From: Octopus sinensis | Taxonomy: Eukaryota | DNA length: 64,000 nt | Assembly (NCBI RefSeq): GCF_006345805.1 | Contig: NC_043003.1 | Coordinates: forward strand, 29,264,001 to 29,328,000 | Direction: 5' to 3' | Part shown: positions 1 to 64,000 of the stretch, piece by piece | Layout of the letters: each line of letters begins with the position of its first letter | Position numbering within the stretch: position 1 is the first letter of the stretch | Position numbers and translations under genes: made by a program | The notes under the pieces: generated by a model | What the model was told of the DNA's origin: nothing | The model's input: the letters and a program-made list of their open reading frames with translations, nothing else | Database searches by the model: none

Positions 1-225
1 TACAGTTTACAGTTTGAATTCTCAGCCGGAGTACTTCAAGTACATGGAGTCCCACAGAAAACAATTAGTAGGAGGATGATAATCATTTCTTTGTAATATT
101 TGGCAAGATTACAAGTTTGAATTTGAAATTTAGGAATAAGGAAGAAGTTGCATAGAATATACATTTTTTTCTTTTCTTTTTTATGAATATGAAGTTCTTG
201 AAATTTCTAATTTTAGGAAATGGAC

Positions 226-378
226 TTATTAGATATGTCTAATATATACTTTACATGAAGATGTATGGTCTAATGATTATGATGTTACACTCATAATCAC
301 AATATCATAGTTTCGATTCCTGTACCAAGTGGTGAATTTTGTCCTTGAGCAATACACTTCATTTCACATTGCTCCAGT
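226..378 (+). repeat. ~150-bp local direct repeat, copy 1 (copy 2 at ~1312-1464); includes a SINE head
   Basis: ttattagatatgtctaatatatactttacatgaagatg...cacattgctccagt occurs twice ~1086 bp apart with few mismatches. Confidence 0.85.
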
Positions 379-952
379 ATGTACCTGTATCTCCTTGTTC
401 TGACATGTGATGATTGTAAATGAGTGTCAGCATGATACAGTGATGTCCAATCTTCCATGAAAAGCATTTCTAACCATGGGGAAATATTATTTTGGCTTGG
501 AAACAGGGCAACAGGTGAAGGTTGGTGAATGAAATGTATAGCACCATTTCATTCTTTATAGAAATCATCATCATGACAAAATGCAAGGTATATAAATTAA
601 ATATTCTATGAAACGAAAAATTTCCTAAAGATGGAAAATAATTATGGTCTAAAAGAAATTCACAGAATGTGTTTTTACCTGTTACCTTTTTCTTTTATTT
701 TTCTTCATAAAGCTTTAGTTGGAGAAAATTCTTAGTGTCTACATAGAGAGTAACTTCTTCCAGGGAGTTCTACCTTGTGAAGGTATTCTTAGAGTAGCTA
801 ATATTTTAGTTTTAACTATGAATAAAATTCACAAGCCACTTAACAAGAGATCTTCATAAATTAGCCAAAACTCTTCCTAAATTAACATAAAATCTTCATA
901 AATTCACACAAAAAAAACTGGTTCTGATATCTTTCCTGGAACTTCTATTCAG

Positions 953-1081
953 ATGTATCGGCATCAACTTCAGGAGGTGAGTCTTTGGCAAACACTTCAG
1001 CATCTGAACACCGGAAGCGAGCATCATTGACAAACTTTGTACTCAATGAGGAAACGGACAATTCTTACCATCAAGGAAAAA
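953..1081 (+). CDS. TERF2IP: Internal coding exon of RAP1/TERF2IP-like gene (low-complexity linker)
   Basis: ttctattcAG acceptor and GTAAGT donor; 129 nt, phase 1-1, open frame DVSASTSGGESLANTSASEHRKRASLTNFVLNEETDNSYHQGK; phase matches the next exon. Confidence 0.6.
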
Positions 1082-1877
1082 GTAAGTGATTATTGACATC
1101 TTCTTCACTATTTTCTTTATTCTTTTCCTGGTCTTACCTGTTGGTTTGCAGCCTTGCTGGGTCACTCTTTTTAAAAGTTTTAGTTAATATGTTGACACTA
1201 GTATGTATTTTAGTCTGCTTGCTTGATGTTTTAACAATTGTCTAAAGTTATAAAGCTTGATGCCTCCATACACTTTGAGATGCACACTCACACACACATA
1301 CATGCATGCATTTATTAGATATGTCTAATATATACTTTACATGAAGATGCATGGCCTAATGGTTATGATGTTACACTCTCAATCACAATATCATAGTTTC
1401 AATTCCTGTACCAAGTGGTGAATTTTGTTCTTGAGCAATACACTTCATTTCACATTGCTCCAGTTCACTCAGTTGTAAATGAGTTATTCTGTGATAGACT
1501 AGCGTCCTATCCCTTAGGAATGTTGTGATCTCAATCACTTATACGCCATGGAAGACAAGTAACCAGCCCTGTGAGTCCTAAGACTTGAAATCATGTGTAG
1601 GAGTTGATGATGATGATGATTATGAATATATTCTTTGGTGGTATGGCTAAGTGAAGAACCATGGTAGGTAGTATGGCAAAACAAAGGACTGCAGTATGTC
1701 ACATGGCACAGTCTGTCTGTCTAGGAGGACAGCAACTCCAAAGAGGAACTGATACCAGGTAGAGATGTCTCTTCAGTTTTGCTTTGATGGAACCAACCTT
1801 TTTTAGTGCTAATGGTTATAAGATGTACCCTGTACATTCTGAAAGTAGTTAGTGATAGGATAAATATCCAGCCTTAG

Positions 1878-2209
1878 TGAGGGCGCGTGGCTTAGTGGTT
1901 AGGGCATTCGGCTCATGATCGTAAGGTTGTGAGTTCGATTCCCGGCGACGCGTTGTGTCCTTGAGCAAGACACTTTATTTCACGTTGCTCCAGTCCACTC
2001 AGCTGGCAAAAATGAGTTGTACTTGTATTTCAAAGGGTCAGCCTTGTCACTCTCTGTGTCACGCTGATTATCCCCGAGAACTACGTTAAGGGTACACGTG
2101 TCTGTGGAATGCTCAGCCATTTGCACGTTAATTTCACGAGCAAGCTGTTCCGTTGATCGTATCAGCTGGGACCCTCGTCGTCGTAACCGGCGGAGTCTTT
2201 AGTCTTTTA
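1878..2209 (+). mobile_element. Young tRNA-derived (CORE-like) SINE with target-site duplication
   Basis: A box TGGCTTAGTGG, B box GAGTTCGATTCCC, CORE-like tgtgtccttgagcaagacacttt; 12-bp TSD atccagccttag at 1866-1877 and 2210-2221; CpGs intact. Confidence 0.85.
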
Positions 2210-3254
2210 ATCCAGCCTTAGAAATCATGCTAAAAATGTAATGTACAAGCAAGATGTGGATGCAGCATGACAAGTTCTTTATTATGATGATGAAGAGATA
2301 AAAAAAAGGAAAAGATAGAAAGTTATAACAGTCTGAAACCTAGTGTCAAAGAGGAGAGCAAGTTTGACAAATAAAAAGCCAAGTTTTGATAAATAACCAA
2401 AAATAGTTGGGAAGGACAGTCAAAATACCTTTGGAAGAACTTGGTAAGAAATGTGATATAATGCAGTAATCATTGTAGATGGTTCAAGTGAATTTGTCAA
2501 AAGTATTTTAACTAAGTAGAAGGGGAAAGAAAAACAAGTATGTTTAAAGTTATTTTAATGCTTCTAAAAATATTTCCCTTTGGAGAGAAAAAATTATATT
2601 TTGATAAAATTGTCCTAGTTTGGCTCTCACTGGAAAATGCTAGAGAAAATAATGCAAAGGATTGATAGTTAAGATGTTTTTATTTATGTTTGTTTCTTTG
2701 AAATAAACAAATTATTTGCTTATTCATGCTGATGTCTGCCAGATTGACAGTAAATTTATCATCATCATATATTGTATGCTTTCACAACACATTAATAACT
2801 CTATAACAAAAGCCTGTCTGATCAAGAGTGGGTTCTCCCCTCAGATGAAGGCATAGCATTACTTCATTCTGACTTTCTCATATTTTTTTCTTAGCAGAGA
2901 TATTGGGGTAATTTGCCATTGCCTTCCCCAACTGGATGACTTTTGGCCCACAAAGACAGTAAATTAATTTGGGCTAAAAAAAAAAATCCTAAAACATGAA
3001 GAACCTCTTGCAGCCACACCACTGTTTGAGATAAATTTTTAGGTGTCTACATGTAGCTTTTCGTCTGTGTCACAACACTTAACTTATATTTACATTTCAA
3101 GTCTGTTTAGCTCTACTTGATCTATGTCGCTTTGCTTGGTTTGTGTCTACATTTAGTTTCTGTGACTATATTTGTTCTGTGTTAATCTATTTGAGTTTTA
3201 CCTATATTTAATTTATATGTCTACGTTTGGTACATGTGGTTTTATTTGGGTTGT

Positions 3255-3612
3255 GCAACTACATGGTTGGCTTCTGCAACAAGTGCATTTGCCTTGTTCA
3301 GCAAGTGCAGCTGACTCATGCAACAAATGCAGCTGCCTTCTGCAACAAGTGCAGCTTGCTTTTAATGTGTGGCTAGTTTCTATAAGTGAACCTGGCTTAT
3401 TCAAGAAATGCATTTGGCTTCAACATGCAGCTGAATGACAACAGATGCACCTGGTTTGAACAAGCGCAATTGTCTTCCACAATGTGCATTTGGCTTCTAC
3501 AAATGCAGGTGGTTTCTTAAAGTGCTGTTGGCTTCTACAACAAATGTAACTTACTTCTATTAAGAATGCAGCTCACTTTTAAAACATAGGCAACTGGCTT
3601 CTACACCAAGTG
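3255..3612. repeat. Degenerate ~22-bp minisatellite (gcagctggcttctgcaacaagt-like)
   Basis: Recurrent tgcagct/ggcttct/caacaa units. Confidence 0.6.
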
Positions 3613-4531
3613 AGCAGATAGCCACGAGTTCACACTGCCTCACAGCCAGATTTTATGAATATCAGACATTATAAATATAATGAGCTCATGTAATTCATTG
3701 TCAGTCTTGCTATGGCAAAGCAGAATTATAAAATTCAGATATTTTACATGAACCTAAAATCTTCACATGATGTTTTGACCTCCCAAAGTTTCATAAGTTA
3801 CACTCACATTTTCCTCTTTGTATTCATTAAAGCCCACTCAGTGTTCGCCTATACTCAATGAGTAACAACCAACACTTCACTTGTATTTATTATTGTGTTT
3901 TGCTTTCTGTTGTTGTCGCTTTGCTTCTTTGTTCCACTTGATTTTAATTAAAATCTTTGAGTCCTCTTCTCTGTCTCTTTCTTCTCAGTCATTTTCTTTT
4001 TCTCCATATTCTTCTTTCCTTCTCTACATTCCTCTTTATCGTCCACTTCGTCTTCTTTCTTCCTTTTTGTCCATCACCACCACGTCTCTCCCTCCATCTC
4101 CTCATTTTTTTCTTCTTAGCTTCTTTTTCTTTACCACCACCTTAGACATAGGCATGGCTTTGTAGTAAGAAGTTTGTTTCTCAACCACATGGTTCTGGGT
4201 TCAGTCCCACTTCATGGCACCTTGGGCGAGTATCTTTTTCTATAGCCCCTGGCCAACCAAAGCCGTGTGATTGGATTTGGTAGATGGGAACTGAAAGAAG
4301 CCCGTCATGTATGCATGTATGTATACTTCAGAAATGTAACCACATGTGGATTGTTGATGATTTTTCCTTATTTCTCCTTTCTCTTTGGATTTTTCTCTTT
4401 CCGACAGAGTTATACTCGAAACAATAAAATCTCTCTCCTTTCACTATATTTCAATATATTTCTTGTGCACGTCCTCACATTCAGTTTTTTCGTTTTTCCT
4501 CTGTCTTTTGTTTGTTTGTTCTTTGAATTGA

Positions 4532-6419
4532 CTAAACTGTTGGATCAGGTGATGAAGGTCACAGAGAGGGTCATAACCCATCTCATAAGGGAGAGAATTT
4601 GCTTAGATGAGATGCAGTTCGGTTTTGTGCCGGGTAGAAGCACCACTGATGCTATATTCCTGGTCCGACAACTGCAGGAGAAATACCTAGCTAAAGATAA
4701 ACTCCTCTACATAGCTTTTGTGGACTTGGAGAAAGCCTTTGACAGGGTCCCCCGATCCTTTATCTGGTGGTCGATGCGGAAACTGGAGATTGACGAATGG
4801 CTAATAAGGGCTGTACAGGCCCTATACAGAGAGGCTGTCAGCAAGGTTAGGATTGGCAACGAATATAGTGAAGAATTCCGGGTAGAAGTAGGTGTACACC
4901 AAGGTTCAGCCCTCAGTCCCCTTTTATTCATCATAGTCCTCCAGGCAATAACAGAGGAATTCAAAACAGGCTGCCCCTGGGAGCTCCTCTACGTTGATGA
5001 CCTGGCTCTCATAGCAGAATCACTACCAGAACTAGAAAAGAAATTTCGGGTGTGGAAGCAAGGGTTAGAATCAAAGGGCCTTAGAGTAAATGTAGCAAAG
5101 ACCAAAGTTATAGTAAGCAGAAAGGCAAACTCAGCACACACACCCTTGGGCTGATGGCCCTGCTCAATCTGTAGGAAAGGTGTAGGTAGAAACTCCATAA
5201 GATGTACCCAGTGTAAGCTATGGACGCATAAGAGGTGCAGCAACATCAAAGGGAAATTAACTGATAAGATAGCTTTTATGTGCGGCAGATGCACAGGGAC
5301 CATAGACACTACAGATACTCAGAAAACAGATTCCATCACACTCCAGGGGGAGAAACTAGAAGTAGTTGATAGTTTCTGCTACCTGGGTGACCAAGTTAGT
5401 GGAGGTGGATGCTCAGAGAGTGTCACCACTAGAATACGAATAGCCTGGGCAAAGTTTAGAAAGCTCCTACCACTACTGGTGACAAAGGGTCTCTCGCTCA
5501 GAGTGAAAGGTAGATTGTATGATGCATGTGTGCGAACTGCCATGCTTCACCATAGTGAAACATGGGCCGTGACTGCAGAGGACATGTGTAGACTTGAAGG
5601 AAATGAAGCTAGCATGATGCGCTGGATGTGTAGTGTCAGTGTGCGCGCACGACAGAGGGTAAGCACCCTGAGAAAAATGCTGGACATAAGAAGCATCAGA
5701 TGTGGTGTGCAAGAGCGACGCTTGCGATGGTATGGTCATGTACTGCAGATGGATGAGGAGAGATGTGTGAAGAAGTGCCGCTCCCAAACAGTTGAAGGTA
5801 TCAGGGGAAGAGGTAGACCCAGGAAGACATGGGATGAGGTAGTCAAGCATGACCTCAGAGCATTGGGCCTCACAGAGGCAATGGCGAAGGACCGAGATCT
5901 CTGGAGATATGCAGTGACTGCAAAGACCCGGGCTGCTTCCTGCACCAGTTCTGCATAGCCCCTGCCCATTCAAAGTACCTTGGATTCCAGAACATCCCGC
6001 TGTGCTTGAGGAGACCTATTGAGTCAAGTACATGAACATCGAAATAAATATCAATGGAAATAGTGGTTGTGATACCTGTGCCGGTTGCACATAAAAAGCA
6101 CCATCCAAACGTGGCCGATGCCAGCACCGCCTCGACTATCTTCTGTGCCGGTGGCACATAAAAAGCACCATCCGAACGTGACCGATAACAGTTCTGCCCT
6201 GGCTGGCTTCCAACGTGGCCGATGCCAGACTCCCCTGGCACTTAAAAAGCACCCACTACACTCGAGGAGTGGTTGGCGTTAGGAAGGGCATCCAGCTTTA
6301 GAAACACTGCCAGATCAGACTGGAGCCTAGTGCAGCCCCTGGCTTCCCAGACCCCAGTCGAACTGTCCAACCCGTGCTAGCGCGGAAAACGGATGTTAAA
6401 CGATGATGATGATGATGAT
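4532..6419 (+). mobile_element. 5'-truncated RTE-clade LINE: RT region with one in-frame stop (5152-5154), 3' UTR and (GAT)n tail
   Basis: QFGFVPGRSTTDAIF, FVDLEKAFDRVP, GVHQGSALSPLLF, LYVDD, RRLRWYGHV, RGRGRPRKTW; ORFs 4267 and 5278 are in the same frame; tail gttaaacgatgatgatgat. Confidence 0.92.
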
Positions 6420-6581
6420 ATGCACACACCTTCATCATCTCTTTCCCACCTCATTTCACACATTTCACCCCTCTTCCTCTCCCTATTCTTACTTCTCCTC
6501 CTTCACCATCAACACCACCACCTCTACTGACCATGTGTAACTGCAACTATCTTTTCTTTTTCATTTTTTTTTCTGTTTCAG

Positions 6582-6640
6582 AATCAAATAATAGAGGGGT
6601 GAAGACAAATGAAATGGATTTTGCCATTAAAATCATCAAT
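6582..6640 (+). CDS. TERF2IP: Coding exon of RAP1/TERF2IP-like gene (start of RCT domain)
   Basis: Long polypyrimidine tract + ttcAG and GTGAGT donor; 59 nt, phase 1-0, KSNNRGVKTNEMDFAIKIIN (cf. recalled human RAP1 AAIKIIRQL). Confidence 0.7.
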
Positions 6641-7393
6641 GTGAGTTGATACCATCTACACATACATATACACCTTCATGTGTATTTACACACACACACA
6701 CTCACATACACAGGCAACGTGAGCACCTTCTTATGCAAGTCACTTGCCCTGCTAGAAATAGCTGCCAACTCTTCTTCAGACCACACCCTACTGCCTTTAA
6801 TAAGGAAATGATGCATTAGATTATGTGGGCATACATATCTGTAAAAATGATAGACTGACCATGGCAGGAAAACCTTTGCCCATAGGTCTGCTTTATGAGT
6901 ATTGACCTTTGGTTAAACAACATATATACACTTATACATACAATAGGATTTTCATGTAGGGCTAATCAACATGTACACATATTTGTAAACATGCAAACAC
7001 AGGTGCATGCGTGCATTCACACACACATACACACACACACTCTTTTTTCTCAGAAATGGGGACACCCATAGTGTTTCTTGTCATCAAACAAGTTTCTCTC
7101 TTATTTTGCCAGTAATTCAGCTTATACCAATCTCTCTGATCACCAAACGGGTTCCGCTCCTACCTTATCTGACTTATAACTTAGTGTGCTTCAGTTTGTC
7201 TGGTCAGCAAACAGGTCCCACTGTTTTCTTGTCCACTTACGTGTTCAGAATTCATATCCCACTGAGCTTAACTTTATCTTTCATCCCTGCAGGGTCAAAA
7301 AAATAAACTGAAATATCTGTCAAGTTTCTGGTAATTAGTCAATTCTACCTTCTTCTCAAAACTGCTGGCTCTGTGCTTAAAGTGTAAACAAAA

Positions 7394-7662
7394 GGTGGCA
7401 AACTGGCAGAATTGTTAGCAAGTTGGACAAAATGCTTAGTGGCATTTTTTCTGGCTCTTTGTGCTCTGAGTTCAAATTCTGCCGAGGATGGCTTTGCCTC
7501 TCATCTTTTCAGGGTCAATGAATTAAGTACCAGTTACACACTGGGGTTGATAAAATCGACTTGTCCCCTCCCGCAAAATTAAGCATCAGTTGAACACTGG
7601 GGTTGATGTAATTGACTTGCCCCCACCCCCAAAATTGCAGACCTTGTATCAAAATTTGAAAT
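7394..7662 (+). mobile_element. tRNA-derived SINE, family 2 (ggcgagctggcagaa...ttcatcctttcggggtcgataaa core)
   Basis: B-box-like gagttcaaattc and conserved core; related copies at ~12456-12920, 19085-19230(-), 30485-30690(-), 45370-45610(-), 46100-46310(-), 53728-53935, 58250-58465(-), 63865-64000(-). Confidence 0.65.
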
Positions 7663-7667
7663 TATTA

Positions 7668-8010
7668 TCACCTCTGCCCTGGCGAAGGTGGAGGTATTGT
7701 TTTCAGTCGTGTTTGTTTGTCCATGGACAAAATATCTCAGAAACCGCTGGATGGATTCAGATGAAACTTTCAGGGATGCTTGGCCTTGTGACTGATACAA
7801 ACTGATTAAATTTGGGGATCGATCCGTACCAGACAAGGATTCTGAATTATTTTTCCAGTTTTTTTACTTAATTTTTGAGAGTGGTCGAGTTCACTTTTAG
7901 TATTCTCGTCTGCGAGAGCAGTCAAATTTATTTCAGATATTTTCATTTTAAAAATCATCTCTGGCTAACCGGTGTTGCCTTGTCATAGGTTTGCACTGAG
8001 TGCTCTTGTT
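7668..8010 (+). mobile_element. Helentron/DINE-1-like non-autonomous element (HINE)
   Basis: 5' ttatcacctctgcc..ggcgaaggtggagg subterminal palindrome, (gttt)n block, 3' taggtttgcactgagtgctcttgtt hairpin end; T-rich insertion site. Confidence 0.55.
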
Positions 8011-8252
8011 ATTATTGATTTTATTTAATAAATTCATTTTTCACTTTAGACAAAACTTAAAGAACTAATTAGAAGCTGAGTTTTGTTTGTCTTTTGTCAT
8101 TTAATTATTGTTTAGCAACATGTCAACTAAGATTCAGCAGACATTTGATCAAACTTGTTCCAGCCATGACCATCCATTGTTATTTTGGTCAACATTGGTT
8201 TTCATCACTCCAGAATGAGGGTTGATAAAATAACTTAGTGCTATTTTACTTG

Positions 8253-8371
8253 GTTTATGGCCATACCATGTTGAAAACACTGGTTCTCGTCTGATCACTG
8301 AAGTTAAGCAACATCAAACCTAGTTAATACTTAGATGGGTGACTGCTGGGGAAACCTAAGTGCTGTAAACG
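8253..8371 (+). pseudogene. Full-length 5S rRNA pseudogene
   Basis: gtttatggccataccatgttgaaaacactggttctcgtctgatcactgaagttaagcaac...gatgggtgactgctggggaaacctaagtgctgtaaac aligns along the whole ~119-nt metazoan 5S rRNA, with many CpG>TpG/CpA changes; solitary and intronic. Confidence 0.85.
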
Positions 8372-8381
8372 TCTTTCATTT

Positions 8382-8690
8382 GTGGAGGCACATGACCAAG
8401 TGGTTAGAGCAGCAGACTCACGGTCGAGGGATTGCAGGTTCGAATCTCAGAACAGGCAATGTGTGTGTTTATGAGCAATACACCTAAGCTCCACACAGCT
8501 CCAGCAGAAGGTAATGGCAAATTTCTGCTGACTCTTTCACCACAACTTTCTCTCACTCTCTCCTGCTACATCTAGCAGCTCACCTGCAACGGACCGGCAT
8601 TCTGTTCAGATGAGGAACCTATATGCCAATGAAACCAGGAAACTGACCCTTATGAGCCAGGCATGGCTCGAGAAGGAACAAGCAACAACA
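8382..8690 (+). mobile_element. tRNA-derived SINE, family 3 (second copy at 48619-48910)
   Basis: gtggaggcacatgaccaagtggttagagc...ggttcgaatctc A/B boxes and (caa)n tail; closely related copy at 48619. Confidence 0.75.
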
Positions 8691-9088
8691 GCATTCTACT
8701 TGAGATGTAGACTTAATCCATCTTGCTCAACATCAACCCCTGGACCAAAGCAATGATATCTGTAGCAGAGTCCATTCTGTCATAAGCATTCAGGGCAAAT
8801 TTGCTATCACTCTTGGACTCCTTAGAATTGGTCAAAGGTATTACCCTTTCTCATTTGGCTATGCCAAAAATAAATCCAGGGCTTCATTATCAAATGTTTC
8901 CTTTCTTTTTACAAGACAATGTAATTTGAGAGAGATTTAACTACCATTTCTAGTAGGCTGACTGACAACACAGTTGGCTTGTATGTCTCATCCAGTTTCA
9001 TCCAAAACCATATCATGATACAAATATCTTTTATAGATTTTGTCTTTCAATGTAAATCATTTAATCCTGTTTTTCATCACCTCTGTAG

Positions 9089-9203
9089 GATATATGCTGC
9101 AATTTCCAACTGGATGTTAAAGACGTTCTAGCAACTCTAGGATCAACCAATGGTAATGTGAACCAAGCCATTTCTTACATCAAATTTGGACCTAAATTAT
9201 CAG
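9089..9203 (+). CDS. TERF2IP: Coding exon of RAP1/TERF2IP-like gene (RCT domain)
   Basis: ctctgtAG acceptor and CAG/GTGAGA donor; 115 nt, phase 0-1, DICCNFQLDVKDVLATLGSTNGNVNQAISYIKFGPKLS (cf. EKFNLDLSTVTQAFLKNSGELEATSAFL). Confidence 0.75.
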
Positions 9204-9512
9204 GTGAGATTTTAGGACTTTTTATTTATTTATTCATTTATTTTGAGCTTTATTTGTTTTTTTTTTCTTTTTCTGAATGGCCACCTCATCATTTTTCATT
9301 GGTCATCTCATCTGTTTCCAGGAGTCATCTCCTCTATTTTTTTCCACCTTGATTTGCATTTATATGCTTACTCATGTTAGGGAGGGCATCCAGATGTAGA
9401 AACCATGCTAAATCAGACTGGAACCTGGTGCAGCTCTCTGGCTTACCAGTTCCAGTCAAACTGTCTAACGCATGCCAGCATGGAAAGCAAACATCAAATG
9501 ATAATGATGATG

Positions 9513-9564
<52 letters not shown>

Positions 9565-9596
9565 CACACACACACCTATACATATAAACATATATA

Positions 9597-9960
9597 TCTC
9601 TTATTATAAAAGGCAGATTTTATCTGCCTCCCTTTGGGAGTTATACAAATCTACAATATAGGATTTCTTCAATTACAATTTACCTAGCAGTTTTAAGAGT
9701 ACAATGCATCGCGTCATGCCAGGTCCAGTTTTTAAAATTTAAACTCCAATTAAGCAAAATTTACAGAAAACTCACATTCTGGTGTGTGTGTGTCAAATGC
9801 TTTTCTTAGTCTGGTTTACACCACACGCAAACGCACACACACAGTGGGCAACGAATAAAATGAAAGTAAATAGCGACAGAGTGATTTGAGGAAGACTAAA
9901 GTGAAAGTATTCTGTCTATGACGCTGATAGATACATGAGTAAAATGTATGGGAAGCTAAG
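9597..9960 (+). mobile_element. Helitron-like 5' fragment
   Basis: A|TCTCTTATTATAAAA 5' terminus typical of Helitrons; 3' end not found. Confidence 0.4.
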
Positions 9961-10029
9961 AGCTAAGAGTGAGTGAAAATGTTCTTGGAAGAGAGTAATT
10001 AGTAATAAAGTAAACATACACTCATACAT

Positions 10030-10060
<31 letters not shown>

Positions 10061-10309
10061 TACACACACACACATACATACACACACACATACATACATA
10101 CACACATACATACATATACATACATACATACATATACATACATACATACACACACACATACACACACACACAGTATTGAAGCTTGAGAACAATCAGATAC
10201 ATTTGCAACACATCTGTTGAAAATATTATTGTTCACACACATACATATACATATATACATACAGACAGACAGACAGATAGACACACACACACACACACAC
10301 ACACACATG

Positions 10310-10725
10310 ATCCAGCATGGCCACAACCTCAAGGCTGAAACATATAAAAGAATAACAGAATATAAATGTGTGCAAAGTACAAGAAATATTAATGCAGTAT
10401 ATGGGGATTGGACAATAAGCATAAGGCAGTGTCAATGGTGGTTCCAGAAATCCCGAGCCATAAACTACAGCCTAGAAGACGAGCCTCATCCTGAAAGATC
10501 TGTAGAACTCGACAAGGACATCCTGAAAACCCTGGTGGAACAAAATATCATCGTAACTGTTGAGGAACTAGCAGAGAAGCTTGGATTTGGTCATTCAACC
10601 ATTCATTGACACCTGTGTGCTATCGGAAAAGTCAGCAAATTGGGTCAATGGGTTCCTCAGAACTTTCCGAGCCTAATTGCATGCAGAGAGTGAATGTATG
10701 CTTTTCTTTGCTGTCATATCTCACC
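10310..10725 (+). mobile_element. Mariner transposase N-terminal remnant
   Basis: RNINAVYG..ISIRQCQWWFQK..SLEDEPHPERS..VEQN..TVEELAEKLGFGHSTIH* followed by KVSKLGQWVP (WVPHEL motif). Confidence 0.8.
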
Positions 10726-10743
10726 ACTACTGCGCTATGTATA

Positions 10744-11379
10744 TCTATATATATAAAACTGTAGTTGTGTGAATGTCTGTCCCCTTCGATTTAGATTCCT
10801 AACTACTCCCACATTTTGCGGTACAGTTTAACCAAATTCGGGTAGCTTATAGTCGTGATTCATATCGAGCCCGTCTGAATATTAGCGCGCGTCTACGATG
10901 AGTCTACGATTTTAAAAATAATTTAACATCATTTTTTATTCCATTTTTAATGCATAATTTTTCGTGTGTCGATGGCGGCGGAGTTGGCGTCCACGCTCAC
11001 ACCTGCACCTGTGGGGAAGGGAGTGTAAGGAAATCAACGTCGTAATGCGTTGTCAAGGAGACCAGTGTTCTTTTAGAACAACGACTTCATGGCTTGAAGA
11101 CACCAAAACAGAAATGGCTAAGAAAGCGTCTACATGAGTCTACAATTTAAAAAAAAATTTACCGTCGTTTTTTTTCCATTTTAATGCATTTTTCACTATT
11201 ATATAAGGGAAGTAACTCTCTAAAAATGTCTACGATGAGTCAACGATTTAAAAAAAAATTTACCATCATATTTTTTCCATTTTTAATGCATTTTTTGCTA
11301 TTTTTTAGCTATAACTCTCTAAAAATGCTTATATAGTTATTTCCCTTACAAACCCAAGCAATGCCGGGCGATACTGCTA

Positions 11380-11380
<1 letters not shown>
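10744..11380 (+). mobile_element. Complete non-autonomous Helitron
   Basis: 5' TC (tctatatatataaaa), 3' hairpin cccaagcaatgccggg then CTAG, inserted between A and T; three internal gtctacgatgagtc..aaaaa..ccattttaatgca repeats. Confidence 0.8.
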
Positions 11381-11416
<36 letters not shown>

Positions 11417-11459
11417 CATTCATATATATACACACACTCATACATAAATGCACATCAAC

Positions 11460-11493
<34 letters not shown>

Positions 11494-12040
11494 ATATATA
11501 TACATACCAATGGAAAAATTTTCAATAAGCTAGTGCGTCAAACAAAAATATCTTGTATTTTCATTCTAATTGAGGCATCCAAGATATATCATTGCTAATA
11601 AATTATGGGATGATCACAATTGGAATGTCTTTCATCATAGGTTTATGGCATCGGGTCTGACCTAAAGAGAAACACCATGTACTGAGAATTGTTTCTGTTT
11701 AACTCTCGGCAAACCCTATTTGAGTAAACTTATTCCATCATAGATTTACAGGATCAAGTCTGAGCAGAGAAGTCGTTGTTTAACCCCAAGTTTAGACAGA
11801 CTTTCTTCATCATGGGTTTACAGGATCAAGTCTCGCCTGGCGATAAACATCAGGAGCAAAGAGATAGTTGTTCGTTAACCCTAAGTCAATCCTGTTTGAG
11901 CATTCCAGCCTTAACCATCTTGTCTTTTTGTATATTCCAGGCATAACATATTGTCCAAAGGCATTCTATCCAATTAATTTAATGACTCTCCCAATTTGCT
12001 GCTGAGATAACTATTCATTTAATGTTTAATTTTGTTGCAG

Positions 12041-12171
12041 GTGTGATACCATGGACACAGGAGGAAGATGCCATTATTTCATCAACAGATGAGCATCAAT
12101 TTAAAGACATTCTTCAAAAGCATGGGCATGTTGCTGTAGCCCAAAGACTTCAATTTCTGGATAATTTGTAA
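12041..12171 (+). CDS. TERF2IP: Last coding exon of RAP1/TERF2IP-like gene (RCT domain end)
   Basis: ttgttgcAG acceptor, phase 1, GVIPWTQEEDAIISSTDEHQFKDILQKHGHVAVAQRLQFLDNL* (cf. GYPIWSRQDDIDLQKDDEDTREALVKKFGAQNVARRIEF); GTAAGT donor at 12185 just after the stop. Confidence 0.75.
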
Positions 12172-12545
12172 ATGTTCCCTCATGGTAAGTGATTCTATTT
12201 CATTGCAAAAAGTATATTTGTCATTTGAACAAAGGAGACTTTATACAGTTGCTCGGCCTGCTAGAAAATCATACCCTTCTGCCTTAAATCACACCCTACT
12301 TTCTTAAAGAAAAGTACATTGAACAGAACACTCTGATGTACATAAAGGTATGATCACTGGTTGAAATGCCTTTGATGATAAGTCAGATGAATCGGGACTG
12401 GCCAGGGTCTAAATGACAACTTTTAATTGCAATATACTTACATAATCATTAAGACGGTGAGCTGGCAGAATTGTTGGCACACTGAACAAAATGCTTAGCA
12501 ACATTTGGTGTCCTTATGTTCTGAGTTCAAATTCCACTCAAGTTC

Positions 12546-12793
12546 ATCATCATTATCATCATCATCATCATTGTTTAATGTCCGCTTTCCATGCTAGCAT
12601 GGGTTGGACGATTTGACTGAAGTCTGGCAAACCAGATGGTTGCACCAAGCTCCAATCTGATCTGGCAGAGTTCCTACAGCTGGATGCCCTTCCTAACGTC
12701 AACCACTTCGAGAGTGTAGTGGGTGCTTTTATGTGCCACCAGTATGAGGGCCAGTCAGGCGGTACTGGCAACGGCCACGCTCAAATGGTGCTT
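12546..12793 (-). mobile_element. RTE 3'-UTR/tail fragment inserted into a family-2 SINE
   Basis: (cat)n + ttaatgtccgctttccatgctagcatgggttggacg is the reverse complement of the RTE tail; SINE halves flank it. Confidence 0.7.
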
Positions 12794-14547
12794 GCTTTTC
12801 ATCCTTTCAGTGTCAATACAATAAGTACCAGTTAACTACTGGAGGTGTGGGTGGGGTCAATGTAATCAACTTACCCCTACTTCCCTGATCTTGCTAGCCT
12901 TGAGCCAAAATCAGAAACCAATATACTTACATAATCAAGTGTGATTATCTGTGAGACTGGGTATGGTGGCTTTAGTCTATGATTTGCTGTTGTCATTTAG
13001 GCCCAAGTTTGCCTGGTCAAAGCCAAGAATGGCAAAGCATGAGTCATATTCTTCCTGTTGAATAACATCTGGAAGATAAGACTCATCCACAGTATTACTT
13101 GAATCCACATCCTCAATTCAAGTGTGATGTCAGTTGATTTGTATTGGATTGTGACATGGAGATATACAAAAGCCTCTCTAAAGAGGATTCAGAACTTAAT
13201 CAACCACTACCTCTAGGGGATATTCAGAATCCATTGACTGAAGAAAATCAACAGCATAGCTCTGTGGGAACAAACCCAGCAGTCCCCTGTTGACATGTGG
13301 ACCAAGCATAAAACCTAGCACTGGATTTGGTATACCTGCTAAAGGCTACATTTCAACTTCATCAGGTTATCTTGGTAGAACCCACAAGCTATATAAGGAA
13401 GAGATGAGAGCCAGGAAACTCCTTGAAAATGAAGTGAGAGCTTGATGGAGCTGGGGCTACAACTGGAACAGAAATCCCAGGAGAGAGATGAATAGAGGGA
13501 ATTTGTCAAGGGCCTAATGAAAAAATAACAAGTTTGATGAAACAAACACCTGATCGTGCGAATGTGAGCCACAACTAATTAATCATATTTCCAAGAATGG
13601 CATAACCTGGACTACATCATACAGTGTGGATTTTAGGGTGGTTTGGATGCTATTTCCAGCAGGGTATGTAACTATGTAGAGGCTCTTACATATCGATCAG
13701 GATCAATATAAATCAGGGGGAAAAAAAGCAATCAATGAGAACTAACACATCTGAGATTGTTAATGAAAATAGAAACATGGATTTAGCAACAATTGTAGAA
13801 TCCTTTTAGTATTAAGTTTTGTTTTGGTGTTTAGTTTATGTTTTTGTTCTTTTATTCTTTTGCTGTATTCAGTCAGTGCACTGTGGCCATGCTGGGGCTC
13901 TGCCTTCAAGGGATTTACCTAATCATATTGTCCCCAGTATTAATTTCAGTCTCTTATTTGTTTTATTGATCTATATTATAGGAGCAGACATGGATGTATG
14001 GTTAAGAAGTTTGCTTCCCAACCACATGGTTTCAGATTCAGTCTCACTGCATGGCTAGTTAAAGCCTTGGGAGTGAATTTGGTACACGAATACTGAAAGA
14101 AGCCTGTCACGTGTGTGTGTGTGTGTCCTTGTCTTGACATCACATAATAGTTAAGTAAGTGAGTATTAGTGTTGTACAAACAGTTTCATTCACCTTCAGT
14201 ATTCGGCAAAATATGTCTGGCCTGGGGAAAATTTTGCCTTGCTTGGAAACAATTGGGGCCTGGCAACAGTAAAGGCATCCAGCTGTAAAAAATCTGCTTC
14301 TTCCGACTCTCTCCAACCCATTCAAGTATGGAAAAGTGGACATCATCATCATCATGTAGTAGTAGTAGTAGTAGTAGTAAATACTACTCCACATTGTATA
14401 AAGGTAGGCAAGAGTGGCTGGAAAGAATGATGGTTTTTGAAAAGATGTCAGAGTATACTATCAAGATACAAGTAGATAAGTATAAGAAAGAATTGGAAAG
14501 GGTGAGTAGATAACTTCATCGGATTGTGAAAAGAGAATGGTAAATGG

Positions 14548-15127
14548 TTAATCCTTTAGTGTTTAAACCATTTATCTCCAGCTCACTACCTATTTTATGT
14601 TCAGACCAGCCATATCTAACCTTTCACATTCCCCCTACAATGTCCTTCTAAAAGATAAACAATCAGGCGTGGCTGTGTGGTAAGAAGCTTACTTCCAAAC
14701 CACTTGGTCCTGGGTTCAGTCCCACTGTGTATCACCTTGGGCACATGTCTTCTACTATAGCCAGCTGAAGCCTTGTGAACAAATTTGGTAGACAGAAACT
14801 GAAAGAAGTCCATCACATGTATGTGTGTGTTTGTTCCCCACCACCATTTGATAACCGGTGTTGGTGTGTTTACGTTACCATAACTTAGTGATTCAGCAAC
14901 AAGTGACCAATAGGATAAGTACTAGGCTTTAAAAAATGTAAATACTGGGGTTGATTCGTTTGACTATAAAGTTCTTCAAGACAGTGCCCAAGCATGGCCA
15001 CAGATAAATGATAAAATTATATCATTGAAGTTTTGATGCTGCAAGATAATGCATGGTTAATGTAAAACAGTGTGAATAAATAAGCATTACAATTGACAGA
15101 ATAACCTGCTGAATTCTAAAAGGTTAA
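14548..15127. mobile_element. piggyBac-type MITE interrupted by a SINE (~14665-15010)
   Basis: TTAA-flanked ttaatcctttag...ctaaaaggttaa; body matches 48093-48312. Confidence 0.55.
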
Positions 15128-15777
15128 TGCAGTGAATGGAACAAGGATAGAGGTTCAGTCAATGCTAAATATCAGTGCAGAGAAAAGGTGAAAGAATAGG
15201 AGTAACTTAGGAAGGAAGTAACAGTACAGAAAGAGTGTAGAGCAGCTGTATAATAAACCTGTTTGATTGTATGATAATTTTAACTAATTATATTTTTCTG
15301 TTCTGTATTTTCACAGTTCATCGCTTCATCCCAAGGAATGACAGCAACAACAACCCTCACCATCCGTATTTTATATATGTCTCCGTTTATATTGATTTTA
15401 TTGAGAGAGAGAGAGAGAGAGTTGTGTGTGTGTATGTAACAGTTATGGTGGGAGAGGGTTATAACAAGGATTGGTATGGACTGAGCCCTCAGTTAACTTA
15501 TAGTGCATGTATGTGTGTGTGATTACATGTATATATTTGTGTGAATGTGCTTATATGTATATATGAATGTATGTTTGCTTTTGTAATTCATGAAGGTGTG
15601 CATGTGTATATATATATATATTCTCAATATAAAATTGTGTACATATAAACACAAGAGAAGCTGCCTTTACCAGGCAGCTTTACATGCTAGAAGAAATAGT
15701 CAAAACAACCAAAACCAGATTTAAGAGCAATTTTGAAGGGAATGAAAAATAAAAACTTTTACCTTGTAACTTTTTTA

Positions 15778-15850
15778 CAGTCATACCGAGGTTTCAAATT
15801 TTATTTAGCAAATAAAATAATTTGCTAGGCGAAATTCTCCTCAGTGACCA
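15778..15850 (-). ncRNA. Type-I hammerhead ribozyme motif
   Basis: Minus strand reads tggtca-CTGAGGA-gaattt...aaattt-GAAA-cctcgg-TA-tgactg; stems I and II pair, stem III is minimal. Confidence 0.65.
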
Positions 15851-16073
15851 CACCATAACATAAACATATAATTTAGAGACAAATAAAAAAAGAAAAACTC
15901 ACTACCCTATATATTTTACGTATATGATTTTAGCATTTTCAGAAGATTAGTTCGGCATTTTTTCATTTGCTACTGACTGAAACTGCACTTGCATGGTGAA
16001 TTTGAAAAATTATAATATATAATGAGGAGACACTTGTTATTTGTCTCTAAATTATATGTTAATGTTATGGTGC

Positions 16074-16144
16074 GGTCACTGATGAGAATTTCACCTAATA
16101 AATTATTTTATTTGCCAAATAAAATTTGAAACCTTGGTATGATC
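16074..16144 (+). ncRNA. Type-I hammerhead ribozyme motif
   Basis: ggtca-CTGATGA(16079-85)-gaattt...aaattt-GAAA(16128-31)-ccttgg-TA(16138-39)-tgatc. Confidence 0.7.
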
Positions 16145-16720
16145 ATAAAAAAATAACAAGGTAAAAGTTTTTATTTTTCATTCCCTTCAAAATTGCTCTT
16201 AAATTTTGTTTTTTGTCATTTTGACTGCTTCTTGTAGCATGTCAAGCTGCCTGTTAAAGGCAGCTTCTCTTGTGTTTAAATGTACACTATTTTATATTGA
16301 GAATATGTTGTCTATTGACTTTTTTATACATGCTAGTCCACTGGTGGTGAAACTTCTAAAAGATAAACTCGCTACCCTATATATTTTACCTATATATATA
16401 TATATATACATACATACAAATATTCTATAACTTTAATCAGGGATCAGCTAATTGCTTCACCGCACACTGAATTTAGAAATAGGAGTTAAAATGCCTTTTC
16501 TGCTACCATAAAGATCTCCCACACAGTAACACTTTTTTACATAGGCAAAAGAAAAAATAACATATCCACAAAACTCAGATTAGCTGACCCCTGATTATAA
16601 TTATGTTTATAATTATAGAATATTTGTATAATTTTACCTGAAAAGGTTATTTTAACATACCAAACTACTTGGTAAAATTATTAATTATTAATTAATTGAC
16701 TAATTTTACCCTTTTATTTT

Positions 16721-16759
<39 letters not shown>

Positions 16760-17229
16760 GATGAGTGTGTATGTATGATGTATATGTGCGTGTGTGTATT
16801 ATTTCATTATAGTAATCTAAATAAATAAAAATGCAAAATATAAAATAATAAATGGTGCTATTTTATATAAAAGACAATCTGTTGTTTTCCCTGGTTCAAG
16901 GAATGTATTGGTGTTCTATGTCACTACATATTAATACAAGTCTCATTTATTCATTTAACATCCATTTTTCCATGCTAACAGGTTTGAATGGAGAATCATC
17001 TGAGGCAAGGTTTTTACTTCTGGATGCTTTCCTATTGCTAATTCTTACCTGTTTCACAAGACAAGGATCTCTTTATTTCATAGGTCTTTGATGTGCAGTG
17101 ACTGGTCAAAATATCAACAAAGAATGTCAACATTGGCACCACTTTGCTCAAGTGGTGACAAGCATGGAATATAAACATTCAGACACATTTGTACACAAAT
17201 GCTCATACACAAATATATGATGGGCATAT

Positions 17230-17790
17230 GTTGGGCCTCACAGAGGCAATGACAAAAGACCAAGACCTCTGGAGGTATGCTGTGACTGAGAAGACCCGGC
17301 AAATAAAGTGAGTCCACAGCTGTAACCTATACAAGTGTCGCATAACCAGCCCACTCAAAAGTACCTTGGATCGTAGGGTGATATGCCATGCTTGAGGAGA
17401 CCTATTTAGTCAAGTACATCAACATCAAATCAAATGGAAATTGTAGTTGTGAGCCCCAGCCGGTAGCATGTAAAAAGCACCATCCAAACGTGGCCAATGC
17501 CAGTGCTGCCTTGACTGGCTTCCATGCCAGTGGCACGTAAAAAGCACTATCTGAGTGTGGTCGATGCCAGCTCCTCTGACTCCTTCTGCCAGTAGCACGT
17601 AATAAGCACCCATTACACTCGCGGAATAGTTGGCGTTAGGAAAGGCATCCAGCTGTAGAAACACTGCCAGATCAGATTGGGGCCTGGTGCAGCCTCCTGG
17701 CTTCCCAGACCCCAGTCAAACCATCCAACCCATGCCAGTATGGAAAACGGATGTTAAACGATGCTGTTGCTGGTGCTGGTTGTTGTTGCT
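17230..17790 (+). mobile_element. RTE LINE 3' end fragment
   Basis: ttgggcctcacagaggcaatgacaaaagac (LGLTEAMTKD) plus 3' UTR matching 5865-6410. Confidence 0.8.
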
Positions 17791-18163
17791 GTTGTTCAGT
17801 TTCTGACTCCCAAATTTCCTTACATGGCATTGATTAGCCTGGAGCTATAAGTAGGAGAAAAAGATTCCACACACAGACCAAAACTTTGTGATTGGATTTG
17901 GTAGATGGAAACTAAAAGGAGTGTAGTGGGTGCTTTTCACGTGCCACCTGCACAGGTGCCAGGCGAGGCTGGCATCGGCCACGGTCTGATTGGTGCATTT
18001 TACGTGCCACCGGCACGGAAGCCAGTCGAGGCGGCGCTGGCATCGGCCACGATTCGGATAGTGCTTTTTACGTATCACCAGTCCAGGGGTCCTGGCATCT
18101 GCCGGGTGCCAATCATAGGATTGGTTCAATTTCGATTTATGTATATGTATATATATATATATA

Positions 18164-18261
<98 letters not shown>

Positions 18262-18297
18262 GTGTGTGTGTGTATATATATATATGTGGTGTGTGTG

Positions 18298-18364
<67 letters not shown>

Positions 18365-19993
18365 GCGTGTGTGTGTGTATGTGCGATATAACACATATAC
18401 TTACGTGAGTGCGGGAGAAACAATAGAAGACAAATGGAGCTCTTGTTATGCCATTAAAAATATTATTAACGTTTTTGCGCGCACGCACGTGTTTGTTGTA
18501 TATGTGTACATATATGCATGTTTATGCATGAATACGTGTGCGTATCTATGCACATGTATGTGTGTGCGAGTGAGTGGGAGACCATGCACTTGTCAGCAAC
18601 CATCACAGAAAAGCAAGTTGCTGTTGATAGAATCATTTAAAATCAATGAGGGAAGCTAAGTTAGACAATACAAGTCGTGTTGACAAATGGTTCAGTAATT
18701 AAAGGTGGAAGAATATCATAATGGCGGGAGATGAAAAGAAAAAGGAAAGAAAGAAAGAGGGAGTGATGCTTATAATGGCAAAGAAAGGTGGCAGCGGTGG
18801 CGATGTTGTTGATTGTTGGGGGTTTATAGGTACAGAATCGATGGTTATAGGTACATTATAAATAAACATGTTGAGAAAATTGATGAACAGATATTGAGAA
18901 GGAAAGAAGGCATAGAGAAAAAGAGATGAACAGAGACGTGGTAGAGAGAAAGAGGTGGGTTAAGAGATGATGATATTTAGCTGAAGTAACAGAGTGACTC
19001 AAGGCCCGAGAGTTTTGTGCTTTGGCACTTATCAAACCTCTCGGACCTGGAGTCACTCTGTTACTTCAGCTAAATATTCTTTTCTGCTCTAGGCACAAGG
19101 CCCGAAATTTTAGGGGAGATCGATTCCAGTACGCAACTGGTACTTAATTTATCCACCCCAAAAGGATGAATGGCTAAGTCGACCTCGGCGGAATTTGAAC
19201 TCAGAACGTAAAGGTAGACGAACTTCTGCTAAATATTAATAAAAATATACTTGCATCAACATACCTATACACACACACACATACGTGTGTGAATTGGTGC
19301 GAAGACATGAAGAAGGGGATAAAGGCATGGCATGAAACAAAGAATGATGGTGGGAGACACGAGAGACGTAGAGAGAGAGTGTGTGTGTCGTTGTGTAAAT
19401 ATAATTGTGAAAGTGAGAAATTTGGTGTGGGAAGAAAGATAAAAAGAAAAGGTGAAAGTGAACTCGTGGAAAGTGTAGATGGAGAGAGAGGGGGGAATGA
19501 AGAGATGGAAGGGGAAAATTTGAAGAGAGAACGTGAGTGAACGAAAACGTATGGAGTGTATCAGAAGGGGAGGATTGTGAGGAAAAAGGTTAATCACATA
19601 GAGAGAGTGAGACTGAAGCTATCCGAAATACAAGTATGAAAGAAAGAGCGAGAGAAGAGCATGCGGTGCGGTAGGGAAAGGATGGATTGATTGAACAAGA
19701 AGAGGAGGTTAAAAGCGGGAGGAAGGTTATGGAATAGGTGGAAACAGTGAGGAAAGGGGAAATACGGGAAGTGGAACAGTTAAAGGGAGAAGTGGTGGGA
19801 GGAAGGGGAATAGTAAGAAAATTATGAGAATTAGGGAGAGTGGGGTAGAGCGTAAATTTAATGTATGTGTGTGTATGTATATATATATATATACACACAC
19901 ACATATATATATATACACACACACACATATATATATATATATACATACACACATGTATACACGTCAAAAATATCTATATATGCACAAGCGTGA

Positions 19994-20029
<36 letters not shown>

Positions 20030-20244
20030 AACAGTTAAAGAACTGTTGAAATAAAACAAATATACATGCATGTACATATTGAGTGTGAGATCAATCGATC
20101 GATAGATAGATAGATATATGGATGGACAGAAGTGCTATTAAATTAACAACTATAGGATTAAAACACTGTGTGTTGAAAGAAGTGAGATGGAAACACAGCG
20201 AACTATCATCAATAGAAAAAACAATCGATTAAATTAATGAACAA

Positions 20245-20409
20245 ACTCTCTCTCTCTCTCTTCTTCTTCTTTCACTTCTCAAACACAATATATACTGCCT
20301 TCTAAAGCTCTCTCTTTCTCCTTCTCTCTCTCTCTCTCAAGACACTTTTTCGACCTCTTCTCTCTGTTTCTCTCTCAATCTTACTCTTTCTATCAGTTTT
20401 TCACACATA

Positions 20410-20449
<40 letters not shown>

Positions 20450-20628
20450 CCCTTTCTTGTGGTTACCAATCACTGCCGACACTACCATCACTGTCGCTAA
20501 AATCAATACAACCACAACAGCAGCCAGAACTAACATTTCATTCATTGTAGCAGATCTGGGCATTATTATCATCACCTATCTTCCATCATCAGGTTTGTAG
20601 CCGCTTCAAGGCGTACGGATCGACCCAG
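20245..20628 (+). promoter_or_regulatory. Possible promoter / first non-coding exon of the TRIM-like gene
   Basis: (CT)n tracts, locally CpG-retaining non-repeat sequence, CAG/GTGAGA donor at 20629; linkage to the 40166 acceptor is inferred. Confidence 0.3.
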
Positions 20629-21039
20629 GTGAGATATATGTATATAAATACATGTACATACGTTTATACATTTTAAAAAAATCCCTTTGTTCTGAACCTT
20701 GCTTCTATTTTAGTTTATTTTCTTCAATGCTCGCCACCTGCTAAATAAATTACTAATTTTATTTTAATTTTCGGTACCTCAACGTCTCTCCCGTATTTTT
20801 TTCCCGTTGTACACTGTAACACTATGTGCGTGTGTAGAGAGAGAAATATAGATATGTATTATGTTCGTTTACAAATGAATACACTCAACAGCATGTATTG
20901 AGTCCGTAATCTATTTCTTTGTTTATCCAACTATATCTGGTGGTGGAGTCAGTGATATGTACGTGTATACATCTGAATGAGTATGTGTATGTTTGCATGT
21001 ATGTATGTATTATTGTATCTGTCAATCTATCTATTTATC

Positions 21040-21088
<49 letters not shown>

Positions 21089-21136
21089 TATATATGTATA
21101 CATGTAATATATATATATATATGTATACATGTATGT

Positions 21137-21173
<37 letters not shown>

Positions 21174-21563
21174 CATACACATATATATATATATATATAA
21201 TATATATATATATATATAAATACATATATATATATAGGTATGTATATGTGTGTGTGTATACACAAACATACAGATAGATGTGTATATATATTTCTATGTA
21301 TATACATATATATAGCTATATATATATATATATATGTATATCTATATATCTACGTGTGTGTGTGTGTGTGTGTGAAAATGTATGTTTGTATGTATGTACA
21401 TTATCCTCCACATTATTGAATTTTGTAATTCTTGAAAATTTTGCCAGCATGTGAAATTCTATTACACAAAAACTTATTTTGTTATTGGTTTCCACATAAT
21501 AAAAAAAGCCTTCTTTTCTTTTGCTGATATGAAAGGGAATAATATAACAACAGCAACAACAAC

Positions 21564-21605
<42 letters not shown>

Positions 21606-24600
21606 GTTTCTGATTTAGGCACAAAGCCAGCAATTTTAGGGGAGGATGTAACTTGCTACCATTCCAGCTTCATCTGGTATTTCACTACTACTTTTACTTT
21701 ACCATGCCCTGAGGGATAAATGGCAAAACTGACCTCAGTGGTATTTGAACTCAATTAGGAAAAAATACTGCAAATCATTGGTTTTTATTTTTACTTTTTT
21801 GCAATACTCTGATGTGTCTGCTAGCTCACTACCACTTCTCTGCGTGAAAAATATCAATTTTTAACACGTACTTAGTGTACATAAAAAGAAAAACCTTTTA
21901 ATGTAAAATACATTAGGAAAAAATAAGAACACAGTAATGTCAGTTTCTGCTATGTACTTACCACAAATAATGTTGCCTGCTGTGTAATAGATGGTGATGT
22001 AATGGAAGTTGGTGAGAGGCACTATCTTCTGTCACGCAGATCACCATCATAGGTAGGCATCTGTTTCAAGGGTGAACAGCTTTCCAAAGTTGTTTGACAT
22101 CTCCATATTGTTTTCTGTTTCTTGTTTGTGAAACAGAAAATGATATAGAGAAAGGTATCTTATATTGCAAGCTGCATGGCAACTTCACGAGTGCTGGTGC
22201 CATGAAAAATAGCACCCAGTACATGGTGTAAAGTGGTTGGTGTTAGGAAGGACATCCAACTGTGGAAACTATGGCAAAGTTGACATTGAAGCGTAATGCT
22301 GTCCTCTAGCAATTCAGATCCTGTCTAACTATCCAACCTATGCAAGTATGGAATATGGACGTTCAATGATGATCATGATGTTTAGGACATACCATTTCTT
22401 TGTATATGAACTCATCTTGTAATTATGCTATGTTATCATGAGAATTGTTATCAGCAAAGACTTGAAGACCTTCTTTTATAAATGCCAACCCTTTAGATAT
22501 ATTCCTCATAGTCAACTGAAGTGGTGTGGGTGAAGTGTCTATGCCCTGTCCTTGCCCTGCAGTTCCCTCTGCTTCTAACATCATCACCTCCTTATCAAAC
22601 ATACTTTCTTAATGACACACTAGTAACTCAAACATATCATCCTCTATGATTTCTTCAAACCTACATCATATGCTAATTCAATATAGACAACTTTCTGATT
22701 ATGGAAAATCTGCAAAGTCACTGATCTTGTCAAACACCATAGCTGAGGGTTTCACTTCATCTCATAATTGTTTAGGTTATCCACTGCATCCATTATGTTG
22801 CCCTTTTCCCAGGTTTATCTTCCCCATCAGTTTCTTTTATAAATTATTCCAAAGTACTTCTCAGATAATGTCTTCATGTTTGCTATCACACCCTGTTCCA
22901 TCAACTGGAGTTTAAAAAGTGTACTTAGGGATGTATTCCACTTTCCCATTGTCAGAACATTTATGTTTACTGGGTGGCTTGGTGTTTTGTCTAAATGAAG
23001 CAATCGTTTGTTGGAAATTTTATGACTGATACTGTACCTTTCTATATAGGATAAAACATAATTTCTTAGACCAGTCTTGTTTCAACATCAAATCACAGAT
23101 AGGTTAAACTTAGTATAGTCCTTGAATGCTCTTGGATTCTGAAAGTAGTATATAATTAGGGGCTTTAATTTTGTATCTTCACCAGTATTTCCTTCCACAA
23201 GAATTTTTTCCTAAAGTCTGGTACTGATTTTTCTTAACTAGAAATAAAAATCCTAATAGGCATAGACTTCCAAAAAAATCCTAGTCTCATTAATATCATT
23301 CATTTGTTCTAATGCCTCCTTCGGATGCCTTTGTTCTCATTGCTTCCTAGACCAATAATTTGTTTCAGCTCAGCTCCTTAGGATATTTTGAAACCGTCTC
23401 TTCATTAGTAATTTTAATGTTATAGAAATGAAGCCATCTCTTAAACCTTTCAGACCAGCCTTTACAAGTAAAAAAAAGTTATACATCTGAAATTGTGTTT
23501 TCTGCTTTCTGCAAATCCTTGTGCAAAGTTTTAATTTACACGTGAATGACTAGCATATTTATTGATACATTATACCCAGACTGATCCATGCCCTCAAGAA
23601 CCTTTCCATTTTAAGCATCACTTCAAACTTATCAAAAAATAATGTCCAAGTATTTAATGAAATGGGTCTGATGCAGGGGGAAAACTGAATCATATTACAC
23701 AAACATTAAAGCTTACAATGTCTACTTTGGAAATAATATGTGACTATAATGCTAACATTAGATCAAATGCTTAAAAGCCTGGACAAGTGATGCTTAAAAT
23801 AGAATGACTCTTGAGTGTGTATAGATCAGCAATCAGACTGGATATAATGTTCTGAAAGACACTATTGTTATTCAAGTGGAAGCTAAAAGGTTATATTACT
23901 ATTTGCAAGAAGTAGAAGGTGCAATTTCTAATGTAAAACATTTTGTTTCTGGTAAAGTCTGATTTTAACGTTTAAAAAGATATACTAATTTTCATAACAT
24001 TAAAATGACTGATAAATCTGCCATTGTTGATACAGAGGTTGCTATTAATTTTTCCAAGAAGCTGAAGAAAATAATTCCTTAAGGAAGTTGTGCAACAAGT
24101 TTAATACCCAACATAGTCTCTTTACAAATCTTTTTGGTGCTACTGCCTTCACTTCTATAGGGAACCAAATATATTTTTTGAAGGGACCAATCTTGACGAG
24201 TGCATTCTTTTGTGTGTATCTGCAGCTCTGTCTCCAGAGATGGGGCCCTAGACTTTGAAAATCAAGGTGTAGGTTGTGATCTCAGTTGCATTTGGGACAT
24301 TGGAGAAATGAGTCTGATCAGCCTGGAAGCTTGAAGCTGTTAATCAGGCTTAGCATCTATGATACTTCTATCATTACATCCCTGCTGTACTCAGTCTGAG
24401 ATAAGGACTCCATCATCATCATCATCATTTAAAATTCATTTTCTATGCTGGCATGGGTTGGACGGCTTGACATGCTCCAAGTTGCAGAACTGCATCAGGC
24501 TTGAATGTTTGCTTTGGTATGGTTTCTGTGGCTGGATGCCCTTTCTAACATCAACCACTTTACAATGTGTTCAGGGTGCATTTTTTCATGGCACCAGCAC

Positions 24601-26274
24601 TAGAGAAGTTGCCAAGTAATTTTCAAGACAAAATTGAAACAGGAAAAAAACCCAACATATCAAAATACTTGAGATTTCACCAGAAATATCCAACACATAT
24701 ATTAAACATTAATCAGAAGTCTTTTACATGTGACACAGAAATATTGTAAAGATGTGGGCTGTTTTAGTATGAAGCTAATCTCATCAAGAACCATAGGTTG
24801 ATCATGTTGTCTGTCTTGGTGTTTGCAGGCTTCCAAAGCAATTGCTTTATGGAGAATTAGTTCTTGATAACTGTCCCCAGCATGAACCAAAGAGCATTTA
24901 AACTGGCCATATCCAGCCCAAATATTCTGCCTGTTTTGCGTTTAAACTGGCCATATCTGACTCATCACACCTACCCTATAATTTCATTCTAAAAATATAC
25001 AATTACATCAGGGAGATCTCAAAGTTACAAGATAATGTATGCTTAATTCAAAACAGTGTGATTAAATAAGTATTACATTTCACAGAATAATCTGAATGCT
25101 AGAGGGTTAAGTCCATAAACATCAGCGTTGTTCCTTGGCAACATCTTGCAGTGGACAGAAATAAATTGTATTCTGTAATGAGGAACAATGACCTGCAATT
25201 TGAAAAAAATTTTAATTGCCCAGACGTGGCTGTGTGGTAAAAAGCTTGCTTTCCAACCACATGGTTCCATTTTCAGTCCCACTACATGGCACTTTGAGCA
25301 AGTGTCTTTTACTATAGCCTCAGGCAGACCAAAGCCTTGTGAGTGGATTTGGTAAACAGAAACTGAAAGACGCCCATTGTGTGTGTGTGTGTGTATTTAT
25401 GTATGTGCTTGTGACTGTCCCTTTCCTCCTCCCTCCCCCACCCGCCATCGCTTGACAACTGATGTTGGTATGTTTATGTCCCCGTAACTTAGTGGTGGTC
25501 CAGTAAAAAGAGGCTGATAGAATAAGTACTAGGATTACAAAGAATAAGTCCTGGGGTCAATTTCTTTGGCTAAAAAACCCTTTAAGGTGCTGCTCCAGCA
25601 GAGCCACAGTCAAATGACTAAAACAAGTAAAAGAATAAAAGAGTAAATACTGCAAGATGTAGAAGCTGTGAATGATAAATAACCATATCTGTGGTGTCAT
25701 TACACTTTCAAAAGCCAAACTTGTCATGAATGAAAAGTCATATATCAAGAGGCCAAGACATGATGTTATATACATACACTTCGAACACCAGCAGAGCATT
25801 GCTGTCCTTTATGTCTAATGGTATGTACACCACCAGTTGGTGGGGTGAAAATCCATTTGGACAAATACACAACAGATGGAGCTGCTGTCAGTATGATTCT
25901 TGACCAAATTAAGTGCTGCATTTGTCAGAAAATTTTTTTAATGAAATAAGGTCCAGCTTAAATCTTCACCTGGTTCAACAACACCACCTAGTACTTTAGG
26001 TAGCTTAGCAGAGTCCATTTTGTTGCATATGTTCAGGTCAGCTCAGTGGTTAGAAGATGCACTTTTCCTTAACTTCCCACATTTTGAACATCGAATGTTT
26101 GAACATTTCTGCTAGTGTATATATGTGGATGAGAGAAAAAAATAACAAAAATAGGTGAAGATGAGCAAGTTAGGAAATGAGTGAAATAAAAGGTTATGTC
26201 TGTTTTAGTATGAACTTATTGTATAAGAAAGGAAACAAGACAGGCAAACAGTTAAAGAAGATGGGAGAAAATCA

Positions 26275-26675
26275 TGCAGGAGTGGCTGTGCGGTAAGTAT
26301 CTTGCTTACCAACCACATGGTTCCGGGTTCATTCCCACTGTGTGGCACCTTGGACTAGTGTCTTCTACTACAGCCTCGGGCCGACCAAAGCCTTGTGAGT
26401 GGATTTGGTAGACGGAAACTGGAAGAAGCCTGTTGTATATATGTATATATATGTATGTGTGTATATGTTTGTGTGTCTGTGTTTGTCCCCCCCCCACCAT
26501 TGCTTGACAACCGATGCTGGTGTGTTTACATCCCCATAACTTAGTGGTTCAGCAAAAAAGACTGATAGAATAAGTACTAGGCTTACAAAGAATAAGTCCT
26601 GGAGTCGATTTACTCGACTAGAAGGCAGTGCTCCAGCATGGCCACAGTCAAATGACTGAAACAAGTAAAAGAGAG
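26275..26675 (+). mobile_element. Full-length tRNA-derived SINE, family 1 (most abundant)
   Basis: ggagtggctgtgcggtaag A box, gggttcattccca B box, internal (TA/TG)n, gactgaaacaagtaaaaga tail; copies at 25220-25645, 38430-38775(-), 41225-41621(-), 43310-44510(-, split), 56747-57086, 59525-59955. Confidence 0.85.
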
Positions 26676-27006
26676 AAAAGAAAGAGAGATGGCCGAGGGG
26701 CTAACATATTGATTAATAAACAAATAGTGAACCTACTATCTTAGGGAAAGAAAGCCTTTTGTTGTTATTGCATAGCTCTAGACTAAAAATGAAAAGAATA
26801 AAAATTTTGTAGGCATATTGGATAATGTCCAGTATACACATGTACTGTTGCTGCCTGATATGCTAGAAAAAGCAGCTATGTGAAATATTTGTTACATAGA
26901 AATATTTTAAAACCCCACATTTTTAAAAGACAGTATGTCACTTGATTTGCTAGAAGTAATCGAATTTAATTTCTCATCAACCAGTAATGATAAACTTACC
27001 TAGTCC

Positions 27007-27243
27007 TTATGACAGAAGCACTTCTGTGGCATGTAGGTCAACATCTAGGCATGACCAACCAGCTCATCAGTGGCGTATGGTGGTTGTTGTACTGGATGTG
27101 CTGCTACACCCTATGGCACCAAATTATGACAGAAGCACTTCTGTGGCATGTAGGTCAACATCTAGGCATGACCAACCAGCTCATACAGTGGCGTATGGTG
27201 GTTGTTGTACTGGATGTGCTGCTACACCCTATGGCACCAAATT
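27007..27243. repeat. Near-perfect 117-bp tandem duplication
   Basis: ttatgacagaagcacttctgtggc...ggcaccaaa repeated at 27007 and 27124, differing by one indel. Confidence 0.9.
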
Positions 27244-27808
27244 TTGAGCAGGAGTATAACAAAAATTTTCCATTAAGATTTCTGATTAAATTAATGAATA
27301 AGGTTGATATCTATAACGAATTTGCCATTTTCGATGGTCGTGCAGCACACACCTAGCACACCTGGAATATACACCCCTGCAGCTCATGGATTTCTCTTTC
27401 CAATTATATTGTGTTTCTCTTGAGACAAGGACTTTATTACATATTCCAACATGTAGTATTGGAATGTATCTTATCTACATGTGTTGCACTCTCTCCACTA
27501 TCCAGTGTATTTTTGGTGGTGGTTACAACAGAGACTGGCAAAATGAACTTAGAAAATGACAGTTGCTGTTTCTATGTTGGTGGTGAACATTCTGTCACCA
27601 CGTTTAAGGATAAAGAGGTTATTGATGTTGCCATTATATTTGTGGTGGGGGTGTACATGGCTGTGTCATTAAGAAAACTATTTCCCAACCGCATGGTTTC
27701 AGGTTCAGTCCCACTATGTGGAACCTTGAGCAATTGTTTTCTACTCTAGCCTTGGGCCAAGCAAAACCTTGTGAGTGGATTTGGTAGACAAAAATTAAAG
27801 GAGACTCA

Positions 27809-27867
<59 letters not shown>

Positions 27868-28655
27868 ATAAAACTTACTTGGAAAAGATGCATGGCATTC
27901 GATCATATAATAATATAAACAGTATTTAAATACATGCATATATACATACATGTATGTGCATACCTACATATATATGTATATATACATGCATATGTACATA
28001 CATATATATATATATTGCCCATGTAGCCAATAGGGTGGCATTATACAGAAGCTACTACTATGCTAGAAAGCACATTGTAGCCAGTGGTGTATGACAACAG
28101 CCAATATTCTGGTCAAGTGGTGGGTTGGCAGATGGGTGAGGTGCGTGTTTCCTTGTCTTAGCAGTGAGTAATAGTTGTAAACAAGTGTCACTATTGCACA
28201 AATGGTGTCTTTATTTGCTTCCAACCTTCTGTGGAAACTTGTCCAGTCATGGAAAAATATTACCTTACTTGGAAGGCAAGTGTTAGCAACAGAAAGAGTA
28301 TCAGACTGTCTACCTCAACGAATTCTTTCTGATCCATACAAGCATGGAAAAATAGATGCTTAAACAGTGATGATGGTGATTATGATGTATCCCTTTTACT
28401 TTCTACACTGAGTGGAAAAGATAGTGTTTTTAGGACATTGGGTGCAGATGTAATGTACTGGGGTGCTGTATATGTACAGGGTTGTTTGGAGGATCATCTT
28501 TTGTTTTTAGTGTTTTTATATTTATGTAAGTGACCAATGGATGTGATGTGCATACATATGTACACTATTTTTGTTTCTTTGTAATTTATTGTAGGCCATA
28601 GTGGAGAAATTAGGGTCCCAGATGAGACTGGTATAATTCACAATGGATCTTCTCT

Positions 28656-29250
28656 CATCATCATCATCATTTAACGTCCGCTTTCCATGCTAGCATGGGT
28701 TGGACGATTTGACTGAGGACTGGCGAACCAGATGGCTGCACCATGCTCCAATCTAATCTGGCAGAGTTTCTACAGCTGGATGCCCTTCCTAATGCCAACC
28801 ACTCCAAGAGAGTGTAGTGGGTGCTTTTACATGCCACCGGCACAAGGGCCAGTCAGGCGGTACTGGCAACGGCCACGCTCAAATGGTGTTTTTTATGTGC
28901 CACCTGCACAGGAGCCAGTCCAGCGGCACTGGCAACGACTTCACTCGAATGTTTTTTCACATGCCACCGGCACAAGTGCTAGTAAGGCGACGTTGGTAAC
29001 AATCACGCTTGAATGGTGCTTTTTACGTGCCACAGGCACAGAAGCCAGTTAGCTGCTCTGGCAACGATCACACTTGGATGTCACTCTTAGCGCTCTACTA
29101 GCATGGATGCCAGTCATTGAATTTGATTTCAATTTCATTTGCCTCAACAGGTCTTCGCAAGCAGAGTTTAATGTCCAATGAAGGAAAGGTATACATAAGT
29201 GAGCTGGTTACACCCCTGGCATAGGCCACGAGGTTATGGTCTCACTTCTC
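28656..29250 (-). mobile_element. RTE-family 3' UTR with an expanded array of hairpin units
   Basis: (cat)n tail plus repeated ggtgctttttacgtgccaccggcac units. Confidence 0.75.
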
Positions 29251-31129
29251 TATTGTTTGAATATCATTGTTGTTGTTTCTTTATGTGATTTGTGATTAAG
29301 TATGTTTGTGTGTTATTTTGTCCTTTTTTTGTGTGTATTTCATTGCCAATGTTGTGAACATACTGTATGCAACTTCACATATTTAGGTCTCCTGTATGTG
29401 TGGTATGTTTATGTCCTTGAGTAGAATGGTTGGTTATACCCGATGCTTTCTAATGCTGCTGGAAAGAAAGGAGACATTAGATTTGATAAGAGTAGCTTTA
29501 AATCTGTTGTTGAACAAAACTTCTCAGTGATTCAAAAAGTGCCTGGGTAGTTCTGCACTGTGTCTAAAGAATAGCAAACAAATATGTGCTGTCATCTGCA
29601 TATGAAGTTGTCTTTATGTTTTATGAAAGTGTGGAAATTCATGTCAATTATCATCATTGTTGTCGTTTAACATTCGCTTTCCATGCTGGCATGGGTTGGA
29701 CAGTTTGACTGAGAAATGGTAGGCCAGGAGGCTGCACTAGGCTTCAATCTAAACAGAAGAAATATTAAACTTCCCTAGGAAATAAATCTCAAAAAAGAAG
29801 TAAAAAAATAAAAATAATAATATTAACTTCCAAAGGAAGTCAAATCTCAAAGGGGTGGGGATGTTGTGGCAAGATTCATTGACACCCCTGTGGGATTGAA
29901 AGAATGGATTAGCTGAACTCTTATAAAGAGTAGCGTATTGGGTGAGACGAAAATAGTCATAGGAGTCGTTGAGAGTTCATGGAAGTCATTGAGAGTTTGT
30001 ACCTATTGGAGTATCGTGTATAGTGGAGTAATTTGAAGTACACCATTTGAAGACAGTTGTGTCTATTCCCAGTTCGTGAAATCTGTATATCTAACTTATA
30101 GAAGGAAAAAAAAATAGCTAATATGAGAGTTTCTTACATGGTAACTACCACAGTATAACTTGTTCTAATAGCACATCAACGTTTGTGTGGGGATAAAGAT
30201 TACCTCTCAATGAAAAGAGAATACAGAAACTAAATGATAGTTTACAAACATAAAAAGTACAAATCAGATATTTACAGACAGTTTGAAATACAGGACCTAT
30301 ATGCAAAGAAAAGTATCAATAGCCTCGATTCAATACAAACAAAATCCTTCAGTTGAACTCACAAAGGAGAATATTAGTGACAGAATGGAGGCTAATGGGT
30401 TCCTATCTTTGGAAATGGATTTTTCTGCTATGGACAAAACTCGGCAGAATAAACTGATTGTGGTCACTGAAAAATATTGGTTACAAATTTTGGCACAAGG
30501 CCAGCAAATTCAGGGGTGGGTCTAGGTCAATTACATTGACCCCTGTTCTTAACTGGTCCTTATTTTATTGACTTTGAAAGGATGAAAAGTTATTTGCCAA
30601 CCTCACCAGAATTTGAACTCAGAAACTAAAGACAGATGAAATGCTACTAAGCATTTTGTCTGGCATGCTAACAATTCTGCCAGCTTGCTGCCCTTTGGTC
30701 ACTGAAAAATAATGAAAACACAGTGTGGTATATAAAAAGCAGGATTCATATCTTACAGAGCACAGTAAAACCAACATCAAGAAATGTAAATGCTTTAATT
30801 ACATACTTTAAAAAATGCCAAATACTAAAGTAACACACAACACAATACTGGTTAAAGGCTGTTTGCAGCTATAACAGAGATTCATGGAATACCACTGAAT
30901 GTGGACTCTGTAATAAAAGAAGTTTAATTACTAGGGAATTAAGCTGGATGATAATGGACAGCAGGCAGACGACATAAAAGGCAAATTATATTCCGATAAA
31001 AATTCCTATAAATATCCGATGTGGGAATGGAATTATAATAGAACATTAATAGGAGACAGAGATGAGTGAATGAGAGAAAGAAAGAGAGATAGATAGGTAG
31101 AGAGAGAGGTGGGGTGAGAAATAAATAGA

Positions 31130-31229
31130 AAGATAGATGGGTAGGTATGTGGATGGATGGATGGATAGCTAGATGGAAGGATGGGTGGGTAGATAGATAG
31201 ATGGGTTGATAGACAGACAGATAGATGGA

Positions 31230-31261
<32 letters not shown>

Positions 31262-31412
31262 TATACAGTCAGATCGATAGATAAACAGACAGGTTGATAG
31301 ATAAACACACAGACAAACTGATAAATGAATAGATAGGATTGTTTAGTGCAAGGTAAAGTAGAGATGTACATAGATCAATAGATAGATAAACAGATAGATA
31401 GATAGATAGATA
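31130..31412. repeat. (TAGA/TGGA/CAGA)n microsatellite
   Basis: Direct reading. Confidence 0.9.
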
Positions 31413-31721
31413 TAAGGAATAAATGGGAAGAAGGTAAAATGTAAGGAAGGACTAATAGACAAAACTAGGAAGAGAAGCAAATAAACGACAGACGTATCGA
31501 ACATGGATGTATAATAGTGGTTGGGTGTGGAGGATGAGAGGAAAACCTATAAATGCTGCCTAGAAATCATGTGAGTCTGCAGAATATCTTGTTAGGTCGT
31601 AGTCGTCTCCCTCAGCAATTACTTCCTTCATCACTTTGCCTGTTTGTGTCTGGGATGTGTGTATATGTGTAGGCAGGTATTTGTATATGTATGTATACAT
31701 ATGTATGTATGTATATATGTG

Positions 31722-31781
<60 letters not shown>

Positions 31782-32034
31782 ATTATGTATATGTGTGTGT
31801 GTGTGTGTCCTAGAGTTAATATATGTTTGTTTGTATACAAGTGTGTGTACATATGTATAGTTGAAGCAGCATATAATAAGCGCATGGTGGGGGGAGAGGG
31901 TTGCTAGAATGACGTGATATATACATTTAAACATATATAATGTATAGGCATATTATAAGAAACTCAACAAACTACCGACCAATAAACAAACAAGACACAG
32001 GTCGAAACAGATGAACAAAACAATACACACACAT

Positions 32035-32153
<119 letters not shown>

Positions 32154-34235
32154 GAAGTAGAGTAGGTTATATATGCTGAGTTTAAGGGTTAGATCTACAT
32201 ACATTATATATAATGTAATGTGTACAGGCATACATATACTCTGAGAAAGAGAGTGTGGTAGGACAGAGGGAGGGAAAGAGAGAGAGAGTGATGTTAAGTT
32301 AACCGTGACCTGAAGTCCAGCCCACTGAAACTGATATGCGTCACTGAGTGTGCACTAACAATTGTGAGATGTGAATGTGTGTGTGTGTGTGTTAGCACAG
32401 GAGCACTTATGCACATGCAAATACACGTCTTTACACATGCACATACACACACATGTATGTCAATTAGAGAAATGCTTAACAAGTATACAGACTCACATGC
32501 ACACACACACACTCATGCACACATACACATTTCTCCCTATGTATGTGTGTGTGTGTAAACATTCATATATATACACACATGCATGCACTATCATGTATAG
32601 AATAAATTATAGCTTTTATTACTCCCTAAGGAACTCCTTGCGATTGAATATAGAACAGGGCCATACACCAGCTTTTCTTTCCCTGTTTCCTTCATTAATA
32701 CATCTAAGAAAGGCCTGAACATCACAATTTCACAATATCTTCCTCAGCATAGTGTCTGTTTAGTGTTAGTTCAGTTTAAAAAACAACTATGCATGCCATG
32801 TACAATTATGGTTATAGCTCCTGGTTCAATCCTACTGTATATCTTCAGTTTGTGTTTTCTACCAAAATCTCAGATCAACCAAACCATGTTAGCAAAATAA
32901 ACTATATGAGAGACCATCAAATGGATTGCTCCTGTTCCTGAGTGGAGGCCTGATTAATCCTTTTATTACCATATTTCTATTGAAATAAATTGTCTTTTAC
33001 GGAGATGTACTTGCATAGCAAGTGATCTGATCTGAGATTGTGTGCTGGAACGAAAACAATTGCAGTGTGGAAGATGTTTATAAGCCATTTAAGAAACACA
33101 CAAAAACTGTTAAATTCACTTCAACATTTAAATTTAATTTCTCCAAATATTTAGTGGAAGGCTTTAATTTTGATCAGTTTAAAACCTGAAGTTTGTATCA
33201 CAGAACCAGGGTTGCTCTCAGATAAGTTAGTATCAGTAATGAAGAATTTAGTAAAAAAAATAACTTTCTTTGTCATTATTAAGCTGGTCTAAGGCAAAAT
33301 GCTTAGCGGCATTTAGTCTGTCTTTATATTCTGAGTTAGAGTTCTTCTGAGGTCGACATTACCTTTCATCCTTTCTCCATATTTACTCTTTCGGACACAT
33401 GATTTAGGAAGTCCATGTTAGCTTTGATGAAACTAGGGAAAATTTGCACAGTAGTTTCAAAATTATGTCAAGCAAATTGCTTAATTGTTGATGTTGTAAC
33501 AGTTGGATATAATTTTAGATCAGATGGTTTGGAAATTTTCCCATATGATGTATGGAAGTCTTTTAAGCTGTTATTGATTTCTTTAGTTATATAGATTTTG
33601 GCAATACATAAAAGATGCTTGTTTTTACTTCAAAATTAATGAGCTAGTCCAACATCTTTTGCGTTAAGTCATTATTTAAGTCGTCTGTTAATTTACTAAT
33701 TGTGTTCATTGTTTCATCATCTTCATTTAACATCCATTTTTCCATGCTTGCATGAGTCAGACAAAATTCGTTGAAGCAGTTTTTCTGTGGCAGGATATTC
33801 TTTCTTATTGTTAACCCTCATCTGTTTCCATGCAAGGTAATATTTCCCCATGCCCAGGAATGTTTTCCACAGAAGATTGGATAGAAACACCACTTATATA
33901 TCAATGACACTCACCTACAACCATCACATGACATCAAGACAAGTGTACACACACGTACACACACACACACACCCGCACACATGCACACACACACACACAC
34001 ACACGTACCTGACATATTTAAAGTGATGCTGCTGCCATCACTGCCCCACCAATGGAGGTGCATTCCTGTTGTATTTTTAGAAATAGCTATATTAATGATT
34101 TAGATCTAACTATTTATTGAGTTCCTTGACAGTAACAAGTCTTCATAAAATTTGAGAGATTTGAATTTTATGAGGTTCTATATTTTGTGACGTCACTGAA
34201 AAGAGTATATATTTACTTATGCATACGTACATATA

Positions 34236-35490
34236 CCGGTATTGGACAAAATAATGGAAACACTTTAAAATTCCAAACAAATTTATTTTAGTATGGGGTA
34301 GTAATTACAGCTTGGATTCTACGAGGTATAGACTCATATAAAGTTTGAATTGTTTCCAAAGGAATTTTTGTCCATTCTTCAGCTAAAACAGTCTCCAGTT
34401 CTTGTAGTGATGATAGTGGAGGATATCGACTTCTTACTTGTTTTTCTAAAATGCACCATAAATGTTCGATCATATTGAGATCAAGGGACTGTGGTGGCCA
34501 GATAAGATGTTCAACTTCACAAGAATGTTCCTCTTGCCATTCAGTAACAACTTTAGCTGTGTGAATTGATCCTTTATCATCTTGAAAGATTGCGTTTCCC
34601 TCCAGAAATAGTTCCGCAACCATAGGATGAATTTGATCAGATAAAATGCTTAAATAGTCTTGACTATTAATTCTGCCATGAAGTGAAAACATTGAGCCGG
34701 CAGATTTCCAAGATATAGCCCTCCAGATCATCACAGATCCTCCTCCATGTTTAACAATTGAAAGAAGGCAGTCTGGGTCAAATGCTTCTTTTGGCTGTCT
34801 TCACACATATACTCAGCCAGTGTTCAGAAATAAGGAAAAGGATGACTCGTCTGAGAAAATAACATTCTTCTATTGCTCTAGGGACCAATTCTGTAGATTT
34901 TTACTCCACACTAAATGCTTTGCAATGGTTGTTTTTGAAAGTAGTGGTTTTCTGATTGAAGCCTTCCCATAAAGTCTGGCTTTGTGCAGCTCCCAGCGAA
35001 TATTTTTTGTGGAAACTGGGTTCTCAAGGTAGTCATTAAGTTCTGCTGTAATTTCAGGAGCTGTGCTTTCATGATCCTTTCTAACAATTCATGTAAGAGT
35101 CCAATGGTCCCTATCTGAAAGTTTTGGTTTTCTTCTGGAGTTTCATTTCAACAAGGTTTTTCCCTCTTTCTCAAAGGCTATCATTATTTACAAGACAGTT
35201 ATTCTTGATACACCAAACATTTCAGCTGTTTTCATTACACCAGTGCCTGCCATATGAGCACCAGCAATTTGACCTCTTTGAAAGTCCAATAGATCTGTCA
35301 TTTTAATGTATTTTAATTGCCTTTTTCTGATGATATCTGAGAAGAAACATCAATTTTAGCAAAACGTATTCAGCAACATTAAAAATAAATCAAATAACAT
35401 AAAAATAAACAAGCTTTTGACGGTTTTATAGATATTTCAAAATTATGATGCTATGATGTTAGGTGTTTCCATTATTTTGTCCAACCCATG
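34236..35490 (-). mobile_element. Full-length degenerate Tc1 (DD34E) transposon
   Basis: ~28-bp TIRs (ttggacaaaataatggaaacac) with TA at both ends; VIFSDESSF, FQDDKGSIH, WPPQSLDLNMIEHLW; 5' part disrupted. Confidence 0.92.
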
Positions 35491-35541
<51 letters not shown>

Positions 35542-35660
35542 ACAATCAAGGAACGGCCATAATAGGCCATTCACCCACTAGAAATAACAGCCAAAGCTTC
35601 AACCGCAAATAAAAGTCAATTCCGTAAACAGGAGAAAATTTAAAAAACATTTACCCTGTA

Positions 35661-35767
35661 ATTTCTTATACGGTGCACCGTTTCGTCTGCTGTTTAATGG
35701 TAAACTAACCTGATTAAATTAAATGAAGCCAATCTTCCATAGGCCCTCAGATTCTTCAGTAAGAAAT
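35661..35767 (-). ncRNA. Type-I hammerhead ribozyme motif, copy 1
   Basis: Reverse complement of 36454-36560 (one loop SNP). Confidence 0.7.
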
Positions 35768-36154
35768 AGCCACAAGTCGGAACAGATATTTACACGAGGC
35801 ATTTCCGACCCTGCCAAGTTAATATCTGACCTAAAATTTTCAAATCATCGCACTCGCGCCAAATTTATCGGCAGCAAATAAATATAAGCCGTCGATTCCA
35901 TTACGGAATTAACCAGAAAATTCATAATTAATCAATATAGGGTGCCAAAAAAAAAATTTTGTAGAATTTTTTTGCCACCAGCGGCCTAGTGGGAAAAAAT
36001 TAAATAGTCATAGACCATTTTTAAGTTCAACATCAACAATCAAGGAACGGCCATAATAGGCCATTCACCCACTAGAAATAACAGCCAAAGCTTCAACCGC
36101 AAATAAAAGTCAATTCCGTAAACAGGAGAAAATTTAAAAAACATTTACCCTGTA

Positions 36155-36261
36155 ATTTCTTATACGGTGCACCGTTTCGTCTGCTGTTTAATGGTAAACT
36201 AACCTGATTAAATTAAATCAAGCCAATCTTCCATAGGCCCTCAGATTCTTCAGTAAGAAAT
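36155..36261 (-). ncRNA. Type-I hammerhead ribozyme motif, copy 2
   Basis: 494 nt from copy 1, same orientation. Confidence 0.7.
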
Positions 36262-36453
36262 AGCCACAAGTCGGAACAGATATTTACACGAGGCATTTCC
36301 GACCCTGCCAAGTTAATATCTGACCTAAAATTTTCAATTTTATTTGCTGCCGATAAATTTGGCGCGAGTGCGATGATTTGAAAATTTTAGGTCAGATATT
36401 AACTTGGCAGGGTCGGAAATGCCTCGTGTAAATATCTGTTCCGACTTGTGGCT

Positions 36454-36560
36454 ATTTCTTACTGAAGAATCTGAGGGCCTATGGAAGATTGGCTTGATTT
36501 AATTTAATCAGGTTAGTTTACCATTAAACAGCAGACGAAACGGTGCACCGTATAAGAAAT
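36454..36560 (+). ncRNA. Type-I hammerhead ribozyme motif, copy 3
   Basis: atttctta-CTGAAGA-atctg...cagac-GAAA-cggtgcaccg-TA-taagaaat; 8-bp stem I, palindromic stem III. Confidence 0.75.
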
Positions 36561-36854
36561 TACAGGGTAAATGTTTTTTAAATTTTCTCCTGTTTACGGA
36601 ATTGACTTTTATTTGCGGTTGAAGCTTTGGCTGTTATTTCTAGTGGGTGAATGGCCTATTATGGCCGTTCCTTGATTGTTGATGTTGAACTTAAAAATGG
36701 TCTATGACTATTTAATTTTTTCCCACTAGGCCGCTGGTGGCAAAAAAATTCTACAAAATTTTTTTTTGGCACCCTATATTGATTAATTATATATATATAT
36801 ATATATTATATTATATTATATTATATTATATTATATATATGTATGCATGTATGT

Positions 36855-36978
36855 ATGAGGGGGTGCTGAAAAATTCCTGGCTTTTAGGGTATCAGGAAAG
36901 CCCAACCTTCCATGTTCTTTTACAGGGCTTAGAAGAAGTGAAGGGCCATTGCAATAAGTGTGTGAATCTGAGAGGACC
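36855..36978 (+). mobile_element. Small internally deleted mariner remnant
   Basis: TIR-like tatgagggggtgctgaaaaattcctggc and a transposase C-terminus-like HCNKCVNLRG. Confidence 0.45.
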
Positions 36979-37005
36979 CTCATGTACACACACACACACA
37001 CACAC

Positions 37006-37053
<48 letters not shown>

Positions 37054-37242
37054 GAAGAAAAGAAAAAAGGATTTAAAAATCCAGTCAAACATCAATAAAG
37101 CCCTTGGTTTTAAACAAATTTGGTTAATAAATGCAAGTAGAATACACGTCTAAAGTCATTTCTCATGTATGACAAGTAGATCCAAATATCATTTAGAAGA
37201 ATTTCAAGAAATTCAGTGTTTTAGACAACAAAAATGCGGTTA

Positions 37243-37721
37243 GAGAAAATCACATTTTTAATTGTTGAATTCAGCATACAAAGCTGACAATAGCTTCTGT
37301 TGTATCAACATATTTAGATACAGAAAATATCATTCAAATTAGTATATCCGGATATACATGCTAACACAATGTTTTCAAGGTGATCCAAAATTAGATAAAT
37401 ACAAAGTGAACTAAGAAAATATTTCCAGTACACAAACACCAACAAAAGAATGTTAAGAAGAAATATAGTCTAAGAGTTGAAATCGAAAATAGCTTTTCTT
37501 AGATTATGTTTCTGCTCATCATTCTTTTTGTATGCATTTGTGTACTGGAGATAAGTCCACTTTGAATTGAATTAATTTTGGATTGCCTTGAAGATGTGTT
37601 AACATGTATTTTCAGATACATTATCTATATCTAACTATATCTATATCTAAATATACTGATGCAACAGAAACGATTGTCAGCTTTGTATGGTGAATTCAAC
37701 AATTAAAGATGTGATTTTCTC
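37243..37721. repeat. Old ~480-bp imperfect palindrome (fold-back)
   Basis: 37243-37320 pairs with 37644-37721, 37376-37400 with 37571-37592, and 37425-37475 with 37497-37549. Confidence 0.8.
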
Positions 37722-38799
37722 CATCTCTGTTTTTGTTTTATGTACATATATATATGTATATAAATTAGAGAAAAAACGCTACTATGTAATTCAAACAATG
37801 ATAGACATAAACCATATCATACAGAAAAAGTAAAATATATGATAAAACATATATCTAGATCACAAAAATTACTTAATAGTGGTTTTTCTCTAATTTATAT
37901 ATATTATATATTTATATTGTGAAATTTGATTTAATACTAAATTGAATTTTTTCCTGTAAGTTTGGAGTTATACTCCCTAATATTATTATTATTACTATTA
38001 TTATTATTATTATTATTATTATTATCATTATACACACACACACACACATATATATATGTAAAGATAGATAGATAGAGAGAGAGATTGATAGATACACACA
38101 CACACACACTGGATAAATTAAAATTGCATTTCATTTTTGTCCTTGATAAAGCTTTGAGCTGCACCATGAGTGCAGTGCATTTGCAGAAATTCATTTGTGT
38201 CCCAGTATGAAAAATGTATCAGCATCACCATCATCATTGCCATTGCCCTGGTCATTATTTTAATGTCAAAATGGTTCCGTGGTAGTATGGAATCAGAATT
38301 TCTCAAAGCAGGTTTTTTATATGGCTGATTGCCCTTCCTGTTGTCAACCCTCATCTGTTTGCAAGTAATGTAATATTTCCCCTTGTTCAGACTTCTCTTG
38401 AAGAATTTTTTTTATCCAGAGCACTGCCTTGAAGAATTTTTAGTTGAATGAATCAACCCTAGAACTTATTAATTTGTGTTTTTTTAAGCCTGGTACTTAT
38501 TCTATCAGTTTTTTTATTTTTTTTTTGCTGAATCCCTATGTTACAGGAATGTAAACTAACCAACATTGGTCGTCAAGCAGTGGTGGGAGACAAACACACA
38601 CACGCATACACACATGATGGGCTTCTTTCAATTTCTGTCTACCAAATTCACTCACAAGATTTTTGGTCAGCCCAAGGTTATAATAGAAGACACTTGCCCG
38701 AGGTGACTCAATGGGATTGAACCCAAAATCATGTGGTTGGAAAGCAAGCTTCTTATCACACAGCCACACATGCACCTATATCTATCTAACACATTCCTA

Positions 38800-40120
38800 A
38801 CTCCAGCTGCTGTAATCAACTCATCGAGTTTCTTGAGGACGTTACCCAAATCACTGATCGCGGATCCTGGGTGGATGTTGTTTACCTTGACTTTGCTAAG
38901 GCTTTTAACTCTGTGCCACACAAAAGACTTATGGTGAAGCTTTCTGCGTTGGGTGTAAGAGACGAACTCTATAACTGGTTGAAGTCCTTTATTTTCGGCC
39001 GAAAAGAGGTTGTCACAGTTCTAGGACAGCACTCTTCGCCCTATGAGATGACATCTGGTGTACCACAGGGATCTGTTCTTGGCCCCCTTTTATTTGTTGC
39101 ATATGTTAATGACATAGATGCCAACTTAAAGAATGCCACAGTGCTGAAATATGCAGATGACATCAAGCTGTACCTCGAAATAAAGAGGTCAAATCCTGTA
39201 CACTATAGATCCCTATTGCAAGCAGACCTGGACACAATGCAGCAGTGGATCATGGACTGGCAACTCAAGCTGGCTGTGGGCAAATGTACCACCATGCATT
39301 TTGGGAGGAGAAACCCAGCGTCCATCTACTCCCTCCACAACACTAGTCTCAAAAAGTCTTCATGTGAACGTGACCTGGGTGTTATTGTCGACAGTGATTT
39401 GCGTTGGACATAACACATCGCTAAAATTGTCAAGAAGGCTGAGGGTGCCTTGGCATCACTCACCAAATCCTTTGTGAGCCGCTCTCTGGCTATCTATCTG
39501 CGGCTTTATATAGCTATGGTAAGACCTCGCCTGGAATTTGCATCACCAGTCTGGAACCCCTATCTTGCCCAGGATATCAATCGTCTGGAAGCCGTTCAGC
39601 GACGTGCAACCAAAAGAATACCCTCCATCAGGCATTTGCCATATCCTGAACGCCTTACTTCCCTGGGCATGGACACATTGAAACTCCGACGTCTGGCAGC
39701 TGACTTGGCAGACACCCATAAAATTATCAACCATCGTACAAACAATAACTCTGAGCACCTTTTCAAACTCCACCCATCTAACACCCATGGACATATTTAC
39801 AAAGTCAGAAAACAGCATAGCTCCCATGACTTCAGGAAACATTTTTTCATGCTGAGAGTTGCTGAAGCGTGGAACAAACTGCCGGCATCAGTTGTTAGTT
39901 GTCGGAGCACTGCATCCTTCAAAACTTCCATGCTTTCTGAGATTCGCCAACACTACACCTGATTTTCTCCCCTCCATACACACACAAGCATGTATCTGAC
40001 TCATACATTGTTCGCTTTCCAAACATTTCTACATTACTGCATGTACTTTATATGCACTTTCTGACAAGTTGTGGTGCACCTGAGCACTGTATACAATAAT
40101 TTCATTATTATTATTATTAT
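38800..40120 (+). mobile_element. 5'-truncated CR1-type LINE (RT and C-terminus, one in-frame stop at 39411-39413), (ATT)n tail
   Basis: VVYLDFAKAFNSVPH, SGVPQGSVLGPLLF, KYADDIKLY, ERDLGVIVD, VRPRLEFASPVWNPY, LEAVQRRATK, HFFMLRVAEAWNKLP. Confidence 0.92.
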
Positions 40121-40193
40121 ATACACATTACAGTTATGGTTTTTTTTTTGTCTTTTCTCTTCCAGATCCCAAATTTCGAGTAGAAGGATTTAA

Positions 40194-40456
40194 ATGGTTT
40201 GTTTCAGCATTACAATGCTGGCAGCAATGAATGAAGACAATGCTGTGTTATCGGGTCGTAACCTTATCATTGACGAGAGTAGTTTTGAGGAGAACTTCTT
40301 GCGGTGCATGATTTGTCGGGAGAAATTCAGCAAACAAGAACACCTACCAAAATTTCTACAATGCAATCACACTTTCTGCTTGCTGTGTTTGAAAAATGTT
40401 CTTAAACATGCTAATAACAACAGCCAAACCTTAAGACCTGATAAAAATATCCTTAG
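40194..40456 (+). CDS. TRIM-like E3 ligase, first coding exon (N-terminal part of C3HC4 RING)
   Basis: Acceptor at 40165, CMIC...LPKFLQCNHTFCLLC, GTAAGT donor at 40457, phase 2; the start ATG could be a few codons downstream. Confidence 0.88.
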
Positions 40457-42346
40457 GTAAGTATGTCTCTTAATTTCATCTTTTTTAATTCTTTCATTTC
40501 ATTTAGTTTCCCTTTTTTTTTTTTTTCTTAACTTCTGAAGTTGTAGAAGACATCTTCCCCAGGTGCCATGTGGTTGGATTGAACCTGAGACCACATGGTT
40601 GAGAAGCAACTTCTCAACCATTTAGCTATGCCTGTGTGTGTAATCTAAATTTAAATATTCTCATTCTCTTTTCCTTTCTGTCTGACTGTTTCTGTCTCTG
40701 TCTCTCTTTCTCTCTTCTCTCTCTCCCTCTTGCTTTTGTCATTATCATTAACAACTTAGTATCCACTGTGCCGTCAGGTTAGAATAAATTTGTTGAGGTA
40801 GATTTTCTACAGCAAAGATGCTCTTCCTGTTGCCAACCCTTGCCTGTTTCCAAGCAAAGTAATATTTCCTATGACAAGACATGTTTTTCATGGATGACTG
40901 GAAATAAACAGTGTTGCTAGTCTGACAGTGATGTTCGTTTACAGCCATCATATGTGTACAAGTGTATACACAGACACATGCATACGCAACAGACTTCTTT
41001 CAGTTTCTATCTGCCATATTTACTAACAAGTGCTTTACTCACCTGGTGCTTTAGTGGACGAATGTTTTCAAAGTATCATGCAGTAGGACTGAACATGAGA
41101 CCACAAGGTTGTGAAGCAAGCTTCTTAACCATACAACCATGCCTCAGCTCAAAAACCAACCAAAGTTGACAAGACTCTCTGATTGCCCATTTGAGTGGGT
41201 TGGTAAAATACACTCCAGTATCAGTTACTCTTTTACTTGTTTCAGTCATGTGACTGCAGCCATGCTGGAGCACCACCTTTAGTTGAGCAAATCGACCCCA
41301 GAGCTTATTCTTTGTAAGCCTAGTACTTATTCTATCGGCCTTTTTCGCCGAACTGCTAAGTTACGGGGACATAAACACACTAGCATCAGTTGTCAAGCGA
41401 TGCTGGGGTGACAAACACAGATACACACACACACATATATATACATATACATATATACGACGGGCTTCTTTCAGTTTCCATCTACCAAATCCACTCACAA
41501 GGCTTTGGTCGGCCCGAGGCTATAGTAATAGACACTTGCCCAAGGTGCCACGCAGCAGGACTGAAGCCAGAACCATATGGTTGGTAAGCAAGCTACTTAC
41601 CACACAGCCACTCCTGCGCCTATATATAGTCATAAATGACAGATAAAAATTTAGATGAATCTTTATTTAATAATAAAAAATCCAAATATCATAACAAATT
41701 TGTTTCATAACTCAAAAAACATGTAAATAACTTATATTATCATATTTAATAATAAATAAATTAATTACGTCTGCACTAGCACAAAATGTAAAAAAATTCT
41801 TTCAAAATAATGCAGAAATTGAGCTATGCCATCAGATGAAATAGATTTTATGTTAAATGTAAATCTCAGTGTAATGAAATATGAACACTGTGTTAAAATT
41901 TTTAAAGGTTATTGAAGACAATAATGGCAGAATTAACATGAATTAATAAAAGGAATTTCTAATAAATTGAAGGGAATTTTAGTAATATAATTAAAATATA
42001 AATATTGTATAATCATTATCAGTATGTAAATAAGTTTGAAATATGAATTATTATTATAATAAAGGTGATTCAATTGACTGTATATATAAATAAATGCATA
42101 TACTTATATAGACATATATACACATATAGTCAAATGTATATAGACACACACACATATATATATATATAACAATTACAATATACACCACATTCACAGTACA
42201 CTCACACAGCAACTTACACACACATGGATGTACAACACAATATACAATACAGACACATTTACACACAGCATACAACATATATGCACAAGAGCTTCATAAT
42301 AATATTGAGGTGGTGGTGGCATAGGTGGTGTCAACAGCGACAGTAG

Positions 42347-42418
<72 letters not shown>

Positions 42419-43630
42419 TGATGCTTTTTTTTTTCTACTCTGGCTTTGAACATCCCCTGTTATTGATTTTGACAGGGTGGCTACAGCAAGAGAGGGGAGG
42501 GTGCTATTGTCTGATCACATCACATTAAATACCATTGCCACCCTCAGTAGAAATATCACAGGGTTAGGGGTGAGGCATATAACTGTAATGTGCCACCATG
42601 GTACCAGTGAAATGCCATAGAAACTCCTGTAAATGTTAATGAAAGTGGTGATGATGAGGATGATTACGATGATGATGATTACAATGATGATGATTGTGAT
42701 TACGATGATGATGGTGGTGGTGGTGGTGGTGGAAGTAGGAATCATGGTAATGATGATGAGGAGGAGAATGTTGAAATGTTTATTGTAGTATTAGATGATG
42801 GAATGATGATAGATGTGATGATAAAATGTCATGGAAACCCATTATTGTTAGCAATAATGATGATGGTGGTAGTGGTGATGATTGTTACTGGTGGTGGTGT
42901 TGGTGGTAACAGTAGTGATGGGGGTGGAAGTAGCGCTTCTTCCTCTTCTGTTTCTATAAGACATTACGCATAACACAAGAACACAAGAAACGTTGTCCAG
43001 TCAACACTGACCAATCCACTTCCACCATTGATGTTTCTATTCATAAGCAAGGTCAGCAGCTTCCCTAAAATTGAACATTACATCTGACCAGAACCTCAAG
43101 ACTTGGGAAAATGTAGGTTTTGTGGCAAAATGCGGGCGACACAATAGGACTGTGTAGGCTTATACCTGTGGTTCGAAAAGATTTTGAAAAGATGGCCACT
43201 GACCTATACAACCATGTGCTCATTTTGCACAGCCATACATACACCTACACAGTTATGCCTGTTCCTGCCCCATGCAACCATGCCTGCTACATCACATCTG
43301 CTTTTATTCTTTTTGTTTTATTCTTTTATGTGTTTCAGTCATTTGATTGTAGCCGTGCTGGAGCACCACCATAAAGGTTTTTTAGTCAAAGAAATCAGTG
43401 CCAGGACTTATTATTTGTAAGCCTAGTACTCATTCTATCAGTCTCTTTTGCCAAACCGCTAATTTACAGGGGCGTAAACACACCAAAATTGGTTGTCAAA
43501 CAATAGTGGGAGGACAAACTCAGACACACATAAATATATATGTATGTATGTTTGTTTGTTTGTTTGTTTGTTTGTATGTATGTATGTATGTATGTATGTA
43601 TGTATGTATGTATATATATATATATATATA

Positions 43631-43868
43631 CATATACGTTTAAATATTTGTTGTGCAAGATTTTTTATGTGAAGTCGTGTGTTGAAACAGATATTGTTAT
43701 ATTTCGGAATGGTCATATTGCCAGTTTAGCCAATAAACTGAAGCAAAATAACACCAAATATATAGTGCGTGTGTTTTTATTGGCTAAACTGGCAATATGA
43801 CCATTCCGAAATATAACAATATATACATATATATATATATATATAATATATATATATATATTATATAT

Positions 43869-43911
<43 letters not shown>

Positions 43912-43995
43912 TATATATTTAAACTATTTATTCCCATGCTGGCCACTAGATAAGATCGATATTTAAATATCGATATTATCCTTATTTATAAATTC

Positions 43996-44027
<32 letters not shown>

Positions 44028-44240
44028 CGTTTAAATATTTGTTGTGCAAGATTTTTTATGTGAAGTCGTGTGTTGAAACAGATATTGTTATATTTCGGAA
44101 TGGTCATATTGCCAGTTTAGCCAATAAACTGAAGCAAAATAACACCAAATATATAGTGCGTGTGTTTTTATTGGCTAAACTGGCAATATGACCATTCCGA
44201 AATATAACAATATATACATATATATATATATATATTATAT

Positions 44241-44273
<33 letters not shown>

Positions 44274-44350
44274 TTAAACTATTTATTCCCATGCTGGCCA
44301 CTAGATAAGATCGATATTTAAATATCGATATTATCCTTATTTATAAATTC
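43631..44350. repeat. Two tandem copies of a (TA)n-embedded unit with a perfect 47-bp-arm hairpin
   Basis: Units 43631-43995 and 44022-44350 are identical apart from their TA tracts; arms 43691-43737 / 43776-43822. Confidence 0.9.
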
Positions 44351-44570
44351 ATATATATATATATACACACACACACACAACAGGCTTCTTTCAGTTTCTT
44401 TCTACCAAATCCACTCACAATGCTTTGGTCAGCTCAAGGCTATAATAGAAAACACTTGCCCAAAGTGCCACGCAGTGGGACTGAACCTTGAACCATGTGG
44501 TTGGGAAGATGTTACATGTAGAATAATATTCTAGTGTGTTTTCATTTTCATTTTCATTTTTGTTGACCAG

Positions 44571-44870
44571 GTGTCCAACTTGCAGAAAGGAGACATGTTT
44601 GCCATACCATTCAGTTGATTCCTTACCAACTGACCACAGAATCATCCAAATGATGGACTTTCTGTCTGTGCAACAGACAGATCTTAGGTTGAAGAGTCAG
44701 TGTATGAAACATGGTAACCAACCAGTGTACTTTTTCTGCAGCAAGTGCAGACTTCCAGTATGCCAAGACTGTACCATTTTTGACCATAATGAACAAGATG
44801 GTCATATCATTACAGACTTAAAAACTGAGTTGGAGAGTAGCGCAGAACGTTTCACAGAAATTGGTAAACG
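44571..44870 (+). CDS. TRIM-like gene exon (RING end CPTC plus B-box 2)
   Basis: gaccAG acceptor, phase 2-2, CPTCRK..VDSLPTD..CMKHGNQPVYFFCSKCRLPVCQDCTIFDH...GH; GTACGT donor. Confidence 0.9.
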
Positions 44871-47406
44871 GTACGTAAACTTTTATATTTGTTCTTTCAA
44901 CTTTAAATCCTCTTGTTGTCCTTTAACTTCAGATCAGCCCTGATTGAATAAATTTATGATGAATGTCAGTCCAGATGTGACCATCCTGTCTTTTATCTTT
45001 TCATATTTAGATCGAGTATACAGCAGATAGCACTCTTGAATATATCATCTTTTTAAGAGTGTCATATGAAGGAAGGATTAGCTGCTATTTCTAGCAGATT
45101 GTGTTCCACATAGAAGCTTCGTCATTAGCTTGTTGTTGCTTAGCCTCAAGTCAGCTTCGATTGTGATGACCTATGTCCAAAGACGTTTTTGTGACTATCT
45201 CATATTTTTGGTTGACAAAGTGTATTTAGGACTACATTATGAACACAGCCTTGTTTTTAAGATAGTTAGATATGAAGGATATTTGTTTACTATTTCTTGC
45301 AGGTAAAGTGACCATGTAGAGATTTCCTTCTTGGCGTGATATTTCATTGTTTTTCTTTCCTTTAAGTGAGGGCCACAACATATATTTCTTTACTACACAC
45401 AAGGGGCTAAACATAGAGGGCGACAAACAAGGACAGACAAAGGGATTAAGTCGATTACATCGACTCCAGTGCAAAACTGGTACTTTATTTATCGACCCCG
45501 AAAGGATGAAAGGCAAAGTTGACCTCGGCGGAATTTAAACACAGAACATAACAACAGACGAAATACCACTAAGCATTACGTCCAGCATGCTAACATTTCT
45601 GCCAGCTTGCTGCCTTATTTGTTTCAGTCATTTGACTGTGGCCATGCTGGAACACCACCTTTAGTCGAACAAATCGACCCCAGGGCCACAACATAATGAG
45701 TGAAAATTGTCAAACTAAACCGAGCAGAGTTGTGCACCTTACTAAGGGGTTTTAACTTAAGACACAACTGTTTCGTATTTAGACACATGACCAATAATGT
45801 TTGAAAGCAGGATGTTGGTTAATTCCATCAACCCCAGTACTTAATTGGTACTTCATTTTATAAACCTTGTAGGGATGAAAGACACAGTTGACCTTCATGG
45901 AATTTGAACTTGCAATGTAGGGAACTGAAAGAAATACTGCAAGGTGTTTTCTAACATCATCAACATTACTTAGCCCTTTTGTTGCTATATTTCTGTTGAA
46001 ATACACTGCTTTTGTTTCAATTAATTTTTTAAATAATGAAGAATTTAGTAAAAGAGATATCTTTGTCATTACTAAGCTGATGTTTGAAACATATTAATCC
46101 TTTCTACTAAAGGCACGTGGCCTGAAATTTTGGGGGGAGGGGCTAAGTTGACTACATTGACTCCAGTGCATAACTGGTATTTAATTTATCAACTCCAAAA
46201 GACGAAAGGCAAAGTTGACCTCAGTGGAATTTGAACTCAGAATCTAATAACAGATGAAATGCCACTAAGCATTTTGCCCAATGTGCTAACAATTCTGCTA
46301 GCTCACCACCTGAAATGTTGATAGAAGATTTTCATTTAGATTATAGAAAGAACAGCAGATCCAGGTAGGTTGATATCAGAAGGGTCTGTTTTCCATGTCA
46401 GCATGGGTTAAGTGTTTTGATTTGGTCTAAAGAGTCAGAGGGCTGTGTCATGTTCCAATGGTATGGTTTCCATTGTTGGATGCCCTTCCTAATGTCAACC
46501 ATTTTACAAAATGTCCTGGGTATTTTTTCCCACGGCACCACCTCTAGTGAGGTCACAACATAACTTGCAAGACTAATGAACCCCTCGACTAAATGGGAAT
46601 ATAGCTGAGAGGGAGACAGATTTAAGCTAGGTGCTGATAAGTGGAAGTATGATAGAAGAGACCAGAACAGGTTTGTTGCTGTGGAAAAGATACATGGTCA
46701 CCTGATATAATATATAGGAGGGTGAGTGTAATTGGGGTATAGCTGGAAAGAGAGATAAAGATAGTAAGAATGAGATTTTGAAGCATCAAGAGCATCAGAT
46801 GGTACCATCACATTTCCAACAAAGAACTGCATGCATCAGTCCACAGCCTCCCACCTCATAGCTATCCATTGGCTGAGCTGATACAGACTTTTATTATAGC
46901 TAAAGATATTTTTGAGATGTAGACATGAAATGGTATAGGTATGAAATGAATTCATATTGCTATAGATGCAATGATGTCACAGTGCAACAATATTTAATTC
47001 TAGTTTGTCTCATTTTATGTACCTGAAGACCAGGTAATGAGTCTTCTGAAGAAAAGAGACTTGTACAAGACTAAGAGTCTATTCAGCAGAAAGGTTATTG
47101 TCTTCACAATCCTTCTGTGCATGATGAGATTGGTGGGGTAAATGTTCATCAGTTGCAATTCAACAGATGCAAGAAAATATTGGCAGGGAGGGAATTTCAG
47201 AGGGATGACATTCTGAAGAAGAAGGATTGAGAAGAATAGTAAATGAGAACTTTTTAATAGCACATTCATGTCTGCATGGAATGAAGAAGCTAGGAATAAT
47301 TATGCATTTTCTTTTCTAAGTGTTTATGTTTATTATATATGTGGGTTTGTGGTTTAGCTCCTTGTTCTAGAGGTGCTTTTCATAGAGTCTTTGTTTGTGT
47401 TTCTAG

Positions 47407-48047
47407 GTGCCAAGAATGCATCAAGTCTGCACGAGAGATGATAAATGGACACACAACAGCTTCCAAGAGACTTGATGTCATTGAGAAGCAGATTAAGTGT
47501 ATCATAAAGGAAACCTTCATCGAGTACCGTCTACTGCTTGAGAAAAGGGAAAAAGCACTTGCAGAAAAGGCCACTGAGATGATACGAGAGCAGAAGTCCA
47601 AAAAAGACAGTAGGTTTGAAGAGCCAGATTTGACTGAAGATTCTTTAGAGCGCCACAAGAGGTCCTTTCCAAAAGTCAGAAGGGGGTCGAATGATATGTT
47701 TCGTTTTTTCAACATTGAAAAGGAAATTGATAGCATCATCAAAAAAGATGAAGCAACAGACAGCGATGACACAGATGATAAACACTCACAGACCACAAGT
47801 CTGGAGAGATACAATGAGGTGCAACTCACCGATGAACTGAATAGTCTTGACCAGGTTATTATGCAGTTGGATCCAACTCTGAAGAATCCATTGCATACGA
47901 TGGAACCACCAAGAGCAAGCAAATTCGAAGACAGAGGTGTTGTCACATATCCTGCGAGGGATGCTGAAAGTGGAGAACATCTGAACATGACTATGAAAGA
48001 GAAGCTGGAATCTTATGAAAATTGGATCAGCCAAGCTGCAACATTGG
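47407..48047 (+). CDS. TRIM-like gene exon (coiled coil and acidic region)
   Basis: ttctAG acceptor, phase 2-1, IKETFIEYRLLLEKREKALAEK coiled coil; GTAAGT donor at 48048. Confidence 0.85.
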
Positions 48048-48092
48048 GTAAGTCGCTTTTCCCTTCTTTGAATGGCAGAATGGTTAAGTTAA

Positions 48093-48312
48093 CCCTTTAG
48101 TATTTAAACTGGTAATATTTGACCAAAATATTCTACCCGTTTTGTGTTCAAACCAGCCAAACCTGACCTCTCACACTTACCCTACCATGCCATTCTAAAA
48201 ATAAACAATCACATCATCAAAATTTCACAGCTATAAGAGAATGCATGATTAATAAAAAACAATTTGAATAAATAAGCTTCACATTTGACAAAGTAATCTG
48301 AATGTTAAAGGG
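48093..48312. mobile_element. piggyBac-type MITE
   Basis: TTAA|ccctttag...ttaaaggg|TTAA termini; related copies at ~14548 and ~24895-25110. Confidence 0.7.
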
Positions 48313-49289
48313 TTAAAAAGTTTGATACCTGTGGAATACTCAGCCAGTTCACATGCTAATTCAATGAATGGGTTATCCACTTCATCAAACAAATGAATTT
48401 TCATGAAGTTGAATTTGACTCAAAAGTTCATCATGGTATTTCATCATATGTATTTCTTTGTTTAATGTGACTAGGGACGGGGTGTTGATTGGAAGGAGAC
48501 TTAGCTGCCATTTATTGCAACTTGTTTACATAGAAGCTTCCTCATTGATTCACATGAAATGGAATGTGTGTCAAATGTAGGTGATTATTTTCACTTAGCA
48601 TTCATTAATGATGATTAAGTGGAGGCGCATGGCCTAGTAGTTAGAGCAGCGGACTCACAGTTGAGGGATCGCGGGTTCAAATCTCAGACTGGGCAATGTG
48701 TGTGTTTATGAGCGAAACATCTAAGCTCCACACGGCTCTGGCATAAAGGTAATGGCGAACCTCTGCTGACTCTTTCACCACAACTTTCTCTCACTCTTTC
48801 CTCCTGCATCTTGCAGCTCACCTGCAACAGACCGGTGTCCCATCCAGGTGGGGAACCTATGTGCCAAGGAAACCGAGAAACCAGGCTTGGTTCAAGAAGG
48901 AACAAACAATGATGATTAACCTGAAGTAGCAAATTAGACATGTAGTCGGTTATGTTTAGATGTGATAATCATCTTCATTATCATCATTCCTATCATCATC
49001 ACTACCACCACCACCATCATCATCACTATCATCACCGTCATCATCATCACCACCACCACATTATCATCACATCATCATCATCATTATCACTGCCACCACC
49101 ACCATAAGCAGTAGCAGCAGAAACATTATCAGTAGTATTCAGTAATTATCAGCGAAGGATTCTTTTAGTTAATCCTGGTCATTGGATGTCTGTTATATCC
49201 AAACAATGTAAAATGTATCATAAATTTGTTGTTGGCATCCTTTTGTCTCAGGAGACAATGGAGTTGTGCATAAACTAATCCAGTCTGGT

Positions 49290-49650
49290 TTTTTCATTTC
49301 ATGTCCTCTCCAGTTTTGCACAGGCTTGGGCTAGATATAAGAAAATACTGGGTAGCCCAATCGTCAGGATTCCTCTCTCGACCTTGCTGACGTAGTCGAA
49401 AGGAATGCAGAGCATTACGTTTGGCACCAGCTTGATTGCAGGAGCTGCCGGAAGAGTGTTGAGTCGAACACTAAACCGCCTACAGGGCTCCACTCCAGAT
49501 TTCTTTGAAGGTTGTCTCCTTTCTGTAACCCTGGACAGGGGCCCATACTGGGTACTGTTAGCCGGAGCCAGCTGAGCCCGAGACTTGTGTCAGGCAGGTC
49601 GTCAGTCCCTGAGGTAGCGAAGAAAATCGCTCGCTACCCACTACCTGTAT
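49290..49650 (-). mobile_element. GC-rich isolated fragment resembling a non-LTR (RTE-type) 5' UTR
   Basis: CpG-rich and structured; recalled resemblance to RTE leaders; no ORF follows. Confidence 0.4.
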
Positions 49651-49925
49651 CAAAAATACCATAAACCAAAAGCCTATTAGTTAGGCACACATTTTTATTT
49701 TAAATAAGAAACTTCAGCAAGCCAATAAACGAGCATTCTTGTGTATGATCGCTACATACTGTATGAACAACGGGGGTGTTTTAATGCAACTACTCAGCCT
49801 GCTAGAAATAAAATTTTACATATTCCTTGATACGTTTGTTTCGTTTATTTTTATATTTGTGTTTATTCAGCCTTGAAATGCTTCAATATTCTATTTTTGC
49901 ATCTATTTTGTTTCCAATATTACAG

Positions 49926-49993
49926 AACGTCGGCGAACTTTGTTAACGTCGGTGAAACAAGACAACAGGCAGCAGCAAGGGGAGGTAATCTAA
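49926..49993 (+). CDS. Probable terminal coding exon of TRIM-like gene
   Basis: ttttgtttccaatattacAG acceptor, phase 1, ERRRTLLTSVKQDNRQQQGEVI*. Confidence 0.5.
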
Positions 49994-50255
49994 CCAGCTA
50001 GCAAGATAAGGATGAGAGTAGCTGAGATGGAAATGTAATTCAACGACATATGCGCGAAATGAAGATAGAAAGTCATATAGATTCTTGTTTAGATTTTTAA
50101 AAAACCTCACCTTCTTCCACACAAAACGAAAAAAAAAAAAAACGAAAGAAAGAAACGACTGAAACTTTCTTAATTTAAAATTTAACCTAGTATGGTTGAG
50201 TTGTTTCCCTTCCATCTTTCAAGTTCTGCATATACATTGAACACACATACACACT

Positions 50256-50642
<387 letters not shown>

Positions 50643-51042
50643 GCGTAACTCAACTTATGTTAGAAATTGGTTTCAAGATATGTGACGTAACTCAAAAAAT
50701 GGCGTAACAGGAAAAAGTTTTCAAATATTTATTAGCTTATGTCCAATTTAATAAATAGTTTGTATATATTTTTACATGTATTTTATTTGATATTCCGCTT
50801 CAGTATTATTTTTAGATCTTTTTAAAAAAATTTTATGCTTTTAAGTATGTTCACGACATAAAGTCAGATAAATCAACTGAAGTTAAAGTCTTTTTTTTTT
50901 CATTAATTTCTTTAAAAAAAATAAAGTGTAAAGTTTAAAAAGACAACTCAAAACAATACAAGTTGAAGTATACCTGTATATGTATATGTGTGTATGTGTG
51001 CGAGTGTGTGTGTGTGTGTGTGTGTGTGTGTATTCTTTGTGC

Positions 51043-51206
51043 ATTAAGGCTACCATTGGTTTCATGTTAAGAAAATATTTTAATATCTTAACAATTGTTC
51101 AAGTCAATCATAAGGAAACAAACTCCAATTTCTTCATGTGATTGCTTTGAAAATTTGTTAAGATATTAAGGTATTTTCTTAACATGAAACCAATGGTAGC
51201 CTTAAT
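51043..51206. repeat. ~75-bp-arm palindrome between (TG)n and (TA)n tracts
   Basis: attaaggctaccattggtttcatgttaagaaaata / tattttcttaacatgaaaccaatggtagccttaat. Confidence 0.85.
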
Positions 51207-51275
51207 AAGCAAATAAAGAATCTTTTGCCATGTATGCGATATTGATCAATTATTCTCATTGTTCAAAATTTACAC

Positions 51276-51319
<44 letters not shown>

Positions 51320-54300
51320 TGGGTTGATGGTATAAACAGGAGAAATAGAACTCAATACACAAAAAGAGAGTAGAATATATGCATTTCTTATGTATTAGCT
51401 ATAAAGCTAAATAAGTGACTCAAAGGCCTACAGTTTCAAGCATGGCACTTATCAGAATGGCCAAAAAAAACCTCAGAGATTTGTGAAGTGTAGATGTGGA
51501 CTTATTTAAGAAACACTGAGATATATGAACCCACAGCACAGCAAGATATGCAAAAGAAGGACTGTGTTGTCAAAAACAAAAAACAAAGAAAGTCATGGGA
51601 CTGAAATTAAATACACTAATAATCGCACCGACACCACTGTCCCATCCTGACCACAGCATTTGGTTGAAACAACTAAAAGTATAATGCATGAAACTTTTGG
51701 TCCTTGGGTCACTGATATAGCTTTACAGTTTATATAAGTGTGTATATTTACAGCTTTGGATAGTAAATCTTTCATTAACAGTATTTTTTCATGGAATTTT
51801 GACTAGACTGCATAAGGAACTTTGATATTCAATTAAATAAAAGATGAAATCTTATAATTTTTTCCCCCTGAATCTTACTACTTAGAATCTGTATGTTAAT
51901 AAGCAAAGATCAAATGTGTGATGTTCTCATGTGGTTAATTGAAGGGAGAGGCAAAAGGAGAGAAGAATGTTAGTGGTGAGAGTCAGGAGAAAGGGATTGC
52001 TATTATGTTATGTGGTTAAATAGTGAGTTGAAAGAAAAGGTATAGTGACAGAGAAACAGAATGTATTTAGGAGGATGTATAGTTGTAAGGAGAATCAAAG
52101 AGAGAAACTGTGCATGTCTGTCTTGGTACATGATTTTAAATGTTGTATCATAGAATATTTGGGGCAGACAATAAAACTTTAATTGTTGTTACAGGTTTTA
52201 ATGTTCAGACATTTCTATGTCTTCTGGCCATCAATGAATCTATCCATTGACAGATAGAAAGAAGGATGATTAGATTATATTGAGCGACAGTTATTTTAAA
52301 GGATGTGGCCATGCTGGGGCATTATTCAGTTTGTTTGTTTGCTTTTTTTTTTTTATTAGGTTTAAATGCTTATCTGTATTGTCAGAGTAGACAGATGCAT
52401 GCAGCAAGAGAAGGAAAAGTAGATATGACAGACAGACAGACAAATAGGTATGTAGATCAATAGATTTACAGTTAGATAAAAAGATAGTTGAACTGAAATG
52501 GAAATAATCTTGATTGGCAAATAACTTGGACTAAGTTTTGTGAAATAAACAAGCTTTCAATTTCCCACAGATCTCAGAATATTCAGAACAAGTAATTCTT
52601 TCAAATAGTCGTACCACTAAATTTGTTGAAGTGAACTTTTATGTGGTGTGTGTGTACGTATGATATTATCTTTAAGCATGTAAATTTCTTTCTTAAATTA
52701 ATATTTACATAATAATTAATTTCAACTGCTCTTTATTTAATTTAAAGAAATTAATTCTGAATTTTTTAAGATTATCACCTTTTGCTTTGAGAGTTGCTAA
52801 CAATTACCAATGGGTATTACTTTTCTTTATTCAATTACGACGCAAGTTTCAATTTTAGTTCAATTTTTTGGTATATAATATTCAGTTTGTCAGCTTTCAA
52901 TTTAATTATCCAAATTTGTGCCATTTGTCCAGTTGAGTTATTTCCCCAATTAGCTCATTATATTTATTTTTAAGTATAAAAAACAGACCTTATTGTTTTG
53001 ATGAAATAGTATCTGCTGTGGGTATTGAAAATTCATCAGAATAAATAATTTTATAAAACAGTCAGTTTATATCAATAATAATATATTAGAAAATAAATAG
53101 AGAATATGGTTGTGCATAAAATAATAATCAGGTATACCACTGATGATCCGACACTTCCTCTAATCTGGATATGAATAATTCTGTGAAGACACTTGCATAT
53201 CCTATAACCATTATAAATAACGTTTTCTCCATCAAAGTTTCATGAAACACTTTAGTTTATTCACTGGTAACATACTGTAGTGGAACCACATTCCTTTCTT
53301 CTAGTAATATTAATTATGAAAGTGAAAATGTTGAAAACAAAATCTAACATCATGTGCTAATCCACTAGAAAATGATATCACAAAACATAATGGTGATGAG
53401 CATGTTAATTAATAGATACCTTTAAAAAAATAAATAAATGCACCCTTTTAAAGCCTAGCCAGGCTCATGGGCCCGGTTTCCTGGTTTCTATGGCGTATGT
53501 GTTCCCCACCTGGATGAGATGCCAGTTCATCACAGTGTTACTTATTTTTGCCAGCTGAGTGGACTAGAGCAACGTGAAATGAAGTGTTTTGCTCAAGAAC
53601 ACACCGCATCGCCCAGTCCAGGAATCAAAACTACAATCTTATGATCATGATGCTGACACCCTAACCACTAAGCCACGTGCCTCCACAATAAATACCTTTA
53701 CTGCAGTGAATATAATATCTCAGATTAAGGTGGTGAGCTGGCAGAATCATTAGCACAATGGACAATATTTTTAGTAATATTTCGTCTGTCTTTACTTTCC
53801 GAGTTCAAATTCTACTGAGGTTGACTTTACCTTGCAACCTTTCAGAGTTGATAAGATAAGTATCTGTTGAGTACTAGTCTCAATGTAATCGACTCCCCTG
53901 AACTTGCTGGTCTTGTGTCAACATTTGAAATCAATACAATGTCCAGATTGAAAGAAGAAAATCCAAAGTTAGATATATGCTGTTGATGTCAAGAGAATTA
54001 AAAAACTTTTGAGAGAATGTAAAATAATTCTTTTTTGGAACTGGACCTCAAAGCACTTGAATAAAGCTATAAACAATAGCATGTAAATATTGGTTTACAT
54101 GCTATGTTCAAAAACCCATTTGGACAGAAAATGTTGAAGGCTATCCATGGGATTCAAACCCACATCTTCAGCAGACTCAACAGGCTTTCTACCACTGGAC
54201 AAAGCAATCCTTTGAATTTCTCTATCCATTTCAGAAACTATATTCTTACCAGAAAGAATTTTGTATTGTTGATATCACAAGAATTTATAAACTTTTGAGA

Positions 54301-56391
54301 GAACATGAAACAATTCCTATTTGGAACTGGATCTCAAAGTACAAGGCTGCAAATAGAAGCATGTAAATATAAGGATGAAAAGCCTTTTTGGATGAAAAAA
54401 GTCAAAAGCTGCCTATGGAATATAAACCCACATCTCTTGTAGGGGCAGCCTTCAACTTTTTCTATCCATAAGGGTTTTTCAACACAGTGTATACATGTTA
54501 TTATTTATAGCTTTATGTGCTTTGAGATCTAGTTCCAAAAAGGAATTATTAAAAATATGTCTTCCATAGTTATGTTTCAAGTGAAGGTTCAGTGATTGGA
54601 TCAGCACATAGCATTAGATTTTGTTTTAAATATTTTATCCTGGTTTTCTCAGCCCCTGGACCATATCCCTGCTCCCTACATTCAAGGCAGAAATGGCTGT
54701 CCATAAGTGCAAGTCAGATTGGCTGTTCCAGCACATCTCCCTCACAACCTCCAGGGCAATGCTTTTCCATTTTGCTTGCTGGGACCATGAGATGGTCTGA
54801 CATACAGGAAATTGTACAATCCACTCCTTAATGTAAAGTTGGCTGGTTAGAAGAGTGTTTCTGCCTTTAAAAGGTAAAGACACCCTTCAGTCATGAATGA
54901 CCATGGTATTGCACCTAGAAAGTTCCCCTCCAAGGCACAAGTCTGGGCAAGGTTGTACATGGAAGACCAGCAGTTGCCCATGCCTACCAACCTCTCCTCT
55001 CCATGCCACCGATGTTATCCAAAGAAAAGGCAAAGGCCAATACAGCTTGGCACCAGTGATGTCACAACTCATTTCTACAGCTGAGTGAACTGGAGCAACA
55101 TGAAATAAAGTGTCTTGCTCAAGAACACAATGCACAGGCCAGTTTGGAAATCAAACTCACTACCTCATGATTGTGAGCCAATGCTCTAACCATTGAACGA
55201 TGCACCTTTATAATGTTTCTCAATAAACAAAGGTGTGTAGTGAAGGTTTTATAGCAAAAAAATTAGTAATTGCATTGTGATTGTCTTCTAGGAATTTAAA
55301 CTAAATTATCTTCATATGACTTCTGTGAATCCAGCAAAACATGGCATATGTTTGAAACTAAGTATAATAGAAAATCAGTGGTGTACTTGTAATATATTAT
55401 ATTGAACTCTAGCATGGTTGTGAATTTATTTGTTTCTTCATGTTAAAAACAAAAATGAAAGATTTTTTTCTTTTAATTTTAGAGCTTTTCAATAATTTTC
55501 TTTTTAAAAAATATTTGGTTCATTCCTATTCAATGCTAAATAGCTGAAGATTTTTCAAAATATATCAGTCCAACAAATCTTTTTTTTTAAACTTCATTAA
55601 TTTAAGATTTATTTTCCAGAATGTTTAAAATAAAACAAAAATTGTTCTGTTATTTTAATTTACAATATTTATATTTCCTTCAGTTATTTAAACAAACAAA
55701 AGAAAAAACAATTTGAAAATCTTATTTCATTGTATATTTCATTTTTTCTTTTAATTTTTATATCATGTAATAAATAAATTGATCTCTTCTCATTTTGTCC
55801 ATTTTATTTGGATGATTTTCACCTCCCCTCAATATATATTGTGTTTTTAAATACAGCATGTTCATAAGAGATCTTATCTCCAGATGAAATACCACAGTAT
55901 ATCACCACAGAATGATATATAGATAACTATTTCAATCTAATGATGCTTCTATTGCATATAATGGATTTTATTCTGCTGGGTGGCTATTCAAAACACTACT
56001 GGACGCTTATTCACTGTTCATGTATATATTGATGATGACAAATTTCATTTAAGTATGTGGCTGGTTGCAAGTACATGTCAATGAAAACACCCAATGAGGC
56101 AGAAATACATCTGGTGTAGCCACTAGATGTTGATGGAATGATTTCTATCTCCCTCCAACATATATTGCATCTTTACACACAGCATGTCTCAATAAAAGAT
56201 CATATCTCTAGATGATCACTGCAGTAAATTTTCCCTTCAACATGTATCATACCTAATGTATCATACATTAGGTATGATACATAGATGTCTGCTTTGATCT
56301 AATATTATATGTTGCATATAATGGATACGAGCATATCTATACACACACACGCAAACACACACAAACAGTCACCAACACACAGAGGCTGCAT

Positions 56392-57520
56392 CAGTTATTT
56401 CAGAACAAAATTTAATATAAAGAAAACAAAAATATATTTATCATACAAACCAATTTAGTACACATATTCTTACATACACGTGGCAAAATACTGTTCAGTA
56501 AAACTGCCATCAGCCACTATTACATTCTTGGTATGCCTCCTGATACAACTAAATATGTTAAGTGATTCATGTTGGCCATAATGTCCTCAGCAGCAGACAT
56601 CAATGAGTCCTTGATATTGGGAGCATGCTTGTTGGTCTCCTGCTCAATGATGCCCCAGATATTGTAGTCCAGGAGGTTTAAATCAGAAGAACTAGGATGT
56701 TAAATGTTAGGAATAACATGGTCTTGAAAATTTTTGACCATCTATAGGCGTAGGAGTGGCTGTGTGGTAAGTAGCTTGCTTATGAACCACATGGTTCCGG
56801 GTTCAGTCCCACTGCATGGCATCTTGGGTAAGTGTCTTCTACTATAGCCTCAGGCCGACCAAAGCCTTGTGAGTGAATTTGGTAGACGGAAACTGAAATA
56901 TATGTATGTGTGTGTGTGTGTTTGTACCCCAACATCGCTTGACAACTGATGCTGGTGTGTTTATGTCCTCGTAACAACAAAAGAGACCGATAGAATAAGT
57001 ACTAGGCTTACAAAGAATAAGTCCTGGGGTCGATTTGCCACAGTCAGTATGGCCACAGTCAAATGACTGAAACAAGTAAAAAGAGTATCTACTCCTGGGT
57101 CATACAGGCTTTACGAGTCTTGTTGGAATACATTAATCCTATCCTGAGCAACTCTTTTGATCCAGAACTTGACAAATATCTTCCAATATTTTCTTGTAGG
57201 CTACCACATTGACTCTAAGACCTTGTCAGAAAAAATTAGGTGTCAATGACATGATCCTCATTGTTCATGATCCTTAAGATCATCACAGATGATGAGGACT
57301 TAGTATACATAACAGTGAGGCTGGCTCTACTGATCCTCCTCCAGCTAATTTATTCCCTCTCTTCAGATGAGTTAATTCCACCATGTGAAGGAAAAATTGC
57401 ACAATGCATAAAACTAAATCAATTATTGTCAACATGGTAACAACATGACACAAGAGTAGCTTAATGGTAATCAATGAAACAATTGTAAACTAAACTATGA
57501 GCATAATTTGTTCACTCCAA
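56392..57520 (-). mobile_element. Degraded maT/DD37D-like transposon split by a SINE (56747-57086)
   Basis: Minus strand reads VFQQDS, then ..NFQDHVIPNI*HPSSSDLNLLDYNIWGIIEQETNKH (SPDLNPLDY-type third Asp). Confidence 0.65.
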
Positions 57521-59169
57521 TTTTTGCTTCCCAGCCACAAGTTTCTGGGTTCGGTCACACTGTATGACACGTTGGGTGTCTTCTACTATAGCCTCAGGTT
57601 AACCAAAGCCTTGTAAGTGAATTTGGTAGACAGAAACTGAAAGACGCTTGTCATGTGTGTGTCTGTGTATTTGTCCCCAACCAGTGTTGGTGTGTTTACA
57701 TCCCCATTCCCTACCTACGATACTTTTGCTTCTGCATTCAGGTGGTGCACATGGCACATACTGAAATTCATGTAACAAGCAGTATATCAGTTGCAGAATG
57801 GTTTATAAATGATTATTATCTTACATTGTTACTAGATGAAAAGAATCTGTGTTAGAAATGCCATGTACATCCATAAAATAAATCAACAGAGAAAAAGTAA
57901 ATTCACTTCTTGAGGGGAACACTTAACTAAATGATACTAAACATCATTTCTGCCTCATAAAGTTGGACTCTAAAACAGCTCCTCAACAAACCAAACATAG
58001 ACATTGTAAAACTCAGTTATCAGCTGAGAAACCAGTCCTAATGTGACACCAGTATTACAAATAAGAGTGAAAAGAAAGCATGGTGGAGAGGTTAAGAAGC
58101 TCACCACCCAACTGCTTCGTTTTGGGTTCAGTTTCACTGTGCATGTGTCTTCAACCACAGACCAGCCCAATCAAAGCCTTGTGAATGGATTTGGTAGACA
58201 GAAACTGAAAGAATCCTATCATATATGCACTCTAACATACATATATATTTCTTTACTGCTCACAAGGGGCCAAACATAGAGGGGACAAACAAGGACAGAC
58301 AAAGGGATCAAGTTGATTACATCAACCCCAGTGTGAAACTGGTACTTTATTTATCGACCCTAAAAGGATGAAAGGCAAAGTCGACCTCAGCGGAATTTGA
58401 ACTCAGAACGTAACGACAGACGAAATACCGCTAAGCATTTCACCCAGCACGCTAACGTTTCTGCCGTATGTTTGTGTCTCTTTGTCTTAATATCACATGA
58501 TAGTGGTAAACACGCATCACCATCATAAAAGCAGGTTCCTTCATTTCCAATCTCTCATGAAAACATGTCCAGCCATAGGGATAGAAACAGATGAGGGTTC
58601 ATGACAGGTTAGGGAATCTTCCCATAGAAAATCTGTCCCAATAAATTCCATCCAAACCATGCAAACATGAAAAACTAAACATTAAAATGATGATGGTGAC
58701 AGCTGTGGTGAAGAAGAGGAAGCATATATTCAGAGCAAGGTTACTGAGAAACCCAATATACGGAGCCAACGTTTGGAGAGGTTGATTTAACAATAGATTC
58801 AATGTAATTGTTCCAAGTAAATTCTTTAGAAAAATAGTTAAAACTATAAAGCTGAAGAATAGAAAACTGAGGAAGAACATTATCTGACACAGGAATAGTA
58901 ATATCATTAGACTTCCTGTAATGACAAATGGAAAAGAAGTTTAGTTTTTTGCAGAGTTGAAAGTAACCAACCACAGTGTATTACAATCAGTCACCAAATA
59001 CAGGTAGAGCTCAGGTCAAGTGAGGTATTCATCACGTTCAATCAAAGCTAAGCCTGATCAAAGGCACTCAAGGCCAGATTAAAACCCATAGAAGCCCTAA
59101 GCGTTTAAAAGATTTCGGTGCCCCCATATATATGTAATTCAACATATAAACAATAAACCATAAAATAAA

Positions 59170-59470
59170 TGCAATCTCTCACCTGTGTCTATGCTTGTTT
59201 AAGAAACTGCTCTGAGAAGTTTTACCACACATATCACAATGGAATGGTTTCTCTCCTGTATGATTACTTACATGGTACAGTAGAGATGTCCTCTCAGAAA
59301 ATTGTGTACCATAGATATCACATGGGTGTAGCTTCTCACCTGTGTGAATATGTTTTTCTCTTTCTTTCTTCTTCTTAAAAGAATTCCTCTGTTAATCTCA
59401 TATCTTGATGTGTTGCTAAATGACATTTTAGTGATGTTACTTCCTGTAGTTTGTGTCATTAAGAAAAGTT
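59170..59470 (-). pseudogene. C2H2 zinc-finger pseudogene fragment paralogous to the neighbouring ZF gene
   Basis: [43 protein letters not shown] matches ~61205-61390, with indels. Confidence 0.8.
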
Positions 59471-59698
59471 TTTCATATTAACATTTACCAAATTCAACAA
59501 ATAAACACATTCTTAAAATATCCTGCGAGTGGCTGTGTGGTAAGTAGCTTGCTTACCAACCACATGGTTCTGGGTTCAGTCCCACTGTGTGGCACCTTGG
59601 GCAAGTGTCTTCTACTATAACTTCAGACCGACCAAAACCTTGTGAGTGGATTTGGTAAACGGAAACTGAAAGAAGCCCATCATATTTATGTGTATGTG

Positions 59699-59754
<56 letters not shown>

Positions 59755-60860
59755 CATATGTTTGTCCCCCCAACATCGCTTGACAGCCAATGCTGGTGTG
59801 TTTACGTCCCCGTAACTTAGCAGTTCGTCAAGAGACCGATAGAATAAGTACAAGGCTTATAAAGAATAAGTCCTAGGGTCAATTTGCTCAACTAAAGGCA
59901 GTGCTCTAGCATGGCCACAGTCAAATGACTGAAGCAACTAAAAGAGTAAAAGAGTATTCAGTGAAGAATTTTATCATGCCAACAGGTTGAATACGTTGCC
60001 CTCAGTTTTAATTAATTCCCACAAAAGTTCTTCGAATATTTAGAGTTTTCCTTCCTAACTTATAATTTTGAACAGAATTCTTTCTTTGTGTCAAAAACGA
60101 AGAGGTGAGAAAGAATCTACAGACATTGGGACTCACAGAGGGGATGATAGGGGACTGAGTCTCGTGGTAGTTTGCTGTGCTGAAAAGACACATCAAGCTA
60201 AGTAGAAGCATGGTTGTCCTTGCATACAGGCTTACCCACTACATCCCTAATTTTACAGGCTTGTAGGTGCTGGTGCCACGTAAAAAGTAACCATGTCAGT
60301 GCTGCATAATAGCATCCAGTACACTCTGTAAAGTGGTTTGCATTAGGAAGGGCATCCAGCCATAGAAACCATGCCAAAATAGACAGGGAGCCTGAATAGC
60401 CCTTCAGTTGGTCAGCTCCTGTCAAACCATCCAACCCACGCTAACATGGAAAACAGATGTTAAATGATGATGATGACATTCCTAAATTCTTAAAACAGTT
60501 CATGAAAAATCAGTAACAAGAGCTTCATTTTTTATTTTATTAATTTTATTTATTTTTCAGTCAAAGAAGAATTATAAACAAATATATATTATAAGACACA
60601 TATTTATTCAACAGGCAATATAAAAATCCAACGTTTGAGGTTATGAGTCCTGTTTAAGATTAAATGAGTAAGATATGTATAAACTGCATCAGAACTTATT
60701 TAAAAAGAAAAATGTAGATGTTTTGTGGATAACACAAGATGCTTTAAGTTAAACTTTTTCAGATTGTTCCAAAAGAAATGTTCAATGACTCAAGCAACAT
60801 TTCACCATAGTGATCAATATAATTAGAGAAATCCTTTGACCATGTATCATAGTATCATTA

Positions 60861-62642
60861 CTACAGTCCCTCACTGGTGTGAATTTTTGCATGTTTAGAC
60901 AAATCAGCATTTTGTGAGAATGCCTCACCACAGATATCACAGCAATATGGTTTCTCACCTGTATGAATATGTTTATGCCTATTTAAATGGCTACTTAAAG
61001 AGAATGCTTTACTGCAGATATCACACTGGTATGGTTTCTCACCTGTGTGAATGCGTTTATGGCAAGATAAATGACCAGTCTGAGAGAATGTTTTACCACA
61101 GATATCACAGTGGTATGGTTTCTCTCCTGTGTGAATACGTCTGTGGCAAGATAAAGCACTTCTTTGAAAGAATGCCTTACCACAGATATCACAAGAATAT
61201 GATTTCTCACCTGCATGTCGGCGTTTATGTTTGTTTAACAAACTATTCTGCGAAAAAGTTTTATCACATATATCACAGTGGAATGGCTTCTCTCCTGTAT
61301 GATTACTTACATGATATAGTAAGGATGTCCTTTCAGAAAACTGTTTACCACAGATATCACAAGAATGTAGCTTCTCACCTGTATGAATACGTTTGTGGCG
61401 AGATAAATTGCTACGTTGCGAGAATTTTTCACCACAGATATCACAGTCGTAGGGTTTTTCACCTGTGTGAATACGTTTGTGGCAAGACAAAGTGCCCATT
61501 TGAGAGAATGTCTTACCACAAATATCACAAGAATGTAGCTTCTCACCTGTATGAATACGTTTGTGGCGAGATAAATTGCTGCATTGCGAGAATTTTTCAC
61601 CACAGATATCACAGTCGTAGGGTTTTTCACCAGTATGAATACGTTTGTGGCAAGACAAAGTGCCCATTTGAGAGAATGTCTCACCACAGATATCACAAGA
61701 ATATGATTTCCCACCTGTTTCACTTTGTTGATCTTTATTTAACAAAGTTTTCTGAGAGTAAGTTTCACCATTGATTTCACAGTGGGTTGGTTTCTCACCT
61801 GTATGAGTACTTAAATGGTAATGTAAAGAAGTTCTCTGAGAGAAAGCTTTACCACAGCTATTACAAGAGTATGGCTTCTCACCTGTGTGAGTACGAATAT
61901 GGTTAGATAATCGCCTTCTTTCAAAGAATGATTTACCACAGGTCTCACAATAAAATGGCTTCTCACCTGTATGAACACTTTTATGATAACGTAAAGAATT
62001 ACTCTGAGAGAATGTTTTTCCACAGATATCACAGTGGAATGGCTTCTCAACTGCATGAATATATTCATGCTGGGATAAGGCATTACGTGCAGAAAACGCT
62101 TTGTTACAGGTTTTACACTGGAATGGTTTTTCACCTGTGTGAATACGTTTGTGTTTAGATAAAGCACTACTTTCAGGAAATGCTTTATCACAAAGCTCAC
62201 AGTGGAATGGTTTCTCTCCTGTATGAACACTTTTATGGTAAAGTAAAGTATGTCTTTGAGAGAATGTTTTACCACAAATATCGCAGCAGTATGGTTTCTC
62301 ACCTGTGTGAGTACGTTTGTGACACGATAAATTACCAATCTGAGAGAATGTCTTACCACAGATATTGCAGGTGTATGGTTTCTCACCTGTGTGAGTACGA
62401 ATATGGGTAGATAATTGTCCCCTTTCTAAGAATGCTTTACCACAGATATCACATTGGTGTTGCTTCTTCTCCATATGAATTAGTTTATGTCGAACTGAAT
62501 TTTTTTTCCTTGCAAATACCTTCCCACATACATTACAAGGATATGACTTTTTTCCTGTCTTTCCCTGAGTCTGTTGCAATATATCATTATCACAAGGTTG
62601 TGTTTCATCACAAACCTGACTTAAACACAGCTTCTCATCCAT
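60861..62642 (-). CDS. Tandem C2H2 (Kruppel-type) zinc-finger protein, 593 aa, 19 intact fingers plus 1 degenerate
   Basis: Uninterrupted ORF of CxxC-x12-HxxxH repeats with TGEKPY linkers; no KRAB/BTB domain; candidate upstream acceptors near 62739 and 63132. Confidence 0.96.
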
Positions 62643-64000
62643 AATTTCTTCTGTTAGTCACACAACAATGCAAAAACATGTTCCTCTTTTTCCTTGTAAT
62701 TTATAATAAAGACAGTTCCATTGTTAGTCTGAATAAATCTGAAAATATGTAACTGGAAAGAAATTCTATTACAACACATTTGGATAGAATCAAGTCCCAG
62801 GAATCAATCTAGGAATGAGAAAGCATCACATAAAAGATCCCAAAACCTGCTCCAGTTCTCTCAATATCCAACTATGAAAACCATTTCACATGATGAGTTG
62901 TGGTAAATTTTCTAGTATATTCAACATACAAATTCATCCAGTAAGCATTTCCAGTTTTACAGAAAATATCTGAAGTTAATATTGATTCAGAGAAACATTT
63001 CCCAGTAATTTAATCATCAACATTATACTTATATAGTGACATGTGTTCTTGATGATGCAAATTTTCAGTCTTTAAACTCAAATTTCTTGATGTATCTTGA
63101 GAGAAATTTTCATCTTTATGTCACCAGACACCCTGAAACACACAGATAATATACATAAAACACAGTTACATGTAAATGCAAAAGATACCAAAGACAAATA
63201 TCTTGGTCAAAATGCACAGTAAACCAAAATATAAACATTACCATAAATTAATAGTACAGACATGCCAAAATTAATGATGAGAACTTTCTCTAAGTATCTT
63301 TAGAAGAAAGACTGGGTAAGGAAAGGTCAAATGGACATAAATTCATAGCCTTTGTAAATCTTCCAAGAATTTGATTCAGTTGAATTCACAAGAGTTACAA
63401 ATCTCAGAATAAAGTTTGCATTAAAATGTTCAGTGAAGAGATTTACTGTAAAAACTATGAATGATCAAGGGAAGTAAGTTAGATGAATTGAGTGGAATTC
63501 AAACACAGATACTTTGGATGTTAGATGTAGAAGGGAAGAGGAAGAATATAGCATGTTTGTGCTTGTAGTGTCTTTTGTGAAGTGACCTTTTGCCAATATG
63601 TCAGATGGCCACTTTCAGGAGTGAGATTTGCAATGTGTAATGGCTTCTCTGCCCATGTTTTTGATTAGCACTGTAATGTGCCTTGGATTATGGCTAGGAC
63701 CACTCTGTCTTTTTCTTCTGTTATTTAATGTCTGTTATTCAATGTGTGATACATTTGACTACAATTTCTTTAACTAAGATGGTATAGAAATTAATTAAAC
63801 AGTAATTCAGTATAATTAATACTTATTCGGCAGTTTGAGTAAAAATGATTTCTCATTTAAGCATAAGGCCAAAATTTTAAAATATAGTGGTTTAGTCAAT
63901 TATGTTAACCAAGTTCTTGAATGGTATTTTTTTTCTATATCTATCCTGAAAGGATCATATGCAAAATTGACTGCAGAGGAATTTGAACTCAGAATGTAAC

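What the first reader, a model, noticed from the sequence alone, without database searches (positions are those of the whole stretch)
35538..36790. Young non-coding element with three hammerhead ribozymes in a tandem + inverted arrangement (retrozyme / Penelope pLTR-like)
Seen: a 494-bp unit, a 306-bp partial tandem copy and a ~450-bp inverted copy, nearly identical, inserted in (TA)n. Each has a type-I hammerhead: 8-bp stem I (atttctta/taagaaat), CUGAAGA and GAAA cores, a palindromic stem III (CGGUGCACCG) and a GUA cleavage triplet. The inverted copy reads across the unit junction, which implies a multimeric or circular template. Known: Penelope-like element pseudo-LTRs and non-LTR retrozymes carry such hammerheads, and palindromic stem III favours dimeric cleavage. 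Inference: the two minus-strand ribozymes 494 nt apart would excise a 494-nt monomer that could circularise, i.e. a possibly undescribed cephalopod retrozyme family. Atypical points are a ~58-nt loop II and an A-C mismatch at the first pair of stem II.
Basis: partly seen in the sequence, partly recalled or inferred. Interest (0 to 1): 0.85.

Follow-up and report, generated by a model that had tools for sequence, protein, structure and literature searches.

The report
Octopus hammerhead retrozyme, Penelope-style insertion
This is a very recent insertion of an abundant, non-coding 494-base octopus repeat that carries a predicted self-cutting hammerhead RNA, and its layout suggests it was copied into place by a Penelope-type jumping gene, a kind of element already known from other animals.

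Summary
An Octopus genome carries a 494-bp unit, a 306-bp partial tandem copy and a 453-bp inverted copy between TA-rich microsatellites. Each copy has a type I hammerhead. Its unconstrained fold is the hammerhead, and the tandem transcript folds as a double hammerhead.

Both 'atypical' points dissolve. The '58-nt loop II' is a long stem II. The A·C mismatch is an A-U pair in 42-100% of family depth.

Public contigs show a very large family (15,429 and 7,276 contigs in two genome-sized runs), head-to-tail joints in 4 of 4 runs, and the same end joined to (TA)n in 3 of 4.

Partial tandem, a 5'-truncated inverted copy and a (TA)n target are the published Penelope-like (PLE) insertion footprint. 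Best reading: a non-autonomous PLE-mobilised non-LTR retrozyme, inserted in one event from an uncleaved multimer or a circle.

Not shown: cleavage, expression, circles, the partner PLE, or independent reads across the inversion. My searches found no description in cephalopods. It is a new member of a known kind.

The parts
35538..36031 (-). Unit A: full 494-bp monomer; RNA sense is the minus strand and its 3' end (A1, 35538) abuts (TA)n
   Evidence: the same end joined to (TA)n in contigs of X2 (12), X15 (1) and X17 (1)
36032..36337 (-). Unit B: 5'-truncated head-to-tail copy (A1-306), one difference from A
36338..36790 (+). Unit C: inverted 5'-truncated copy (A345->A1->A494->A387), joined 5'-to-5' with B; its 3' end lies 108 nt beyond the A1 end
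35661..35767 (-). Type I hammerhead of A (stem I 35760-35767/35661-35668; CUGAAGA 35759-35753; GAAA 35684-35681; predicted cut after 35669); a private SNP at 35725 breaks one pair of the stem II hairpin
36155..36261 (-). Type I hammerhead of B (predicted cut after 36163)
36454..36560 (+). Type I hammerhead of C (predicted cut after 36552)
35669..36162 (-). 494-nt cut-to-cut monomer that double cleavage would release; predicted fold -135.7 kcal/mol against -114.6 +/- 7.2 for 40 shuffles; the hammerhead fold persists when it is folded as a circle
   Evidence: prediction only
35543..35581 (-). Predicted hairpin just upstream of the recurrent 3' end (8-bp core plus extension); candidate recognition site for the mobilising reverse transcriptase (inference)
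35491..35539 (.). Left target microsatellite (TA)n, at the end of a Tc1-like DNA transposon
   Evidence: (I4)
36782..36840 (.). Right flank microsatellite (TA)n/(ATTAT)n; no target-site duplication can be read

Best explanation
This is one very recent insertion of a high-copy, non-coding 494-bp Octopus repeat with a type I hammerhead motif in every unit, likely a non-LTR retrozyme copied into a TA microsatellite by the reverse transcriptase-endonuclease of an unidentified Penelope-like element.

Shown: the anatomy, the absence of coding capacity, a large family with head-to-tail units, a recurrent 3' end on (TA)n, and pair-keeping variation in the hammerhead stems.

Inferred steps: (1) Tandem source loci are transcribed on the hammerhead strand. 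(2) A PLE protein cuts both strands of an AT-rich target and primes reverse transcription from both, starting inside the RNA at two sites (A1 and, 108 nt further on, A387). (3) The two cDNAs (800 and 453 nt) stop early and are joined 5'-to-5', which gives tandem plus inverted copies with both 3' ends facing outwards. (4) The template was longer than a cut monomer: an uncleaved multimer (about 55%) or a circle read by rolling reverse transcription (about 45%). (5) The ribozymes would cleave mainly as a double hammerhead in tandem transcripts, releasing 494-nt monomers that a host ligase could close.
For: Layout equals the published PLE footprint of partial tandem plus an adjacent inverted 5'-truncated copy and microsatellite targets. 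The Repbase entry Penelope-13_HM has the same inverted copy and a (TA)n target. PAc cleaves and extends both strands and initiates internally at two sites. The longest stop-free stretch in six frames is 52 aa; GC is 36%.

laid 4 of the 24 listed runs: 15,429, 7,276, 29 and 125 contigs; all 30 bins covered in all four; the 494-nt 'goes back' joint in 4 of 4; the share running on into unlike sequence was 0, 0, 0.05 and 0; (TA)n loose ends at the A1 end in 3 of 4. All three copies share letters that are a minority in the family (35673, 35792, 35819; 35945 in A and C), which points to one template and one event.

Of 14 listed variant sites in the hammerhead, 10 are at paired or mismatch-closing positions and 9 of these 10 keep or create a pair alone. 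The tenth (G10.5>A) pairs if it rides with C11.5>U, whose share is higher or about equal in X1, X2 and X17, and both are near zero in X15. N7 is the only core position that varies. The 800-nt B+A transcript folds as a double hammerhead: stem III duplex -22.7 against hairpin -2.9 kcal/mol. Octopus genomes hold PLEs that target (TA)n.
Against: No autonomous partner was found. Hydra-1_Obim's ends and hammerhead differ by eye, and 11 short motifs from the unit gave one chance hit in that paper's supplement.

The two 3' ends are 108 nt apart, not the 30-40 nt 'tail' of PLEs, and the A387 end is not among the 23 of 169 loose-end rows shown. No strand-change joint was listed, so this inversion is not independently confirmed.

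The conservation statistics are weak. No variant at 12 core sites has P = 0.21. Pair-keeping has P = 0.038 under a transition-only null, and 0.09 after dropping the two reversions of this copy's own mismatches. Variants are unphased, and the C11.1>U site is a CpG. The predicted outer 6-bp extension of stem I is hit by common 1-2-nt deletions (35771-35776; 14-24% of depth in the genome-sized runs, 94% in X15).

G10.1-C11.1, called highly conserved in PLE hammerheads, is absent. In Xenopus 8 of 9 predicted retrozyme dimers did not cleave in vitro. Rfam does not recognise the motif.
Confidence: 0.8

Rival explanations
1. The 494-bp unit is only the 3' end or pLTR of an abundant autonomous PLE, and this locus is an ordinary 5'-truncated insertion or rare gutted by-product.
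For: PLE insertions are mostly 5'-truncated and tandem or inverted. Contigs are short (60-130 nt), so an exit into an ORF could hide among the 146 loose-end rows not shown.
Against: The unit joins head-to-tail to itself here and in 4 of 4 runs. Summed depth does not fall at the junction. The share running on into unlike sequence is 0 in both genome-sized runs. No coding remnant over 52 aa.
Confidence: 0.1
2. The element is PLE-mobilised, but the hammerhead no longer cleaves in this lineage or needs the PLE protein; no circle is made and the motif is a passenger.
For: A10.1·C11.1 mismatch in this copy. PAc HHR cleaved only with protein and was not needed for insertion. 8 of 9 Xenopus dimers were inactive. 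The cDNA here ran through cleavage sites. This rival is compatible with most of the best explanation and differs only in step 5.
Against: Intact core, 8-bp stem I, 4-bp stem III, stable fold and pair-keeping variation. Active or predicted natural hammerheads tolerate a mismatch at the base of stem II: axolotl HHR_Amex2 and many Hydra-clade entries read as U·U (my reading of that table).
Confidence: 0.3
3. The inverted copy is an assembly or library fold-back artefact.
For: No contig with this strand change was listed. Such structures trouble assemblies.
Against: C is not a mirror of its neighbour: it starts 39 nt further on than B ends, stops at a different point and continues into unrelated flank (best mirror alignment score 22, background level). 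It would need two chimeric joints. Contigs drop rare junctions.
Confidence: 0.05
4. It is a non-autonomous Helentron-type (rolling-circle DNA) element with sub-terminal inverted repeats and a 3' hairpin; the family features are recalled, not from a call.
For: An exact 8-bp inverted repeat near both unit ends (35574/35986), a hairpin before the 3' end, and tandem arrays.
Against: 8-bp inverted repeats occur in 85% of shuffles, and in terminal position in 7%. No fixed 5' end at this locus. It does not explain the hammerhead, the 5'-to-5' inversion or the (TA)n target.
Confidence: 0.04

Closest known systems
Metazoan non-LTR retrozymes (Cervera & de la Pena 2020, PMC7229834; Li, Clavereau & Pollet 2026, 10.64898/2026.07.22.740005)
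   Same: Short non-coding low-GC tandem units, one type I hammerhead per unit, a self-paired monomer that keeps the ribozyme fold, high copy number; a molluscan precedent in Mytilus (350-390 bp, about 5000 motifs).
   Different: 494 nt is above the 170-400 nt of the 2020 paper, though inside the 51-972 bp of the 2026 preprint. Stem II is 68 nt rather than about 4 bp with a small loop. Circles and expression are not shown. Neither paper's text that I read describes a cephalopod family or an inverted-copy integration footprint.
Penelope-like element insertions and pLTR hammerheads (PMC8557442; PMC4209133; PMC11167929)
   Same: Partial tandem, adjacent inverted 5'-truncated copy, microsatellite target without a readable TSD, fixed 3' end about 130 nt after the hammerhead, palindromic stem III, two different 3' ends.
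   Different: No RT or GIY-YIG ORF. The end offset is 108 nt, not 30-40. The hammerhead is larger than the minimal motif. 10.1-11.1 is A·C or A-U, not G-C.
Hydra-clade PLEs, including Hydra-1_Obim of Octopus bimaculoides (PMC8557442 supplement)
   Same: (TA)n target, type I hammerhead near the 3' end with a 3-4-bp palindromic stem III, same host genus.
   Different: No visible sequence similarity of ends or ribozyme, so it is at most a candidate class of partner.
Non-autonomous Chlamys PLEs such as MRC1 (PMC8557442)
   Same: Non-coding PLE passengers with pLTRs and multicopy head-to-tail insertions.
   Different: Green algal; Chlamys elements mostly lack canonical hammerheads; they share 3' ends with known autonomous families.

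Membership tests
Type I hammerhead ribozyme | Core CUGANGA ... GAAA ... UH intact | tested here: met
   CUGAAGA, GAAA and GUA in 3 of 3 copies; no listed variant at 12 core sites, N7 varies (P = 0.21 by chance)
Type I hammerhead ribozyme | Three helices around the core, helix I open-ended | tested here: met
   The unconstrained MFE and centroid have this topology
Type I hammerhead ribozyme | G10.1-C11.1 pair closing stem II | tested here: not met
   A·C here; A-U in 42, 62, 99 and 100% of depth in X1, X2, X15 and X17; no listed G10.1 variant
Type I hammerhead ribozyme | Helix I-helix II tertiary contacts | tested here: inconclusive
   A 3-nt bulge and outer helix are predicted in stem I, but that stretch carries common deletions; no canonical small loop 2
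Type I hammerhead ribozyme | Match to an Rfam hammerhead model | tested here: not met
   None among 20 matches at E <= 5; the 68-nt stem II is the likely cause (inference)
Type I hammerhead ribozyme | Self-cleavage | not testable with these tools
   Needs an in vitro assay or raw RNA reads; only contigs were available
Non-LTR retrozyme | At least two consecutive tandem units, each with a complete type I hammerhead | tested here: met
   A and B; head-to-tail joint in 4 of 4 runs
Non-LTR retrozyme | Non-coding, GC under 50% | tested here: met
   Longest open stretch 52 aa; GC 36%
Non-LTR retrozyme | Monomer of a few hundred bases | tested here: met
   494 nt: inside 51-972 bp, above 170-400 nt
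Non-LTR retrozyme | Expressed as linear and circular monomers | not testable with these tools
   No run on record as RNA, and contigs cannot tell a circle from tandem DNA
Penelope-like element insertion footprint | Partial tandem with an adjacent inverted 5'-truncated copy | tested here: met
   Present in the assembly; the junction was not seen in independent contigs
Penelope-like element insertion footprint | Microsatellite target and fixed 3' end | tested here: met
   (TA)n at the A1 end here and in X2, X15 and X17
Penelope-like element insertion footprint | 30-40-bp tail on one end | tested here: not met
   The two ends differ by 108 nt
Autonomous Penelope-like element | ORF with RT and GIY-YIG domains | tested here: not met
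   None in the unit; the two RT remnants in the window lie at 4.2 and 38.8 kb, and no GIY-YIG domain was found in the 8 ORFs scanned
Non-autonomous PLE derivative | Sequence homology to the pLTR of an autonomous PLE in the same genome | tested here: inconclusive
   No genome held; only one paper's consensus set was checked, by short motifs and by eye
Helentron-type non-autonomous element (features recalled) | Sub-terminal inverted repeats with fixed 5' and 3' ends | tested here: not met
   The 8-bp repeat is near chance level; both 5' ends at this locus are truncated

The most novel reading that the evidence does not exclude
An actively spreading, very high-copy octopus circular-RNA parasite: a 494-nt circle with a long-stem-II hammerhead variant that Rfam misses, read by rolling reverse transcription from both strands of a PLE-cut (TA)n target. 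Its many young insertions would be a direct record of how animal retrozymes are mobilised, a step so far argued from co-occurrence and pLTR trees.
Probability: 0.3. Interest if true: 0.7.

Novelty: new member of a known kind. Interest (0 to 1): 0.47.

Why it matters
Animal retrozymes are proposed to ride on Penelope-like elements, but the 2026 preprint rests this on co-occurrence and pLTR phylogeny and says it has limited evidence for the life cycle. Here a purely non-coding retrozyme-type unit carries most of the PLE integration footprint at a very young insertion, in a family large enough for a census. That makes three questions testable: circle or multimer as template, which PLE supplies the enzyme, and whether ribozyme activity is selected. 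It also adds a sizeable repeat family to octopus genomes, and a hammerhead form with a long stem II that a standard Rfam search misses.

Tried and rejected
Genome census: no whole genome is held, so copy number, phased alignments and a link to a PLE ORF could not be done.

Rfam: only microRNA-like matches caused by the inversion and the TA repeats, all below gathering score.

Metagenome pattern scan: 2 hits (L001, L002), both rejected as chance because stem I has only 1 pair and they lie in bacterial-looking DNA. Viral contigs: 0 hits.

Expression: no RNA holder listed on record. X15 and X17 are only guessed to be RNA and are contigs, so nothing is concluded on expression, strand or ends. Summed contig depth (1.3-4.3 million over most bins in X1) is not a copy number. 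No strand-change joint was listed, which shows no absence.

Intron idea: a donor-like site just after the cut and an acceptor-like site past the junction; no matching skip in X15 or X17, so dropped. Pol III A and B boxes: none, and 11 runs of four or more T on the sense strand. Hydra-1_Obim, Naiad_Obim and Naiad_Ovul as partners: no motif match; FASTA line breaks could hide a motif.

Literature searches for an octopus retrozyme or hammerhead showed none in their listings. Repbase and Dfam could not be searched, the supplement of PMC7229834 could not be read, and bioRxiv supplements are closed; any of these could hold the family. Lunse et al. 2017 is not held. Earlier scan notes by sequence, by place and by the first word set were empty.

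Full report
Host and setting. A protein encoded in the window matches an Octopus bimaculoides TRIM59-like protein at 95-99% over four exons (40194-49990), so the host is an Octopus species. The element lies about 3.4 kb upstream of the first coding exon, in a TA microsatellite at the end of a Tc1-like DNA transposon. No whole genome is held.

Observation. Unit A is 35538-36031 (494 bp). B (36032-36337) repeats its first 306 bp with one difference. C (36338-36790) is inverted and equals A387-494 plus A1-345. On the hammerhead strand the left arm reads 800 nt towards 35538 and the right arm 453 nt towards 36790. Both 3' ends face outwards onto TA-rich DNA and the two truncated 5' ends meet in the middle. 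The flanks are not mirror images. The longest stop-free stretch is 52 aa.

The ribozyme. Each copy has an intact type I core. The unconstrained minimum-energy fold is the hammerhead itself: stem I 8 bp, stem III 4 bp with a UGCA loop, and a 68-nt extended stem II with a 14-bp hairpin (z = -2.8). A generic scan finds these three motifs and nothing else in the window, and none in 5 shuffles. The 800-nt B+A transcript folds as a double hammerhead through the 12-nt palindrome. Rfam does not list it. All of this is prediction; cleavage was not measured.

The family. One search listed 24 runs, 20 holding part of the unit, from 11 studies and five coded organism labels. I laid 4 of them on one permuted monomer (contigs only). 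X1 and X2 gave 15,429 and 7,276 contigs, most at 95% identity or better. The two runs guessed to be RNA gave 29 and 125. A copy number in the thousands or more is my inference; the tool gives none. The head-to-tail joint appears in 4 of 4 runs, so tandems exist as DNA and are no evidence of circles. Loose ends of (TA)n sit at the A1 end in X2, X15 and X17; 23 of 169 loose-end rows were shown. No contig class leaves the unit into long foreign sequence in the genome-sized runs.

Variation in the hammerhead. Of 38 variant sites shown (4 rows not shown), 14 fall in the hammerhead. C11.1>U makes an A-U pair at the base of stem II (42, 62, 99 and 100% of depth). A stem III G-C becomes G·U (91-100%) and keeps both the monomer and dimer folds. 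G10.5-C11.5 appears to alternate with A-U. N7 is the only core letter that varies. The SNP in copy A is private. In total 9 of 10 changes at paired sites keep or make a pair, P = 0.038 under a transition-only null and 0.09 without the two reversions. Core invariance alone has P = 0.21. The variants are unphased, one lies in a CpG, and the predicted outer extension of stem I carries common deletions. This is suggestive of selection on the fold, not proof.

One event. The three copies share letters that only 9-26% of X1 depth carries, so they come from one template. One SNP and one homopolymer slip across about 1.25 kb make the insertion very young (inference).

Mechanism. Craig et al. (PMC8557442; passages, section 11, supplement parts 2, 52 and 53 and searches) describe PLE insertions as partial tandems, often with an inverted 5'-truncated copy at the 5' end, and (TA)n targets for Naiad and Hydra. 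Frangieh et al. (PMC11167929; parts 1-2 of 4) show a PLE protein cutting and extending both strands of AT-rich DNA, starting inside the RNA at two sites, with unprocessed RNA as the main substrate. Priming from both strands and joining the truncated products would give the layout seen here (inference). A cut linear monomer cannot be the template, since the left cDNA would end 131 nt from A1. A multimer or a circle is required, and this locus does not tell them apart. The 108-nt offset between the ends does not match the 30-40-nt tail.

Comparison. Cervera and de la Pena (PMC7229834; parts 1-4 of 6; supplement unreadable) define non-LTR retrozymes and name PLEs as candidate mobilisers. Li et al. 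(10.64898/2026.07.22.740005; parts 1-3 of 5; supplements closed) tie them to pLTRs and found only 1 of 9 dimers active. PMC4209133 (parts 1-2 of 4) and PMC6765202 (passages) cover pLTR hammerheads and dimers. PMC8967140 (passages) reports Penelope expansions in octopus. The element meets the sequence definition of a non-LTR retrozyme and most of the PLE footprint. It fails G10.1-C11.1, the tail length and the Rfam match, and it is not an autonomous PLE. The one octopus PLE with a listed hammerhead, Hydra-1_Obim, shows no likeness by eye.

Novelty and verdict. Five literature searches showed no octopus retrozyme, but repeat libraries and some supplements were out of reach. Earlier scan notes report similar PLE-type minis in other genomes; they are unchecked leads and I used them only to frame the truncated-end rival. 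The finding is real and well supported as a new member of a known kind, with value as a test system. Interest 0.47.

Noticed in passing
window 34206-35520: Tc1-like DNA transposon with terminal inverted repeats (34206-34263 / 35463-35520) and a DDE_3 remnant at 34291-34800 (-); its TA end is the target of the element.
   Followed up: partly
window 40194-49990: Four coding exons of a TRIM59-like RING/B-box gene on the + strand.
   Followed up: partly
window 60861-62657: 598-aa C2H2 zinc-finger array on the - strand.
   Followed up: no
window 4246-5958 and 38790-39962: Two broken LINE-type reverse transcriptase ORFs; the first is followed by a PHD-like finger.
   Followed up: no
window 37227-37737: Inverted repeat of 98 bp at 86%, 315 bp apart: a MITE-like element just right of the finding.
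   Followed up: no
window 35685 (runs X15, X17): The A-U form of the stem II closing pair is 99-100% of depth in the two runs guessed to be RNA, against 42-62% in the genome-sized runs. Only 3 contigs each, different samples, RNA status unproven: a lead that transcribed copies favour the paired form.
   Followed up: no
window 35543-35581 and 36715-36750: Both 3' ends of the insertion lie downstream of predicted hairpins; possible recognition sites for the reverse transcriptase.
   Followed up: partly
window 35803-35821: A cluster of variant sites and loose ends points to a diverged subfamily with a different or deleted segment upstream of the hammerhead; one X15 contig runs on for 230 nt there.
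   Followed up: no
window 28825-29071: 66-bp tandem repeat, 3.8 copies, with related sequence near 5870-6241 and 17845-18100: probably a dispersed octopus repeat.
   Followed up: no
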